From: Alphaproteobacteria bacterium
Lineage (GTDB): Bacteria; Pseudomonadota; Alphaproteobacteria; UBA8366
Length of the DNA: 64,000 nucleotides
Assembly (NCBI GenBank): GCA_965228975.1
Contig: OZ245851.1
Location: 53,940 to 117,939 of the forward strand
Reading direction: 5' to 3'
Under the pieces are notes generated by a model. It saw only the letters and a list, made by a program, of their open reading frames with translations, made no database searches and was not told the DNA's origin. The translations under genes and the position numbers were made by a program. Below are positions 1 through 64,000 of the stretch, piece after piece; the first letter of the stretch is position 1; each line of letters opens with the position of its first letter.

Positions 1-1
1 C

Positions 2-115
2 GTCGGCCTGCAGATCATCGGACCGTATCTCGGCGACCGGACCTGCATCGAGTTCGCACGATTGATCGAGGACGAATTTGGCGGGTTCCGGCCGCCGCCG
101 GATTTTGAGGGCTAA
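2..115 (+). CDS. 3' end of an amidase-family gene (5' part lies outside the window)
   Basis: Frame 2 is open from the window edge to TAA at 113-115 and reads VGLQIIGPYLGDRTCIEFARLIEDEFGGFRPPPDFEG. A GLQ(I/L)(I/V)GP C-terminal pattern is typical of amidase-signature enzymes. It is absent from the ORF track because it has no start codon in the window. Confidence 0.45.
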   Translation, partial: VGLQIIGPYLGDRTCIEFARLIEDEFGGFRPPPDFEG

Positions 116-237
116 ACATCCTGCCCGTCGGTGCATATCGCGGGTTGGAATTTTTTCCTGCTCTGGTAGTGTCGCTGGAAATCACAGAAGGTTCGGGAGA
201 TTGACCCTCCGTCTCGTATTTCAGATTGGAGGATTGA

Positions 238-792
238 ATGAAAAGAACCACGTATTTCACGATCGGCTGTATTTGCAGCCTCGCCATGGCGGGAATTGTC
301 TTGTTGGACGCCATCCCCGCAAACGCCGTGAGCGCCGTACAGGGCGTCGAGACCTATAAGAATATCGAGGTCAAGTTCACCAAGAATGCGCGGAAATGCG
401 ATTTCCAGAGCCTTGGGCCGTTCGAACGTTATCTCACGAACAGCCTGAGGAAGGTCGGGCTGCGCAAGACACGGAGCAGCATCGTGACGGTATCGCTCGA
501 GATCGGCGGCATTCCCTTCGGCGCATTCGATACGCAGTGTGCGGTGGAGGCCAACCTTCATTTCCGGACGATGTTGCGGTCGGATAACATCGTGACCGAC
601 AGCCTCGCGGTTCGGGAGACCGTCAACCGCCTGCAGGTCTTCCCGATATCGCTGTATTCGGTCGGCGCGTTCGGTGTCGATACAACGCTGTACACCTACG
701 CGGATGGGCGGAACATCACCAAAGCGGAGAAGAAGGTCTTGGATATGATCGACCGGCTCGTGATGCGGTTCGATAGGGCGCGCGGTAACTAG
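238..792 (+). CDS. hypothetical exported protein
   Basis: 184-aa ORF with GGAGG shortly upstream of the ATG. It has an N-terminal hydrophobic signal-like segment (FTIGCICSLAMAGIVLLDAIPANA). No family recognised. GC looks lower than in the neighbours. Confidence 0.6.
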   Translation: MKRTTYFTIGCICSLAMAGIVLLDAIPANAVSAVQGVETYKNIEVKFTKNARKCDFQSLGPFERYLTNSLRKVGLRKTRSSIVTVSLEIGGIPFGAFDTQCAVEANLHFRTMLRSDNIVTDSLAVRETVNRLQVFPISLYSVGAFGVDTTLYTYADGRNITKAEKKVLDMIDRLVMRFDRARGN

Positions 793-800
793 AGGATGGT

Positions 801-2627
801 TTAGCGACGCACTGAGTAGATCCGGAAGCCGCTCGTCGCTTCCCCGTCGGTCGGCACCGGCGTGAGCCAGTCCGGCGGATTGTCCGCCAGCAATCTGTTG
901 TAGAGCCGGCCGGGTTCGTCATCGTCGAGATAAAAGCGGCGTTCCGCGACCGATGGGCAGATCACGATGATACCGATGTCGCGGCGTTGCACGATCTCTT
1001 GGCTTTCCGCGTCGTCGGTGGCTGCGAGCAGCCTGTAGCTGTCCCAAATGCCGTCGCCGTTGCGGTGATAGGGCGCGCCGACCACCGAATGCGATGTGCG
1101 GTACAGGATTTCGGGACCGTGGTCGAGCAATCCGCCCACCACCGCCGGTTTTGCACCGAGGCCACTCCCGTCATTCAAGAGGTCTGCGATATTCGCGACC
1201 TCGCATTCCGGGTGTTTCTCGTCGATCGCCTTATCCGGTGTGACCGCCAGGACGAAGGTCCCGGACATCAGCGCGCCGAGGATGATGAAAAAAGTCGCGC
1301 CGCATTTGACGGCGAATTGCCGCGCTCCGGTCAGGACATGTTCGCTCCACTTCATCAAGCGGCCGACCATCTCGGCGAGCGCCCACACGCTGGCGATCTC
1401 GGTAAAGGGAGCGAAGCGCAGATGTTTCAGCGACAGGATGAAATAGACGCCTAGGACAAGTGTCAGAAATGCCCAGCGAAGCGATGCCGGATGGGTGCGC
1501 TCGCGCCACAGGATGAACCCTAAGAAGATGAGACAGGGCAGCCCGGCGCCGATGAAGAACAGGAAGCGGCCAAGTGACTTCATGTCCGTCGGCACCAGGG
1601 GCCTTAGCTCGGCGACCTGATCGTGCCAGATCGGCAGGATACGAGGGTCGACCGACGCGAACGGACCGGCGAAGAAATCCGGGAAGAAGAGTCCGAAGAC
1701 ACCGAGGCTGGCGATTCCCGCGAGTCCGGCGACCGACATGCGCGTCCGGAGCATTGTGTCCGCGCGGTTGTGGCCATTCTGGTAGAGCGCAAGCCAGAAT
1801 CCGGCCACGATGGCTGCAAGTGCTACATGCACGATCGAAAGCCGGTCATACTCAATATCGAACCAGCTGGTGACCGGTCGTTCGATGATCAAGGCTACGA
1901 GGACGGTCGCCAGAAATGTGCCGGCCACGATGAGCTGGTTTCGGGTGAACGCGCGGTCGCGCCACAACCAAACGGTTGCAAGTGTTGCCTGGCACAGCCC
2001 GACCAACAACAGCAGTTCGATGCTGACCCAGAGGGCAACGCCATAAATGGCACCGGCAGCGATCGCGGTCCGGACCGACTGCCGGTCGGCCAGAAGCCGC
2101 AATGTCGCGCCGATGCATAGGATGAATGCGACGAACTGCAGACTGTGATGATCGGCACGGCCGAGCATCGTGTAGCTGAGAACACCTGGTTGCAGCAGGA
2201 AGATTAATGCCGCCAGGATGGCGCGGTCGCGCCCGAGGACGGGCCGCGCGGCCCATGCCACCGCGATGCACGCGAAGAAGGCGACGATCGGCGACGTCAC
2301 CGCCCCGGCGAAGAACAGGGCTTGTGTATCGTCGGTAAACGGCGATGCCAATGCGGCGACCGTCAGGATGATCATGTCCATCGGGCGGGTCCAGTGCAGC
2401 GCGTCGCCGTAGGGTGCGTTGCTGCGTGCGATCAGCGACTCATGCCAACCGGTGCCGCCCAGCAGTTCCCCGATCCGCACCAGCCGCATGTAGCCGTCCG
2501 GTCCCAGCAGGTGGCCGTCGAAAACCGGCGCCGCCACGGTCTTTCCCAACATGGCATGCAGAGCCGCCCATAAGCCGAAAATGATCAGCCATGGTATAAG
2601 TGTCTTGGATTTGCCCAATGCGGCCAT
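801..2627 (-). CDS. polytopic membrane protein, GT-C-type glycosyltransferase candidate (STT3/PglB/ArnT-like)
   Basis: The ORF is open to 2678; I start it at ATG 2627 (MAALGKSKTLIPWLIIFGLW). There are many hydrophobic segments followed by a soluble C-terminus of about 130 aa. The first-loop motif GPDGYMRLVR...NAPYGDALHWTRP resembles the DGY/acidic loop of oligosaccharyltransferase-like GT-C enzymes. No WWDYG motif was seen. Confidence 0.7.
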   Translation of the reverse strand: MAALGKSKTLIPWLIIFGLWAALHAMLGKTVAAPVFDGHLLGPDGYMRLVRIGELLGGTGWHESLIARSNAPYGDALHWTRPMDMIILTVAALASPFTDDTQALFFAGAVTSPIVAFFACIAVAWAARPVLGRDRAILAALIFLLQPGVLSYTMLGRADHHSLQFVAFILCIGATLRLLADRQSVRTAIAAGAIYGVALWVSIELLLLVGLCQATLATVWLWRDRAFTRNQLIVAGTFLATVLVALIIERPVTSWFDIEYDRLSIVHVALAAIVAGFWLALYQNGHNRADTMLRTRMSVAGLAGIASLGVFGLFFPDFFAGPFASVDPRILPIWHDQVAELRPLVPTDMKSLGRFLFFIGAGLPCLIFLGFILWRERTHPASLRWAFLTLVLGVYFILSLKHLRFAPFTEIASVWALAEMVGRLMKWSEHVLTGARQFAVKCGATFFIILGALMSGTFVLAVTPDKAIDEKHPECEVANIADLLNDGSGLGAKPAVVGGLLDHGPEILYRTSHSVVGAPYHRNGDGIWDSYRLLAATDDAESQEIVQRRDIGIIVICPSVAERRFYLDDDEPGRLYNRLLADNPPDWLTPVPTDGEATSGFRIYSVRR

Positions 2628-2748
2628 GGGTGCGCGGTCCGTTGTGGATTGGGGCCCGCCGCAAGTCTTAATTAACAATGGTTACCAAAAGGTTGCCTGC
2701 GGCCCGACATAGAGTCCGCCGGCCCGCATAAAAGAAGGAGTGCGAAGA

Positions 2749-3801
2749 ATGCCGACAGTACCTGCCGACCGATTGGAGAAGATTGCCGCCACGCTGCTAA
2801 AGGGTGCGGGCGCCAGCGAGGAAGAGGCCTCGATTACCGCGCGGCATAGCATCGGGGCAAATTTGGCCGGTCACGATTCGCACGGGATCATCCAAATTCC
2901 GGTCTATATCGACCGGGTGAACAAGGAGCATATCGTTCCTGGGGCGCCCTTCGACATTATCCGGGAGAAGCCTACCACGACCGTGATCGACGGCAATTGG
3001 GGCTTCGGCTACGTGGTGTCCGAAAAGGCCATGGAAATCACCATCGACAAGGCCAAGAAGAACGGCGTCGCCGCGACCACGGTGTTCCGGCAAAGTCATG
3101 TCGGCCGTGTTGCCGATTATCCGATCATGGCGGCCAAGGAAGGTCTGATCGGCATGATGACCGCCGATTCGGGCCGCTCGCCGAAATCCGTCGTGCCGTT
3201 CGGCGGACGGGAACCCCGCCTCGGCACGAACCCGATCAGCATCGCCATGCCCTCGAACCTGGACGGCCCCTTCCATATCGACATGGCGACCTCGGCGGCG
3301 GCGGCCGGTAAGCTCAAGGTCGCGCAATCCCGCGGAACCGCGATCCCCGAGGGCTGGGTGCTCGACAAGGACGGCAACCCGTCGACCGATCCCTTCGCGT
3401 TGACCAAGGGCGGCGCGGTGCTGCCGCTCGGCGGACCGGAGGGACACAAGGGATATGGCCTTTCCGCGATGATCGAGGTGTTTTCCGGTATCCTGACCGG
3501 GCTCGGATTCGGGGTCGAACCCAGCGGTCGGCATAACGACGGCGTCTTCATGGCGGCGTTTGACGTCGATGCCTTCAAGAATTTGGAAGAATTCAAGCAA
3601 GAGGTCACGGAGTTCGCCGCCTATCTCAAGGATACGCCGAAGGCTGCGGGCTTCGACGAGATCTTCTATCCCGGCGAGTTGGAATATCTGCGGACCCAAA
3701 AGGGGTTGGCCGAGGGCATCACCGTCGAGGACGCGACCTGGGAGAAGCTGGTCGGGCTCGCCAAGGAATACGGCGTCGCCGATGAATTGGAGATGAGCTG
3801 A
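2749..3801 (+). CDS. Ldh_2 family dehydrogenase (malate/L-lactate/ureidoglycolate dehydrogenase family)
   Basis: The translation (AGHDSHGI...GTNPISIAMP...AAGK) fits the Ldh_2 family. AAGAAGGAG sits 8 nt upstream of ATG 2749, so the track start at 2740 is probably too early. Confidence 0.85.
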   Translation: MPTVPADRLEKIAATLLKGAGASEEEASITARHSIGANLAGHDSHGIIQIPVYIDRVNKEHIVPGAPFDIIREKPTTTVIDGNWGFGYVVSEKAMEITIDKAKKNGVAATTVFRQSHVGRVADYPIMAAKEGLIGMMTADSGRSPKSVVPFGGREPRLGTNPISIAMPSNLDGPFHIDMATSAAAAGKLKVAQSRGTAIPEGWVLDKDGNPSTDPFALTKGGAVLPLGGPEGHKGYGLSAMIEVFSGILTGLGFGVEPSGRHNDGVFMAAFDVDAFKNLEEFKQEVTEFAAYLKDTPKAAGFDEIFYPGELEYLRTQKGLAEGITVEDATWEKLVGLAKEYGVADELEMS

Positions 3802-3828
3802 CGCACCGAAGAAACGGGAGAGTTTCGT

Positions 3829-4164
3829 ATGGCGGAAAATGAGAGCCGGTATGTCTTCCGCGCGAGTGCCGCGCCGCTTACGGAGGCCGGTCCCACGCTG
3901 AAGATCAAGGAGGCGCACATGCTCGACGGCATGGTGCTGCGCTATCAGGAGCGCAGTTCCGGCGGTCCGCCGGACGACTCGTGGTGCGAGACTGGGCACA
4001 GCGCCTATATCCTGTCCGGGAGACTGCGCTACGAGTTCCCGGATCACACGGTCGAGATCGGCCCGGGGGACATGGTGCACATTCCCGCCGGATACGAACA
4101 CCGCCACCGTCCCAGCGCGATCGGTGACGAGCCGGTGCGGTATTTTATCACCGAGTTCGAGTGA
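3829..4164 (+). CDS. cupin domain protein
   Basis: 111 aa with the cupin motif region GDMVHIPAGYEHRH. GGGAGAG RBS before the ATG. Confidence 0.7.
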   Translation: MAENESRYVFRASAAPLTEAGPTLKIKEAHMLDGMVLRYQERSSGGPPDDSWCETGHSAYILSGRLRYEFPDHTVEIGPGDMVHIPAGYEHRHRPSAIGDEPVRYFITEFE

Positions 4165-4251
4165 GTTAGGCCGCGAGCCGCTACCCGGCGTTACAATTGA
4201 AACAAAGCCGGGCCGATTCTGACATCGGGCCGAAAAGCCGATCATCTAGAA

Positions 4252-4282
4252 CCCGGCGCTATGGAAACACCATGGCGCCGGG
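4252..4282 (+). terminator. stem-loop downstream of the cupin gene (possible terminator)
   Basis: CCCGGCGCTATGG-AAACA-CCATGGCGCCGGG forms a 13-bp stem with one mismatch. It is followed by ATTGTCTTGCC, which is only a weak T-tract. Confidence 0.4.
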
Positions 4283-4356
4283 ATTGTCTTGCCTCTTCCC
4301 GACGCCGCCATGGCGCATTGTCCTCGCAGTGATATTTGGGAACAGGAACTTTCACC

Positions 4357-5373
4357 ATGAAATCCGTCATTTTCGGCGCAACCGTCTTGATAACGGCCCT
4401 GGCGAGCGCCGCGGAAGCGCGCGACCATCTGCACATCGTCAGCTCGCCCGGCGACTTCGTCTACACGTCGAAGGTCGCGGAGAGTTTTTCCCGCGAGTAT
4501 CGCCAGCCTGTACCGGTCGTCCGGAGCACCGGATCGCGAACGACGGTTCGAACATTCTGCGCCGGTATCGGCGTCGACCATCCCGACATCGTCAGCCTGC
4601 CGCGGCCCATGCAGCCCGCGGAGATCGACGAATGCCAGCGGAACGGGGTCAAGCGCATCACGCAGATCAAGGTCGGCTACGAAGCCGTCGTCCTCGCCCG
4701 CCAGCGCGGTGCGTTTCGCTTCGATGTGAACAAGGTGCATCTCTTCAAGGCCCTCGCCAAGGAAGTGCCCGTCCATGGTCGCATCGTGCCGAACCCGTAT
4801 AGGAAATGGAGCGAAATCGATCCGTTCCTGCCGCCGATCCCCATTCGCGTCATCGGCCCGCGAGACGGGACGGAAATCCGCCGGGCGTTCCTGAAGCTGG
4901 TCATGGACGAGGCTTGCCGGACCATGCCGGCGTTGACGGCCCTCGATGCGCCGCGCCGCGACAGGATTTGCACCACCTTTCGCAACGACGGCGCGTTTCG
5001 GGCGGTGTCGCGCGGCTATCAGGAAACCGTGCGGCTATTGGAGCGCGACTCCTCGCGGATCGCGATCATGCCGTTTTCCGTGTATCGGGAATGGGATGAA
5101 TCGCTGACGACCGTGCAGGTCGACAGCGTCCCGCCCAACCCGGTGACGGTTGCACAGAGCGAATATCCGATCATTTGCCCGGTTTTCCTCTACGTGAAGA
5201 CGCAGCATTTCAATCGGGTGCCGGGATTGTTGGAATTCGTCGTGGAATATACCAGCGATCACGCTTGGGGCCCGGACGGGTACCTGATCGAGGACGGTCT
5301 GATCCCGATGACCGAGCGGGATCGCCGGTGGCAGCGCGCCAACGCGATCGGCTTCACGCCGATGCGGCGTTAG
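4357..5373 (+). CDS. PstS-like (PBP type 2) periplasmic substrate-binding protein, orphan
   Basis: Signal peptide MKSVIFGATVLITALASAAEA. The overall pattern matches phosphate-binding-protein-like SBPs. No cognate permease or ATPase is adjacent. Confidence 0.65.
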   Translation: MKSVIFGATVLITALASAAEARDHLHIVSSPGDFVYTSKVAESFSREYRQPVPVVRSTGSRTTVRTFCAGIGVDHPDIVSLPRPMQPAEIDECQRNGVKRITQIKVGYEAVVLARQRGAFRFDVNKVHLFKALAKEVPVHGRIVPNPYRKWSEIDPFLPPIPIRVIGPRDGTEIRRAFLKLVMDEACRTMPALTALDAPRRDRICTTFRNDGAFRAVSRGYQETVRLLERDSSRIAIMPFSVYREWDESLTTVQVDSVPPNPVTVAQSEYPIICPVFLYVKTQHFNRVPGLLEFVVEYTSDHAWGPDGYLIEDGLIPMTERDRRWQRANAIGFTPMRR

Positions 5374-5444
5374 GGCGCGATTGTCTTGCGGCAGAAACGA
5401 CAGAGCCGGAATCCCGGGACGTGCCTGGGAATTCCGACTCTCCG

Positions 5445-6584
5445 TTAAACCTCCTTTCGGTCGCGCGGCTTGATCCGCACGAGGTCGTCGAGCACGCCGT
5501 CCATGCCGTTGCCGACAATGACGTTCCCGACCTTTTCGGACACCTTCTCAAGCGCCTCCAACTCCTTCAGCCGCAGGAGGATCGGGTTGTCCTCCATCAG
5601 CTTCGCGGTGTTCAGGAGGGATCGCGTCGCCGCCGTCTCCTCCCGGCGCTTGATCACGTTCGCCTGCGCGGTCTTTTCCGCCTCGATGACGCGGTTCATC
5701 AGTTCCCGCACGTCGCCGGGCAGGACGATGTCCTTGACCCCGGTCGCGGTTACCACAAGACCGTTCGCCTCGAGCTGCGGCACCAACCGCTCGGCGATCG
5801 CCGCGTTGATCCCCTGCTTGTCGCCCAGCACCTCTTCGAGGGTCCGGGTTCCGACCACCTGACGCAGAGCGAATTGAAGCTCCTTGTACAGGTAGTCCCG
5901 CAGGTCGGCCGTGACGGTCACCGCCGCCATCGGGTCGGCGATGCGGTAGACCGCGGTCACGTTGGCGCGGACGCCGATGCGGTCCTTGGTCAGCACGTCC
6001 TGACCCGTGACCTCGAGGGTCTGCAGACGCAGGTCGAGGGTCACCGCATCGACACGCTTGGCCGCCCGGATGAAGGCGTAGCGCCCCGGCGTCATCTGCC
6101 GGTCGAGCACGCCGTCCACGTACAACAGGGCGACATGTCCGGTCGGCACGTCGACGACCTGGATCAGGTCGGCGGCGTTGAGCCGGGCCAGCGGCGCCAC
6201 GAGCGCCTGCGGCAGATCGATCTCCGCCTCGACGTCCAGGGACCGGATCTCGATCTCCTGCAGCGTCTTGGCGTAGAACGCCCGCTTCCCCGGGCCAACC
6301 ACGTCGACCAGCTTGCCGCCGGCGAACACGAGGCCGAGCGCGTTGTCGGCCATGTCGGCGACGGCGAAGTGCTCGTCCACGACCTCCGGCCGCGTCAGGT
6401 ACAACGCGTCCAGTGCCGCGTCGCGGACCGGCATCTGCCGCAGGTCCAGCTTGCGAACCTCCGTGCGGCCGGACATCTGCCGCATCCGGCGGTAGGTTCC
6501 GGGTCCCAGAACCTTCTGGAAGACCCGGTCGCGGTACAGGAGCCCCAGCTCCGTCTCCGCGATCATATCCGTACGAAAAACCAT
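5445..6584 (-). CDS. SPFH/band-7 (slipin-like) domain protein
   Basis: 379 aa. Band-7 core (VLTKDRIGVRANVTAVYRI...) followed by a coiled region (IEAEKTAQANVIKRREETAA). AAGGAG RBS before the ATG. Confidence 0.85.
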   Translation of the reverse strand: MVFRTDMIAETELGLLYRDRVFQKVLGPGTYRRMRQMSGRTEVRKLDLRQMPVRDAALDALYLTRPEVVDEHFAVADMADNALGLVFAGGKLVDVVGPGKRAFYAKTLQEIEIRSLDVEAEIDLPQALVAPLARLNAADLIQVVDVPTGHVALLYVDGVLDRQMTPGRYAFIRAAKRVDAVTLDLRLQTLEVTGQDVLTKDRIGVRANVTAVYRIADPMAAVTVTADLRDYLYKELQFALRQVVGTRTLEEVLGDKQGINAAIAERLVPQLEANGLVVTATGVKDIVLPGDVRELMNRVIEAEKTAQANVIKRREETAATRSLLNTAKLMEDNPILLRLKELEALEKVSEKVGNVIVGNGMDGVLDDLVRIKPRDRKEV

Positions 6585-6941
6585 CGGTCTTCTCCTTTAC
6601 TTCTTTCGCACTCGGTGGAACGGAAAAGTTCCTAATGAATGAATAATCGAGGCAACCGGACGGAAACCGGCGGTCGGCCGTGGACCGTACGATCGCGGGG
6701 CCGTCTTCCGGCGGCGCGCGGGCGGGGGTTCCGGCCAAACCTGAAACCCGATGGGTCTCAGGCCGGTCCGGCGTGCCCGCCCGCGGTCCGCAGGGATCGG
6801 GACGCGCGAGCAGCGCGGTTCGAGGCGGCGTCGTGCCTGGCCTCGGCGCGGCGGGACAAACGTCCCGCCGATCCGAAACCTGGCTTCCGTCCGGCACCCC
6901 AGAAATCAATTTGGCTATAGATTCTGCTTTAAAGGCAGTTT

Positions 6942-7014
6942 CTGGATGGGAGGAATCGAACCTCCGACAGCTGAATCCTAAGTTCAGTGCTCTATCCAAC
7001 TGAGCTACATCATG
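6942..7014 (-). tRNA. tRNA-like gene with a class-I body and anticodon UAG; acceptor stem imperfect, so possibly a pseudo-tRNA
   Basis: Hand fold: D arm GCTC-AGTTGGATA-GAGC. Anticodon arm CTGAA-CTTAGGA-TTCAG. 5-nt variable loop CTGTC. T arm GGAGG-TTCGATT-CCTCC. Acceptor CATGATG/CATCCAG has 2 mismatches, no CCA is encoded, and the 5' end overlaps the CCA of the upstream tRNA. Confidence 0.45.
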
Positions 7015-7087
7015 GAGCCGATGACGGGACTCGAACCCGCGTCCTGCGGATTATGATCCGCTGCTCTACCAGCTGAGCTACATCGGC
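7013..7087 (-). tRNA. tRNA-Met-like gene (anticodon CAU) with encoded CCA; the anticodon loop appears 1 nt short
   Basis: Hand fold: acceptor GCCGATG/CATCGGC. D arm GCTC-AGCTGGTA-GAGC. Anticodon arm GCGGA-TCATAA-TCCGC. Variable loop AGGAC. T arm GCGGG-TTCGAGT-CCCGT. Ends TCCA. Total 75 nt. Confidence 0.6.
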
Positions 7088-7491
7088 GGGCTATCCGTCG
7101 TCGCGACACACGCGGGGCGCATTACGGGCGCCGGGCGCGCCGGCCGGGCATATGGAACCCGGACCATAGGACGCGGATGATCCTGCTAAAGGACCTAACG
7201 AATAACGCCTGACAGCCTAAACTCTGGGTGCCGGCTTTCGCCTATGTGGAAAAGTTAATCATTTGTCTTGCCCTTTTCTGTGTTTGCGCGTCGAGGAGGG
7301 CAAGACGCGTCTGGCAACGGCGCGTCAGGCCCTTGATCGGCCTCGTAAATTTGGTCTGAGTTCGTTCACGGATGGACTGGCCATCATGACTTCCTTACCT
7401 GATCTTCGTTACCAAGACGTTGCCCGAAGGCGAATGGAGGGCGCTTTTACGGTGATCCACGGTTGTAGGCAACCCCAATTCGATAGAGCGG

Positions 7492-7533
7492 ATAAAAAAG
7501 AAAAAACCGGTCGCGGCGGGCGCCGGACCGGTT
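7492..7533 (-). terminator. rho-independent terminator of the crotonase gene (potentially bidirectional)
   Basis: Stem AACCGGTC...GACCGGTT with an inner CGGC/GCCG pairing. On the minus strand it is followed by TTTTTTCTTTTTTATC. It lies about 35 nt after the TAA at 7571-7573. Confidence 0.8.
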
Positions 7534-7570
7534 CGTTTCTTGCCGGAATTCGGCCTGCCGGGTCAGTTCA

Positions 7571-8344
7571 TTACCGGCCCTTGCGTTTGATGAAATCGGG
7601 GAAGGCGTCCTCGGCCTTGGCGCCCGGCAGGACGTGCTTGGCGTAGTCCTTCTCCAAGGTCCATTGGTCGATCAGGCTGCGGCCCTTCTGTTGCAGCAAC
7701 AGGGACTTCACGCCCATGACCGATTTGCGGTCGTTGCCGGCGATCTGTTTCGCCAATTCCATGGTCTTGTCGCGCAGCTCGGCGCTCGGCACCAGATGGT
7801 TCAGCAGGCCGATGCGGTAGGCTTCCTCGGCCTTGACCACGCGGGCGCTGAACAGCAGTTCCTTGGCCATCGGCCAGCCGACCTGGTTCGGCAGGGTCCA
7901 GGTGCTGTTGATTCGGCCGTAGGCGGCGGCCAGGAAGCGGAATTCGGTGCGCTCGCAGCCGATCCGCATGTCGACCGACGACGCCAGAACCGCGCCGCCG
8001 CCATAGGCGAGCCCGTTCATCATGCCGATGGTCGGCTTCAGACAGGCGCTGACCTCGTAGCCGCTGAGCGTGCGCACGGCCGCGCTGCGGTCGAGCTTGC
8101 CTTCGGCTTCCAGCCGGTCGTTCTCACGCTGCTCGTGGATGTCGCCGCCGGCGGTGAAGGCGCGCTCGCCGGAGCCGGTGATGACGATGCAGCCGACCTC
8201 GTCGTCCTCTTCCGCGCGCAGCACCGCCGTCTGCAGTTCGGCGGTGAGCTTGTTGTTCATCGCATTCAGGACTTTCGGGCGATTCAGCGTCACGATTGCC
8301 ACGCCGTCCTCTTTTTCCACCAGGATATGCTCGTAGTCGCTCAT
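7571..8344 (-). CDS. enoyl-CoA hydratase/isomerase (crotonase) family protein
   Basis: 257 aa with crotonase hallmarks: VAIVTLNRPKVLNAM, FTAGGDI, GLAYGGG. Confidence 0.9.
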   Translation of the reverse strand: MSDYEHILVEKEDGVAIVTLNRPKVLNAMNNKLTAELQTAVLRAEEDDEVGCIVITGSGERAFTAGGDIHEQRENDRLEAEGKLDRSAAVRTLSGYEVSACLKPTIGMMNGLAYGGGAVLASSVDMRIGCERTEFRFLAAAYGRINSTWTLPNQVGWPMAKELLFSARVVKAEEAYRIGLLNHLVPSAELRDKTMELAKQIAGNDRKSVMGVKSLLLQQKGRSLIDQWTLEKDYAKHVLPGAKAEDAFPDFIKRKGR

Positions 8345-8459
8345 CGGCGGCGCTTCCTTTCGTTCTGATCAGATGGCCCGGCAGGCGCGGGCGGTTTTTC
8401 CAATCTTACCGTAGAGGAGCGCAAGAGCGCGATTCGGTCACGGCGCGGTGTGCGGCGGG

Positions 8460-9326
8460 TCAGACCTCGAAACGATAGACCTTGCCGTCGCGGCGGATAT
8501 GCCCGGCGGTCGGCGTGGCGAAATGGGTACCGATGACCAGCACCGGCGTGTCCGCATACCGGTCGAGCAGTTTCTCCCGAGTCGCGCGCGCGGCGTTCGA
8601 ATCCACGTCGGCGCTGCTGACCCAGTCCGGCCGCGCCATCTGGCAGGGGTGATGCATCACGTCGCCGGTGATCAGCGCTTCCTCGCCCTTCGACGCGATG
8701 CGGACGCTGACATGCCCCGGTGTGTGACCGGGCGTCGGTTCCAGCCGAACCTCGTCGCAAATCACCTCGTCCGACGCGACGAAGTCGACAAGGCCCGCAT
8801 CGAACACCGGTTTGACCGAGTCCGAAAAGCAATCGTCTCCGCGTCCGTTGGGGCCGCTGTGGGCATGCCAGTGGTCCCATTCGGCCCGCCCGATCAAATA
8901 GCGCGCGTTCGGGAAGGTGGGCACCCATTTGCCGTCGACCAGCATGGTGTTCCAGCCCACGTGATCCACGTGCAGATGGGTGCACAGGACCGTATCGATC
9001 GACTCGCGCGGATAGCCCGCTTCGGCGATGTCGTCGAGGAATGGGCCGGTGCGCATGTGCCAGCCGGGAATGGCCCGCTGCTTGTCGTTGCCAAGGCACG
9101 TGTCGATCATGATCCGCCGGGTGCCCGTATCGACGATCAGCGCGTGGATGCTCATGATCAGCCGCCCGTCCGGGTCCATGAAATGCGGCTTCAGCCAGTC
9201 GATGTCCACCACGTTCTCCCGCGTTGCGTCGGGCAGGATGAACTTGGTGCCGCCGGTCACCTGAATCTCGATGACCCGGGTCACTTTGACGTCGCCGATC
9301 CGCCACGGCTCCATGATACGTTCCAT
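8460..9326 (-). CDS. MBL-fold metallo-hydrolase
   Basis: HxHxDH motif (CTHLHVDHVGW). I start it at ATG 9326 (MERIMEPWRIGD), which has an upstream GGA-type RBS. This avoids overlap with the upstream gene; the track start at 9425 is rejected. Confidence 0.85.
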   Translation of the reverse strand: MERIMEPWRIGDVKVTRVIEIQVTGGTKFILPDATRENVVDIDWLKPHFMDPDGRLIMSIHALIVDTGTRRIMIDTCLGNDKQRAIPGWHMRTGPFLDDIAEAGYPRESIDTVLCTHLHVDHVGWNTMLVDGKWVPTFPNARYLIGRAEWDHWHAHSGPNGRGDDCFSDSVKPVFDAGLVDFVASDEVICDEVRLEPTPGHTPGHVSVRIASKGEEALITGDVMHHPCQMARPDWVSSADVDSNAARATREKLLDRYADTPVLVIGTHFATPTAGHIRRDGKVYRFEV

Positions 9327-9349
9327 TTTCGGTCGTCCTTTTCTGTGGC

Positions 9350-10897
9350 TCAGGCGCGATACGGGAAAGAAGTCGGGCCGAGCAGGCCGGGTAGCAGCGG
9401 CTGTGTCCATTCGATCCAGCGGCACAGCATCGGACGGGTTTCGCGCGGGTCGATTAGGTCGTGCATCGAGAAGGACTCGGCGCGCGCGGCGGGTGACTGC
9501 TTACGGGCGAGCATTTCCTCCAGTTCCTGCCGCCGGGCCTCCGGGTCGGGGGCGGCGGCGATCTCGCGTCCGTAGGCGACCGCGACGCCGCCTTCGACCG
9601 GCAAGGCGCCCATTTCCGCCGACGGCCAGGCCAGGACATAGGCGTCGGGGCCGTAATGCGCCGCCTGCGCCACGCCGAATGATTTCCGCACCACCACCGA
9701 GGCCCAGGGCACCGAACAGTCGGCAACCGCAAGCACGGCGGCGGTGCCGTAACGGATCGTGCCTGCGCGTTCGGATTCGCTGCCGATCATGAAGCCCGGT
9801 TCGTCGACGAAGCTGACGATCGGCAAATGGAAGGTTTCGCAAATCTCGACGAAACGGCGCACCTTCATCGCGCCGTTCGCGCTCATCGCACCGGCGTAGT
9901 ACCGGCAGTCGTTGCCGATGACGCCGACGGGTTGGCCGTTCAGCCGGGCGAAGCCGGTGATCTGGCCGCGTCCGAAGGCGCGCGTCATCTCGAAGAAGCT
10001 GTCCCGGTCCACGATATGGGCAATGGTCTTGCGCATGTCGAAGACCTTGCGCCGGTCGCGCGGCACGATCCCGGCCAGTTCCTCGTCCTTTCGGTTCGGA
10101 TCGTCGTCCGGGGCGGCGACGGGCGGCAGTTCCCAGACGTTGGATGGCAGGTAGCTCAGAAAACGGCGGATTTGATCGAAGGCGTCCGCGTCGTCCTTGG
10201 CGACGTTGTCGGCCACGCTGTTGCGGCCATGGACCTGTGCGCCGCCCAGTTCCTCCTTGGTGACCTTCTCCCGCAGGGCGCGTTCGACAACCGCCGGTCC
10301 GGCGATGAGGATCTGTGCCGTTTCCTTGGTCATGACGGAAAAATGCGCCGCGACGAAACGCGAGGCGGGCAGCCCCGCGACCGGGCCGAGCGCGGCGGTC
10401 ACGACTGGCACGCTGGCCAGTGCGCGCGCCACGGAGCGAAACCGCGGCGGGGAATAGGGCGGCGTGCCGACCGTCTTGGACCCGGTCCCGGCGACGCTGC
10501 CGCCGCCGCCTTCGTGTAACCGGATCAGCGGCACCTTGTACTGACAGGCCAGTTCTTCGGCGTAGATGCTCTTGCGCAGACCGGCCTCGTTGGGCGATCC
10601 GCCACGCAAGGTGAAGTCCTCGCCGCCGATGATACAGCGGCGGCCATCGACCATGCCGAAGCCGAGCACGAAGTTCGCGGGAGAGAAGGAGTCGAGCGAG
10701 CCGTCGTCGTTCCTCTCGGCGGCCCCGGACGCGCCGCCCAGTTCGTCGAAACTGTCAGTGTCCAGCAGTCCATCGATCCGCTCGCGAACCGTCTGGCGGC
10801 CTTGCGCATGCTGCCGGGCCACGCCTTCCTCGCCGCCCAACTCCTTGGCGAGCGACCGCTTACGCTCGATGTCCTCGATTTCCTTGTCCCAACTCAT
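9350..10897 (-). CDS. acyl-CoA carboxylase carboxyltransferase (beta) subunit
   Basis: Carboxyl-transferase family pattern throughout (GGEDFTLRGGS..., GQPVGVIGNDCRYYAGA...). Start taken at ATG 10897 (MSWDKEIEDIE). Confidence 0.85.
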   Translation of the reverse strand: MSWDKEIEDIERKRSLAKELGGEEGVARQHAQGRQTVRERIDGLLDTDSFDELGGASGAAERNDDGSLDSFSPANFVLGFGMVDGRRCIIGGEDFTLRGGSPNEAGLRKSIYAEELACQYKVPLIRLHEGGGGSVAGTGSKTVGTPPYSPPRFRSVARALASVPVVTAALGPVAGLPASRFVAAHFSVMTKETAQILIAGPAVVERALREKVTKEELGGAQVHGRNSVADNVAKDDADAFDQIRRFLSYLPSNVWELPPVAAPDDDPNRKDEELAGIVPRDRRKVFDMRKTIAHIVDRDSFFEMTRAFGRGQITGFARLNGQPVGVIGNDCRYYAGAMSANGAMKVRRFVEICETFHLPIVSFVDEPGFMIGSESERAGTIRYGTAAVLAVADCSVPWASVVVRKSFGVAQAAHYGPDAYVLAWPSAEMGALPVEGGVAVAYGREIAAAPDPEARRQELEEMLARKQSPAARAESFSMHDLIDPRETRPMLCRWIEWTQPLLPGLLGPTSFPYRA

Positions 10898-11175
10898 ACG
10901 CGCTTCCTTAAGTCGAAAAATGACGCTTCCAAATGGCAATCCGGATTCTGCGCCCTAGTTATTTTGATCAGGGGATGAGTATCACGGTCGCGGCGACTTT
11001 CCGAATGTCCGGATTTTAGGCTGTTCGTTTGATCGATTACACGGACGAACCGGCGTGAGCGCAAGTTTGTCAGTAATCGACGCGATTGCCGAAGCGGCGC
11101 TTTGTGGCTGTCGCCACTGCTGTTATAGAGTCCCCCAATTGCCTTGCGGACGATCGACGAGGGAGAGTACCGACA

Positions 11176-12033
11176 ATGTTTAAACGATTTTTTGCTGCGC
11201 TGATCCTGGTGTTCGGGTTTGGGTCGGCGGTTGCGGCGGAGACGTTCGTCTTTACCGCCATACCCGATCAGGACGAGAGTCGCTTGAAAGAGCGTTTCGG
11301 AAAAATCGCGGACTATCTGTCCAAGGAATTGAACACGACCGTGAAATACGTGCCGGTGAAGAGCTATGCCGCCGCGGTTACGGCCTTCAAGAACAACCAG
11401 GTTCAGCTCGCGTGGTTCGGCGGCCTGTCGGGCGTGCGCGCAAGGGCTTCGGTGCCGGGGTCGGTGGCGATCGCGCAAGGATACGAGGACCAATTCTTCG
11501 AGACCTATTTCATCGCGAACGAGAAGGCCGGATTGGCGCTGTCCAAGGAATTCCCGAAAGAGATCGCTGGCAAGACCTTCACCTTCGGGTCCAAGGGGTC
11601 CACGTCGGGCCGCCTGATGCCCGAGTTCCATATCCGCCGGAACTTCGGCAAGGCACCCGAAAAGGTGTTCGAACGGGTGGGTTTCAGCGGCGATCACTCC
11701 CGGACGATCGCATTGGTGCAGTCCGGCGCGTATCAGGTCGGCGCGGTGAACTACAAGGTCTGGAAGAAGGAACTGGACGCCGGCAAGATCGATCCCAAGA
11801 AGGTCTCGATCATCTGGCGGACGCCGCCTTACCCCGACTATCAGTGGAGCATCCGCGGCGACGTGGATAAGAAATTCGGCGCGGGCTTCCAGAAGAAGGT
11901 GACGGGGGCTTTGCTGGGGATGAAGGATCCAGCGCTGCTCGAGTCCTTTCCGCGCAGCAAGTTCATTCCGGCGACCAACGACGACTACAAGATGATCGTG
12001 GATACCGGAAAGGAAATCGGTCTTATCGACTGA
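11176..12033 (+). CDS. PhnD-type ABC substrate-binding protein; putative selenium oxyanion (selenate/selenite) binding protein by selD linkage
   Basis: Signal peptide MFKRFFAALILVFGFGSAVAA. PhnD-like pattern (TFVFTAIPDQDESRL..., AWFGGLSG). GGGAGAG RBS before ATG 11176. It is the first gene of an operon that ends in the SelD fusion. Confidence 0.8.
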   Translation: MFKRFFAALILVFGFGSAVAAETFVFTAIPDQDESRLKERFGKIADYLSKELNTTVKYVPVKSYAAAVTAFKNNQVQLAWFGGLSGVRARASVPGSVAIAQGYEDQFFETYFIANEKAGLALSKEFPKEIAGKTFTFGSKGSTSGRLMPEFHIRRNFGKAPEKVFERVGFSGDHSRTIALVQSGAYQVGAVNYKVWKKELDAGKIDPKKVSIIWRTPPYPDYQWSIRGDVDKKFGAGFQKKVTGALLGMKDPALLESFPRSKFIPATNDDYKMIVDTGKEIGLID

Positions 12034-12689
12034 TGGCGCTTGTCGACCTCTCTCTCGCGACCGCGGGCTACAACGGCGCGAACGTCCTGCACGACGTGTC
12101 GTTGTCGATCGAGCGGGGCGAGAAGGTCGCATTGGTCGGCCGGAGCGGGGCGGGCAAGTCCACCCTGCTTCGGCTGATATACGAGCGTATCGATGGCGAG
12201 GCCGCGATGGTTCCGCAGGAACTCGGCCTCGTCCGCGCGCTCACCGTGTTCCACAACATCTACATGGGTCAGCTCAATCGCCACAGCACCTGGCGCAATG
12301 TGGTGAACTTGGTGCGGCCCATGCAGCAGGAAGTCGAGAATATCGGCGGCATCGTGAAGACGCTTGGCCTGGAGGACGAGTTGTTCTCCGCCGTCGGTGC
12401 GTTGTCCGGCGGCCAGCAGCAGCGGACGGCCGTGGGCCGGGCCTTGTATCAGCGGACCGACATTCTGCTCGGCGACGAACCGGTATCGGCGGTGGACGAG
12501 CATCAGTCCCGGGCGATCCTGGAAAGCATCGCCGACGCGAAGCCCACGGTGATCCTGGCGATGCATGATATCGATCTCGCGCTCGCCTATTCCGATCGGG
12601 TTATCGGGTTGGACGCCGGTCGCATCGTCATGGACGAGTCGACCGACGGTATGAAAGCCACCGACCTCGACTTCCTCTATCGAGGCTGA
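12033..12689 (+). CDS. ABC transporter ATP-binding protein (PhnC-like)
   Basis: Walker A GRSGAGKST, signature LSGGQQQR, Walker B ILLGDEP. TGATG overlap with the SBP gene. Confidence 0.9.
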   Translation: MALVDLSLATAGYNGANVLHDVSLSIERGEKVALVGRSGAGKSTLLRLIYERIDGEAAMVPQELGLVRALTVFHNIYMGQLNRHSTWRNVVNLVRPMQQEVENIGGIVKTLGLEDELFSAVGALSGGQQQRTAVGRALYQRTDILLGDEPVSAVDEHQSRAILESIADAKPTVILAMHDIDLALAYSDRVIGLDAGRIVMDESTDGMKATDLDFLYRG

Positions 12690-12694
12690 TCGGC

Positions 12695-14191
12695 ATGCAG
12701 GCGGTTTGGCGCTATTCTCCGGCGGTTCGGACCAGTCTGACTTTCGTCGGCATCGCTTTCCTGTGTTTGGTTTTCGCCGATATCTCGATCTCGACGGTAA
12801 ACCCGTGGACCGAGATGGGGCGTTTGCTGTTCGGCATCGTGACCCCGGATTTCCTGGCCACCGAAAGCCTGGTCAACGCCCTCGTGCAGACGATCGCCTT
12901 CGCAATCCTGGGCGTCGTCGTCGGGAATATCGCCGGGTTTTTCCTCGCGCTGATTTTTCACTATCGCGCCGTGCGCGTCGGTTGCGCATTCGTGCGCGCG
13001 ATCCATGAGCTGTTTTGGGCGCTGATCTTTCTGCAGGTTTTCGGCCTATCGCCGATCACCGGCATACTGGCCATCGGCATCCCCTATGCAGGGATCATCG
13101 CGAAGGTCTACGCCGAGATCATGGAAGAGGCCGACACCACGCCGCTCAAATCGGTGCCGCCGAACACGACCGCTACATCCGTTTTCATCTTTGTGCGCTT
13201 GCCGGACGTATGGGCGCATTTCAAGACCTACTCGCTCTACCGTCTCGAGTGCGGATTGCGGTCGAGCGCGGTGCTCGGCTTCGTCGGCCTGCCGACGTTG
13301 GGCTATTACCTCGAAACGGCGTTCCGCCAAGGGCATTATTCGGAAGTTTCCGCCCTGTTGATCATGTTCTACATCGTGATCGCGACCATGCGGGTATGGA
13401 TGCGCCGTAACTTGCTGCCGCTATACATCCTGGCCGCAATCCTGCTGCTGCCTTGGGGCGGCAACGAAATCTACGCCGACAACATCGTCCGGTTCTTCAC
13501 CCAGGACATCGTCCCGCAGCCGCTGCGCGACGGCGTGTTCGCCACGGGTGCGCTAACCGGGTTCGGCGAGTGGCTGTCGACGCTGTTCTTCGATCAGGCG
13601 CTGCCCGGCGCGATCGATACGCTGCAATTGACGATGATCGCACTGGTTGCGACCGGTGTCTTGTCGCTGATCTTTTTCCCGTTGTTGTCGCCGCTGTTCT
13701 TCGGCCGCGGCGGCCGGTTGGGCGGGCATGTGTTCCTGGTCGTCGTCCGGTCCACGCCGGAATACATTCTGGCGTATGTCTGCCTGCAGCTTTGGGGGCC
13801 GTCGATGCTGCCCGCGATCATCGCCTTGTCGCTGCATAACGGCGCGATCATTGCGCATCTGATCGGCCGCTATACGGAACACATGAAAGTTCGGGTCGAC
13901 GCGCCGCGCGGGCTCAATCTCTATTTCTACGAATCGGTGCCGCGCGTCTACGGGCAGCTCTTGGCGTTCCTGTTCTATCGCTGGGAAGTGATTTTACGTG
14001 AGACCGCAATTCTAGGCATGCTGGGTATCGCGACGCTCGGCTTCTATGTGGACAGCGCCTTTGCGGATATCCGGCTGGACCGCGCGTTGGTGCTGATATT
14101 GTTCACGGCCGGCCTGAATATTTGCGTCGATGCGTTGTCGCGGCACATCCGCGCGCGGCTGCGTCTCAAGACGACCATCGAACATGGGTGA
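12695..14191 (+). CDS. ABC transporter permease (PhnE-like, duplicated/fused)
   Basis: 498 aa, hydrophobic throughout, with two PhnE-like halves. Starts 5 nt after the ATPase gene. Confidence 0.85.
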   Translation: MQAVWRYSPAVRTSLTFVGIAFLCLVFADISISTVNPWTEMGRLLFGIVTPDFLATESLVNALVQTIAFAILGVVVGNIAGFFLALIFHYRAVRVGCAFVRAIHELFWALIFLQVFGLSPITGILAIGIPYAGIIAKVYAEIMEEADTTPLKSVPPNTTATSVFIFVRLPDVWAHFKTYSLYRLECGLRSSAVLGFVGLPTLGYYLETAFRQGHYSEVSALLIMFYIVIATMRVWMRRNLLPLYILAAILLLPWGGNEIYADNIVRFFTQDIVPQPLRDGVFATGALTGFGEWLSTLFFDQALPGAIDTLQLTMIALVATGVLSLIFFPLLSPLFFGRGGRLGGHVFLVVVRSTPEYILAYVCLQLWGPSMLPAIIALSLHNGAIIAHLIGRYTEHMKVRVDAPRGLNLYFYESVPRVYGQLLAFLFYRWEVILRETAILGMLGIATLGFYVDSAFADIRLDRALVLILFTAGLNICVDALSRHIRARLRLKTTIEHG

Positions 14192-14196
14192 TCCTC

Positions 14197-16461
14197 GTGC
14201 AATCGACCACACCGATCCTTAAAGACCTCGTTCTCGTCGGCGGCGGCCACAGTCATGTCGGCGTGCTCCGGTCCTTCGGCATGAAGCCGATACCGGGCGT
14301 GCGCCTGACGGTCCTTTGCCGCGACGTGGACACGCCCTATTCGGGGATGTTACCGGGGCTGGTGGCGGGGCATTACACTTTCGAGGAAACCCATATCGAT
14401 CTCGGTCCGCTGGCCCGCTTCGCCAATGCGCGTTTCTACAACGACGACGTGATCGGGATCGACCCGCGTCAGCGGTTGGTGTTGTGCAAGAACCGCCCGC
14501 CGGTGTCCTACGACTTGCTGTCCATCAACATCGGGTCCGCCCCGGCGACCTGGGAAACGCCGGGCGCCGAGGGCAATGTGGTGCCGGTCAAGCCGATCAA
14601 CCGGTTCGTCGCGCATTGGGAACGCCTGCGTGAACGCATCCTGCTGCGCGAGGACCCGGTGCGGATCGGCATCGTCGGCGGCGGCGCGGGCGGGGTGGAA
14701 TTGCTGCTCGCCATCCAATACCGGCTGAAGACCCTGTTGGCCGGCCAAGGGCGGACCGACGCGCATCTGGATTATCATCTGATCAGCGAAGAGTCGGATA
14801 TCCTGACCACGCATAACCCGCTGGTCCGGTCCAAGTTCCGGCGTATCTTCAATGAGCGCGGCATCAACTTTCACGCGGATACGCGCGTCGCGTCGGTCGC
14901 GCCCGGCAAGGTAATAGCCGCCGACGGCGAGAGCATCGCGTTGGATGAAATCCTCTGGGTGACCCGGGCCGGCGCCGCATCGTGGATCAAGGAGTCCGGA
15001 TTGGCGGTCGACGAGCACGGCTTCATGCAAGTCGGCGACACCCTGCAGTCGACGTCGCACCCCGAAATCTTCGGCGCGGGCGATATCGCGGCGATGGTCA
15101 ATCATCCGCGCCCGAAGGCGGGCGTCTTTGCCGTGCGTCAGGGCCCGCCGTTGACGCGAAACCTGCGGCGCATGCTGGTCGGCAAGTCCGCGCGACCGTT
15201 CAGGCCGCAGCGCGAGTTCCTCAGCCTGATCAGCACGGGGGACAAATATGCGGTTGCCTCGCGTTCCAAATGGTCGGTAGAGGGCAAGCTGGTCTGGCGT
15301 TGGAAGGACTGGATCGACCGGCGTTTCATGCGCAAGTTCAGCGAGCTCCCGGAAATGGACACGGAGGAGAAGTCCGATCTGCCGCGTGGTCTGGCGGGCG
15401 AGGAGGTGATCAAGGAAATCTCCGCGGTCGCCATGCGCTGCGGCGGCTGTGGCGCCAAAGTCGGTGCGACGGTGTTGCAGCGGGCCTTGTCGCAGTTGGA
15501 GCCGGTGACGCGCGATGACGTTTTGATCGGATTACACGAACCGGACGATGCTGCGGTGGTCGAAGTGCCGCCGGGCAAGGTGATGGTGCATACGGTCGAT
15601 TCGTTCCGCGCCATTGTCGACGACCCGTATCTTTTCGGCCGCATCGCCGCCAATCACAGCCTCGGCGATATCTACGCGATGGGCGCCGATCCGCAGACCG
15701 CGCTGGCAATCGCCACAGTGCCCTACGGGCTGGAGGAGAAGGTCGAGGACGTATTGTCCCAAATGCTGACCGGCGCAATGGAGGTCTTGCGGGAATCGAA
15801 CACGTCGCTGGTCGGTGGCCACACCAGCGAAGGCGCGGAGCTATCGCTTGGTTTTTCCGTTAACGGCCTGATCGACCGCGAGAAGGTGTTGCGCAAGGGC
15901 GGCATGCAGCCGGGCGACCGGCTGGTGCTGACGAAGGCGATCGGAACCGGCACATTGTTCGCTGCCGACATGCGCCTGAAAGCGAAAGGGCAGTGGATCA
16001 AGGACGCCCTCGCCTCGATGGTGCTGTCGAACTACAAGGGCGCGCAATGCCTGTCCGACCACGGCGCGAATGCGTGCACCGACGTCACCGGCTTCGGGTT
16101 GTTGGGACATTTGGTAGAGATGACCAAACCGTCGGGCGTCGACGTGGAATTGGACCTCGGCGCCATCCCGTATCTCGATGGCGCGCAGGAAACAGTGGCG
16201 GCCGGCATTACCAGCACCTTGCAGCCGCAGAACCTGCGGCTCCGACGTGCCATATCCAATATTGCCGCGGTCGGCGAGGATCCGCGCTTTCCGTTGATCT
16301 TCGATCCGCAGACCGCCGGCGGTTTGCTGGCCAGCGTGCCGCAGGAGCGGGCCGAGGATTGCGTCGGCGCATTGCGTGATTTGGGATATGACCGGACGGC
16401 GATCATCGGCACCGTATTGCCCGAGGGGAACCAACTCGAACCGATTACGGTGCGTGCGTAA
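14197..16461 (+). CDS. senC: bifunctional FAD/NAD(P)-binding pyridine-nucleotide-disulfide oxidoreductase-like domain fused to selenide, water dikinase (SelD; SenC-like)
   Basis: The N-terminal part has two Rossmann motifs (LVLVGGGHSHVG; IGIVGGGAGGVE). From about 15400 it is SelD: AMRCGGCGAKVG (Cys-type active site), DDPYLFGRIAANHSLGDIYAMGA, DVTGFGLLGHL, FDPQTAGGLL. Start is GTG 14197 or 14188, directly after the permease stop; the upstream part of the track ORF overlaps the permease and is rejected. Confidence 0.85.
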   Translation: MQSTTPILKDLVLVGGGHSHVGVLRSFGMKPIPGVRLTVLCRDVDTPYSGMLPGLVAGHYTFEETHIDLGPLARFANARFYNDDVIGIDPRQRLVLCKNRPPVSYDLLSINIGSAPATWETPGAEGNVVPVKPINRFVAHWERLRERILLREDPVRIGIVGGGAGGVELLLAIQYRLKTLLAGQGRTDAHLDYHLISEESDILTTHNPLVRSKFRRIFNERGINFHADTRVASVAPGKVIAADGESIALDEILWVTRAGAASWIKESGLAVDEHGFMQVGDTLQSTSHPEIFGAGDIAAMVNHPRPKAGVFAVRQGPPLTRNLRRMLVGKSARPFRPQREFLSLISTGDKYAVASRSKWSVEGKLVWRWKDWIDRRFMRKFSELPEMDTEEKSDLPRGLAGEEVIKEISAVAMRCGGCGAKVGATVLQRALSQLEPVTRDDVLIGLHEPDDAAVVEVPPGKVMVHTVDSFRAIVDDPYLFGRIAANHSLGDIYAMGADPQTALAIATVPYGLEEKVEDVLSQMLTGAMEVLRESNTSLVGGHTSEGAELSLGFSVNGLIDREKVLRKGGMQPGDRLVLTKAIGTGTLFAADMRLKAKGQWIKDALASMVLSNYKGAQCLSDHGANACTDVTGFGLLGHLVEMTKPSGVDVELDLGAIPYLDGAQETVAAGITSTLQPQNLRLRRAISNIAAVGEDPRFPLIFDPQTAGGLLASVPQERAEDCVGALRDLGYDRTAIIGTVLPEGNQLEPITVRA

Positions 16462-16465
16462 TGTT

Positions 16466-17431
16466 CTATGTGAGCGCGGCGAGGAGCGACCGCCATGCGG
16501 CTTCTTCGTGCTGCGGCTTGAACAGGTGGGCGCGTTCGCGGCATTGGCGCGTCAACGTCTTTAGATAATCGCGGTCGTGCTCGATCCGGTCCAGGCAGGC
16601 CGCAAGCGCAGCCGTGTCGCCGACCGGGAAGTAACCGGCATAATCTTCGCCCAACAGTCCGATCGATCCCGATATGTCCGACGCGATCACCGGGACGTCG
16701 GCGGCAACCGCTTCCGAAACCACATTTGCGCCGCCTTCCATGATCGAACTCAGCACCATCGCGTGGGACGAATCGAAAAGCCGACGCACCTGCCATCCCG
16801 GCGCCTCGCCGCGCCAGTCGTATCTTGGGTTGGTGCTCATCTCACGGCGCGCGCGCTCGGCCCAGCTTTCGTCATGGGCTTTGCCCAGATGCACGATGCG
16901 GATACGGGAATCGTCCGGCAGCAACCGCGCGGCTTCGGCGGCGCGTAGGGGGTCCTTCTCCTCGCGCAGGTGGCCGATGACACAGATGTCCACAGTGCGC
17001 CGCGACGGGCGGCGCGTCCGGTTGAGCGGCAAGGCGGATTGGTGGATGACATGCAATTTGCCATGGAACCGGTCCGGGATGTCCCGATGCACCAATCCGT
17101 GCAGACACACCAGCGCGTCGGCGATGTCCATCGAGTGATAGGTCTCGTCCGGATGGCTCTGCTGGAACTTGTTGATATCGGTTCCCGCCAGCAAGACGAT
17201 CAACGGGCGGTCCGGATACCGTTCGCGGAAGCGGAGGATCGACTTCGCGCTGCGCCAGGCATGCACGGCGATCATCGCGTCGACCGGCTCGTTCTCATAC
17301 TCCGTCGCGATGATGGCCTCATGACCGAGGCGGCGCAGGATGTCCTGCCATCGCACCGCCGTCGTTCGGTTGCCGTTGCGCGATTGTTTGCCTGCGGGCG
17401 TGATAAGGCTAATCTTCAAGCCGTTTCGCAT
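16466..17431 (-). CDS. senB: SenB-like selenosugar synthase (selD-associated glycosyltransferase family)
   Basis: Starts MRNGLKISLITPAGKQSRNGNRTTAVRWQDILRRLGH and contains ...EGGANVVSEAVAADVPVIAS, matching my memory of the selD-linked GT family later named SenB. Start taken at ATG 17431. Confidence 0.7.
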   Translation of the reverse strand: MRNGLKISLITPAGKQSRNGNRTTAVRWQDILRRLGHEAIIATEYENEPVDAMIAVHAWRSAKSILRFRERYPDRPLIVLLAGTDINKFQQSHPDETYHSMDIADALVCLHGLVHRDIPDRFHGKLHVIHQSALPLNRTRRPSRRTVDICVIGHLREEKDPLRAAEAARLLPDDSRIRIVHLGKAHDESWAERARREMSTNPRYDWRGEAPGWQVRRLFDSSHAMVLSSIMEGGANVVSEAVAADVPVIASDISGSIGLLGEDYAGYFPVGDTAALAACLDRIEHDRDYLKTLTRQCRERAHLFKPQHEEAAWRSLLAALT

Positions 17432-17445
17432 TAGATGGTTTGCCC

Positions 17446-18759
17446 ATGACTGAACCCGTCCCCACGTCCCGCTTGATCGACATGATGACAAGCGCGCGGC
17501 GTCGCACGTTGGAAATGGTCCAAGGGTTGACCCCCGACCAGCTCGTTGGCCCCAAGCTGCCGACGTTGAATCCGTTGATTTGGGAAATCGGTCATGTCGG
17601 CTGGTTCTATGAAAACTTCATCCTGCGCCGATTGTACAATCAAGAACCGATGCTCGCGACAGGAGATGCACTTTATGACTCCATCGCGATCGCGCATGAA
17701 ACGCGGTGGGATTTGCCGGTCCTGCCGCTGAACGAAATCCTCGCCTACATGCAGGATGTGCAGGATGCGTTGGTCGACCGTCTCGGCGGCAAGGAGATGG
17801 CGGACGAACGGCACAGCTATCTGTACCAGTTCACAGTCTTTCACGAAGACATGCACACAGAGGCTTTTACCTGGGCGCGGCAGACATTGGCATACCCGAC
17901 GCCGGTCTTCGAGGGCGGTCCGGTTGGTCGGCGGGCACCGGAGACCGGGCCGCTGTCCGGCGACGTGGTGATCATGGGCGGTACGTACCGGATGGGCGCT
18001 GAAAAAAATGCACCCTTTCTATTCGACAATGAAAAATGGGCGCGCCCGGTGACCGTTGCGCCGTTCAAGATGGCGCGGGCGGCGGTCACGAATGGCGAAT
18101 TCGCCGAATTCGTCGCGGACGGCGGATATCAGACGGAATCGCATTGGGACGCGGACGGCTGGGCCTGGCGGCAAGAAGCCGCTGCCGAACACCCGGTCTA
18201 TTGGGTTCCGGACGAGAATGGCGGGTGGGGCGTCCGGCGGTTCGATCGCGTGTTCGAACTGCCGCTCCATCAGCCGGTCATCCACGTCTGCTGGCACGAG
18301 GCCAACGCCTACTGCCGTTGGGCCGGCCGGCGATTGCCGACCGAGGCGGAATGGGAGTTGGCGGCGACGACGGTACCGGAAACGACCGACGGCGTTTTGC
18401 AGAAGCGCCGGTACCCTTGGGGCGACGAGGAGCCGACGCCGGACCACGCAAACCTCGACGGCTTTGCATTGGGTTGTGTCGATGTCGCGGCGCATCCGGC
18501 GGGTGACAGCGCCTATGGTTGCCGGCAGATGATCGGCAATGTCTGGGAGTGGACGCAGGACGTCTTCAAGCCGTTTCCCGGGTTCGCGCCGGACGACTAC
18601 AAGGAATACTCGCAGCCGCTGTTCGATTCGACGCGCGTGCTACGGGGCGGCGCGTGGACCACGCGGGGGCGAATGATCACGTCGCTGTACCGCAATTATT
18701 TCGGTCCGGACCGGCGCGATGTGTTCGCCGGGTTCCGGACCTGTGCCTTGTCCGCCTAA
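17446..18759 (+). CDS. senA: SenA-like C-Se bond-forming non-heme iron enzyme (DinB_2 + FGE-sulfatase fold, EgtB/OvoA superfamily)
   Basis: NPLIWEIGHVGWFYENF and FHEDMHTEAF supply the DinB-type His ligands. The FGE-sulfatase-like C-terminal half contains GGTYRMG, HVCWHEANAYCRWAGRRLPTEAEWE and RVLRGGAW. Adjacent to the SenB-like and SelD genes. Confidence 0.75.
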   Translation: MTEPVPTSRLIDMMTSARRRTLEMVQGLTPDQLVGPKLPTLNPLIWEIGHVGWFYENFILRRLYNQEPMLATGDALYDSIAIAHETRWDLPVLPLNEILAYMQDVQDALVDRLGGKEMADERHSYLYQFTVFHEDMHTEAFTWARQTLAYPTPVFEGGPVGRRAPETGPLSGDVVIMGGTYRMGAEKNAPFLFDNEKWARPVTVAPFKMARAAVTNGEFAEFVADGGYQTESHWDADGWAWRQEAAAEHPVYWVPDENGGWGVRRFDRVFELPLHQPVIHVCWHEANAYCRWAGRRLPTEAEWELAATTVPETTDGVLQKRRYPWGDEEPTPDHANLDGFALGCVDVAAHPAGDSAYGCRQMIGNVWEWTQDVFKPFPGFAPDDYKEYSQPLFDSTRVLRGGAWTTRGRMITSLYRNYFGPDRRDVFAGFRTCALSA

Positions 18760-20921
18760 CCCGCGTCGCGTTTCACGATCAGGGCGTCGACGATCGACAC
18801 GCCTTCGCCGGCCGGGTGGACGAGCACCGGATTCAGGTCGATCTCCGCGATGATGTCCGCGTGATCGGCGGCGAGTTGCGAAAGTTTCACGATCAGGTCG
18901 AGCAGTGCGTCGAGGTCGGCGGGGGCGCCGCCGCGCACCCCATCCAGGATCTTCCGGCCTTTCAGCCGGTCCAATACCTGTGCCGCCGCGTCGGTGGTCA
19001 ACGGCACCGGAGAGAAGGCGACGTCGCGCAGCACTTCGACATGGATGCCGCCGAGCCCGACCATCAGCATCGGGCCGAAGGCGTCATCACGATTGATCCC
19101 GAGGATGATTTCCTGACCGCGCTTCGCCATCGGCTGTACCAGCACACCGTGAATGTCCGGATTGCCGCTACCGGTTTTCTTGTGATAGGCGGTGGCGTTC
19201 TTGGTAAGGGTTGAGAAAGCTTCTTGGACGGTCGCCGCATCGTCCAAGCCGAGCGCGACCGCACCGGCATCGGTTTTGTGCAATACGTCCGGCGATTGGA
19301 CCTTGAGGGCGACCGGACCGCCGATTTCGTCGAGCGCTTCCAGGGCTTCGTCCGGCGTTTTCGCCAAACGGCCGTCCGGCACGGAAATGCCGTAGGCGGC
19401 GAGAACGGGCATGGCCTGATACTCGCACAGGACGGGACCTGCATCGGCAAGCAGGGGAACGGCCGTTTCCTTGATCTTTGCAGACGTGGTCGTGATCTCC
19501 GGCGTCTTCAGGAATCGGTCGCGGAACGCACGGTAATCGGCCATCGTCGCCATCGTGCGGGCGCAGTTCCGCATGTTGGTGTAGAGCGGGTAGCCCGCGC
19601 GGTTCAGCAGCTCCATCGCCGTGCCGCGGTTCAGTGTGTAGCTGCAGAACAGGATCGGCTTCTCGCACTCTTCGGCGACCTTTCGCAGGTTTTCCTCTTC
19701 CCGCTCGTAGCCGGCGGCGTTGCGAGCCGACGTCACCACGATCACCGAATCCACTTCAGGGGATTGCGCGACCATTCCCGCGAAGTTGCCGTAGCCGACC
19801 ACGCGGATTGCCTGTGCGGTGCCGTCCACCGGATTCTGCGACGTGCCGTAGGGCGGCAGGTATTCGTCGATGACCGCGCGGGTTGCGGCGTCCAACGGCG
19901 GCACCACGAGGCCGGCCGCTTCGCAGCTGTCGGCCATCCATCCGCCGCCGCCGCCCGATCCGGTGGCGATTCCGACCCGCTTGCCCAGCGGCAGTTTGTT
20001 GCGGTAGCGCGAGAACCCGGCGGCGACGTCGACGATATCCTCGATATCGTAGCCTTCGATCACGCCGTACCGGTCGAACATCGCCTTATAGGCCGTGTAG
20101 GCGCCGGTCATGGCCGCCGTGTGCGAGGCGGCGGCGCGTTGCCCGGCTTCCGACCGGCCGATCTTGGTCAGGATGATCGGCTTACCGGCGCGCAGCGCCT
20201 TCTCGGCGATGGGGGCGAAGCGTTCCGGATTCTTGATGTCCTCCATGAACATCAGGATCACCTCGGTCTTGCCGTCGTCGAGCATGTAGTCGACGAAATC
20301 CAGTCCCGAGAGGCAGGCTTCGTTGCCGGTGGTCATCACGTAGCTGAACGGCAATTCCTTCGGCCGGCCCCGGTCGTAAAAGGAGAAACCGATGCCGCCG
20401 CTTTGCGCCGTAACGCCGATATATCCGTCGGACCGGTGCGGCGGCACGAGCGGCAGGTCGGGATTATCCACCGTCGCGCTGAACGTGGCGCAGAGCGGGG
20501 CCAGCATGTTGGCGAAGCCTTCGGAATTGGGGCCGCCGACCGCGAGGTCGTATTTCTCGGCGATTGCCCGAATTTCGTCCTGCAGAACGTCGCCCGCTTC
20601 GCCGGCTTCTTCCGCGAACCCGGAACTGATGATCATTGCGGCGCGCACGCCGGCTTCGCCGCAGTCGGTCAATGCCTCCGCGACATTCTCCGCCGGGATC
20701 ACAAGCACCGCGAGATCGACGCGTTCGGGGATGTCGGCGATCGTCCGGTAGGCCTTCAGGCCGTTGATCTCGTCGTTGCTGCGGCTGACGGGATAAATAT
20801 TGCCGGGGAATTCGTGACAGCCGAGGACATGCATGATGCGGCCGCGAATGATGTGCGCGTTCGGCGAGGCGCCGATGACCGCTACGGATTTCGGGGACAG
20901 AAGCGCGGAGATGTCGGGCAT
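18756..20921 (-). CDS. ADP-forming acyl-CoA synthetase (acetate--CoA ligase family); order is CoA-binding then ATP-grasp
   Basis: N-terminal SVAVIGASPN CoA-binding Rossmann fold. C-terminal ATP-grasp (GPVALKVQSPDVLHKTDAGAVALGL). Start at ATG 20921. Confidence 0.85.
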   Translation of the reverse strand: MPDISALLSPKSVAVIGASPNAHIIRGRIMHVLGCHEFPGNIYPVSRSNDEINGLKAYRTIADIPERVDLAVLVIPAENVAEALTDCGEAGVRAAMIISSGFAEEAGEAGDVLQDEIRAIAEKYDLAVGGPNSEGFANMLAPLCATFSATVDNPDLPLVPPHRSDGYIGVTAQSGGIGFSFYDRGRPKELPFSYVMTTGNEACLSGLDFVDYMLDDGKTEVILMFMEDIKNPERFAPIAEKALRAGKPIILTKIGRSEAGQRAAASHTAAMTGAYTAYKAMFDRYGVIEGYDIEDIVDVAAGFSRYRNKLPLGKRVGIATGSGGGGGWMADSCEAAGLVVPPLDAATRAVIDEYLPPYGTSQNPVDGTAQAIRVVGYGNFAGMVAQSPEVDSVIVVTSARNAAGYEREEENLRKVAEECEKPILFCSYTLNRGTAMELLNRAGYPLYTNMRNCARTMATMADYRAFRDRFLKTPEITTTSAKIKETAVPLLADAGPVLCEYQAMPVLAAYGISVPDGRLAKTPDEALEALDEIGGPVALKVQSPDVLHKTDAGAVALGLDDAATVQEAFSTLTKNATAYHKKTGSGNPDIHGVLVQPMAKRGQEIILGINRDDAFGPMLMVGLGGIHVEVLRDVAFSPVPLTTDAAAQVLDRLKGRKILDGVRGGAPADLDALLDLIVKLSQLAADHADIIAEIDLNPVLVHPAGEGVSIVDALIVKRDAG

Positions 20922-20982
20922 GATGTCGGGTGTCCTGTCTGGACCTCTTGTTGTTCGGACGATAGCGGCCGGTGCTAGTGAA

Positions 20983-22143
20983 TCAGCGCAGCCCCAGGCC
21001 ACGGGCGATGATGCCGCGCAGGATTTCCCGCGTGCCGCCCTGTATGGTGAGTTTGGGTGCGATCAGTGTCGCGAAGCGCATCAGCTCGTCGAAATCAGCA
21101 CGGTTGCTGGGATCGGATTGTGCAAATGCCGACAGCTCGCGTGCCTTCGCCGGCAGCGTTTGTTCCCAGTTCGTGCCGAGATCCTTGACAACCGACCCTT
21201 CGAGCACCGGCTCCTTCCCCGCCGCGAGCATGCCGTTCACCGAAATCGACATGCGGCGCAATGTATGAAGCTGCGCGACCAGGCGGCCGATGCCTTCGGC
21301 CCCGCGCACGTCCGGTTCCTTTCCGAGCACGTTGACCAGTTCCGGCAGGATGTAAATCGTCTCGAGGAATCGTTCCGGCCCGCTCCGTTCGTAGGCGAGT
21401 TCGCTGGTCGCCTGTTTCCAGGCGGAGTCGATCTCCCCCAGAACCGCGTTTTCCGGCAGTATCGCATCCTCGAAGATGACTTCGTTGAATTCGTGGTTGC
21501 CGGTCAAGTGCAGGAGCGGACGCACCGTGATGCCCGGCGTGCTCATATCCACCAGGAACTGCGTCAGGCCGTGCCGGCGGTTGTCCTCGGTCGCCGGCGA
21601 TGTGCGGAACAGGCCGATCATGTAGTGCGAGCGATGCGCGTTGCTGGTCCAGACCTTGCGGCCGTTGATGCGCCAGCCGTCGGCGGTCTTCTCCGCCTTC
21701 GTCTTGGCGGCGAACAGGTCGGAGCCGGAATCCGGCTCGCTCATGCCGATGCAGAAATAGCATTCGCCGCGGGTGATGCGCGGCACGATGTCCTGCTTGA
21801 CCTCTTCCGGCGCGTATTTCAGCAGCATCGGGCCGCTTTGCCGGTCGGCGGTGAAATGCGCCCGGGTCGGCGCGCCGGCGACCCGGAATTCTTCGGTCAC
21901 CACGTAGCGTTCCAGGAAGCTGCGCTCGTGGCCGCCATACTCCTTGGGCCACGTCAGGCCGATCCATCCGCGTTCGCCGACTTTCCGGCTGAATTCGGGA
22001 TTGAATCCTTTGCCGAGATGCGCGGTTTGCGGATCGAAGGTGCCGGCGGCGATTTCATCCTTGAGAAAGGCGCGGACTTCCTTGCGAAGCGCCTCGGCTT
22101 CGGGCGGGAGGCGGATCGGGTCGAATTCGATTGTGCTCGACAT
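20983..22143 (-). CDS. acyl-CoA dehydrogenase
   Basis: ACAD pattern (GWIGLTWPKEYGG, CIGMSEPDSGSDL, GGTREILRGIIAR). Start at ATG 22143 (MSSTIEFDP). Confidence 0.9.
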   Translation of the reverse strand: MSSTIEFDPIRLPPEAEALRKEVRAFLKDEIAAGTFDPQTAHLGKGFNPEFSRKVGERGWIGLTWPKEYGGHERSFLERYVVTEEFRVAGAPTRAHFTADRQSGPMLLKYAPEEVKQDIVPRITRGECYFCIGMSEPDSGSDLFAAKTKAEKTADGWRINGRKVWTSNAHRSHYMIGLFRTSPATEDNRRHGLTQFLVDMSTPGITVRPLLHLTGNHEFNEVIFEDAILPENAVLGEIDSAWKQATSELAYERSGPERFLETIYILPELVNVLGKEPDVRGAEGIGRLVAQLHTLRRMSISVNGMLAAGKEPVLEGSVVKDLGTNWEQTLPAKARELSAFAQSDPSNRADFDELMRFATLIAPKLTIQGGTREILRGIIARGLGLR

Positions 22144-22319
22144 GGCGGCGCGCGTCTCCGTTGGCTCGATCGGCCCGGCGTCATTTGCAGGCATGGCGCC
22201 GAAGGCGGTAAGTGTAGATCAAGAAAGTGTCGATCCGCTGCTCGCGGGATCGCCTCGAATAATATCCGTAGCCCGGCAGTTTTGTCACATTGGCCGTGAT
22301 TCCAAAGGACTAGGAACAT

Positions 22320-23384
22320 ATGAGCGATACGGACACCATCATCGTCGACACCACGACGAAGATCTTCCAGGACCTGTGTGATCCGCAGACCGTGAACAAC
22401 GCGGAAGACGAGTCCTGGCGCCAGCCGCTCTGGACGGCGCTGCAGGAGTCGGGGCTGACGCTGACCTGGGTGCCGGACACGCTGGGCGGCGCCGGCGCGG
22501 AATTGCAAGACGGGTTCGATGTCCTTCGCGTCGCCGGATCTTACGCGGTGCCGGTCCCCTTGGCGGAAACGTTGCTGGCCGGATGGCTGTTGTCGCGGGC
22601 CGGTCTCGAATCGCCGATGGAGGCGATGACCATAGCGCCGGTTCGCAAGGGCGACGAACTGACGATCGCGAATGACGGTACGCTGTCGGGGACGGCGCAT
22701 CAGGTGCCTTTCGCCCGCGACGCGGCGCATGTCGCCGTCGTCGCGCGGCAAGGCGATGCGGTCAAGGTCGCGCTGGTCGAACGGGCGCAGGGGACCGTCA
22801 CGGAAGGGCGCAGTCTCGCGGACGAGCCGAAGGACGACATCACCTTCGACGGCGCGACGCCCGCCGCGGTCACCGACGCGCCGAACGGTTTCGACGAAGA
22901 TGCGTTGTTCCTGATGGGTGCGGCGGTGCGGTCGATGCAGATGGCCGGGGCGTTGCAGGCGATCCTCGATGTGTCGGTGGAGTATTCCAAGGACCGGACC
23001 GCATTCGGGCGGGCGATCTCCAAATTTCAGGCGGTACAGCACAACCTTGCCCGGCTCGCCGGCGAGGTCTCGGCCGCGGTCGCCGTTTCCGCGTCGGCCG
23101 CGGATGCGATCCGACGCAGTGACGGGTTCGATGAGCATGTGGTGCTTGAGGTGGCATCCGCGAAGATTCGCGTCGGGGAAGCGGCCGGAGAGGGCGCGGC
23201 CATCGGCCATCAGGTGCATGGCGCGATCGGCTTCACGATCGAACATATTCTGCACCGCTATTCGCGCCGGCTGTGGTCGTGGCGCGACGACTTCGGCAGC
23301 GAAAGCGAATGGGCCGTCCGTCTCGGCACGATGATCGCGGCCAAAGGCGGCGACGAGTTGTGGCCGACGCTGACGGCGGGCTAA
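22320..23384 (+). CDS. acyl-CoA dehydrogenase family protein (shorter paralog)
   Basis: 354 aa. The C-terminal ACAD helical domain is recognisable (VEYSKDRTAFGRAISKFQAVQHNLA). Divergent from the ACAD at 20983-22143. Confidence 0.75.
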   Translation: MSDTDTIIVDTTTKIFQDLCDPQTVNNAEDESWRQPLWTALQESGLTLTWVPDTLGGAGAELQDGFDVLRVAGSYAVPVPLAETLLAGWLLSRAGLESPMEAMTIAPVRKGDELTIANDGTLSGTAHQVPFARDAAHVAVVARQGDAVKVALVERAQGTVTEGRSLADEPKDDITFDGATPAAVTDAPNGFDEDALFLMGAAVRSMQMAGALQAILDVSVEYSKDRTAFGRAISKFQAVQHNLARLAGEVSAAVAVSASAADAIRRSDGFDEHVVLEVASAKIRVGEAAGEGAAIGHQVHGAIGFTIEHILHRYSRRLWSWRDDFGSESEWAVRLGTMIAAKGGDELWPTLTAG

Positions 23385-23694
23385 CCGACAGGGCCTTCCC
23401 CCCGGTCAATCAAGATTGAAATATTTAAATGCGTGTTCGAAGAGCGTGGCCTTGCGCACCTCTTTGCTGCCGGCCCGGCCCGATGGGATGGCTGTGACGG
23501 CGGCAAGCCGTCGGACAGGAAATTCCCAATTCGGTACGCGTTGATAGAACCTTGCGCCTCGGTGCGTAATGCTTTGAAATGCATTCGCGGTCGAAAAGGT
23601 TCCGCATGGGGGCTGGACGCATCGTCCGAAAACAACAAACACGGCGATGCCCTTAAATTTATCTGAGACAAATCTCGGACAGGGAGATCAAGTC

Positions 23695-25242
23695 ATGAAA
23701 TCAAGAACTCTTCGGCGTATGGCCATGGGAATGGCGGGTGCTGCCGTGTTGGCGCTTGCCGGATCGCCGGCCATCGCGGGCAAGGCGGACGATTCGTTGG
23801 TCTGGGCAACCGACCGCGAGGTCAACGTACCGCTGCCCTTCTACGAGAACGTGCGTGAGATGGTCGTGATGTCGCGGCTGGTATGGGACACTCTTCTGTA
23901 TCGCGACCCCAAGACCTTCGAATACAAACCGCAGCTGGCGACGGATTATAAGTGGGTCGACAACCTCACCATCGAGATGAACCTGCGCAAGGGCGTAAAA
24001 TTCCACAATGGACAGGACTTCAGCGCGGATGACGTTGTCGAGACGTTCAACCATGTATCCGGACCGGACAGCGGTGTCCTGACGCGGCGTAACGTGAGCT
24101 GGATCAAGAATGCCGAGAAGCTCGGCGACTACAAGGTCCGCATCAATCTGGCGAAGCCGTTCCCGGCCGCTCTCGAATTCCTGTCGGGACCGATGGCGAT
24201 CATGCCGAAAGGAATCTGGGCCAAGGCCAAGACCGACGCCAAGGGGAAGAAGGATTACGGCACCGTCCCGCCGATCGGCACCGGCCCGTACAAGATCACG
24301 AAGGTGGTGACCGGCGAGCGGATCGAGATGGAGATCAACAAGGGCTATTGGGACGGCCCGAAGGGTAAGCCGTCGATCGGCAAAGTGGTGTTCCGCACCG
24401 TTCCCGACCCGGAAACGCAAGTCGCCGAATTGTTGACCGGATCGCTCGACTGGATCTGGGACGTGGCGAAGGACAAGGCCGAGGACCTGGGTAAGACCGG
24501 TCAGGTCACGGTGAAGAACGTGCCGACGATGCGTGTCAGCTACATCACCATGGACCGCGCCGGCCGGTCGGCCAAGGACAGCCCGTTCACCAAGCTCAAG
24601 GTCCGTCAGGCGGTGGCGCATTCCATCGACCGCGCGGCCATTGCGAAGAATCTGGTCGGCGGTGCCTCGAGTGTCATCCATTCGGCATGCTTCCCGACGC
24701 AGTTCGGCTGCACCCAGGATGTGCCGCAGTACAAGTACGATCCGGCGAAGGCCAAGAAGCTGCTGGCCGAAGCGGGTTATCCGAATGGGTTCACCTCGGA
24801 TATCTTCGCCTATCGTCAGCGCGAGTACACCGAGGCGGTGATGGGTTACCTCGCCAAGGTCGGCATCAAGACGAACCTGAAATACATGCAGTACAAGGCG
24901 CTGCGCGGGATCGTCTGGGAAGGGAAAGCCCCGTTCCATCAAATGACCTGGGGCTCCTATTCGATGAATGACGTGTCGGCGATCACCAGCCATTTCTTCA
25001 AGCACTCCCGGGATGACTACTGCCGCGATCCCGATGTGAAAACGTGGCTGGAAACCGGCGATACGAGCACCGATCCGGAAGTGCGTAAGGACGCCTATAA
25101 GAAGGCGCTGAGCCGCATTCAGGAAAACCTGTGCTGGTTGCCGATGTTCACCTACGCGAAATACTACGCGTGGTCGAAGGACCTGGATTTCACCCCGACG
25201 CCGGATGAGATCCCCCGTTTCTTCACCGCGAAGTGGAAATAG
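23695..25242 (+). CDS. ABC transporter substrate-binding protein, family 5 (peptide/nickel, DppA/OppA-like)
   Basis: Signal peptide MKSRTLRRMAMGMAGAAVLALAGSPAIAG. Family-5 SBP pattern (GVKFHNGQDFSADDV, GTGPYKI). AGGGAGA RBS before ATG 23695. Confidence 0.9.
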   Translation: MKSRTLRRMAMGMAGAAVLALAGSPAIAGKADDSLVWATDREVNVPLPFYENVREMVVMSRLVWDTLLYRDPKTFEYKPQLATDYKWVDNLTIEMNLRKGVKFHNGQDFSADDVVETFNHVSGPDSGVLTRRNVSWIKNAEKLGDYKVRINLAKPFPAALEFLSGPMAIMPKGIWAKAKTDAKGKKDYGTVPPIGTGPYKITKVVTGERIEMEINKGYWDGPKGKPSIGKVVFRTVPDPETQVAELLTGSLDWIWDVAKDKAEDLGKTGQVTVKNVPTMRVSYITMDRAGRSAKDSPFTKLKVRQAVAHSIDRAAIAKNLVGGASSVIHSACFPTQFGCTQDVPQYKYDPAKAKKLLAEAGYPNGFTSDIFAYRQREYTEAVMGYLAKVGIKTNLKYMQYKALRGIVWEGKAPFHQMTWGSYSMNDVSAITSHFFKHSRDDYCRDPDVKTWLETGDTSTDPEVRKDAYKKALSRIQENLCWLPMFTYAKYYAWSKDLDFTPTPDEIPRFFTAKWK

Positions 25243-25301
25243 CCTAGGCAACAGGGGCGCGGCTCGATCGAAGCCGCGCCCTCTACCTTTGTGCGGCGGA
25301 T

Positions 25302-26222
25302 ATGCTGATTTACTCCTTGAAGCGGTTGGGCATCGCGGTGCTCGTGGCGATCGCGGTATCGCTGATCACGTTCTCCCTGTTGCGCCTGTCGGGCGATCCG
25401 GCGGCCGCGTTGGCCGGTGAGTCGGCAACCCAGGAAGATATCGAATACGTTCGAAAGCAATACGGTCTCGACCGGTCGCTGCCGGTTCAGTATCTCGATT
25501 GGGCCGGGAAGGCGCTGCAGGGTGATCTCGGTGTTTCGATCTACCTCAAGCAGCCCGTGGTCGAGGTCATCAAGGAACGCGCGCCGGTCACCATGAAACT
25601 GGGAGCCATCGCGTTGACATTCGCGCTTCTGTTGTCAGTGCCCCTCGGGGTCCTGGCGGCGATGCGGCCGAACACCATCATCGACCGGGCCGCCCTGACG
25701 CTCGCCGTGATGGGACAGGCGCTGCCCAGTTTCTTCTTTGCGCTGATCATGATCGTGATCTTCGGAATCCAGCTACGCTGGCTGCCGATCACGGGTAATG
25801 CATCCTGGCAGAATTTCATCATGCCGGCGATTGCGCTGGGGTATTACGCGACCCCGGCGATCATGCGGTTGACGCGCGCCGGTATGATGGACGTGCTCGC
25901 CTCCGACTATGTGCGGACTGCACGTGCCAAGGGCTTGCGGCCCAAGGTCGTGTTGTTCAAGCACGCGCTGCGGAACGCGGTGATACCCGTGGTGTCCGTC
26001 TCGGCGGTGCAACTCGGGTTCATGTTGGGCGGCTCGGTCGTGATCGAGACGATCTTCGCGATCAACGGGTTGGGCCGTTTCGCGTGGCAATCGATCCAAC
26101 GGTCGGATTTCCAGGCGATGCAGGCGATCGTCCTGACGCTGGCGATCTTCTATGTCCTGGTCACCTATTTTGCGGATTTGCTGAACGCGTTTCTCGATCC
26201 GCGCATCCGCGTGACGGGTTGA
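25302..26222 (+). CDS. ABC transporter permease (DppB-like)
   Basis: 306 aa. N-terminal MLIYSLKRLGIAVLVAI and an ...YVRTARAKGL motif, both typical of DppB/OppB permeases. Confidence 0.9.
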   Translation: MLIYSLKRLGIAVLVAIAVSLITFSLLRLSGDPAAALAGESATQEDIEYVRKQYGLDRSLPVQYLDWAGKALQGDLGVSIYLKQPVVEVIKERAPVTMKLGAIALTFALLLSVPLGVLAAMRPNTIIDRAALTLAVMGQALPSFFFALIMIVIFGIQLRWLPITGNASWQNFIMPAIALGYYATPAIMRLTRAGMMDVLASDYVRTARAKGLRPKVVLFKHALRNAVIPVVSVSAVQLGFMLGGSVVIETIFAINGLGRFAWQSIQRSDFQAMQAIVLTLAIFYVLVTYFADLLNAFLDPRIRVTG

Positions 26223-26237
26223 GGAGGGATCGGACCA

Positions 26238-27149
26238 ATGGCCGTTGCAGACTCCGCTAGCAAGCTTCCCAGCGCCGAATCCATCCTGGAACCGTCGCCG
26301 GCAGCCCTATTGCGCAAGCGTATGTTCGGGCATGCCGGCCTTACGATCGGGGGCGGGTTTCTATTGTTCATTTTCCTGGTAGCCATCTTCGCGCCGGTGT
26401 TGTCGCCGCATGATCCGCTGGCTCAGGATCTCACCAATCGGTACGTTCCGCCGTTCTGGGACGCGAAGGGGTCGTGGGAGCATCCGCTGGGCACCGACAA
26501 GTTCGGCCGCGACTACCTTTCGCGCATCATGTATGGCGCGCGCATCTCGCTGCTCATCGGATTCGCGGCGATGGCGATTTCCGGTGTCATCGGTACGGCG
26601 ATGGGCGTGGCGGCGGGCTATTTCGGTGGACGCGTCGATCTGATCATCACCTTCCTGATAACCACGCGGCTCGCCATGCCGGTGGTGCTGATTGCGTTGG
26701 CGGTGATCGCGATCATCGGCAGTTCGCTGACCATCGTCATTACCGTGCTGGGCCTGCTGATCTGGGATCGTTTCGCCGTGGTGATGCGAAGTACCACCCA
26801 ACAAGTGCGGAACCTGGATTATGTCGCGGCGGCGGAAGCGGCCGGCTGTTCGACGCTGCGAATTCTGATGACCGAGATCATGCCCAATGTGGCGAACGCG
26901 CTGATCGTGGTCGCGACGCTGGAGGTCGCCCACGCGATCCTGCTCGAAGCGGCGCTGTCCTTCCTGGGCCTCGGCGTGCAGCCGCCTGACCCGTCCTGGG
27001 GCTTGATGGTTTCCGAAGGGAAGGGCGACATGTATTTCAAACCCTGGGTCATCGCCATTCCCGGGACCGCCTTGTTCCTGCTCGTGCTCAGCATCAATCT
27101 GTTGGGCGACGGCATTCGCGACGTCACCGCCCCGGAGAATCGCAATTGA
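26238..27149 (+). CDS. ABC transporter permease (DppC-like)
   Basis: 303 aa with the HPLGTDKFGRDYLSRIMYGARISL motif typical of DppC/OppC. Confidence 0.9.
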   Translation: MAVADSASKLPSAESILEPSPAALLRKRMFGHAGLTIGGGFLLFIFLVAIFAPVLSPHDPLAQDLTNRYVPPFWDAKGSWEHPLGTDKFGRDYLSRIMYGARISLLIGFAAMAISGVIGTAMGVAAGYFGGRVDLIITFLITTRLAMPVVLIALAVIAIIGSSLTIVITVLGLLIWDRFAVVMRSTTQQVRNLDYVAAAEAAGCSTLRILMTEIMPNVANALIVVATLEVAHAILLEAALSFLGLGVQPPDPSWGLMVSEGKGDMYFKPWVIAIPGTALFLLVLSINLLGDGIRDVTAPENRN

Positions 27150-28174
27150 GCGCGTTGCTGGAAGTCGACAACCTCGCCATTGATATCCCGCTTGCCGGCG
27201 GCATGTTGCATCCGGTCCGCGGCATCAGTTTCGACGTCAACCGTGGCGAGACGCTTTGTATCGTGGGTGAGTCCGGTTGCGGCAAGTCGCTGACCTCGCT
27301 TGCGATCATGGGGCTGTTGCCGTCCACCGCGGACCGCAAGGCCGGCAAGCTGCAGCTTCTCGACTACGATCTGCAGGCGTTGTCGGAAACGGAGATGTCC
27401 GACATTCGCGGCGACCGGATGGCGATGATCTTCCAGGACCCGATGACCTGCCTGAACCCGTCCTACACCATCGGCAACCAGCTCGAGGAGGCGTTGCTGC
27501 GGCATCGTAACGTGCCGCGTAAGGAGGCGCGCGACCGGGCGGTTTACCTATTGGAAAAGGTCGGCATCACCGCGGCGGACAGCCGGTTGCGGCAGTATCC
27601 GCATCAACTGTCCGGCGGGTTGCGCCAGCGCGTGATGATCGCCATGGCGTTGATGTGCGAACCCGATCTGCTGATCGCGGACGAGCCGACCACCGCCTTG
27701 GACGTGACCATCCAGGCGCAGATCCTGTTGCTGATCCGGCAAATCCAGAAAGAGTTCAACATCGGCGTCATCCTCATCACGCATGATCTGGGCGTCGTCG
27801 CGCGGGTGGCCGACCGCGTTGCCGTCATGTATGCGGGGCAGATCGTCGAGGAAGGCACGGCCCAGGAAGTCTTCAAGAAGCCGCTTCATCCCTATACGCA
27901 GGGGCTGCTCGACTGTATCCCGATACCAGGCAAGACGGCGGCGGGCGAAGATCTGGGCTCGATCCCGGGCATCGTGCCGACCCTGCTGGGCGAGCTGAGC
28001 GGCTGCACCTTCCGCGAGCGGTGCCGCTACGCTCATGACGGATGCAGCGCCGACATCGCATTACGCGAACTCAGCGCCGCGCGCGGTTTCCGCTGCAACC
28101 TGTCGGTCGAAACCGCCGCCGCCAATCAGCCGGTGGCGGTGCGCACGTCCGACAATAGTGTCGAGGTGGCGTGA
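27146..28174 (+). CDS. ABC transporter ATP-binding protein (DppD-like)
   Basis: Walker A GESGCGKS, signature LSGGLRQR, Walker [13 protein letters not shown]. 4-nt overlap with the upstream permease gene. Confidence 0.9.
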
Positions 28175-29151
28175 TGGAACCGCCGGTCCTGCAGGCCCAA
28201 GACGTCAGCAAGATCTTTACCGTCAAGACCGGCGTGTTCGCACCGAAGCAGCCGTTGCGTGCGGTCAACGCGGTGTCGCTGTCGGTCGAACGCGGATCCG
28301 TGCTCGGGCTGGTCGGCGAGTCGGGTTGTGGCAAGACGACCATGGCCCGCATGTTGCTGGGTCTCGAAAAGCCGACGATGGGCGACATCCTGGTCGATGG
28401 TGAACCGCTATCCGGCCTCGACCGTATCGCAGTGGCCCGGCGCGTTCAGCCGATCTTTCAGGACCCGTATTCGTCGCTCAACCCGCGGAAGTCGATCGGC
28501 TCGATCATCACCTTGCCGCTGCGCGTGCATAAGGTCGGCGATTCGACCGAATGGAAGCGCAAGGGCGAGGAGATCATGGAACTGGTCGGCCTGCCGCGCA
28601 AATTGTTCAACAACTACCCAAACCAGCTTTCCGGCGGTCAGCGTCAGCGCGTGGCGATCGCCCGCGCGCTTATCATGAAGCCCGAAGTGATCATTTGCGA
28701 CGAACCGACCTCGGCGCTCGACGTATCGGTTCAGGCGCAAATCCTCAACCTGCTGCAGCAGCTTCGCAGGGAGCTGGGCCTCACCTACATCGTCATCAGC
28801 CACAATCTGGCGGTGGTCGAACATATCGCGACCCGGGTTGCGGTCATGTATCTCGGCCGCATTGTCGAGGAAGCCGATACGAAAACGCTCTTCCGTGCGC
28901 CGAAACATCCGTATACAAAAGCGCTTCTGGGATCGGTTTTGACGCCGGATCCCGATCTCGACGTGCCGGATACGCATCTTGGTGCTACCTTCCCTAATCC
29001 GGTGGACCCTCCGCCGGGCTGTGCTTTTCATCCCCGGTGTGTCGACGCCATGCCGACATGCAGCAAGACCCAGCCGGAGCCGCTCGAAATAGACGGCGCC
29101 TGCGTTGAATGTCACCTGTTTTCCGATGCTGCGTTGAAGCAGGCGTCCTGA
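28171..29151 (+). CDS. ABC transporter ATP-binding protein (DppF-like)
   Basis: Walker A GESGCGKTT, signature LSGGQRQR, Walker B VIICDEPTSALD. 4-nt overlap with the upstream gene. Confidence 0.9.
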   Translation: MMEPPVLQAQDVSKIFTVKTGVFAPKQPLRAVNAVSLSVERGSVLGLVGESGCGKTTMARMLLGLEKPTMGDILVDGEPLSGLDRIAVARRVQPIFQDPYSSLNPRKSIGSIITLPLRVHKVGDSTEWKRKGEEIMELVGLPRKLFNNYPNQLSGGQRQRVAIARALIMKPEVIICDEPTSALDVSVQAQILNLLQQLRRELGLTYIVISHNLAVVEHIATRVAVMYLGRIVEEADTKTLFRAPKHPYTKALLGSVLTPDPDLDVPDTHLGATFPNPVDPPPGCAFHPRCVDAMPTCSKTQPEPLEIDGACVECHLFSDAALKQAS

Positions 29152-29194
29152 CGCGCCAAAATCCGTTTTGTCGGTCGAACAATCAGCAGGAGCG

Positions 29195-30622
29195 ATGACG
29201 ATGGACGTCACCAAAATTCTGGGCGAATGGGCTGCGGAATCACCGGAAACCACGTCAGAGATCGCACGGCAGCGTGCCCGGGACGCAATTCTCGATGTGG
29301 TTGCCTGCATGGTGGCCGGCGCCGGCGACGAAGGATCGGCGCGGGTGCGTGCGACGATCGCGCCGTATGGCGGCGGGCGTTGCACGGTGTTTGGTTCGAG
29401 CGCGAAGGCGGCGGCGCCGTGGGCGGCGCTGGCCAACGGCATGGCGGCGCATGCGCTGGATTTCGACGATAACTACCTGCCGGGGCTGACCCATGCGAGC
29501 GCGGTGCTCATTCCGGCCCTGCTGCCGCTGGCGGAAGAGATCGACGCAACCGGCAAGCAATTGATCGACGCTTACATCGTCGGCCTGGAAATGCACGCCG
29601 CCATCGGGCGCGGCGTCAACCGGGCGCATTACGACATGGGCTGGCACGGCACCTCGACGGTCGGCTGTATCGGCACCGCCGCGGCCTGCGGCCGTCTCCT
29701 CGGGCTGGGCCGGGACGCGATGGTCAACGCGATCAGCCTGGGCGTCAGCATGGCGTCGGGGCCGAAGGTCCAGTTCGGCACGATGGGCAAACCGTATCAC
29801 GCGGGCATGGCGGCCAAAAACGCGGTGCTGGCGGCGCAACTCGCGGCGAACGGATTCCAGGCCCGCGAGGTGGCGCTCGAAGGCAAGCTCGGGTTCCGCG
29901 ATTTGTATGCCGGGGCGGATGAGAACGCCTGGGAGCATTTGAAGAAGCCGCTCGGCGACCCGCTGGCCATCGAGGAATTCGGTTTGGCGCCGAAACTCTA
30001 TCCGTGTTGCGGATCGACGCACCGGGTGCTCGATGTCGTCCTGGCGCTCCGCGACGAGCATGGCTTCGGCGCCGACGAGGTGGCGAAGGTCGATACCCTG
30101 GTCGGTTTCGGCAACAAGCGAAACCTGATGTACGACAATCCGCAGCAGGAGATGGAGGCGCGCTTCTCCATGAACTACTGCATCGCGCTGGCCTTGAAGT
30201 TCGGCCGCCTGTCGCTGTCCGACTTTACGCCGGATGCGGTGCAGCGGCCCGAGGTGCGCGAGTTGATGCCGCTGGTCACGATGGATGCCTACGACAAGGA
30301 TGCCGAAGGCGACGATCCGACCTTCCGGCTGCCGCATGTCGTCAAGATCGAACTCAAGGACGGCCGGGTGGTCGAGCAAGAGTCGAAATGGGCGCGCGGC
30401 ACGATCCACAATCCGTTCGACGAGGCCGATCTTTCGGCGAAGTTCCGCGATTGCTGCGAAGGGTTCCTTGCGCCGGACGACTACGACGCGGCGGAACGTA
30501 TCCTGCTCGATCTGGACTCGTTGGGTTCGGCGCGCGGGTTGACCCAGCATTTGATCTTCGAGGCGGGATCGGATCACGGCGAACGGTTCGCCGACCGGTA
30601 TGACACGATGGCGGCCGAGTAG
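29195..30622 (+). CDS. MmgE/PrpD family protein
   Basis: PrpD-family pattern (AILDVVACMVAGA..., GWHGTSTVGCIGTAAA...). AGCAGGAG RBS before ATG 29195. Confidence 0.85.
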   Translation: MTMDVTKILGEWAAESPETTSEIARQRARDAILDVVACMVAGAGDEGSARVRATIAPYGGGRCTVFGSSAKAAAPWAALANGMAAHALDFDDNYLPGLTHASAVLIPALLPLAEEIDATGKQLIDAYIVGLEMHAAIGRGVNRAHYDMGWHGTSTVGCIGTAAACGRLLGLGRDAMVNAISLGVSMASGPKVQFGTMGKPYHAGMAAKNAVLAAQLAANGFQAREVALEGKLGFRDLYAGADENAWEHLKKPLGDPLAIEEFGLAPKLYPCCGSTHRVLDVVLALRDEHGFGADEVAKVDTLVGFGNKRNLMYDNPQQEMEARFSMNYCIALALKFGRLSLSDFTPDAVQRPEVRELMPLVTMDAYDKDAEGDDPTFRLPHVVKIELKDGRVVEQESKWARGTIHNPFDEADLSAKFRDCCEGFLAPDDYDAAERILLDLDSLGSARGLTQHLIFEAGSDHGERFADRYDTMAAE

Positions 30623-30646
30623 CGCCGCACAGGGGAGTAGACGACG

Positions 30647-32047
30647 ATGACGCGTGAAGCCGCCGTTGAAACGGCGCTGACGTATTACGACGACGGCAAG
30701 TATTTCGAGGAGCTTCGCCGCCGGGTGGCGATTCCGACCGAATGTCAGGATCCGAAACAGGTCCCCGAACTCTATCGGTATCTTCGGGACGAGATGCAGC
30801 CCGCCTTCGAGGCGATGGGCTACAACTGCCGCATCTTCGATAACCCGATCCCGGGGCAAGGCCCGTTTTTCCTGGCGCATCGCTTCGAGAGTGAAAGCTT
30901 GCCGACGATCCTCGGCTACGGTCATGGCGATGTGGTTTTGGGGCAGGAAGGTCAATGGCTCGACGGATTGTCCCCCTGGGTGATGACCGAGCGGGGCGAC
31001 AAGATTTATGGTCGCGGTATCGCCGACAACAAGGGCCAGCACACGCTGCACATGAACGCACTGGAAGCGATCATCGAGACGCGGGGCAAGCTCGGCTTCA
31101 ATCACAAATTCCTGGTCGAGACCGGCGAGGAGAACGGGTCGAAAGGGCTCGACGAGTTCGTCGCGGCGAACAAGGAAGCGTTGGCGGCGGATGTGTTTCT
31201 TGCGTCCGACGGACCGCGCGTCGATATGGACAGCCCGAACCTGGTCCTCGGCAACCGCGGCATCTTCGGCTTCGAACTGTCCTGCGAGTTGCGCGAGGGC
31301 GGGCATCACTCGGGCAACTGGGGCGGGCTGCTGGCCAACCCGGCGATCATCCTGTCCCATGCGATTGCCAGCCTGATTAACGCCAAGGGCAAGATTCTCG
31401 CGCCGGACCTGCTGCCTGCGCCGATCCCCAATTCGGTGCGGGTCGCGCTCAGGGACGTCAAACGCAACGGCGGCGGCGAAGCGCCGGAGATCGATGAAGA
31501 CTGGGGCGAACCGGGGCTGACCACGCCGGAACAGGTCTATGGTTGGAACAGCTTGGATATCCTGGCGATGAAGACGGGTAATCCGGACAACCCGGTCAAC
31601 GCCATTCCGCCGAAGGCCTGGGCGCTGTGCCAGATTCGCTATGTGGTCGGGTCCAAGGACGACGAGTTTATGGACGCCATCCGCAAGCATCTCGACGCGA
31701 ACGGGTTCGACATGGTCGAGATCCGAAAGCCGTCGGGCAGCAATACGCCCGAATTCAAGGCGGCACGGACCGACCCGGACAATCCCTGGGCGCGCTGGGC
31801 GGCGCAGGCGTTGGAGAAGGGTTGGGGCAGCAAGGTCGCCGTCCTACCGAATTCCGGCGGGTCGATCTGCAATCACACCTTCCAGAGTCATCTCGGCACG
31901 CCGACGATTTGGATACCGCTGTCCTACTCGGCCTGCTCGCAGCACGCGCCGAACGAACACATCCTCAAGAGTCTGACTCGGCAGGGCATGGAACTGGTGA
32001 CCAGTGTGTATTGGGATCTCGGCGAGAATGCGCCCGCCAAATCCTAA
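30647..32047 (+). CDS. M20 family dipeptidase (CNDP/PepV-like)
   Basis: YGHGDV, YGRGIADNKGQ, EENGS and HHSGNWGG motifs. Confidence 0.85.
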   Translation: MTREAAVETALTYYDDGKYFEELRRRVAIPTECQDPKQVPELYRYLRDEMQPAFEAMGYNCRIFDNPIPGQGPFFLAHRFESESLPTILGYGHGDVVLGQEGQWLDGLSPWVMTERGDKIYGRGIADNKGQHTLHMNALEAIIETRGKLGFNHKFLVETGEENGSKGLDEFVAANKEALAADVFLASDGPRVDMDSPNLVLGNRGIFGFELSCELREGGHHSGNWGGLLANPAIILSHAIASLINAKGKILAPDLLPAPIPNSVRVALRDVKRNGGGEAPEIDEDWGEPGLTTPEQVYGWNSLDILAMKTGNPDNPVNAIPPKAWALCQIRYVVGSKDDEFMDAIRKHLDANGFDMVEIRKPSGSNTPEFKAARTDPDNPWARWAAQALEKGWGSKVAVLPNSGGSICNHTFQSHLGTPTIWIPLSYSACSQHAPNEHILKSLTRQGMELVTSVYWDLGENAPAKS

Positions 32048-32089
32048 GTCGCGTGACGTTACCAACATCGACCGACAAGCGAGAGTGCA

Positions 32090-33493
32090 ATGAACAGGGA
32101 AGATGCCGTCGCCGCGGCGACCGCCTATTTCGACCAGGGTGACTTCGAGGCCGAACTGGGCCGGCGCGTGGCGATCAAGTCGGAAAGCCAAAACCCGGAC
32201 GCCGGGGAGGAGATCGACCGCTACCTCTCCGCCGAAATGGAACCGTCGCTGAAAGCGTTGGGATTCACCTGCCAAATTCTGCAAAACCCCATGGAGGGCG
32301 GCTGGCCGATGCTGGTGGCCGAACGGATCGAGGACCCGTCGTTGCCGACGCTGCTGACTTACGGTCATGGCGACGTCGTGTTGGGGCTGCCGGAGGAATG
32401 GCGTGAAGGTCTCGACCCTTGGGAGTTGAAACGCGAGGGCGACCGCCTCTACGGGCGCGGCACCGCCGACAATAAGGGTCAGCACACGATCAATATGGCG
32501 GCGTTGCGGGCGGTGTTGGAGACGCGCGGCAAACTGGGGTTCAATTGCCGTTATCTGATCGAGATGGGCGAGGAAACCGGATCGCCCGGCCTCGGCGAGT
32601 TCTGCCAAAAGCACAAGGAACTGCTGGAGGCCGATGTGTTGATCGCGTCGGACGGTCCGCGATCCAGCTTCGAGCGGCCGACGCTGTTCCTAGGGGCGCG
32701 CGGCGGCTTCAACTTCAACATGGACGTGGACCTGCGCGAGGGCGGCCATCATTCCGGGAACTGGGGCGGCTTGCTGGCCAACCCGGCCGTGATCCTGTTG
32801 AACGCGATCGCGACGATCACGACGGCGAAGGGAAAGATCCTGATTCCCGATCTGCTGCCGCCCGGCATTCCGGACTCGGTGAAACGCGCCCTTGAGGATA
32901 TCGAGCATGACGGCGGCGACGACGCGCCGGAGATCGATCCCGACTGGGGCGAACCCGGCCTGAGCACGGCGGAACAGGTGCATGCCTGGAACAGCTTCGA
33001 GGTGTTGGCGTTCACAACCGGCAACCCCGACCGTCCGGTCAACGCGGTGCCGCCGAAAGCGCGGGCGACCTGCCAGATTCGCTTTACCGTCGGCGTCGAT
33101 CCCGCGACCTTCCTGGACACTCTGCGCAAACATCTGGACGACAACGGGTTCCCGATGATCGAACTCAGCATGGCGCGGAAGAACTACGCCAACGCGACCC
33201 GGCTCGACCCCGACCATCCGTGGGTGCGGTTCTGCGAATCGTCGTTGACGCGCACGACCAACAAGAAGACCGCGGTGCTGCCGAGCCTCGGCGGCACCTT
33301 ACCGAACGACGTCTTCGCCGATGGATTGGAACTGCCCACGGTCTGGGTGCCGCATTCCTATACCGGTTGCTGCCAGCATGCACCCGACGAGCATTTGCTG
33401 GTGCCGGTGGCGCGCGAGGCGCTGCGCCTGATGGCCGGGTTGTTCTGGGACCTGGGCGACCCTGACATCACCGACAAACCACAGAAGGCGTAA
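32090..33493 (+). CDS. M20 family dipeptidase, tandem paralog
   Basis: Colinear with the previous gene (YGHGDVVLG, YGRGTADNKGQ, EETGS, HHSGNWGG). I estimate roughly 55-60% identity by eye. Confidence 0.85.
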   Translation: MNREDAVAAATAYFDQGDFEAELGRRVAIKSESQNPDAGEEIDRYLSAEMEPSLKALGFTCQILQNPMEGGWPMLVAERIEDPSLPTLLTYGHGDVVLGLPEEWREGLDPWELKREGDRLYGRGTADNKGQHTINMAALRAVLETRGKLGFNCRYLIEMGEETGSPGLGEFCQKHKELLEADVLIASDGPRSSFERPTLFLGARGGFNFNMDVDLREGGHHSGNWGGLLANPAVILLNAIATITTAKGKILIPDLLPPGIPDSVKRALEDIEHDGGDDAPEIDPDWGEPGLSTAEQVHAWNSFEVLAFTTGNPDRPVNAVPPKARATCQIRFTVGVDPATFLDTLRKHLDDNGFPMIELSMARKNYANATRLDPDHPWVRFCESSLTRTTNKKTAVLPSLGGTLPNDVFADGLELPTVWVPHSYTGCCQHAPDEHLLVPVAREALRLMAGLFWDLGDPDITDKPQKA

Positions 33494-33497
33494 CGCC

Positions 33498-35000
33498 ATG
33501 GCGCGGATCGCGGTCGGTGGGATGCAGCATGAGACCAACACCTTCATGCCGACGCCGACCGACTACGCGTATTTCTGTCTGCATCGCGACCGGCCGCCGC
33601 TCGTGCGCGGGGCCGACGTGATGAAATGGCTCGACGGCGGCAGTTTCGGGCTGTCTGGCTTTCTGACTGAAATGGCGGGCCGGCACGATCTGGTGCCGCT
33701 GGTGTGGGCCGGCGGAGGCGCCGGCGGCATGGTCACCGAGGACGCCTTCGAACGGATCAGCGGCGAGTTGATCGCCGCCCTGTCGCAGTCATTGCCGGTC
33801 GATGCGGTGTACCTGGATCAGCATGGCGCGATGGTGACCGCCGGATACCAGGACGCGGACGGCGAGTTGTTGCGGCGCGTGCGCGCGTGCGTCGGCCCCG
33901 ATGTGCCGATCGTCGCCAGCCTCGATTACCACGCCAATATCTCACCCGAGATGGTGGCGCACGCGGATGCGCTGGTCGCCTACCGGACCTATCCGCATGT
34001 GGATCGGCGAGAGACTGGGGCGCGCGCCGCGGCGGCCATCGAGTTGATGCTGGACCGAGGCCGCCCCGCCGGGCGGGCCTTTCGCAGCTTAGGGTTCGTC
34101 GTGCCGTCGCATCAGCAGCCGACCGCGATGGAGCCGACCAAGAGCTTCGTCGACGCGTGCATCGCCGGGGAAACCGGCGACGTCTTCAACCTGTCCTATC
34201 TCGGCGGGTTCCGCTTGTCCGACATCCATCATTGCGGCGTATCGGTGGTTGCCAGCGCGTGGACACAGGCGGCGGCGGATGCTGCGGTGGATGTCGTCGC
34301 CGAGGAGATTGTCCGGCGCGAGGCCGAATTCGACGAACCGATGCTGGAACCGGACGACTGCGCGCAACACGCCATGGCGATCGCCGCGGCGGCATCAAAG
34401 CCGGTGTTGATCTGCGACCCGCAGGATAATCCCGGCGGCGGCGGCAGCGGCGACACGACGGGCATGTTGGCGGCCTTGGTCCGGAACGGGGCGAAGGACG
34501 CGGTCGTCGGCACGCTGCATGACGCGGAGGCGGCGCACGCGGCGCACGCGGCCGGCATCGGCGCGGTGCTCGCCATAGATCTGGGAGGCAAGGCGGATTT
34601 GCCGGACAACGATCCTTTTCGCGGCGAGTTCACCGTGCTGGCGCTCGGCGACGGCAGGATGCGGACGACCGGGCCGGTGGTCGGCGGACGGGACATCGAT
34701 ATCGGTGCGACGGCCTTGCTGGGTATCGGCGGCGTGAAGGTACTGGTGACGGAGAAACGGGTGCAGGCCTATGATCAATCCTTGTTCCGGCATGTCGGCG
34801 TCGAGCCCAAGGATCAGAAAATCCTGGGATTGAAGAGCGCGGTGCATTTTCGCGGCGATTTCGGACCGCTTGCCGAAAAGGTCCTGGTGATAAAGGCGCC
34901 TGGCGGTTGCCCGGCCGATCCACGCGACCTTCCCTACAAGAACCTGAAACGGGGCACCCGGCTCGGCCCGAAGGGGCCGCCGTTTCTACCGAACCGGTAA
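33498..35000 (+). CDS. M81 family metallopeptidase (MlrC-like)
   Basis: The N-terminus MARIAVGGMQHETNTF is characteristic of MlrC/DUF1485 proteins. 500 aa. Confidence 0.8.
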   Translation: MARIAVGGMQHETNTFMPTPTDYAYFCLHRDRPPLVRGADVMKWLDGGSFGLSGFLTEMAGRHDLVPLVWAGGGAGGMVTEDAFERISGELIAALSQSLPVDAVYLDQHGAMVTAGYQDADGELLRRVRACVGPDVPIVASLDYHANISPEMVAHADALVAYRTYPHVDRRETGARAAAAIELMLDRGRPAGRAFRSLGFVVPSHQQPTAMEPTKSFVDACIAGETGDVFNLSYLGGFRLSDIHHCGVSVVASAWTQAAADAAVDVVAEEIVRREAEFDEPMLEPDDCAQHAMAIAAAASKPVLICDPQDNPGGGGSGDTTGMLAALVRNGAKDAVVGTLHDAEAAHAAHAAGIGAVLAIDLGGKADLPDNDPFRGEFTVLALGDGRMRTTGPVVGGRDIDIGATALLGIGGVKVLVTEKRVQAYDQSLFRHVGVEPKDQKILGLKSAVHFRGDFGPLAEKVLVIKAPGGCPADPRDLPYKNLKRGTRLGPKGPPFLPNR

Positions 35001-35142
35001 CGCGCGAATTTGACGCACCGGGGATTGGCAAAACCGTCCAAGGATTGCCATATTCTCTGCATATAGGGGCACTACCATTGAACTCGCCCATCGTTGATCC
35101 GGCGATGAACAGTCGGACGGGGTTTGGCGGAGTGGAGGTATT

Positions 35143-36633
35143 ATGAAATACGACCGCAGGCATTTTTTGGCCGGCGCCATGGCGAGCACGGCTCTAATCG
35201 GATTATCCGCATGCACGACCGTCAATCAGGCCACCGGCCGGTCCAGCTTTACGGGACTGTATTCCGTCGAGGACGACATCAAGCTCGGCCGCCAGGAACA
35301 CCCGAAACTCGTCGAACAATTTGGCGGTGAATACGAGAATCCGCGGCTTCAGCGCTATGTCGCCGATACCGGCAAGAAGCTGGCGCGCGGCACCGAGTAC
35401 CAGCAATTTCCCTACCAGTTCACCTTGCTCAACACGCCGATCGTGAATGCATTCGCCTTGCCGGGCGGGTATGTCTACGTGTCGCGCGGATTGTTGGCGC
35501 TTGCCAGCAACGAGGCGGAAATGGCCGGCGTCCTGGCGCATGAACTGGGCCATGTGAATGCGCGGCATTCCGCGGAACGGATCAGCGCGGCGCAGATGGC
35601 GCAACTCGGCGTGTTGTTGGGCGCGGTCGGCGGGTCGGCGCTTGGTCTCGACCCGGGCATCGCACAGATCGGCCAACAGATCGCGATGCTGTCGATTCAG
35701 AGCTATTCCCGCAAACAGGAATTCGAGGCCGACACGCTGGGCGTACGCTACTTGAGCCGGGCCGGATACGAGCCGGATGCGATGGTGACCTTTCTTAGCA
35801 CCTTGCGGGAACAAAGCATCGTCGACGCCAAGATGCGCGGCCTGCCACCGGGAAGCGTGGACCAATTCAACATGATGTCGACGCATCCCCGCACCAAGGA
35901 TCGCGTCGAGCAGGCGATCAAGGCCGCCGCCGTTGCCCGGCCCAAAAACCCGCGTATCGGCCGCGATACCTATCTCGCCAAGATCGACGGCATGTTGTTC
36001 GGCGACGATCCGAGTCAGGGTTACGTCAAAGGCCGTTTGTTCCAGCATCCTGAACTGCGGTTTCAGTTCCAGGTGCCGGAAGGCTTCCGCCTGATGAACG
36101 GCCGCGACCAGGTCGTTGCGCAGAACCAAAGCGGGGCGGCGATCATTTTCGACACCGGCAGGATCCAGCGCAGCCGGGATATGGCTTCGTATCTGCAGAA
36201 CGAGTGGACGCCGAAAACGCCGCTCAGGGATGTCGAGCGCATCACCATCAACGGTCAGGAGGCCGCGACCGGCTGGGTGCGCGGGCAGGACAAGCGGGGC
36301 GGCATGGTCGACCTGCGCGGCGTCGCCATCCGGCGCAACGCCCAGTCGGTGTATCGCATGCTGTTCGTTAACCCGGCGAAAGATTCGGCCCGTTTGGCGC
36401 AAGGATACAAGGAGACGACGTACAGTTTCCGGCGGTTGAGCCAGGCGGAAGCGAGCAAGATCAAGCCGCTTCGTCTGCTGCTGATACCCGCGAACAAGTC
36501 GGATTCGATCGGCGGGCTGTCGAAGACCTTGCCTTACGGCAAGTACAACGAAAGCTGGTTCCGCCTGCTCAACGATTTGAGGCCGAACGACGCGCTGCCG
36601 CGCAATCGCCGCTTGAAGGTGGTCGCGGCCTGA
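35143..36633 (+). CDS. M48 family metalloprotease, lipoprotein
   Basis: HEXXH motif (LAHELGHV). Lipobox LIGLSAC. GGAGG RBS. Confidence 0.85.
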   Translation: MKYDRRHFLAGAMASTALIGLSACTTVNQATGRSSFTGLYSVEDDIKLGRQEHPKLVEQFGGEYENPRLQRYVADTGKKLARGTEYQQFPYQFTLLNTPIVNAFALPGGYVYVSRGLLALASNEAEMAGVLAHELGHVNARHSAERISAAQMAQLGVLLGAVGGSALGLDPGIAQIGQQIAMLSIQSYSRKQEFEADTLGVRYLSRAGYEPDAMVTFLSTLREQSIVDAKMRGLPPGSVDQFNMMSTHPRTKDRVEQAIKAAAVARPKNPRIGRDTYLAKIDGMLFGDDPSQGYVKGRLFQHPELRFQFQVPEGFRLMNGRDQVVAQNQSGAAIIFDTGRIQRSRDMASYLQNEWTPKTPLRDVERITINGQEAATGWVRGQDKRGGMVDLRGVAIRRNAQSVYRMLFVNPAKDSARLAQGYKETTYSFRRLSQAEASKIKPLRLLLIPANKSDSIGGLSKTLPYGKYNESWFRLLNDLRPNDALPRNRRLKVVAA

Positions 36634-36648
36634 CCGGGCGTGATCCGT

Positions 36649-37353
36649 TCAGTCGTAGGTCAGCCAGTCGCGCATCAGGGCGGTGACGGCCTCGGGCTGT
36701 TCGATCGTCGATAGATGGCCGCAATCCTCCACCACGCAGAGCCGTGCGTTGGGGATCATCTCCGCCATTTCCTCGCTGACCTCCAGCGGCGTGCCCTGGT
36801 CCTGCCGGCCGCAGATCACCGTCGTCGGCGTATCGATATCGGCGAGGATGGGCCGGCTGTCGCGCCGGTTCATGATCGCGGTCATCTGCTGGATGAACAC
36901 TTTAGCGCCGATCCGGTCGGCCATGCCGTAGGCGATGTCGACGTAGGTAGGATCGTCCACGCGGTCTGGGTGTAGCAGGATCGGCAGCGAGTTCTTTTTG
37001 ACGGTGTCGTAGTCGCCCGCTTCGGCGAGCGCGATCATTTCCTTGCGGACCGCGGTGCGTTCCGGCGGATCGTCGCGCGCCGACGTGTCGAGCAGCGCCA
37101 ATTTGGTGACGCGTTCCGGCGCCAGCCGCATCATCTCGAAGGCCATGTATCCGCCCATCGACAACCCGGCATAGGCGAATGCCGGCGGCGCCGCGTCCAG
37201 CATGCGCTTCGCCATGTCGACCAGCGAGTCGTCTTGGGTCGTGTCCACCATCGTCATATCGGCGATGTCGGCGAGGTGGGCGAATTGATGTTCCCAGAGC
37301 CTTTTGTCGTTCATGAGGCCGGGGCCAAGGACGAGAGGGATGCGGTCGGGCAT
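36649..37353 (-). CDS. alpha/beta hydrolase
   Basis: 234 aa with the nucleophile elbow GLSMGG and a C-terminal ...DCGHLS motif. Confidence 0.8.
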   Translation of the reverse strand: MPDRIPLVLGPGLMNDKRLWEHQFAHLADIADMTMVDTTQDDSLVDMAKRMLDAAPPAFAYAGLSMGGYMAFEMMRLAPERVTKLALLDTSARDDPPERTAVRKEMIALAEAGDYDTVKKNSLPILLHPDRVDDPTYVDIAYGMADRIGAKVFIQQMTAIMNRRDSRPILADIDTPTTVICGRQDQGTPLEVSEEMAEMIPNARLCVVEDCGHLSTIEQPEAVTALMRDWLTYD

Positions 37354-37447
37354 GGGGGTTTCCGCCTAAGGGGTTGCAGTTGCCGTTAGTGTACCTTGTG
37401 TGCGAATACACGAGTCAAATGAGCACCGAACGAAGAGGCGATGATCG

Positions 37448-38284
37448 ATGAGCAGTTTGAAGGAACTGGTGGCGGGACGCTACGGGGTCGAGCTGGATTG
37501 CGGCGCGGACATGGCGGCGGAAGGCGCCTTGGCGGGAATCTTGAGCCGGGGCTCGCAGCGGCACTACACCGACGAGCCGGTTACCGACGACTTATTGCAG
37601 GTCCTGCTCGCCTGCGCGCAGTCGGCGCCGACGAAATCCGACCTGCAGCAGTATTCGATCATCGTGGTCAAGGACGCGGACCTGCGCCAGAAGTTGAGCG
37701 ATCAGGGTGGCGGCATGGATTGGCCGCCGAAGGCCCCGGTCTTCCTGGTTTTCTGCGCCGATATCCACCGGATCCGCAAACTCGCGGGCATTCGCGGCCA
37801 CGATCACCAGAACGACAATGTCGATACCTTCATGAACGGCATTATCGACGCCGCCGTAGCGATGCAGTGCTTCATCAACGCGGCGGAGGCGGCGGGTCTT
37901 GGCACCTGTCCGATCAGTCAAATCCGCAACAAGATCGACGAGACCTGCGACCTGCTGGGCCTGCCCGAAGGGGTCTTCCCGATCGCCGGATTGGCCGTCG
38001 GCTGGCCAAAATTCCCCACGCCGCGCATTTCGCTGCGCCTGCCGCAGTCGGTCGTCGTCCATACCGACCGGTACGACGAAAGCAATATGCCGGCGGACGT
38101 GGAATCCTACGATCAACGGCGGCATGCGCATACGCCGCTTCCGGAAGCCAAGCAGCGTCACGTGGACAGATACGGCGCGCTCGACTACTGCCCCTGGTCG
38201 GAGAATGTGACTCGTCAACTTTCCCTGCCGGAGCGGCCCGGATTCCGGGAATTCCTCAACAAACACGGGTTCAAGCTGGGCTAG
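37448..38284 (+). CDS. nitroreductase family protein
   Basis: 278 aa. RGSQRHYT...AQSAPTKSDLQQYS matches the nitroreductase fold pattern. Confidence 0.8.
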   Translation: MSSLKELVAGRYGVELDCGADMAAEGALAGILSRGSQRHYTDEPVTDDLLQVLLACAQSAPTKSDLQQYSIIVVKDADLRQKLSDQGGGMDWPPKAPVFLVFCADIHRIRKLAGIRGHDHQNDNVDTFMNGIIDAAVAMQCFINAAEAAGLGTCPISQIRNKIDETCDLLGLPEGVFPIAGLAVGWPKFPTPRISLRLPQSVVVHTDRYDESNMPADVESYDQRRHAHTPLPEAKQRHVDRYGALDYCPWSENVTRQLSLPERPGFREFLNKHGFKLG

Positions 38285-38360
38285 GTCCGCTGGACCTGAC
38301 GGCGGGAGACCGGTAAAAATCGTGCCGACGAACGACACCAAAGCGCGGGAGTAAGAAGAC

Positions 38361-39146
38361 GTGACGGATAAAATGCTGGCGGAGAAATCACCGCCGGTCG
38401 CCACCATGACCTTCAACAACCCGGCCCGGCACAACGCGGTCTCGAGTGATATGTGGGCGGCCGCTGCCGAGATCATGACCGATTTCGTTGCCGACGATGC
38501 GATCCGCGCCATCGTCGTGACCGGCGCGGGCGGCAAGGCCTTCGTCTCCGGGGCCGACATCTCGAAATTCGAGGACGAGCGCGCGAATGCCGAGGCGGAG
38601 GAGCTGTATCACGCCCGCACGACGGAAGCGCGGAAGAAGCTGATCGAAGCGCCGAAGCCGACGATCGCTAAAATCCGCGGTTATTGCATTGGTGGCGGCG
38701 TTGCGACTGCGTTGGCTTGCGATATCCGAATCTGCTCGGACAATTCCCGCTTCGCCATTCCGGCCGCCAAGCTGGGGTTGGGATACGATTACTCGGGCAT
38801 CCGGAAGCTGGTCGACGTGGTCGGTCCGTCCTTCGCGAAGGAGATCTTCTATACCGCGCGGCAATTTTCGGCCGGCGAGGCCCGCGACATGGGATTGGTC
38901 GACCAGGTGGTGCCGGTGGACGACCTCGACGCCTATGTCCAGGATTACGCGGAAACCATTGCCGGCAACGCCCCGATGACGATGCATGCGTTGAAGACGA
39001 GCGTCGCCGAAATATTGCGGGATCCCGCCGACCGCGATCTGGATCTCTGCGACGAATTGGTCGATGCCGCCAATCACAGCCAGGACTATGAGGAAGGCCG
39101 CGCCGCCTTCATGGAGAAGCGCAAGCCCAATTTCGTCGGGCGTTAG
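38361..39146 (+). CDS. enoyl-CoA hydratase/isomerase family protein
   Basis: Crotonase pattern (FNNPARHNA, FVSGADI, GYCIGGG). Start is GTG 38361 or ATG 38373. Confidence 0.9.
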   Translation: MTDKMLAEKSPPVATMTFNNPARHNAVSSDMWAAAAEIMTDFVADDAIRAIVVTGAGGKAFVSGADISKFEDERANAEAEELYHARTTEARKKLIEAPKPTIAKIRGYCIGGGVATALACDIRICSDNSRFAIPAAKLGLGYDYSGIRKLVDVVGPSFAKEIFYTARQFSAGEARDMGLVDQVVPVDDLDAYVQDYAETIAGNAPMTMHALKTSVAEILRDPADRDLDLCDELVDAANHSQDYEEGRAAFMEKRKPNFVGR

Positions 39147-39296
39147 ACATCGCCGTCGAGATTCGCCCTGTCATGGGGCAATGTGTATTATCCCGCCCGG
39201 CACCGGCCAACCGTTTAGGTGCCGTCCCGCCAGCGGGCGGCCCGTGCATTGGGCACGCCTCGGCATCCAACAACCCCACAGTTAGAAGAAGAAAGA

Positions 39297-41462
39297 ATGG
39301 ACGCCAGATCGATCATTGCGGATGCCCGGCGCGACGGCCGCCAAGCGCTGGACGAGGAAACCGGAAAACAGCTGTTGGCCGGGTGTGGGATTGCGGTACC
39401 GCAGTCAATCGTGGTCGCCGATGGGGCGGCCGCCGCGGAAGTCGACGGCTTGTCCTATCCGGTGGTCGCCAAGGTCATGTCCGAGGAAATCCTGCACAAG
39501 AGCGATGCCGGCGGCGTCCAGATCAACCTTCAGTCTCCCGACGAGGTTCGGGCGGCGATCGACACGATGGCCGCGGCGCCGGGAATTAAAGGCCGCAAGA
39601 TCGACGGTTATTTGGTCGAGGAAATGGCGCCCAAGGGCCAGGAAGTGGTCGTCGGCGCGGTGCGTGACCCGCAATTCGGCCCGATGATCATGGTAGGCCT
39701 CGGCGGTATCTTCGTCGAAGTCCTGGCGGATGTCGCGTTCCGGCTTTGCCCGATCACTGAACAAGACGCCGTCTCGATGCTGGACGAGCTGCGCGGCGGC
39801 GCCTTGCTCGACGGCGTGCGCGGTCGGGCGGCGGTGTCCCGTCAGGCCATCGTCGACGTATTGCTCAAACTCGGCGGCGCGGGCGGCCTGTTGATGGAAC
39901 TGCGCGACGACCTGGCCGAAGTGGACGTGAACCCGTTGATCGTCTCGGCCGACGGGGCGGTCGCGGTCGATGCGCGGTTCATCCTCCGCGAAAAAGGCGA
40001 CGAGACATCACAGGACGGCGACCCCGTCGAAGCCGGCGATTTCGAGAAGTTGTTCGCGCCGGATGCGATCGCCGTGGTCGGCGCGTCGAGCACCGGCGTT
40101 ACCATCGCCAACACCTTCATCCAGCGCATGCATAACTTCGGCTTCGATAAGCCGATCTATCCGATCCATCCGAAGGCGGACGAGGTCGAGGGCCTGAAGG
40201 CCTATCCGTCCTTCGCCGACATGCCGACGCCCGCGGACTATTGCTATATCGCCGTGGGCGCGGCGAACGTGCCGCCCGTGTTGGCGAGCATGGAGAACCG
40301 GGTACGCTTCGCGCAGGTGATCTCGAGCGGATTCGCCGAGGTGTCTCATGGCGTGGACCTGGAAGCGGATTTGGTGGCATCGGCCCGCAAGGGCGGCGTC
40401 CGGGTTCTGGGACCGAACTGTCTCGGCATGTACTCGCCGCGCGGCAAGGTGACCTTTCCGGTGGCGCCGCCGAAGGAGCTGGGCACGGTCGGTGTGATCT
40501 CGCAAAGCGGCGGGCTCGGCACCGATATCATCACCCGTGGCGATCGCCGCGGTATCCGCTTCAGCGGCCTCGTCACGGTCGGTAACAGCGCGGACCTGGG
40601 GCCCAATGACCTGCTCGAATTCTATCTCGCCGATTCCGAGACCAAGGTCGTCGGCATGTATGTCGAAGGCATTCGCGACGGCCGCCGCCTGTTCGACGTA
40701 TTGCGGAAGAACAACGCCGAGAAGCCGGTCGTGATCCTGAAAGGCGGCCGCACGCAGAAGGGCCTCGCGGCGGCGGCGTCGCATACCGGCTCGCTCGCGG
40801 GCGACGACCGGGTCTGGGTTGCGCTGTCGCAGCAGACCGGCTGCGTGCTGGCGGAAACGCTGGACGAGTTCCTCGATATCCTGCTGGCGTTCCAGACGCT
40901 GACGCCGCGCCGCGACAAGGCGACATCGCAGGTGGCCTTGTTCGGCAACGGCGGCGGCACCAGCGTGCTGGCGACCGACTTCTTCTATCGCCATGGTCTC
41001 GACATCGACCCGTTCGGCGACGCGGCCTATAAGGGGCTGGAAGCCCTGGACCTGCCGCCCGGCACCAGCATCGCCAATCCGGTCGACGCGCCGGTCGGCA
41101 CCATGCAGCAGGAAGAAGGTCGGATCGCTGAGAAGATCCTCGACGTGATCTACGCCAACGCCAGTCCCGAGGCGTTGGTGATGCATTTGAACCTCGCCGC
41201 CTTCGTCGGGCGCGGACCGATCGACCCACTCGACAACCTGATCACCGCGGCGGAACGGGTGCAGGAGAAATATCCCGGCCAAGCGCATTTCGCGCTGGTC
41301 CTGCGGTCCAGCGGCGCGCCGGACATCGAGGAAAGCAAACAGAAATACCGTCAGCGCGCCCTCGACGTGGGCATTCCAGTCTATGACGAATTGAGCAATA
41401 CGGCTTTTGCGCTGTCCGCGGTCAGCCGCTATGAAGCCTTCGTCGCCGCGCGCAATACATGA
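39297..41462 (+). CDS. ADP-forming acyl-CoA synthetase (acetate--CoA ligase family); order is ATP-grasp then CoA-binding
   Basis: N-terminal ATP-grasp (YPVVAKVMSEEILHKSDAGGVQINL). This is followed by the CoA-binding segment IAVVGASSTG. Start at ATG 39297, so the track start is too early. Confidence 0.85.
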   Translation: MDARSIIADARRDGRQALDEETGKQLLAGCGIAVPQSIVVADGAAAAEVDGLSYPVVAKVMSEEILHKSDAGGVQINLQSPDEVRAAIDTMAAAPGIKGRKIDGYLVEEMAPKGQEVVVGAVRDPQFGPMIMVGLGGIFVEVLADVAFRLCPITEQDAVSMLDELRGGALLDGVRGRAAVSRQAIVDVLLKLGGAGGLLMELRDDLAEVDVNPLIVSADGAVAVDARFILREKGDETSQDGDPVEAGDFEKLFAPDAIAVVGASSTGVTIANTFIQRMHNFGFDKPIYPIHPKADEVEGLKAYPSFADMPTPADYCYIAVGAANVPPVLASMENRVRFAQVISSGFAEVSHGVDLEADLVASARKGGVRVLGPNCLGMYSPRGKVTFPVAPPKELGTVGVISQSGGLGTDIITRGDRRGIRFSGLVTVGNSADLGPNDLLEFYLADSETKVVGMYVEGIRDGRRLFDVLRKNNAEKPVVILKGGRTQKGLAAAASHTGSLAGDDRVWVALSQQTGCVLAETLDEFLDILLAFQTLTPRRDKATSQVALFGNGGGTSVLATDFFYRHGLDIDPFGDAAYKGLEALDLPPGTSIANPVDAPVGTMQQEEGRIAEKILDVIYANASPEALVMHLNLAAFVGRGPIDPLDNLITAAERVQEKYPGQAHFALVLRSSGAPDIEESKQKYRQRALDVGIPVYDELSNTAFALSAVSRYEAFVAARNT

Positions 41463-41504
41463 CGAAATGCCGTCGTCCCGTCGGCGTCAGCGGGCTTATT
41501 GGCC

Positions 41505-42296
41505 TTACTTGAGCTTATCCGGAATGGGGCCGTCATTCGTCGTCGGACTGTTGACGAAGACCATCAGGGTTTCCACCGCCGGAAGGTCCGCCGCCTCGAC
41601 GCCGTCCACTTCGAAGGAGTGATACCCCCGGCCCATGCCGTAGGCCTGTGAGATGAACAGGCGGCACCGCTTATCGTAGGCGCCGATCTTCACCTTCCAA
41701 TGCTTGTTTGCGATGGTTTTCCGGCCGAACAGCCGTTTTTCCGTTCGGAACCAATGGGGAGTCCATTTGAAACCGTTCGCGTCGATCGGGGCGATATAGC
41801 GCCCGCGGGACTGCTGTTTGAGGCGTTCCCGCGCTTCCCAGCAAACGACGCGGGCCGCCTCGTCTCTGTGCTCGCGTTCTTCGAGGGTCTCAAGACGGCT
41901 TTGATAGTGGTTGCGGTAGAGCATCTCCAACCGGCCCAAATGCTCCTTGCGCGGTATGACCTCGATGATCGTGAAGTCGCCATATTCGTCGATCAATGGT
42001 TCGCCGTTTTCGGTTAGGTAGGTATTCACGCGGCCACCAAAATAGTCGCCGATCGAGGCCGATTTGATGATTGCCTGCAGCTTCGCTTTTCGCCTGTTCC
42101 GCTCCTTTCTGGGGAAGGAGGAAAATGTGCGCGGACGCGGATTCGTCTTGCGCCGGGGTTGTCGGATCGGGCCGCCCTGACTGGGGTCGTCGGCGACCCA
42201 TTCCATGCCCGACCCGTTGCACATGACGCAAGTTCCGGCGCCGGTGACTGCGTCCCGGCCGGACCCCGAACAGTAGCTGCAGATGACCTGTTTCAC
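41505..42296 (-). CDS. hypothetical protein with an N-terminal DnaJ-type zinc finger (2x CxxCxGxG)
   Basis: GTG start with AAGGAAGG 5 nt upstream. CSYCSGSG and CVMCNGSG motifs, a basic linker (PRRKTNPRPR...RKERNRRKAK), then about 190 aa with no family recognised. GC looks lower than in the neighbours. Confidence 0.65.
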   Translation of the reverse strand: MKQVICSYCSGSGRDAVTGAGTCVMCNGSGMEWVADDPSQGGPIRQPRRKTNPRPRTFSSFPRKERNRRKAKLQAIIKSASIGDYFGGRVNTYLTENGEPLIDEYGDFTIIEVIPRKEHLGRLEMLYRNHYQSRLETLEEREHRDEAARVVCWEARERLKQQSRGRYIAPIDANGFKWTPHWFRTEKRLFGRKTIANKHWKVKIGAYDKRCRLFISQAYGMGRGYHSFEVDGVEAADLPAVETLMVFVNSPTTNDGPIPDKLK

Positions 42297-42323
42297 GAGG
42301 CCTTCCTTTTCGGGCCAAGCGGT

Positions 42324-43706
42324 CTAGTCGGCGGCCGCGGGCCGGGCGGCGAGCGAACTCGACGCCGAGAAATCGATATCCTCCGGGTAGCCGGCGACCG
42401 CACGTTTCAAGGCGTTTTCCAGGCGGCCCACCACGTCGTCGATCTCCGCCTCGGTGATGATCAGCGGCGGCGCGACCCGCATGTAGTTCTTCACGCAGAT
42501 CGTGATCACGCCTTCCATCGCCGCGTTGTAGCGGAACCGCTCGGCCATGGCGTAGTCGGGCGTCTTGCTCTGCTTGTCGGTGACGATGTCGAGCATCTGG
42601 TAAAGGCCCTTGCCCCGGATGTCGCCGATGCACTCGTAGCGTTCCTTCAGGCCGTCGAGCTTCCCGCGCAGGATCGCGCCCAGTTTCTCGGCTCGCCCGG
42701 CCAGGTCGTCGCGCAATATGATCTGCAGGCTCTTCAGCGCCACCGCCGACGGCAGCGGGTCTGCCGAATAGGTGCCGGCCCAGGGCAGCCCCGCGTCGCC
42801 CTCCACCGCCTCGGCGATTTCCGGCGTCGTCACGGTGCCGCAGATCGCGAGGCCGACCGACATGCCCTTGGCGAAGGTTACGATGTCGGGCATCACGTCG
42901 TTGTGCTCGAAGGCCCAGAGCTTGCCCGTCCGAGCGGGGGCCAGCTGTGCTTCGTCCAGGATCAATAGCGACCCCCAATCGTCCGCCAGCTTCCGCATGC
43001 GCGGCAGCCATTCCGCCGGCGGCACGATCATGCCGCCCGGCACCAGGATCGATTCGGCGATAATCCCCGCGACCGACTTGCTGGTCATATGCTCCATCAT
43101 GTCTTCGCTGAGCTTTAGGCAGTCGATGTCGCAGGACGGGTATTCCAGGTTCACCGGGCACCGGAAGCAGAAGGGGGCGAGGATCGCGTTCGACCGCGCG
43201 GGCATCATCAACGGGCCGAGGCCGCCCTTGCGTTCGCCGCCGACGCTGGTCACCGACTCGACCGCGAGCGACCCGCCGTGCAGGCCGCGCAGCACCGATA
43301 CGATGTCGTGCTTGCCGGTCTTGGCGATCGCCATGCGCATGGCGATCTCGTTCGCCTCGGACCCGGTGACCGCGAAATTCACGACCTTCAGGTTGCCGGG
43401 CAGGGTGCTGGTGATCAGCTCCGCGAACTCGACCGCCCAGGGGTTCGAGTACCAGGACGATTCGTGCACCAGCTTGCCCGCCTGTTCGCGGATCGTCTCG
43501 GTCAGTTCCGGGTGCGAATGGCCCAGCACCATGCACATCATGCCGGCGGTCAGATCGTAATAGTCGTTGCCGTCCACGTCGGTGACGAAGACGCCCTTGC
43601 CGCTCTCCAGGATGATGCGCGGTTCGTAGCGCCAGCCGAACACGGTCTCGGCATCGCGCTCCATCAGGTCGATATGCCGGTTGGAAAACGAGAAGTCTTT
43701 GGTCAT
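42324..43706 (-). CDS. class-III (omega) aminotransferase
   Basis: 460 aa. The pattern (DYYDLTAGMMCMVLGHSHPE, FAVTGSEANE, LLILDEAQ, TFAKG) is typical of the aspartate aminotransferase family, class III. Confidence 0.9.
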   Translation of the reverse strand: MTKDFSFSNRHIDLMERDAETVFGWRYEPRIILESGKGVFVTDVDGNDYYDLTAGMMCMVLGHSHPELTETIREQAGKLVHESSWYSNPWAVEFAELITSTLPGNLKVVNFAVTGSEANEIAMRMAIAKTGKHDIVSVLRGLHGGSLAVESVTSVGGERKGGLGPLMMPARSNAILAPFCFRCPVNLEYPSCDIDCLKLSEDMMEHMTSKSVAGIIAESILVPGGMIVPPAEWLPRMRKLADDWGSLLILDEAQLAPARTGKLWAFEHNDVMPDIVTFAKGMSVGLAICGTVTTPEIAEAVEGDAGLPWAGTYSADPLPSAVALKSLQIILRDDLAGRAEKLGAILRGKLDGLKERYECIGDIRGKGLYQMLDIVTDKQSKTPDYAMAERFRYNAAMEGVITICVKNYMRVAPPLIITEAEIDDVVGRLENALKRAVAGYPEDIDFSASSSLAARPAAAD

Positions 43707-43755
43707 TGCCGTACCCTTTCCGAATACCCTTCGGGTATTGGAACGCGGATCGGCG

Positions 43756-45246
43756 CTATCTGTCCAGCGGGAAGAGGCCGGCGCGCGCGTTTCGGTAGGG
43801 CAGGGTCGTCAGGTCGGCGGGTCCCCAGTCGGGCGTGTCGACGACGACGATCTCCTCGGCGATGTCCTCGTAAACCGCGCGGAAATGCGTCTTCGACCGC
43901 AGCAGGACGATGTCGAAGTCGTCAATGTCGTAGCCGAACTGGGAGAACGGGTCGAGGTCGATGGCGAACACGTAGCGCGAAACGATCGAGACGACGACGT
44001 TGCCGGTGTCGATCACCGCGGTCGGACCGAGGCGGATTTCGTAGCCGTTCCACATCTTGCCCGTGCCGCGATAGGACTTGTCCCCGGCATAGACGACGCG
44101 GCCCTTCAGCGTCACTGGCGGTCCCGCGCGGTCCGATGACCAGCCGCCGACCGTCAGCGTGACCTCCGCCCCTTCGCCCGCCGCGATGGCCTTTTCCGCC
44201 GCTGCCGCGTCCCACAGGTAGGGCACCATGACGCGGGGGCCGGGATGTTTCATCAGTTCGTCCAGGATGTGGGTCGAATCGTTCATCCGGTCGGCATGTT
44301 CCAACAGGACCACCGGCCGTTTAGCGCTTCGGGACAGGTCGACCGCACGGCGGACGCCGTCCTGCAGGCCCGATACCATGTCCTCGTGCAGCAAGGATTC
44401 GCGGGCCTGCCAAATCCGGTCCGCGAGCGCATCGGCGGCCCGGTCGGCCAGAGCCTGGTCGCCGTCCGCTACCACGACCACGCTGAACCCGACCTGCGGC
44501 ACGTCTGCATAGGCGAAACCACAGAAGATCGAGACGTCGACGATGGCGTCGTGGTCGTGTTCCCAGGCGAACCCCTCGGCGACGATGTCGGACAGGGGCG
44601 GGATCGACGTGGCGGTGAAGATGCTGGGCAGCATCACGTCGGGCTTGCGGATCGCCATGACGGGCGCGATGTCGCCGCGCAGCATCCGCACCAGCGCGCG
44701 GGCGGCGCGGCGGCCCGTTTCGTCCATATCGGTATGCGGGGAGTAGTGGTAGCCGAACAGCCCGTCCGCCAAATCGCCGAAGCGCGCGTCGATATTGCCG
44801 TGCAGGTCCGACGCCACCATGACCGGCAGTTCGGGGCCGAGGGCGTACCGCACCGCGTGCATGAATTCCTGTTCGGGATCGGTGCGGGTGGGCGTCGTCA
44901 TCGCGCCATGTAGGAACAGCAACACGCCGTCGACCTGGTCGCGGACGTCTGCCAATCCGGTACAGATTTCATCGCGGTAGTGGACGAAGGCGTCGTCCGA
45001 CGCATTGCCGCCCGCGCCGAGGTCGGCATAGGTGAGCGGCACGATCTCGACCCCCTCGGCGTCGAGCACGTCGATGAATCCGCCGCCCGGCGACTGCGAG
45101 CCGCGCAGCCCCTCGGTCAGCGCTTCGCCGCGATATGTGACCGCCTCGAAGTCGGCGATGCTTGCCGCGCCCGGCAGGAAAGAAACGGATTCGAGCGCGA
45201 ACCCGGCGACGGCGACGCGCAGGCGTTTATGGGTTTGGGAGGACAT
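43756..45246 (-). CDS. M81 family metallopeptidase (MlrC-like), second copy
   Basis: N-terminal LRVAVAGFALESVSF. Length and overall pattern are colinear with the 33498-35000 product. Confidence 0.8.
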   Translation of the reverse strand: MSSQTHKRLRVAVAGFALESVSFLPGAASIADFEAVTYRGEALTEGLRGSQSPGGGFIDVLDAEGVEIVPLTYADLGAGGNASDDAFVHYRDEICTGLADVRDQVDGVLLFLHGAMTTPTRTDPEQEFMHAVRYALGPELPVMVASDLHGNIDARFGDLADGLFGYHYSPHTDMDETGRRAARALVRMLRGDIAPVMAIRKPDVMLPSIFTATSIPPLSDIVAEGFAWEHDHDAIVDVSIFCGFAYADVPQVGFSVVVVADGDQALADRAADALADRIWQARESLLHEDMVSGLQDGVRRAVDLSRSAKRPVVLLEHADRMNDSTHILDELMKHPGPRVMVPYLWDAAAAEKAIAAGEGAEVTLTVGGWSSDRAGPPVTLKGRVVYAGDKSYRGTGKMWNGYEIRLGPTAVIDTGNVVVSIVSRYVFAIDLDPFSQFGYDIDDFDIVLLRSKTHFRAVYEDIAEEIVVVDTPDWGPADLTTLPYRNARAGLFPLDR

Positions 45247-45332
45247 GGTGGCGCGGCTCCGGGTGGCAGGAATGCCCGATCATACCGCCACGGGTCATCG
45301 CCGCCAGTAGTTCATTGCTGAACCCTGTGACG

Positions 45333-45398
45333 GTCATCCCCGCGAAAGCGGGGATCCACCTGGACCGGTTTTTGGATTCCCGTTTTCGCGGGAATGAC
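45333..45398. repeat. inverted pair of REP-like palindromic hairpin units
   Basis: GTCATCCCCGCGAAAGCGGGGATCCA (45333-45358) faces TGGATTCCCGTTTTCGCGGGAATGAC (45373-45398). Each unit is itself a hairpin. The intergenic ORF translation reads ...IPAKAGIH...FRGND, which I recognise as the signature of a widespread proteobacterial repeat family. Confidence 0.7.
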
Positions 45399-45424
45399 AC
45401 GGAGTCGGGTATCTCCGTGCTGCC

Positions 45425-46621
45425 TTAAGCCGTCAACGCGCGCGCCAAATCCTCCTTGAGGTCCTCGACATCCTCCAGCCCGACCGACAGGCGCAGTAAG
45501 CCCTCGGAAATGCCCAGGCGTTCGCGTTCCTCTTCCGGCAGGCGTTGGTGGGTCGTTGTCGCCGGATGGGTGACGATGCTTTTCGTATCGCCGAGGTTGT
45601 TGGAGATGTCGATGATCTCGAGCGTGTTTTGGATTCGGTAGGCACGCTCCTTGCCGCCCTCGATCTCGAAGGCGAGCACGGAGCCGGGCTTCTTCATCTG
45701 CCATTTCGCCAGCGTGTATTGCGGATGGCTTTCCAGGCCCGGGTACAAAACGCGCTGCACGCCGGGTTGCGTCTCCAGGAATTCGGCGACCTCCTGCGCG
45801 TTTTGGCAATGCCGTTCCACCCGCAGGTCCAGCGTCTCCAACCCTTTGAGCAACAGCCAGGCGTTGAACGGGCTGCAGGCAGGGCCGGTGTGGCGGATGA
45901 GCGGTTGCAGGTTGTCTTCGTAGTAGCTCTGCGGACCCAGGATCGCACCGCCGAGCGCGCGGCCTTGCCCGTCGATATGCTTGGTCGCGGAGTAGACGAT
46001 GATGTCCGCGCCGAAATCCAATGGATGCTGCAGTACCGGCGTCGCCAGTACGTTGTCGACCACCAGCTTGCCGCCCGCCGCGTGGGTCAACTCGGCGATC
46101 TTGCCGAGGTCGATGATCTCCAGCGTCGGGTTGGACGGGGTTTCGAGGAAGACGCAGTCGGCCGGCTTGGAAAGTGCTTTCTCCCACTGGTCCATGTCCG
46201 TGCCGTCGACGAATTCCGTTTCCACGCCGTAGCGTGGCAGCAACTCGGCGATGATGTAGTGGCAGGAGCCGAACAAGGCCCGCGAGGCGACGACCCGGTC
46301 GCCCGCCTTCAATAGGGCGATCAGCGATGTGAACACCGCCGACATGCCGCTTGCCGTGGCGGTGCAGAACTCCGCGCCCTCCAGCAGGCGCAGCCGTTCT
46401 TCGAAGGCCGCGACCGTCGGGTTGCCGTAGCGGGAGTAGATGAACCGGTCGGTCTCGCCCTTGAAGGCGGCCTCGGCGTCCTCCGCCCGGTCGTAGACGA
46501 AGCCCGAGGTCAGGAACAGCGCCTCCGCCGTCTCCCGGTGCGGGGATCGATCTAGCCCGCCGCGCACGAGATTTGTTTGCGGCCGGTAGGTCCGTTTGGA
46601 TGACTGCTGCGATCCGTCCAT
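45425..46621 (-). CDS. metZ: O-succinylhomoserine sulfhydrylase (Cys/Met-metabolism PLP enzyme)
   Basis: YRPQTNLVRGG...FIYSRYGNPTV...SATKHIDGQG (PLP-binding Lys). Start at ATG 46621 with an AGGAGGA RBS. Confidence 0.8.
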   Translation of the reverse strand: MDGSQQSSKRTYRPQTNLVRGGLDRSPHRETAEALFLTSGFVYDRAEDAEAAFKGETDRFIYSRYGNPTVAAFEERLRLLEGAEFCTATASGMSAVFTSLIALLKAGDRVVASRALFGSCHYIIAELLPRYGVETEFVDGTDMDQWEKALSKPADCVFLETPSNPTLEIIDLGKIAELTHAAGGKLVVDNVLATPVLQHPLDFGADIIVYSATKHIDGQGRALGGAILGPQSYYEDNLQPLIRHTGPACSPFNAWLLLKGLETLDLRVERHCQNAQEVAEFLETQPGVQRVLYPGLESHPQYTLAKWQMKKPGSVLAFEIEGGKERAYRIQNTLEIIDISNNLGDTKSIVTHPATTTHQRLPEEERERLGISEGLLRLSVGLEDVEDLKEDLARALTA

Positions 46622-46652
46622 TGCGTCCTCCTGCGCCGCATCCGGCGCCATG

Positions 46653-46684
46653 AAAAAAACCCCGACCGGTCAAACAGGTCAGGG
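46653..46684 (-). terminator. leader terminator/attenuator hairpin upstream of metZ
   Basis: On the minus strand, CCCTGACC...GGTCGGGG is followed by TTTTTTT. It lies between the conserved-looking leader and the metZ RBS. Confidence 0.55.
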
Positions 46685-46699
46685 CTCCCAACGGACGCT

Positions 46700-46760
46700 C
46701 CGACCTTTTAGCTGGGTTGTTTTCCGTGGCCGCAAGCCGGTCGGGCCAAATCACCACGTC
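46700..46760 (-). promoter_or_regulatory. structured metZ leader; candidate SAM-II-like riboswitch aptamer
   Basis: The minus strand reads CGUGG-UGAUUUGGCCCGACCGGCUUGCGG-CCACG-GAAAACAACCCAGCUAAAAGG. It has a P1 stem plus GAUUU, GCUU and AGCUAAAA elements reminiscent of SAM-II, but I could not confirm the pseudoknot pairing by hand. Confidence 0.35.
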
Positions 46761-46861
46761 CCGGGACTTTGGGCGGATGGCGGGAAAATGTCAACAGAAT
46801 CTTCCATCGGCGGCCAAGCCGGGTAAACTCGCTGGCATGGCGGCAGTTCGAGGAGGATGTG

Positions 46862-47908
46862 ATGAAACGGATAGGCATTTTGGCGGCGGCGGTTCTATTG
46901 ATGGGCGCGTCGCTGGTGCAGGACGTCAACGACGCACCGTTGACCGAGAAATGGGCCCCGGGCGAATGGGGCGCGGGCGACATGATCGGTGCCGTTAACC
47001 GCACCACGCCGGAACTGGTCCTGAAGGCGGTCGGGCTGGTCAAGCAAGGCAAGGTCGCGACGCTCGGCAAGGTCTATTCCCAGGACGCGCCGGCCTTCGG
47101 ATCGCGCGGCTGGAAGCTGACTATTCCGGGCCTGCCCACGGGCGGCCCGTTCGGCGGGCAGAAGCTGGTCTATAACGACGAATACGTGTCCACGGAACTC
47201 GGACAGATCGGCACGCAGTTCGACGGTCCCGGCCATATCGGCGTGCGGACGTCCAAGGGCCACTATTTCTACAACGGGCGGTTCTTGGAGGATTCGGGCG
47301 TCGGCACCTACGGGCTCGGACCGCTCGGCGTGGAGCATGTGGCGCAGAAGGGCTTCGTCTGCCGCGGCGTGCTGCTGGATGCCGTGGCGCTGCGGGGCGG
47401 CACCCTACCAGTGCCGGCGAAGGTCGGCCGCGACGACCCCGGCATCGTCACCGACGATGACGTCAAGGCGATGGTCGAGCGCCAGGGCATCGCGCCGATC
47501 GGCGAAGGCGATTGCGTTTTTCTCTATACCGGGCATGGCGACCTGTGGCATCCGAAGGATTGGGACACATTCGACGCGGCGGAAAAGAAGAAGCGCGTCG
47601 CCGCCTTCAACCGGGGCGAGCCAGGTTTCGGTATCTCCGCCTGCGAGTATCTGGCGGAGCGTAAGGTGATCCTGACGGGCGCGGATAACTGGGGTACCGA
47701 AGCCGTCGGCCCCGGCTTCGCCGGTGAGCGCAAGCAACCTTTCGAGTGTCACATCGCGTTGCAGACCAAGCGCGGCATTTGGAACATCGAGAACTTGGAC
47801 CTATCCCAGCTCGTTGCGGACAAAGCCTACGAGTTCCTTTTCGTCTGGTCGCCGCTGAAGGCGAAGGGGGCGACCGGCTCGCCGGGCAATCCCGTGGCGT
47901 TGTATTAG
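46862..47908 (+). CDS. cyclase family protein (kynurenine formamidase-like fold), exported
   Basis: Signal peptide MKRIGILAAAVLLMGASL. GTQFDGPGHIG motif. GAGGAGGA RBS before ATG 46862. Confidence 0.75.
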   Translation: MKRIGILAAAVLLMGASLVQDVNDAPLTEKWAPGEWGAGDMIGAVNRTTPELVLKAVGLVKQGKVATLGKVYSQDAPAFGSRGWKLTIPGLPTGGPFGGQKLVYNDEYVSTELGQIGTQFDGPGHIGVRTSKGHYFYNGRFLEDSGVGTYGLGPLGVEHVAQKGFVCRGVLLDAVALRGGTLPVPAKVGRDDPGIVTDDDVKAMVERQGIAPIGEGDCVFLYTGHGDLWHPKDWDTFDAAEKKKRVAAFNRGEPGFGISACEYLAERKVILTGADNWGTEAVGPGFAGERKQPFECHIALQTKRGIWNIENLDLSQLVADKAYEFLFVWSPLKAKGATGSPGNPVALY

Positions 47909-47915
47909 GCGCGTC

Positions 47916-48302
47916 ATGCCGGAAACGCCCAAGGTGCTGAACGCCGCCACTATCGTGCCGGTGCGCGATGTGGCGGCGACCCTCCGATTCTACGAAGACG
48001 TGCTTGGCTTCGAGCGTAAACTGTTGGCGGAGGATGGCAGTTTCGGGGCCGCCGAACGCGGCGGCGCTGCGGTCGAGTTCATCGCGACGGACGACGCCCG
48101 TGCGCTCAAGGCCACGGCGACCAATATCGCACTGTCGATCCGGGTGTGCGGCCTCGATGCGCTCTATATGGCGCTGAAGCCACAACTCGATACTCTGCCC
48201 GAGGGAAGGGTACGGCCGCCCTTCGATCAGCCCTACGGCGTCCGTGAGTTCCATGTGAAGGATCCGGACGGTTGCTTGCTTTTCTTCGCGGAACGGGAAT
48301 AG
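47916..48302 (+). CDS. VOC (glyoxalase/bleomycin-resistance) family protein
   Basis: 128 aa. IVPVRDVAATLRFYEDVLGF and ...GVREFHVKDPDGCLLFF are typical VOC patterns. Confidence 0.75.
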   Translation: MPETPKVLNAATIVPVRDVAATLRFYEDVLGFERKLLAEDGSFGAAERGGAAVEFIATDDARALKATATNIALSIRVCGLDALYMALKPQLDTLPEGRVRPPFDQPYGVREFHVKDPDGCLLFFAERE

Positions 48303-48320
48303 CGCAGTCGAGGCTGCCGT

Positions 48321-49649
48321 TTGCGCCCCGGCGGGGCAAATGATGTAGACTCGACGGGTTGGAGCGCCGGTCGCGACGTCCCGTCGGCCGCGCAAACGCA
48401 CCCGTCGAGGCATCCCATCGCCATAGCACCGCTCGCGCCGTTCAAGATACGCAGTTTCCGATTCCAATGGCCGGCCGACCTGCTGACGGCATGGGCTTTC
48501 GAGATGGAGACCCTCATTCTCGGCTGGTACATCCTGGTCGAGACGGACTCGGTGCTGCTGCTCACGATCTTCGGATCGCTGCAGTATTTCGGCACGTTGG
48601 TCGCCCCCATGCTGGGTGCATTTGCCGACCGGTTGGGACGGCGCACCCTATTGTGCCTGATGCGGGGCTTCTATGCGGTGATGGCGACGGTCGTCATGGC
48701 GCTCGGCCTGACCGACCAACTCAACCCCGTCTATGTCTTCATCACGGCTGCCTGTATGGGAATGGTGCGTCCCTCGGATCTGGTGATGCGGAATACGCTG
48801 GTGGCGGACACCATGCCGCCGGACCGGCTGGCCAACGCGATGGGACTATCGCGCGCGACACAGGATTCCGCGCGGATCGCCGGTGCGTTGGCCGGGGCCG
48901 GATTGTTCTCCGCGCTCGGGATCGGCTTTGCCTACATCTTCGTCGCCGCGTTCTATCTCTTGAGCTTGTCATTGACCTTCGGCGTCTCGCGTGTCCGGCC
49001 CGGCCGCGAGGATTCGGGCGACGCCGCCGCCGCACCGCCGCGGCGATTTCCGATCTGGCGCGAACTGCGGGAGGGCCTTGCCTATATTTGGGCCACGCCG
49101 CGCGTGCTGGCCGTCATGTGCCTCGCCTTCATGGTCAATCTGACCGCCTATCCGATTTCACACGGTTTGCTGCCCTTCGTCGCGCGCGAGGTCTATGCCC
49201 TGGATGAAAACGGGCTCGCCCATCTCGTCGCCGGGTTCGGCGCCGGCGCGTTGACCGCGTCGATGCTGATGGCCTTTGTCGGCAGCTCGCGCCGTCCGGT
49301 GCGGCTGATGCTGGTCTGCATCATCTTGTGGTATTCGACGCTGCTGCTATTCGGGCAGGCGACCGACCGGGCCTTCGGTTTGCCGATACTGTTCCTGGTC
49401 GGGGTCACGCAAGGAATTGCGATGCTGTCGATGTCCGTGGCGTTGCTCAGCACGGTGACCCCGTCGTTGCGCGGCCGGGTCATGGGCGTGCGGTCGATGG
49501 CGATCTACGGCCTGCCGATCGGGCTGGTCGGCTCGGGCGCGATGATCGAATGGATAGGATACACCGCCACGATCAACACCTACTGTGCCGTGGGGCTGTT
49601 CTTCACCGTACTGGTCGGCGTCAAATGGCGCGACGCGATCTGGCGTTGA
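48321..49649 (+). CDS. MFS transporter
   Basis: About 12 hydrophobic segments. FRFQWPADLL near the N-terminus and a GAFADRLGRR loop motif. The only in-frame start I found is TTG 48321, so the start is uncertain. Confidence 0.8.
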   Translation: MRPGGANDVDSTGWSAGRDVPSAAQTHPSRHPIAIAPLAPFKIRSFRFQWPADLLTAWAFEMETLILGWYILVETDSVLLLTIFGSLQYFGTLVAPMLGAFADRLGRRTLLCLMRGFYAVMATVVMALGLTDQLNPVYVFITAACMGMVRPSDLVMRNTLVADTMPPDRLANAMGLSRATQDSARIAGALAGAGLFSALGIGFAYIFVAAFYLLSLSLTFGVSRVRPGREDSGDAAAAPPRRFPIWRELREGLAYIWATPRVLAVMCLAFMVNLTAYPISHGLLPFVAREVYALDENGLAHLVAGFGAGALTASMLMAFVGSSRRPVRLMLVCIILWYSTLLLFGQATDRAFGLPILFLVGVTQGIAMLSMSVALLSTVTPSLRGRVMGVRSMAIYGLPIGLVGSGAMIEWIGYTATINTYCAVGLFFTVLVGVKWRDAIWR

Positions 49650-49667
49650 ACGCCGCCCTTTTGGCGG

Positions 49668-50450
49668 CTACGCGCCGGCGCCAGGCTTGCGGTCCTGATA
49701 CGCATCCGGATTGCGCTTTGCGAGCAGGCTGGGATCGGACCCCGGCCGGTCGCTGGGCAGACCGAATTGCAGGCAGAGGACTTCCGCGCCGTCGGGCCCG
49801 GCGTTCATTCGCAAGACATCTTCGCCGCGATCGACCCGGATAACCGAGTCCGCCGGCAATTCCTTGCCGTCCTGGATCAGCGCCCCGCCGCAGACGAGAT
49901 AATATTGACCGCCCTTTTCGGTTGGCAGGCCATCGGATACGGCGTTGCTGCCCAAACGGAACCCGACCGCGTCGACGCCATCGTCCTGCGATTCCATCAG
50001 GTCCTCGCGTTCCATTTCGCCCGCCGCGATGGGGCGGCCAAGATCGAAGGTGCCTGCAATGTTGCGGCCCGCGCGGCACGGCATGTTGTGTTTGTTGCCG
50101 GGCATCGACCAATGACCGCCGCTGGCAGCGTTCCGGAGGGTAAAGAAAGAGAACCCGTTTTCGCGCCCCACGATCGGTCCATAAGGCGTGTAGGCGTCCG
50201 CATATTGGAAGGTAATCGGGCGGATTTCCTTCTTGCCGATGCGGCCGTCCCCAGCCACGACGACCTGAAACTGATCGACATCATGAAAATGCGGGTCGAC
50301 GCGTGCGCCGGCATAGGGCCGTACCACCAGAAAGGCCTGCGGATCGGCGTTAATCGTGCCGGGAGACCCGATGTAATCGTGCCGGGCGCCGGTTCCGCCT
50401 TTTCGTTCAATGACTTTGACGTTTGCCTCACTGGTAGCGACTGCCTGCAT
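49668..50450 (-). CDS. cupin/bicupin-like hypothetical protein
   Basis: 260 aa. HFHDVDQFQVVVAGDG is a cupin metal motif, and there is a second beta-rich half. AAGGAAGG RBS. Confidence 0.6.
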   Translation of the reverse strand: MQAVATSEANVKVIERKGGTGARHDYIGSPGTINADPQAFLVVRPYAGARVDPHFHDVDQFQVVVAGDGRIGKKEIRPITFQYADAYTPYGPIVGRENGFSFFTLRNAASGGHWSMPGNKHNMPCRAGRNIAGTFDLGRPIAAGEMEREDLMESQDDGVDAVGFRLGSNAVSDGLPTEKGGQYYLVCGGALIQDGKELPADSVIRVDRGEDVLRMNAGPDGAEVLCLQFGLPSDRPGSDPSLLAKRNPDAYQDRKPGAGA

Positions 50451-50491
50451 GATGCGACCCTTCCTTTGAATCGTTCCTTGGTGGAAGATAG

Positions 50492-50773
50492 TATTTTACT
50501 ACGAATCCGAATTTTTGTCTTCTCACCGCCGGACTGACCCGGTTGACCTGGTGGCAGTTCCTCTGGACCACCGGCGTCGGAATCCTGCCGCTTACCTTTC
50601 TCATGGTGGTCGTGGGCGACAATATCGAAAGCCTCGGCTGGGCATCGTGGCTGATACTGTTTGCAGGGGGCATTGCCCTTTGGCTCGTCGTGCGCCGCAA
50701 GCTTCAGCCGCCGCCGGATGATGACGCGATAGACGCTGCGTCCATGGACGAAAAGCCGCCCGCGGGTGTCTAG
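50492..50773 (+). pseudogene. 5'-truncated remnant of a TVP38/TMEM64 (DedA/SNARE-associated) family membrane protein
   Basis: The frame opens right after TAG at 50489 and reads ...LLTAGLTRLTWWQFLWTTGVGILPLTFLMVVVG..., which corresponds to the last two TM segments of a family of about 230 aa. Upstream is an AT-rich junction and there is no N-terminal part. Confidence 0.5.
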
Positions 50774-50774
50774 C

Positions 50775-51713
50775 CTAACCGGCGATCGACTTCCGCAGTT
50801 TCGCCATGGTTTCCAGATTGCGCTCGTGATCGCCGGCGAATCGCAGCACCAGGTGTTGTGCGCCGGCGTCCACATAGCCTTTCAGCCACTCGACCGCCCC
50901 TTCCGCCGAGCCACCGAAACACGCCTGGCGCTTCTTCAGGAGGTCCGGCCGTTGGCCGTAATACTGTTGCAGGAAGTCGTCGATGCGGGCGTCTGCCTTG
51001 GTGGCATCGTCGTCGATCGCAAGCGTCAGATAGATCGCCGGCGTGATGTCGGATGGATTGCGCCCGGCGTCACGCGCATAACCCTGTACCTCGGCCCATT
51101 GTTCCGACCAGCGGGTCGCGTCGGGGCCGGTCGGGAACCAGCCTTCGAAATACCGCCCGGCACGCTTCAGCGCACCGGGGACCGAACCGCCGCCCCAGAT
51201 CGGCGGTCCGCCCTTGCGATGCGGGACCGGCCCGAGGGTGCCGTCGGTCACCTTCCAACGGCCATCCCAATTCACCGGCTCGCCGCTCCACAACGCGCGG
51301 CAGAGGCGTAGTTGTTCGAGCATGCGGCCGACGCGCTTTTCGAAGGGGACGCCGGCGGACTCGAACTCGGCCCGGATGTTGGGCACATCGCTCGCGATCC
51401 CGACGCCGAGGATAACCCGGCCTTCGCTGATCTGGTCCAGCGTGGCAACCTGATGCGCCAGCAGGACCGGATTGCGCAAGGTCGGCAGCAGAACGGCGGT
51501 TCCCAGCTCGACGGTTTTGGTGCGGCCCGCCACACCGGCCAGCAACGTGATCGGCTCGTGTCGCGGCCGGGCGAGCAGGGAATCGCCGACCCAGACCGAA
51601 TCGTATCCCAGGTCTTCGGCGCGTTCCGCCAGAGCCAGGAGCGGCGCGGCCTCGGGCCGGCCCTCCATAATCTGTTCGCGGGTGGGCAGCAGGTATCCGA
51701 TCTTCGGCGCCAT
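50775..51713 (-). CDS. LLM-class flavin/F420-dependent oxidoreductase
   Basis: 312 aa. Luciferase-like pattern: GYDSVWVGDSLL, LGTAVLLPTLRNPVLLAHQVATLDQISEGR. Confidence 0.85.
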   Translation of the reverse strand: MAPKIGYLLPTREQIMEGRPEAAPLLALAERAEDLGYDSVWVGDSLLARPRHEPITLLAGVAGRTKTVELGTAVLLPTLRNPVLLAHQVATLDQISEGRVILGVGIASDVPNIRAEFESAGVPFEKRVGRMLEQLRLCRALWSGEPVNWDGRWKVTDGTLGPVPHRKGGPPIWGGGSVPGALKRAGRYFEGWFPTGPDATRWSEQWAEVQGYARDAGRNPSDITPAIYLTLAIDDDATKADARIDDFLQQYYGQRPDLLKKRQACFGGSAEGAVEWLKGYVDAGAQHLVLRFAGDHERNLETMAKLRKSIAG

Positions 51714-51754
51714 AGCCGGTCTCCTTCAGCGTTTCGTTCTTATTTTCGCTCGGA

Positions 51755-52138
51755 TTATCGTTCGACGAGTTGATACAGCACGCCGTGGCTGTCGCGCGGG
51801 TGGACGAAGACCATGTTGTCGGCCTCGATCAGGTTTGCACCCTTGGCTTTCATCTCTTTCGCCGCCGCCGCGAGATCGTCGACCGCGAGAGCGACCAAAT
51901 GAAGCCCTTCGCCATGGCGTTCGAGGGATCTACCGATCGCGCCGCCGTCGCCCAGTGGCTCGGCGAGTTCGATAAAGCTGCCGTCGGGCCCGATCGGGAA
52001 TACCGCCCGTTTCATGCCGAGATGCGGCAGGTCTTCGGGACCCTTGCTTGCGGTCATGCCGAGTTTGTCCTGATAGTCCTTCATCCCTTGGTCCAGATCC
52101 TTGACCCGAACCACCATGTGATCGATGCGCTTGAACAT
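51755..52138 (-). CDS. VOC family protein (methylmalonyl-CoA epimerase-like)
   Basis: 127 aa. MFKRIDHMVVRVKDLD...GEGLHLVALAVDDL...FVHPRDSHGVLYQLVE. Confidence 0.75.
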   Translation of the reverse strand: MFKRIDHMVVRVKDLDQGMKDYQDKLGMTASKGPEDLPHLGMKRAVFPIGPDGSFIELAEPLGDGGAIGRSLERHGEGLHLVALAVDDLAAAAKEMKAKGANLIEADNMVFVHPRDSHGVLYQLVER

Positions 52139-52266
52139 TGGTCGGTTCCCTCTTCTTGCGTGCCACGGTGCGACGCGATGTCGTTGCCCGACACTGTAGC
52201 GCCGAAACTCCAGGAGGCAAAAACTTGCCCGTCACGCGATAATCTTTCGTGGCGCTCGCGGATGCC

Positions 52267-53445
52267 CTACGCGGTCGCGCGCGTGGCTTTCTCCGGGCAC
52301 AGCCAACGTAGGACCGAATACCCCACGAGGGCGGATATCAGCGACCCGGTCAGCACACCGTATCGGACTTGCGCCATCATCTCCGGACCCGCATAGGCCA
52401 AGGTGCCGATGAACAGGCTCATGGTGAAGCCGATTCCGGCAAGGCAGGACAATCCATAGATCTGCATCCAGCTGACGCCCTCAGGGCGGCGGGCGATGCC
52501 GAATTTTACGGCGAGCAGCACGCTGCCGAAGACGCCGATCTGCTTACCGACCACAAGCCCGGCGGCAATTCCGAACGGCAACGGCGCCATGAGCGAGGCA
52601 ATCGAGAACCCTTGCAGTGAGACACCGGCATTGGCGAAGGCAAATGCGGGGAGTACGCCATAGGCGACGTATGGGTGCAGGCTATGCTCCACCGCGCGCA
52701 GCGGCGACTTCTGGTCGCCGGCGCGCAACGGGATGGCCAAGGCGAGGACGACCCCCGCGAGCGTGGCATGCACGCCGGACTTGAGCACGAAGACCCATAA
52801 CACGACGCCGACCATGATGTAGGGCGCCACCCTGAGCACGCCGGCCCTGTTCAGGGCGATCAATCCCGTGATGGCAATGGCTGCCCCGGCCAATGACGGG
52901 AAGGATAGGTCCGCCGTGTAGAAGGCTGCGATGATTATGATCGCGCCGAGATCGTCGAAAATCGCAATGGCCAGGAGCAGGGTCTTGATCGAGGTCGGGA
53001 TGCGGTTCCCCAAGAGGGCCAATACGCCGAGCGCAAAGGCGATATCGGTTGCTGCCGGAATCGCCCAACCGTTCGCGAGGTCGGAGTCGATACCGGTAAC
53101 CGACAGAAATATGACTGCGGGTATTGCCATGCCGCCTAAGGCGCCGATGGCCGGTAAGGTGACCTGCTCCCTGCTGGACAATTGTCCTTCGATCACTTCG
53201 CGTTTGATCTCCAATCCGACAAGAAAGAAGAAAACGGCCATGAGACCGTCGTTGATCCACAGCAGTAGCGGTTTATCGATGGACAAGGCGCCGACGTTGA
53301 CGGAGACGGGAAGTGTCAGGAGTTGGTCGTAGATATACGCTAAGGCGGAGTTTTCGAAGATCAGTGCCAATGCGGCGGTCGCCATCAGGATCAGGCCACC
53401 GGTGGCTTCGCTGTCGATGAATCTCTTAAGCGCCCGTACAGGCAT
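52267..53445 (-). CDS. nhaA: Na+/H+ antiporter NhaA
   Basis: 392 aa. WINDGLMAVFFFLVGLEIKRE and IPAATDIAFALGVL are the hallmark NhaA motifs. Confidence 0.9.
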   Translation of the reverse strand: MPVRALKRFIDSEATGGLILMATAALALIFENSALAYIYDQLLTLPVSVNVGALSIDKPLLLWINDGLMAVFFFLVGLEIKREVIEGQLSSREQVTLPAIGALGGMAIPAVIFLSVTGIDSDLANGWAIPAATDIAFALGVLALLGNRIPTSIKTLLLAIAIFDDLGAIIIIAAFYTADLSFPSLAGAAIAITGLIALNRAGVLRVAPYIMVGVVLWVFVLKSGVHATLAGVVLALAIPLRAGDQKSPLRAVEHSLHPYVAYGVLPAFAFANAGVSLQGFSIASLMAPLPFGIAAGLVVGKQIGVFGSVLLAVKFGIARRPEGVSWMQIYGLSCLAGIGFTMSLFIGTLAYAGPEMMAQVRYGVLTGSLISALVGYSVLRWLCPEKATRATA

Positions 53446-53584
53446 GTCTTCTCCTCCCTTGCCAACCCGGAAGCTAGGTTGGGCGGGAGTGCTTGATTTT
53501 CAATAGTTAGACGGGGTTCGCGGCCGAATTCGAGTGCAGTTTCCCGTGCTGGTAGAGAAAGAGGGAATTGTGTCGCGCCGCGTG

Positions 53585-55126
53585 TCAGGCTTCCGCGGCT
53601 CGGCGCGGCCGCACGGCCCAGGCACAGACCAACGTCAGGACGGCCAGGAACGCGGTCGCAGCCGCATAATTGAAGTATGCCGCCGCGATCAACGCCGCCG
53701 CGCTGGCCCAAAAGATCGATGAGAGCGCCTCCGCCAGGGTGGCCAACCGCGACGACGTTTGCCGCCGGCGGAAATCGCTGCGTTTGGCTTGGGCGCGGAA
53801 CCATATCTGGATCATGGTCGCCGAGCAGGCCGAGACGACGATGCCCGCGGCCGTTATCGCGGCGAGTTTCACCGAAGCCAGCGCGAGCGCCGCCAGCAAC
53901 GGCATTACGACGACCAGGACCGACCCGAGCACCGCCTCGATCTTGGCGCCCATGATCATGGGTGCGGAAACCGGGGCCGACGTCATCAGGTCCGGTGCGT
54001 CCTCGCCGGAGACCGCCAGCCAGGCGAGCCCGCCGGCCAATTGTCCCGACGCCATTACCAGAACCGGGGTCAGGATGACCAAGGGGCCGACGCTGTCGCC
54101 GAAATTGCGCCACAGCAAAAGCGCCGGCGGGAACAGGTAGAGGATCTGCATCAAGGTCTGCGACATCAGCCACGGGTCGCGCCGTAGTAATGTCCATTCC
54201 TTACGCCGCAGCGTGCGTTTTACCGACGCTTGCCGGAAGGACGACAGGCGCGGACGGCCCGCGGACGATTCGAAGGCCACGCCGGACGCTGCGACAACGT
54301 GGTCGCCGAAATTCTTGGCGCAGAGCAGGATCGTCAAGGCCAGAGCCGCCAGACCGGCCCCGATCAGGCCGATCAGTATCTGCTTGTCGCCGGCGGCCGC
54401 ATAGGCGGGCCACCAGACCCAGCTGGTCAGTGGCGGTACCGCGTCGACGATCCGTTCGGAACCAAGGAAGGAAAAGCGCGATAGACTGCCGGTCGAAAGG
54501 ATGGCGGCGGCCTGAATGCCGATCACGAAGGCGGCGCCAATGACGGCGGAGACGACCTGCGAAATCAGCCGGGTGCGTTTCGGCCCCAAGGATCGAAACA
54601 GTCCCACGGTCAACAACACGGCAAAGGCGGTGCAGAGGCCGGCCAGGCCGAAGATGACGCCGTACCCGGCCAACCACCGCGGTCCGTCGATATAGGCGAA
54701 GGCGTTGATGAAAGGCCCGGCCAGCACGGTGGTCAGCAGGACCGTGGCGACGGCGATGGCGAGGATGCGGACGGTGAAGATGCGCCGCGCCGAGATCGGC
54801 GACGACAGGATCAGGTCCAGGTCGGAGCGCGCGTAAAAGGCGCGGGTCACCGATTCCATCGCCTGCGAAATCATCATCGTGCAGTAGAGAAATACGCTGG
54901 CGGACACGAAGATCATCGTCGTCTTGTCGAGAACCACGCCCCCTTCGGCCAACGGCGAGATGAGGTAATGCGCCAGCAGATGGATGAAGATCAAGAAGGC
55001 GATCGCCATCAGGCCGATCAGCGACTCGCGATTGCGTTTGCCGGCGGTGAGCATGGCGACCCAATCCCGCCAGAACAGCCGGATTTCATGCCGCGCGAAC
55101 CAGGATAGGGTGGCGGGCTGGCTCAT
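53585..55126 (-). CDS. ABC exporter membrane component (multi-pass permease)
   Basis: ATGA overlap with the upstream ATPase stop; start at ATG 55126 (MSQPATLSWFARHEIRLFWRDW). About 12 hydrophobic segments. The track's N-terminal extension to 55474 overlaps the ATPase gene and is rejected. Confidence 0.7.
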   Translation of the reverse strand: MSQPATLSWFARHEIRLFWRDWVAMLTAGKRNRESLIGLMAIAFLIFIHLLAHYLISPLAEGGVVLDKTTMIFVSASVFLYCTMMISQAMESVTRAFYARSDLDLILSSPISARRIFTVRILAIAVATVLLTTVLAGPFINAFAYIDGPRWLAGYGVIFGLAGLCTAFAVLLTVGLFRSLGPKRTRLISQVVSAVIGAAFVIGIQAAAILSTGSLSRFSFLGSERIVDAVPPLTSWVWWPAYAAAGDKQILIGLIGAGLAALALTILLCAKNFGDHVVAASGVAFESSAGRPRLSSFRQASVKRTLRRKEWTLLRRDPWLMSQTLMQILYLFPPALLLWRNFGDSVGPLVILTPVLVMASGQLAGGLAWLAVSGEDAPDLMTSAPVSAPMIMGAKIEAVLGSVLVVVMPLLAALALASVKLAAITAAGIVVSACSATMIQIWFRAQAKRSDFRRRQTSSRLATLAEALSSIFWASAAALIAAAYFNYAAATAFLAVLTLVCAWAVRPRRAAEA

Positions 55127-55884
55127 GCGGCGGCGCTCTGCTCCGCGACCAAATCGAGGAAGACGTCTTCCAGGCTGGTCGCCGTTTGCCCGGTCTGGTG
55201 GCGCAGTTCGTCCAGCGTACCTTCGGCGATCAACCGGCCGGCGTCGATGACGCCGATGCGTTCCGCCATGCGCTCGGCGACCTCCAGGATATGGGTGGTC
55301 ATGATCACGGTGACGCCCTCGCGGACCCGTTCGGCGAGCACCGTTTTCACCTGGCGCGAGGAGCCCGCGTCGAGACCGGTCAGCGGCTCGTCCAGGATCA
55401 GCAGCCGCGGCGAATGAACCAACGCGCCGGCGAGCGCCACCTTCTGGCGCATGCCCTTGGAAAAGCCACTGCACCGTTCATGGGCATGCGGGCCTAGACC
55501 CAGGATGTCGATGATCTCGGTGGCGTGCGCCTGCGCGGTCGCCGCATCGATGTCCCAGAGCCCGGCGACGAATTCCAGATACTCGAACGGCGTCAGTTTC
55601 TCGTAGATCAGCGGCTCGTCAGGCACCCAGGCGATCAGCCGTTTCGCCGCGATGGGATCTTCCAGCGCGTCGACGCCGAAGACCGAGACCGAACCGGCGT
55701 CCGGCCGCAGCAGTCCGGCGACGATCCGCAGCGTGGTCGTTTTGCCGGCGCCGTTGGGGCCGAGCAGGGCATAGAACTCGCCGCCGCGGACGGTCAGGTC
55801 CAAACGGTCGACCGCCGGTTTGTCGAAATGCTTTTCCAATCCTTTGAGAACGAGGGCCGGAGTATCCGAATACCTTTGTGACAC
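55123..55884 (-). CDS. ABC transporter ATP-binding protein
   Basis: Walker A GPNGAGKTT, signature FSKGMRQK, Walker B LLILDEP. Confidence 0.9.
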   Translation of the reverse strand: MSQRYSDTPALVLKGLEKHFDKPAVDRLDLTVRGGEFYALLGPNGAGKTTTLRIVAGLLRPDAGSVSVFGVDALEDPIAAKRLIAWVPDEPLIYEKLTPFEYLEFVAGLWDIDAATAQAHATEIIDILGLGPHAHERCSGFSKGMRQKVALAGALVHSPRLLILDEPLTGLDAGSSRQVKTVLAERVREGVTVIMTTHILEVAERMAERIGVIDAGRLIAEGTLDELRHQTGQTATSLEDVFLDLVAEQSAAA

Positions 55885-56162
55885 GGCGCAGACTCTCCCT
55901 TTGCACGCACCCTTTTTCTATAGGCCGGAGAAGGTTGCCGAAATCTAAACGCGGACCCGGAACGGCCCGGTTTTCCCCGATATTCGTTCCCGGCCCCGCC
56001 TGGCATGGTTAACGGCGGCATCCGATCGCCGGCGCCCAACAAAAGCGTCGGTTTTACCGAAAAATTACCTTTCGACCGCCAAGGTATCGTCATTCCGGCT
56101 CGTCTACCTAAGGGTCCTGGCCGCCGAAACGGCCGGGCAACAGGAAACTTCGGAGAGAATCA

Positions 56163-56573
56163 ATGAACCCCATGCGTTTGAAGTCCGCCACGGCCGTGAT
56201 GGCCCTGGCCCTTGCGTCCTTCACCTTCGCGGCGGTGCCCGCCGATACGGCATCGGCGCGGTCGGCGTCCCTCGGCGGCGCGCAACAGGTCGTCGTGAAC
56301 GTCAATTTCCAGACCCAGCTTCCGATCGAGGACCTGAGCGACGAGGCCATCGTCAAGTCGCAGGAGTCGGCTCGGGCCTTGCTGTACAAGCTGGCCAACA
56401 AGGAATGCGGATTGCTGATGGATACGATCGCAAAAACATGCCGGCTGAGCGGGCTCAGCATCAACGTCAACATGCAGAACCGCAACCGCAGCAACCAGGC
56501 GCTGACTTACCTCTACGTCAAGAGCAACGCCCGCTATTCCATCACCCTGAAGGATGCGCCGGAAAAACGATGA
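56163..56573 (+). CDS. hypothetical exported protein
   Basis: Signal peptide (ATAVMALALASFTFAAVPA). GGAGAG RBS. No family recognised. Confidence 0.55.
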   Translation: MNPMRLKSATAVMALALASFTFAAVPADTASARSASLGGAQQVVVNVNFQTQLPIEDLSDEAIVKSQESARALLYKLANKECGLLMDTIAKTCRLSGLSINVNMQNRNRSNQALTYLYVKSNARYSITLKDAPEKR

Positions 56574-56887
56574 GCTGTTTTCGACAACGGGCAGGGTGTG
56601 CCTCTAACGATGACATCCTGCCCGATGACGCCGACGCCATGGTGACACTGGCGACGTGCGCTTCGAAACGGGGCGAGGCCGCGATTTCGGAGAAATATCT
56701 TCGAGCCGCGCTAAAACGCTCGGAGAACGCCAAGCTGCTCTTCGCTCTTGGAACGACGCTGCTGGACCAGGGAAAGTTCGGCGAGGCGCTGTGCTATTTC
56801 AAGCGCGTTCCGCCGTCGGACGAGGAGGTCTACCCGCTTGCACAGCGGAATTTGGAACGCTGCCACGCGATGCGGCGCGACCGCTAA
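56570..56887 (+). CDS. small TPR-like hypothetical protein
   Basis: ATGA overlap with the previous gene. 105 aa. EKYLRAALKRSENAKLLFALGTTLLDQGKFGEALCYFKRV looks like a TPR repeat. Confidence 0.5.
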   Translation: MSCFRQRAGCASNDDILPDDADAMVTLATCASKRGEAAISEKYLRAALKRSENAKLLFALGTTLLDQGKFGEALCYFKRVPPSDEEVYPLAQRNLERCHAMRRDR

Positions 56888-57801
56888 CCCTTCATCCGCG
56901 CTTCGCGCTGGCGGATCGCGGTGTCCTGGTCGAGCAGTTGCTGCGCCCGGAAGACGACCGGGTAGTCGATCATCTTGCCGTCGATTTCCAGCGAGGCGCG
57001 GCCTTCGGCGACCGCGGCCTCGAAGCCCTGGATCATGCGCTGTGCTTCCGCGACTTCCGCTTCGCTCGGGCGGAACTCCTCGTTCAGGATCGGCACGATG
57101 CTCGGGTGGATGCAGGACGCGCCCTCGAACCCGAAGCGCCGCGAGTTGCGGATGATCGTGCGCATCCCGTCGATATCGCCGTAATCCGCGACCGTGCCGA
57201 TGATGCCGAGCGGCATGATCCCGGCGGCGCGGGACGCGATGATCGATTGTTGTTTCGGATAGAGCATGACATCCGGGTCCGGCACCATTCCGACGCTGGT
57301 AGCGAAATCCTCGCCGCCGAGGCCCAGCGCCGCGACGCGCGGATGCGCCTTGGCGATCTCGCCCAGCCGGAAGAAGGCGTCCGCCGTCTCGACCAAGGTG
57401 TAAAAAAGGGTGTGGCCCGGCGTCATGCCGCGCTCCGCCTCCAACTCGTCGACGATCTCGGCCAGCAGCCGTACATGGCTGGCGCTGTCCACCTTGGTCA
57501 GCGTGATCGCCTGCACCCGCGGGGAAATCGTTTCCTCCAGATCGCGGACCGCCATGCGCAGCGGCTGGTTGATCCGGACCACCACGTCGGCGCCGGCCTG
57601 CGATACGGTTTCGGCGGCTTCCTGCACCAACTTGCGCGCGTTCGCCTTCTCGCTCACCGGCACGCTGTCCTCCAGGTCGAGCTGGACGGCATCGGCACCC
57701 CGCGTATGCGCCTTGGCCACGTATTTTTCGACATTGACCGGCACATACAGCAGCGAGCGCCAGACCGGGCGCGAAGGCGTGGTATCGGGTGCGGTGGTCA
57801 T
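56884..57801 (-). CDS. HpcH/HpaI aldolase / citrate-lyase beta (CitE-like) acyl-CoA lyase
   Basis: RSLLYVPVNVEKYVAKA...ADAVQLDLEDSV is the CitE/malyl-CoA-lyase family N-terminal signature. Confidence 0.85.
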   Translation of the reverse strand: MTTAPDTTPSRPVWRSLLYVPVNVEKYVAKAHTRGADAVQLDLEDSVPVSEKANARKLVQEAAETVSQAGADVVVRINQPLRMAVRDLEETISPRVQAITLTKVDSASHVRLLAEIVDELEAERGMTPGHTLFYTLVETADAFFRLGEIAKAHPRVAALGLGGEDFATSVGMVPDPDVMLYPKQQSIIASRAAGIMPLGIIGTVADYGDIDGMRTIIRNSRRFGFEGASCIHPSIVPILNEEFRPSEAEVAEAQRMIQGFEAAVAEGRASLEIDGKMIDYPVVFRAQQLLDQDTAIRQREARMKG

Positions 57802-57819
57802 GGTCCGGTCCTCCGGTTG

Positions 57820-59052
57820 CTATTTCTTGGATTTGTCGTCGCGCGCCCAGACGGCGCCGCTGGCGAGCAGGCCGGTCAGGTCGTCGCTGTGGATGCCGAT
57901 CTGGCCGAGCAATTCGGCATTGTGCTCGCCGACCCGGGGGGCCGGATTGCGGAAGGTGCCGGGCGTGCCCGACAGCCGCGGCGTGACGTTGTGCATCGCC
58001 ACCTTGCCGAGTTCGCGGTCTTCCACGTCGACGAAGATTTCGCGTTCGATGAAATGCGGGTCGGTGACGATCTGGCTGATGTCGTAGATCGGCGCGGCGG
58101 TGATGTTTTCCTGCTCGAAGAAGGCGAGCGCGTCTTTCTGGCTGCGTTGGCGAATCCAGCCGCCGACCACGGCGTCGACTTCCTCGCGGTGCCGCACGCG
58201 CGCCGCGTTCGTCGCATAGCGCGGATCGTCCAGCATTTCCCCGGCGCCGATGGCGCGCAGCAATCGTTCGGCCATCACCTGCATCGACGCGGAGATCGCG
58301 ATAAAGCGGTCGTCGCTGGTGATATAGACGTTGCGCGGGGACGCCGTGTTCGAACCGTTGCCGACCCGTTCCTTGACCTCGCCGGTGAGCTGATAGGTGC
58401 CCGCCTCGGGTCCCAGAACGGAGAAGATCGGTTCCAGCAGCGAAAGGTCCATGACCTGTCCCTTGCCGCCCTTCAGGTCGCGGTTGTAGAAGGCGACCAT
58501 CATCGCCATCGCGCCCGACAGGCCGGCGATCATGTCGGCCAGCGCCAAGGGCGGCAGCAGCGGTGGCCGGTCCGGAAAGCCGTTGCGCGAGGCGAAGCCG
58601 GACATGCCTTCGACCAGTGTGCCGAAGCCTGGCTTCTCGCGGTACGGTCCGGTCTGGCCGAAGCCGGAGACGCGGGCGATCACCAGGCGGGGGTTGCGCT
58701 CCAGTAAAACATCCGGCCCCAGGCCCATCCGCTCCAGCGTGCCGGGCCGGAAGTTCTCGATCATGCCGTCGGCGGTGTCGATTAGCCGCAGCAGGATTTC
58801 CTTCGCGGCGTCCTCGCGCAAGTTCAGGCCGATGCTCTTCTTATTGCGGCAGTAGACCTTCCAGTGCACTTCGACGTTATCGGCCGCCCAGTCGCGCAAG
58901 GGGTCGCCGCGCGGCGGGGTCTCGACCTTGATGACCTCCGCCCCGAAATCGGCGAGTTGCAGCGAGAGCATGTTGCCGGCGACGAGGCGCGACAGGTCGA
59001 GGATTCGGAGGCCGTCCAATGGGCCTTTGTTGTTCGGGTCGAATTTCCGCAT
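57820..59052 (-). CDS. family III CoA-transferase (CaiB/BaiF)
   Basis: Start at ATG 59052 (MRKFDPNNKGPLDGLRILDLSRLVAGNMLSLQLADFGAEVIKVE). The track extension to 60048 runs antisense through rfbB and is rejected. Confidence 0.85.
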   Translation of the reverse strand: MRKFDPNNKGPLDGLRILDLSRLVAGNMLSLQLADFGAEVIKVETPPRGDPLRDWAADNVEVHWKVYCRNKKSIGLNLREDAAKEILLRLIDTADGMIENFRPGTLERMGLGPDVLLERNPRLVIARVSGFGQTGPYREKPGFGTLVEGMSGFASRNGFPDRPPLLPPLALADMIAGLSGAMAMMVAFYNRDLKGGKGQVMDLSLLEPIFSVLGPEAGTYQLTGEVKERVGNGSNTASPRNVYITSDDRFIAISASMQVMAERLLRAIGAGEMLDDPRYATNAARVRHREEVDAVVGGWIRQRSQKDALAFFEQENITAAPIYDISQIVTDPHFIEREIFVDVEDRELGKVAMHNVTPRLSGTPGTFRNPAPRVGEHNAELLGQIGIHSDDLTGLLASGAVWARDDKSKK

Positions 59053-59208
59053 GGTCCCCGTTAATGTGCTGATGGTCGCGCCGTAGCGGCCGACCGTATG
59101 ATATATAGGGACGGTGCTGTCGGCGAATCGCTGGCCGGATGGTGCCTCCCGGATGGGACAATGGCAAGGCGCTCCCAGCAAACCTGCTGTAATGAGGATT
59201 GTTAAAGC

Positions 59209-60264
59209 ATGAAAGTTCTCGTCACCGGCGGTGCTGGGTTTATCGGGTCCGCCGTGGTGCGCCATCTGGTGGGCGAGGCCGGATGCGCTGTCGTGAATCT
59301 GGATGCCCTGACCTATGCCGGGCGCAAGGAGTCGGTGGCACCGGTCGCGGATGACCCGTCCTATGCGTTCGAGCATGCGGATATCCGCGATGCTATCGCA
59401 CTTGCCCGTATCTTCAAGGATCATGCGCCCGATGCGGTGATGCATCTTGCGGCCGAATCCCATGTGGACCGGTCGATCGACGATCCCGCCGCGTTCATCG
59501 ATACAAATGTCCTCGGCACCTATACGCTGCTCGAGGCGACGTTGGGCTATCACAAGACACTGCCTGCGGCGAAAAGGGATGAATTCCGGTTTCTTCACGT
59601 CTCGACCGACGAAGTATATGGCGATCTGGCCGACGGACCGCCGGCGGACGAGATCGCACCCTACCGGCCGAGTTCGCCTTACGCGGCGAGCAAGGCCGGA
59701 TCGGATCATCTGGTCCGCGCCTGGCACCGGACCTACGGTTTGCCGGTGATCCTCACGAATTGCTGCAACAATTACGGCCCGTATCAGTTCCCCGAAAAAC
59801 TGATTCCCACGATGATCCTGGCAGGACTGTCGGGCGGATCGTTGCCGGTCTATGGCGGCGGCGAGAATGTGCGCGATTGGTTGCATGTGGAAGACCATGC
59901 CCAGGCGTTGCTGCACGTCTTGCGCAAGGGCCGGCCGGGGGAAACCTACAACCTCACCGGTGCGGCGGAGCGCCGGAACATCGACGTGGTGAAGGGCATC
60001 TGCACGGCGTTGGATGCGTTCCTGCCGGATTCGCCGCATCGGCCGCATGAGTCACTGATCGAGTATGTCGACGACCGGCCGGGGCATGACTTCCGCTATG
60101 CGCTGGATGGGCAAAAGGTATCTCGCGATCTGGGGTGGGTTCCCACGCGGCGGTTCGAGGACGGGCTCCGCGACACGGTGGCTTGGTATCTCGAGAATAA
60201 GGCGTGGTGGGAGCCGATCCGCCGCGATGTGTATCAAGGACAGCGACAGGGGCAGGCATCATGA
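59209..60264 (+). CDS. rfbB: dTDP-glucose 4,6-dehydratase
   Basis: [36 protein letters not shown] and [11 protein letters not shown] motifs. Confidence 0.9.
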
Positions 60265-60644
60265 GGATCGAACGGATCGACCATTTCGTGTTGAAGGTCA
60301 ACGATATCGAGGAAAGCTGCGACTTCTACAAACGCGTCCTCGGGATGGAGCCGTTCAGCTTCGGCGAAGGCCGCTGGGCGCTGCGGTTCGGGCAGCACAA
60401 GATCAACCTGCATCCGAAAGATAGGGGGCCGGGCCTTGTCGCGGCGGCGCCGTCGATCGGCGGCGGGGATTTCTGCCTGATCACCGAGACGCCGATGGAC
60501 GACGTGGTGAAACACCTGGAAGCGGAAGGCGTCGAGATCATCAACGGGCCGGATACGCGCTCCGGCGCGTTGGGACCGATCACCTCGGTCTATTTCCGCG
60601 ATCCGGACGGTAACCTTGTCGAGGTGTCGAACTATCCGGATTAG
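60261..60644 (+). CDS. VOC family protein
   Basis: ATGA overlap with rfb[30 protein letters not shown]...[12 protein letters not shown]. Confidence 0.75.
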
Positions 60645-60652
60645 GAAGGAAG

Positions 60653-61102
60653 ATGCCGGAACTCTCGATACGAGCGATGACGTCGGACGATCTGCCGTCG
60701 CTCGAACCGTTGTTGGTGCAATTGGGGTATGACATCGCACCGGACGAGGTTGCACGCCGCTACATCACTGTCACGGCGGCGACGGGGCATAGCCTCGACG
60801 TCGCAGAACGGGACGGACGGGTCGTGGGGTTCATCCATTTCTATGCCCGTGCCGCCATCGAAAAACCGCCCGAGGTCATCGTGCAGGCGCTGGTCGTCGA
60901 TGACGGACTGCGGGGCGGTGGTATCGGCCGCAGGCTGATGCGGCGGGCGGAAGACTGGGCCGCAGCGCATGGCTATGGGTCGGTGGCGTTGGGTACGCAG
61001 ACGCGCCGCGATGACGCGCACGCGTTTTACGAGCGCCTCGGCTATCGCGTCGCCGCGACCTCGCATCTCATGCGGAAGGATATCGGCCTCGTGGAGGACT
61101 AG
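60653..61102 (+). CDS. GNAT family N-acetyltransferase
   Basis: 149 aa. VVDDGLRGGGIGRRLM matches the acetyl-CoA binding motif Q/RxxGxG/A. Confidence 0.85.
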   Translation: MPELSIRAMTSDDLPSLEPLLVQLGYDIAPDEVARRYITVTAATGHSLDVAERDGRVVGFIHFYARAAIEKPPEVIVQALVVDDGLRGGGIGRRLMRRAEDWAAAHGYGSVALGTQTRRDDAHAFYERLGYRVAATSHLMRKDIGLVED

Positions 61103-61162
61103 TTCAACGCCTGAATCCGCTAGCCGACTTTGCTGATCGAGCCGCTGGAATTCCGATGTAAA

Positions 61163-61708
61163 TCAGGCATGTGCGTCACGGAACGCATTGAGGCGGTCGA
61201 CAAGTTCGTTGCCCTGCATTCCTATGGCCGAAACAAGATATTGGCGGACAACGCCAGTCCCCGCGATCGCGGATGTATTTCCGAATTGGGCCCAGCTTTC
61301 TTCAGGCAGCCGGAGCGTCAACCGGGCAAAGTAGGTGTTCAGCCTCTGCTCGACGTCGATATTTATGACATCGGACCAGGGAACGAAGACCACCTGGTGC
61401 GCTCGGGCAACGAGATACAATCCGTTACGCGTGGCGGCGAGATTAATCCATACGCGCCAGTCGTTCGGACGCCCAATGACAAGAACGGAAATGCAGATAG
61501 CGACGACGACTAAACCGCCAAACACGAGAATAAGACCATGGTCTGCCCCGATGCCTTTTACGGCGACAGTGCCGCCGATGAAGGTGCCGATGACCAACAT
61601 GACTGTCGCAAAACCGCGCAGCCAGGCGGGCGCGGCGTAAATGAACCGCGGTTCGGAAAGCATCGCCAGATCCTGCTGCGAACGAATGATTTGCGTTTCA
61701 GAAGTCAA
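61163..61708 (-). CDS. hypothetical membrane protein (two TM segments plus a PH-like C-terminal domain)
   Basis: TTG start with GAGGA upstream. Two hydrophobic segments (FATVMLVIGTFIGGTVAV; LILVFGGLVVVAICISVLVIG). No family recognised. GC looks lower than in the neighbours. Confidence 0.55.
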   Translation of the reverse strand: MTSETQIIRSQQDLAMLSEPRFIYAAPAWLRGFATVMLVIGTFIGGTVAVKGIGADHGLILVFGGLVVVAICISVLVIGRPNDWRVWINLAATRNGLYLVARAHQVVFVPWSDVINIDVEQRLNTYFARLTLRLPEESWAQFGNTSAIAGTGVVRQYLVSAIGMQGNELVDRLNAFRDAHA

Positions 61709-61886
61709 AAAAATCCTCGTGGCCGTCGAGCTAGGGGGCCCTCAATACCCAGTTACCGTTCCGAATTCAGCGGTTGCAGAGGCGGCATCGCGGACCGGCC
61801 GGGCCATAGCCGGTCGTGACTAAACCGTGCACGGGATATTACCGGTCGAAGGTCTAAAAACTGGTAAAGCGACAGGGCTCGGCGGG

Positions 61887-63062
61887 CTAGCCGAGTGCCT
61901 GATCCAAGTCGTCGATCAGATCGTCGATGTCCTCGATCCCGACCGATAGGCGCACCAGGCCGTCATCGACGCCGAGCGCGGCGCGGATATCCGCCGGAAT
62001 GCTGGCATGGGTCATGATCGCGGGGTGCTCGATCAGGCTTTCGACGCCGCCCAGGCTTTCGGCGAGCGCGAATAGCGTGCAGCGTTCGAGGAAGCGTTTC
62101 GTCGGGTCGAGCCCGCCTTTCACGACGGCCGAGACCATGCCGCCAAAGCCGGACATCTGCCGCTTGGCCAGATCATGCTGCGGATGGCTGGCGAGGCCCG
62201 GATAATAGACGGTCTCGATTCCCGGGTGACCTTCGAGCCACTCGGCGACGCGCATCGCGCTGCTGCAATGCCGCTCCATGCGCAGTGCCAGGGTCTTCAC
62301 GCCGCGCATCGCCATATAGGCATCGAATGGGCCGGCGACGCCGCCGACCGCGTTCTGCAGGAAGGTCAATTCCTCGGCCAGGGCCGGGTTGTCGCCGACT
62401 ACGACGACCCCCGCGACCACGTCGGAATGTCCATTCAGGTATTTGGTGACGGAGTGCAGCACGATGTCGATGCCCATATCGAGCGGCCGCTGAATCCAGG
62501 GCGTGGCGAAAGTATTGTCGGCGACCGTCAGAATGCCGCGTGATTTGGCCACGCTCGCCACCATCTCCAGGTCGATCAGCTTAAGCAGCGGATTGGATGG
62601 CGTCTCGACCCAGATCATCTTGGTCTCGGGCGTGATCGCCGCTTCCAGCGCCGCCCTGTCGGCCATGTCGATGAAGCTGAAGGTCAGGCCGGCGCTGCGC
62701 TTGCGGACATTCTCGAACAACCGGTAGGTGCCGCCATACAGGTCGTCGCTGGCGATGATATGCCCGCCGGCGTCCAGACATTCCAGGACCGTCGACGAGG
62801 CCGCCATGCCCGATGCGAAGGCGAAGCCCGCCGTGCCGTTTTCCAATGCGGCGATATTGCGTTCGAAGGCGAGCCGCGTCGGATTGTGGCTGCGGCTGTA
62901 TTCATAGCCCTTGTGGACGCCGGGGCTTTCCTGAATGAAGGTCGAGGCGGTGTAGATCGGGGTCCAGACCGCGCCCGTGGTCGGGTCCGGCGACTGGCCG
63001 GCGTGCACCGCCTTGGTGGAAAAGCCCGGTTCCGGGGCGTTGGGACGTTTCGACTCGGTCAT
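61887..63062 (-). CDS. cystathionine gamma-lyase/gamma-synthase family PLP enzyme
   Basis: YEYSRSHNPTR, HSVTKYLNGHSD (PLP-binding Lys) and SLGGVESL motifs. ATGA overlap with the upstream CBS gene. Confidence 0.85.
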   Translation of the reverse strand: MTESKRPNAPEPGFSTKAVHAGQSPDPTTGAVWTPIYTASTFIQESPGVHKGYEYSRSHNPTRLAFERNIAALENGTAGFAFASGMAASSTVLECLDAGGHIIASDDLYGGTYRLFENVRKRSAGLTFSFIDMADRAALEAAITPETKMIWVETPSNPLLKLIDLEMVASVAKSRGILTVADNTFATPWIQRPLDMGIDIVLHSVTKYLNGHSDVVAGVVVVGDNPALAEELTFLQNAVGGVAGPFDAYMAMRGVKTLALRMERHCSSAMRVAEWLEGHPGIETVYYPGLASHPQHDLAKRQMSGFGGMVSAVVKGGLDPTKRFLERCTLFALAESLGGVESLIEHPAIMTHASIPADIRAALGVDDGLVRLSVGIEDIDDLIDDLDQALG

Positions 63063-64000
63063 GCCGCACTCCGGCGCAGATAGTTCAGTAGGTCGATGCG
63101 GGTGATCAGGCCGCTGAAGGTGTCGCCGTCCTTCACGATGGCCACGTGGCCATGATCGAAGATCGGCATCAGGTCCTGAATGTTGGCCGAGGCGTCGACG
63201 GTTTCCAGCCCCTTCGTCATTGCCGTCGAGGCCGGTTCGCCGAATTTCCCCTGGTCCTCGTAGACCGCCAGCAGGATATCGGACTCATGAATGATGCCGA
63301 CGATCTGGTCGTCTTCCATCACCGGCAGTTGCGACACATCGTTCAGTTTCATGCGCGAATAGACCGTCATCAACGTGTCGTTGGGACGCGCGGTGACGGT
63401 GCCGCCCTCCTCGAAAGGCCGCGATATCAAATCGCGCAGGTCACCATAGGTCTTTCGCTTCAGCAGGCCCTGGTCGAACATCCAGTAGTCGTTGAACGCC
63501 TTGGATAGATATTTATTGCCGCTGTCGCATACGAAGGTGACGACCCGTTTCGGCTCGGTCTGGTCGCGGCAGTAGCGGATGGCGGCGGCGATTAGGGTGC
63601 CGGAGGACGTCCCGGCGAGTATGCCGGTCTTCTCCAACACCTCGCGCGCGGTCTGGAAGCTTTCGGCGTCGTCCACGGTTATCGCGCGCTCGACCCGCGA
63701 CAGGTCGCAGACCGGCGGCACGAAGTCTTCGCCGATGCCTTCGACAAGCCAGCTTCCGACCTCGGTCTTGAGTTCGCCGGTGTCGACATAGTCGGCGAGG
63801 ATCGATCCCTTGGGGTCGGCCAGGATCATCTCGGTGTTCGGATTGACCTTCTCGAAGAAGCGACTGAGCCCGGTGATCGTTCCGCCCGATCCGACGCCGC
63901 AGATCACGGCGTCCACGTCGTGCTCCATCTGGGCCCAGATTTCCGGGCCTGTGCCGGTTTCATGCGCCAACGGGTTGGCCGGGTTCTCGAACTGGTTGAT
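63059..64000 (-). CDS. cystathionine beta-synthase (PLP domain plus CBS pair); N-terminus lies outside the window
   Basis: The frame stays open to the window edge (INQFENPANPLAHETGTGPEIW...GVGSGGTITG). The C-terminal CBS-domain pair is present (VSQLPVMEDDQIVGIIHESDIL). The track's start at 63970 is an internal TTG codon. Confidence 0.85.
   Translation of the reverse strand: MNQFENPANPLAHETGTGPEIWAQMEHDVDAVICGVGSGGTITGLSRFFEKVNPNTEMILADPKGSILADYVDTGELKTEVGSWLVEGIGEDFVPPVCDLSRVERAITVDDAESFQTAREVLEKTGILAGTSSGTLIAAAIRYCRDQTEPKRVVTFVCDSGNKYLSKAFNDYWMFDQGLLKRKTYGDLRDLISRPFEEGGTVTARPNDTLMTVYSRMKLNDVSQLPVMEDDQIVGIIHESDILLAVYEDQGKFGEPASTAMTKGLETVDASANIQDLMPIFDHGHVAIVKDGDTFSGLITRIDLLNYLRRSAA

Follow-up and report, generated by a model that had tools for sequence, protein, structure and literature searches.

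SelD fusions and related systems

Free selenide is both toxic and scarce, and for this reason the delivery of selenium in vivo to the selenophosphate synthetase SelD (selenide, water dikinase) is an old question. Genomes offer few clearer hints of a reductase devoted to supplying this kinase than a very abundant fusion, in which an NADH dehydrogenase-like flavoprotein precedes SelD within the same polypeptide (Ndh-SelD). This fusion was described by Zhang et al. in 2008, together with a CxxC motif noted as its hallmark (PMC2432076, PMC2398784); the motif occurs in less than 5% of the single-domain SelDs, and the fusion accounts for about 40% of the marine Cys-type SelDs (PMC2398784). It was also proposed in 2008 that SelD receives a selenium compound reduced by the fused oxidoreductase (PMC2432076), so neither the fusion nor the idea that its flavoprotein supplies reduced selenium is new. 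A similar logic, the coupling of selenium mobilisation to the kinase, is found in the NifS-SelD fusions of Geobacter sp. FRC-32, Naegleria and Acanthamoeba (PMC4561486), which likewise carry a presumed selenium-delivery enzyme at the N-terminus of SelD. Their partner is nonetheless unrelated, being a PLP-dependent protein similar to selenocysteine lyases/desulfurases instead of a flavoprotein.

Without any fusion, a thioredoxin CxxC and a flavoprotein reductase carry out a specific reduction of selenite on which selenoprotein synthesis depends (Shimizu et al. 2021, PMC8538045). With regard to selenoneine, the chemistry of SenC, SenB and SenA has been reconstituted for Variovorax paradoxus, whose SenC, homologous to SelD, is encoded in one cluster with SenB (TIGR04348) and SenA, with a putative selenate transporter near the sen genes (Kayrouz et al. 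2022, 10.1101/2022.04.13.486033). The sen clusters in that study number more than 800. The characterised V. paradoxus SenC is apparently single-domain, as deduced from the numbers of its mutated residues, which run up to 316 (PMC11929427), and it worked with added selenide, which implies that the pathway as such can do without a flavoprotein.

A fused SelD in a selenoneine cluster

The gene considered here comes from an alphaproteobacterium and was analysed within a window of 64 kb, this being the whole stretch of DNA under study. It spans positions 14197..16461 (+), inside an uninterrupted single ORF (14122..16461, +, by ORF scan), and its likely start is the GTG at 14197, 5 nt past the TGA (14189-14191) of the preceding permease gene. 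Counted from this codon, the product has 754 aa, in agreement with the 751-757 aa of its homologues. Two genes joined by error or by a frameshift were discarded as an origin of the fusion on account of the single ORF and of the close homologues, all of them full-length: this is the case for the best 120 (67-96% identity) and for the proteins encoded at 80 of 80 related genome loci. The same architecture is shared by over 8000 protein clusters and occurs in at least 575 species genomes.

The initial annotation had described a flavoprotein half joined to a complete Cys-type SelD, and this is borne out by the ORF and by the matches to TIGR03169 and TIGR00476. The three motifs that it had pointed out are also where it had placed them: GGGHSH at aa 15-20 (nt 14239-14256), GGGAGG at aa 161-166 (nt 14677-14694) and the SelD motif AMRCGGCGAKVG at aa 412-423 (nt 15430-15465). 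The Pfam families detected are Pyr_redox_2 (aa 10-316, E 2.8e-22), AIRS (450-558) and AIRS_C (571-744), and the domain matches of the fusion protein, like that of the importer binding protein described below, lie well beyond chance. Architecture, N-terminal flavoprotein, Cys-type SelD and CxxC are all shared with the published Ndh-SelD family (PMC2432076, PMC2398784; Mariotti 2015, PMC4561486), and there is no structural difference that would set the present gene apart from it: with respect to the hint published in 2008, this is another typical member. The family TIGR04369 ("oxidoreductase/SelD-related fusion protein", fusion_not_SelD) has the same two-domain layout, and it was rejected as an assignment because the match (478.6 bits) stays below the cutoff of 700 and the catalytic Cys/Lys loop is kept.

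What does distinguish this copy is its context, since the published fusions have been tied to the Sec and selenouridine traits and this one sits in a selenoneine cluster. Upstream, and on the same strand, lie the genes for a PhnD-type ABC importer binding protein (11086..12033, +), a PhnC-like ATPase (12033..12689, +) and a duplicated PhnE-like permease of 498 aa (12695..14191, +). The first matches TIGR04553, a "putative selenate" binding protein model, with 381.7 bits (cutoff 250) and Pfam Phosphonate-bd with E 3.5e-61, the selenate specificity of TIGR04553 being a computational label (hypoth_equivalog). The ATPase matches Pfam ABC_tran (E 4.2e-23) and has TIGR02315 (phnC) as its best NCBIfam model, with 163.9 bits and under the cutoff of 266; the permease matches TIGR01097 (PhnE) over two stretches with 200.4 bits (cutoff 216.7). 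The earlier statement that a putative selenium oxyanion importer immediately precedes the gene is therefore well founded, given the 5-nt gap and the TIGR04553 binding protein.

Downstream, the selenosugar synthase SenB (16466..17491, -; TIGR04348, 413.5 bits, cutoff 300) is encoded convergently, with only 4 nt between the two stop codons. Its alignment to TIGR04348 starts at aa 27, and Met21, at about 17431, is probably where translation really begins. Head-to-head with senB lies senA (17440..18759, +), encoding an EgtB-like selenoneine synthase with DinB_2 and FGE-sulfatase domains (NF041186, 483.2 bits, cutoff 420). With a TIGR04553 importer on one side and SenB and SenA on the other, the fusion protein would be the SenC of a selenoneine cluster, a role that the initial annotation missed even though it named senA and senB among its proposed checks. 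Judged from gene content, then, a fused SelD appears to serve a selenoneine cluster beside a putative selenium importer in an alphaproteobacterium. Compared with V. paradoxus, the gene order is different (selD/senB convergent and senB/senA head-to-head in this case) and SenC carries a flavoprotein. No egtD, selA, selB, second selD or second paralogue of the N-terminal domain was found in the 64-kb window, nor was any Rfam match or sigma-70-like promoter found near the operon, or any terminator between selD and senB.

The SelD half and its CxxC loop

The SelD domain (15433..16350, +) covers aa 413-718 and matches TIGR00476 with 306.5 bits (cutoff 125), E. coli SelD (PDB 3u0o) with E 2.5e-50 and, in Foldseek, 2zau with a TM of 0.85 and an rmsd of 2.1-2.4. 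The SelD half is complete: when it is aligned with HMMER to E. coli SelD (3u0o), C418 corresponds to the catalytic Cys17 and K421 to Lys20. The fusion protein has in addition C415, which forms a CxxC with C418 in the SelD glycine-rich loop (C415-G-G-C418-G-A-K421, 15439..15459, +). The pattern C..C[GAS].K was found in 119 of the 120 best-matching fused proteins and in 88 of 102 diverse ones; among the latter, 11 have no Cys/Lys loop (perhaps, at a guess, these are members of TIGR04369) and three keep the first Cys alone. CxxC is, in other words, found in nearly all the fusions that retain the glycine-rich loop.

The loop is preceded by an acidic interdomain linker (aa 382-412, 15340..15432, +). 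The AF2 model of the whole protein is of good quality (pLDDT 87.3, pTM 0.87), with the linker and the CxxC loop predicted to be disordered (pLDDT below 50 for aa 389-401 and 407-423); despite this, P385, M387, G398, S409 and A412, in the linker region, are invariant among the close relatives.

The N-terminal flavoprotein domain

The N-terminal two-Rossmann domain (N-domain; 14224..15339, +) has its own NCBIfam model, TIGR03169 ("Nterm_to_SelD"), which the initial annotation omitted and which aa 10-381 match over its full length with 503.1 bits (cutoff 310). Foldseek places the N-domain nearest to the type II NADH dehydrogenases (NDH-2; 4nwz, 9a63_B and 9a5s_A, with TM 0.86-0.90 and rmsd 2.6-2.8), followed by the sulfide:quinone oxidoreductases (SQR; TM 0.73-0.78), including 3sz0, which was crystallised with selenide. 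On the predicted model, therefore, NDH-2 is the closest solved fold, and sequence and model together are consistent with a flavoprotein that has two dinucleotide-binding sites and an NDH-2 fold. Like NDH-2 enzymes such as those of Caldalkalibacillus thermarum (4nwz) and B. subtilis (YjlD), to which it compares with TM 0.86-0.87 and an identity of about 21-23%, it would consist of two Rossmann domains and a C-terminal beta/helix element, and like them it has no redox cysteines. Near its end, the helix WKDWIDRRF aligns with the segment LKKLIDMRY of the C. thermarum enzyme, which holds I379, the residue changed in the deposited I379E variant.

The lack of cysteines deserves attention. No N-domain column holds a conserved Cys across 150 diverse family members (C41 is Ser or Thr in most of them, and C97 is Cys in just 39%), and no redox-active CxxxxC or CxxC was found in aa 1-400 of the fusion protein. 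This makes chemistry of the SQR or the glutathione reductase type unlikely in the N-domain, and SQR-like persulfide chemistry was rejected for this reason. A disulfide reductase of the glutathione reductase, thioredoxin reductase or MerA type was discarded as well, since the N-domain lacks the CxxxxC and gives matches of just 20-25 bits. Of the wider set of models, those for class I disulfide oxidoreductases (lipoamide dehydrogenase included) give 21-25 bits against cutoffs above 400, and the SQR model NF049943, whose cutoff is 525, gives 40 bits. The "SQR-like" half with a "persulfide-like carrier" of the initial annotation is thus not upheld, having neither a conserved N-domain Cys nor a fold nearer to SQR than to NDH-2. 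A thiol-bound selenium carrier, if there is one, is to be sought in the CxxC of the SelD loop rather than in the N-domain. As that annotation also stated, the function of the fused domain is not experimentally established: full-text searches of the literature retrieved no experimental or biochemical test of it.

Gene neighbourhoods in relatives

How general is the link between the fusion and selenoneine? Among 80 related genomes, 49 encode SenB within 10 kb of the fusion; when the count is restricted to the 54 close relatives whose flanks extend for 4 kb or more to each side, SenB is found in 34. The binding protein, ATPase and permease of the importer accompany the fusion in 24-39 of the 80 related loci, EgtD adjoins it in 15, and one locus (L001) is fully syntenic with the present cluster, at 69-83% identity. 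At the fusion loci with no sen genes, there are no other recurrent neighbours beyond lineage-specific genes.

The surroundings of unfused homologues of the N-domain were also examined, for their bearing on selenium specificity. When metagenomes were scanned with 29 unfused proteins as seeds, 65 of the loci recovered were still fused, 11 were cut by contig ends and four were scored as unfused. One of these four, L127, has an ORF of 102 aa and seems to be an interrupted frame, and another lies on a contig too short to judge. Of the remaining two, L146 encodes an unfused TIGR03169 protein (491 bits) between selB and selA, and L152 has unrelated neighbours and no selenium genes nearby. This context is at most suggestive of a selenium link.

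A possible route for selenium

We favour, at odds slightly better than even (roughly 0.55), a reading in which the fusion protein is a member of the known Ndh-SelD family acting as SenC, with an N-domain that reduces selenium for the kinase. Its parts are not equally firm: membership in the family and SelD activity are highly probable, and a selenium-reducing role for the N-domain stands at about an even chance. The ABC importer would take up a selenium oxyanion; the N-domain, with NAD(P)H and FAD, would produce or regenerate reduced selenium at the kinase site; the SelD half would convert it, with ATP, into selenophosphate; SenB would make a selenosugar from the latter; and SenA would move the selenium onto hercynine, presumably made elsewhere, since the window holds no egtD.

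In a more speculative version, the selenium would be held on C415/C418 as a selenotrisulfide or selenenylsulfide and would be reduced there, in place, by the flavin. A relay of this kind is proposed because the N-domain has no conserved Cys and the CxxC lies on a flexible loop, about 35 residues past the helix that matches the I379-bearing one of C. thermarum NDH-2. This would make the fusion protein a counterpart, within one polypeptide, of the thioredoxin/thioredoxin reductase route of selenite assimilation, and free selenide need not build up. We regard the relay as less likely than not, and the same doubt applies to a direct transfer of NAD(P)H/FAD electrons from the N-domain to selenium on the mobile loop of the kinase. 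The thioredoxin route (PMC8538045), with a CxxC dithiol and an NAD(P)H-dependent flavoprotein upstream of SelD, offers a functional analogy for CxxC-bound selenium. It is not homologous in arrangement, since its reductase has a CxxC of its own by the flavin and the N-domain has none, and since the CxxC of the fusion protein, unlike that of thioredoxin, is part of the kinase itself.

In favour of a selenium-reducing N-domain are the wide retention of the fusion, the near-universal CxxC in the loop-bearing fusions and the unfused gene between selB and selA. Against it stands the absence from the N-domain of a redox Cys such as those of glutathione reductase, thioredoxin reductase, MerA and SQR, enzymes in which redox-active cysteines carry the flavin electrons to sulfur or selenium; we know of no close precedent for a direct reduction of Se or S by the flavin. 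The 11 loop-less fusions, the three with the first Cys alone, the unfused L152 and the apparently single-domain SenC of V. paradoxus count against it too. If electrons did pass directly from the flavin to selenium on the CxxC loop, the fusion protein would work as a "selenite-adduct to selenophosphate" machine complete in itself, and as the physiological selenium donor for a large share of the aerobic and marine Cys-type SelDs. Such a mode of flavin-to-Se/S transfer has not been described for this fold. To what has been published, the present analysis adds the fused form in a selenoneine cluster with a putative selenium importer, NDH-2 as the closest fold and the lack of a conserved Cys in the N-domain, the counts of SenB adjacency, the unfused homologue between selB and selA, and the possibility, though a doubtful one, of a selenium relay through the CxxC of the flexible SelD loop. 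The cluster, being a compact operon, would be convenient for experimental tests of the reductase idea.

Alternative roles for the N-domain

The alternative that fares best, although improbable, is that of a repair or maintenance reductase, which would keep the Cys/CxxC of SelD and any selenium bound to it reduced in oxic cells without generating selenide from more oxidised selenium. It would suit the tie between CxxC and fusion, the fact that aerobic bacteria of aquatic and marine habitats are enriched in the fusion (PMC2398784), the largely aerobic proteobacterial hosts found here (such as Marinobacter, Halomonas and Polaromonas) and the fact that SelD assays normally require DTT and anaerobiosis (methods of 10.1101/2022.04.13.486033). 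Nevertheless, it faces the same chemical problem as the selenium-reducing reading, there being no redox Cys by the flavin, and it explains the unfused homologue between selB and selA no better; the two overlap to a large extent and are hard to tell apart by sequence.

Considerably less probable is a plain NADH:quinone oxidoreductase of the NDH-2 type, or a membrane tether placing SelD near the importer or the respiratory chain, with no selenium chemistry involved. NDH-2 enzymes are indeed the best PDB matches in both sequence and fold, and the I379-bearing segment has its counterpart in the N-domain. However, the identity to NDH-2 is just 17-23%, the family has a model of its own, and no NDH-2 model is among the 22 NCBIfam families listed for the fusion protein. 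Q317 and Q321 of the C. thermarum enzyme, which we take to be quinone contacts, align with V310 and with the family-invariant R314, respectively. NDH-2 enzymes have a C-terminal membrane anchor after the last helix, the place where the fusion protein has its acidic disordered linker to SelD, and its first motif is GGGHSH; neither conserved quinone-site residues nor such an anchor was found in the N-domain. The lasting association with SelD and CxxC, moreover, favours a selenium-related chemistry.

It is about as improbable, if not slightly more so, that the N-domain has lost catalysis and acts as a scaffold, for instance in oligomerisation or in the docking of a partner. The unusual first motif, with His in place of the third Gly of GxGxxG, and the absence of activity reports from the searchable literature would fit it. 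On the other hand, both Gly-rich motifs and about 30 other N-domain positions are invariant or nearly so in relatives of 41-60% identity, unfused ones included, and the Rossmann folds of the AF2 model are confident; such conservation is typical of active enzymes.

Least probable of all is an N-domain working in the SQR direction, oxidising excess selenide or sulfide for detoxification or for Se/S discrimination before phosphorylation. The second-best fold neighbours (3sz0 among them) could be adduced for it, as could a type III SQR model that the protein matches weakly (E 2e-10) and far under the cutoff. Such an activity would nevertheless be counter-productive in oxidising the substrate of its own kinase, and it is at odds with the absence of any conserved Cys from the N-domain and with a second motif, GGGAGGVE, that has no Cys either and resembles the GGGLTGVE of the B. 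subtilis NDH-2 YjlD.

A fused SelD in a selenoneine gene cluster

A single unbroken reading frame spans positions 14122-16461 of the forward strand, and its likeliest start, a GTG at 14197 located 5 nt past the TGA that ends the preceding permease gene, yields a protein of 754 aa, the closest homologues measuring 751-757 aa. Both NCBIfam models of the predicted fusion are matched above cutoff, namely TIGR03169 ("Nterm_to_SelD", aa 10-381, 503.1 bits, cutoff 310) and TIGR00476 (selD, aa 413-718, 306.5 bits, cutoff 125), and Pfam recognises Pyr_redox_2 (aa 10-316, E 2.8e-22), AIRS (aa 450-558) and AIRS_C (aa 571-744). The fusion reported in the initial annotation is therefore real, and the motifs named there are all present: GGGHSH (aa 15-20, positions 14239-14256), which is the first dinucleotide-binding motif, GGGAGG (aa 161-166) and AMRCGGCGAKVG (aa 412-423). 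In a HMMER alignment (3u0o), C418 corresponds to Cys17 of E. coli SelD and K421 to Lys20, and an additional residue, C415, forms a CxxC with C418. The sequence identifies the C-terminal half as a complete SelD and the N-terminal half as a putative flavoprotein of the type II NADH:quinone oxidoreductase (NDH-2) fold.

The proposed placement beside a putative selenium oxyanion importer also holds, since the genes upstream, on the same strand and closely packed, encode a PhnD-type binding protein (TIGR04553, "putative selenate ABC transporter substrate-binding protein", 381.7 bits, cutoff 250), a PhnC-like ATPase and, directly 5' of the fusion gene, a duplicated PhnE-like permease. Downstream lie a convergent senB on the reverse strand (TIGR04348, 413.5 bits, cutoff 300) and, head-to-head with it, senA on the forward strand (NF041186, 483.2 bits, cutoff 420). 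Given these neighbours, the fusion is assigned the SenC role in a sen (selenoneine) cluster, a cluster type described by Kayrouz et al., who noted a putative selenate transporter beside many of its members (10.1101/2022.04.13.486033). The closest genome locus among the matches listed, from an alphaproteobacterial MAG (L001), has an identical seven-gene order at 69-83% identity. No egtD, selA, selB or second selD was found within the 64-kb window.

The packing of these genes is unusual (16461-17491), with the stop codons of selD (+) and senB (-) only 4 nt apart and no terminator-like site found between them. The longest senB and senA frames overlap (17491 versus 17440); the likely starts, at about 17431 for senB and at 17440 or 17446 for senA, leave a gap of only about 10-15 nt, so that the promoter of each would sit within the other gene. 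This layout recurs in five alphaproteobacterial loci (L001, L004, L009, L016, L023), whereas in betaproteobacterial loci senB precedes the fusion on the same strand and egtD is adjacent.

Distribution of the fusion and its association with sen genes

The fusion is typical of its family, which already has a name and a model (TIGR03169) and has figured in the literature since 2008. The GOS study found Ndh-SelD fusions in the hundreds, making up about 40% of Cys-SelDs; each had a CxxC at the active site of SelD, a motif shared by < 5% of single-domain SelDs (PMC2398784). Ndh-SelD is by far the commonest SelD fusion and reached protists through horizontal transfer (Mariotti et al. 2015, PMC4561486). 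Our full-length search returned at least 8000 matches, the best 120 of which are all fusions (identity at least 67%), with relatives encoded in at least 575 species-representative genomes. The N-terminal domain alone retrieved 2416 representatives (50% identity clusters, E <= 1e-30); among the best 150 of these, 102 have fused length (at least 650 aa), 32 are of 430 aa or less (29 of them apparently complete and unfused) and 16, of intermediate length, are probably fragments.

In samples skewed toward relatives of the query, SenB is encoded within 10 kb of the fusion in 49 of the best 80 genome loci (34 of the 54 with at least 4 kb of flank on each side), the importer's binding protein in 39, SenA in 25 and EgtD in 15; sen genes occur at 27 of 80 loci in a broader, similarly skewed metagenome sample (6 of 22 where flanks are good). 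In betaproteobacterial loci the SenB-like genes (35-45% identity) proved to be genuine SenB (426.9 bits). These counts indicate that the fusion is often, though not specifically, a SenC. Eleven loci from Marinobacter and relatives (L026, L037, L038, L042, L043, L047, L048, L051, L054, L055, L062) combine fusion, SenB and importer, but a search as permissive as E 1e-3 found no homologue of SenA inside 10 kb; such loci may make a selenosugar or a different selenometabolite as their final product, or their senA may be located elsewhere. Ten of the 80 genome loci have two small conserved frames, of about 132 and 215 aa, directly ahead of the fusion, an arrangement checked in L026, L047 and L051.

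Proposed role of the flavoprotein half

A selenium oxyanion would be brought in by the importer and then reduced, the SelD half would phosphorylate the reduced selenium, and the resulting selenophosphate would be handed to SenB and SenA. We give a probability of about 0.5 to the N-terminal domain drawing on NAD(P)H and FAD to provide the kinase with reduced selenium or to regenerate it there. The initial annotation made this suggestion too, although it is not new, having been published in 2008 (Zhang et al., PMC2432076); its remark that the fused domain lacks experimental proof of function appears correct, as full-text searches found no experimental study of it and a 2026 review mentions none. 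The characterised SenC of V. paradoxus, unlike the two-domain fusion, is apparently single-domain (residue numbers up to 316, PMC11929427) and functioned with selenide added, which leaves the flavoprotein as an accessory that the pathway does not itself require. The operon of importer, fusion, senB and senA offers a handy system for probing its role.

More speculatively, and only tentatively, selenium might be carried on C415 and C418 of a mobile loop, where the flavin would reduce it directly. Selenium bound to a CxxC upstream of SelD has a functional precedent in thioredoxin, which with thioredoxin reductase and NADPH specifically reduces selenite and is required for E. coli selenoprotein synthesis (PMC8538045). 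Of the close fusions, 119 of 120 contain the motif C..C[GAS].K, as do 88 of the 102 diverse ones. Among the 14 diverse exceptions, 11 (P0124, P0127, P0130, P0135, P0142, P0154, P0162, P0178, P0188, P0237, P0252; about 11% of the diverse fused representatives) lack the entire Cys/Lys glycine-rich loop, keep the AIRS-like kinase fold and may belong to NCBIfam TIGR04369 ("fusion_not_SelD"); another, P0255, is a shorter protein of 650 aa. The one close exception (P0089) and the remaining two diverse ones (P0191, P0233) retain only the first Cys, Gly replacing the residue aligned to the catalytic Cys17 (MRCGGGGAK, MRCGGGGSK and IRCGGGSAK loops), which could reflect sequencing errors or hint at the upstream Cys taking over. 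Five further metagenome fusions carry the CxxC as CRGCASK or CGGCAAK. The same pairing of flavoprotein and CxxC would also suit redox upkeep of the CxxC in oxic cells, a reading we consider unlikely. Metagenome locus L146 has a TIGR03169 protein that is not fused (491.5 bits, 5028-6179), encoded between selB (2497-4515, +) and selA (7132-8586, -). This single case suggests that the flavoprotein is linked to selenium even without fusion; a second unfused copy (L152) has unrelated neighbours.

Fold and conserved residues of the N-terminal domain

AlphaFold2 modelled the protein with confidence (mean pLDDT 87.3, pTM 0.87) except at aa 389-401 and 407-423, that is, the linker and the CxxC loop. 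Foldseek found no solved structure containing the fusion in the PDB and placed the N-terminal half nearest to NDH-2 (B. subtilis YjlD and YutJ models, C. thermarum 4nwz; TM 0.86-0.90, rmsd 2.6-2.8), followed by sulfide:quinone oxidoreductases (SQRs; TM 0.73-0.78). This closeness is what a plain NDH-2 or a membrane tether would predict, and the WKDWIDRRF helix aligns with LKKLIDMRY of the C. thermarum enzyme, the segment with I379. However, Q317 and Q321 of that enzyme, which contact the quinone, correspond to V310 and the family-invariant R314, and an acidic, disordered linker to SelD follows the helix region at the position that the membrane anchor occupies in NDH-2; we regard this explanation as improbable. 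A dead scaffold seems slightly more improbable still, residues that include H18, Y48, S49, K132, K307, R314, K370 and D374 being conserved family-wide in fused and unfused members alike. Several of these residues are basic and would suit an anionic acceptor. The first motif of the family is GGGH[SA]H, in which a His stands where the classical GxGxxG has its third Gly, and H18 is invariant.

The initial annotation had called the domain NDH-2- or SQR-like, and the latter part is not supported: SQR-like oxidation is very unlikely, since no column of the domain has a conserved Cys among 150 diverse members (41-60% identical to the query domain; most have Ser or Thr in place of C41, and only 39% share C97), which argues against SQR-type persulfide chemistry and likewise against a disulfide beside the flavin, as in glutathione reductase, thioredoxin reductase and MerA.

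Other features of the window

Two essentially spacer-free tRNA genes lie on the reverse strand at 6941-7014 (tRNA-Leu by ARAGORN) and 7016-7087 (anticodon not assignable), both scoring as tRNA in Rfam. A SAM_alpha riboswitch, an alphaproteobacterial marker in an alphaproteobacterial host, is located at 46688-46767 on the reverse strand (RF00521, 58.6 bits, gathering score 36).
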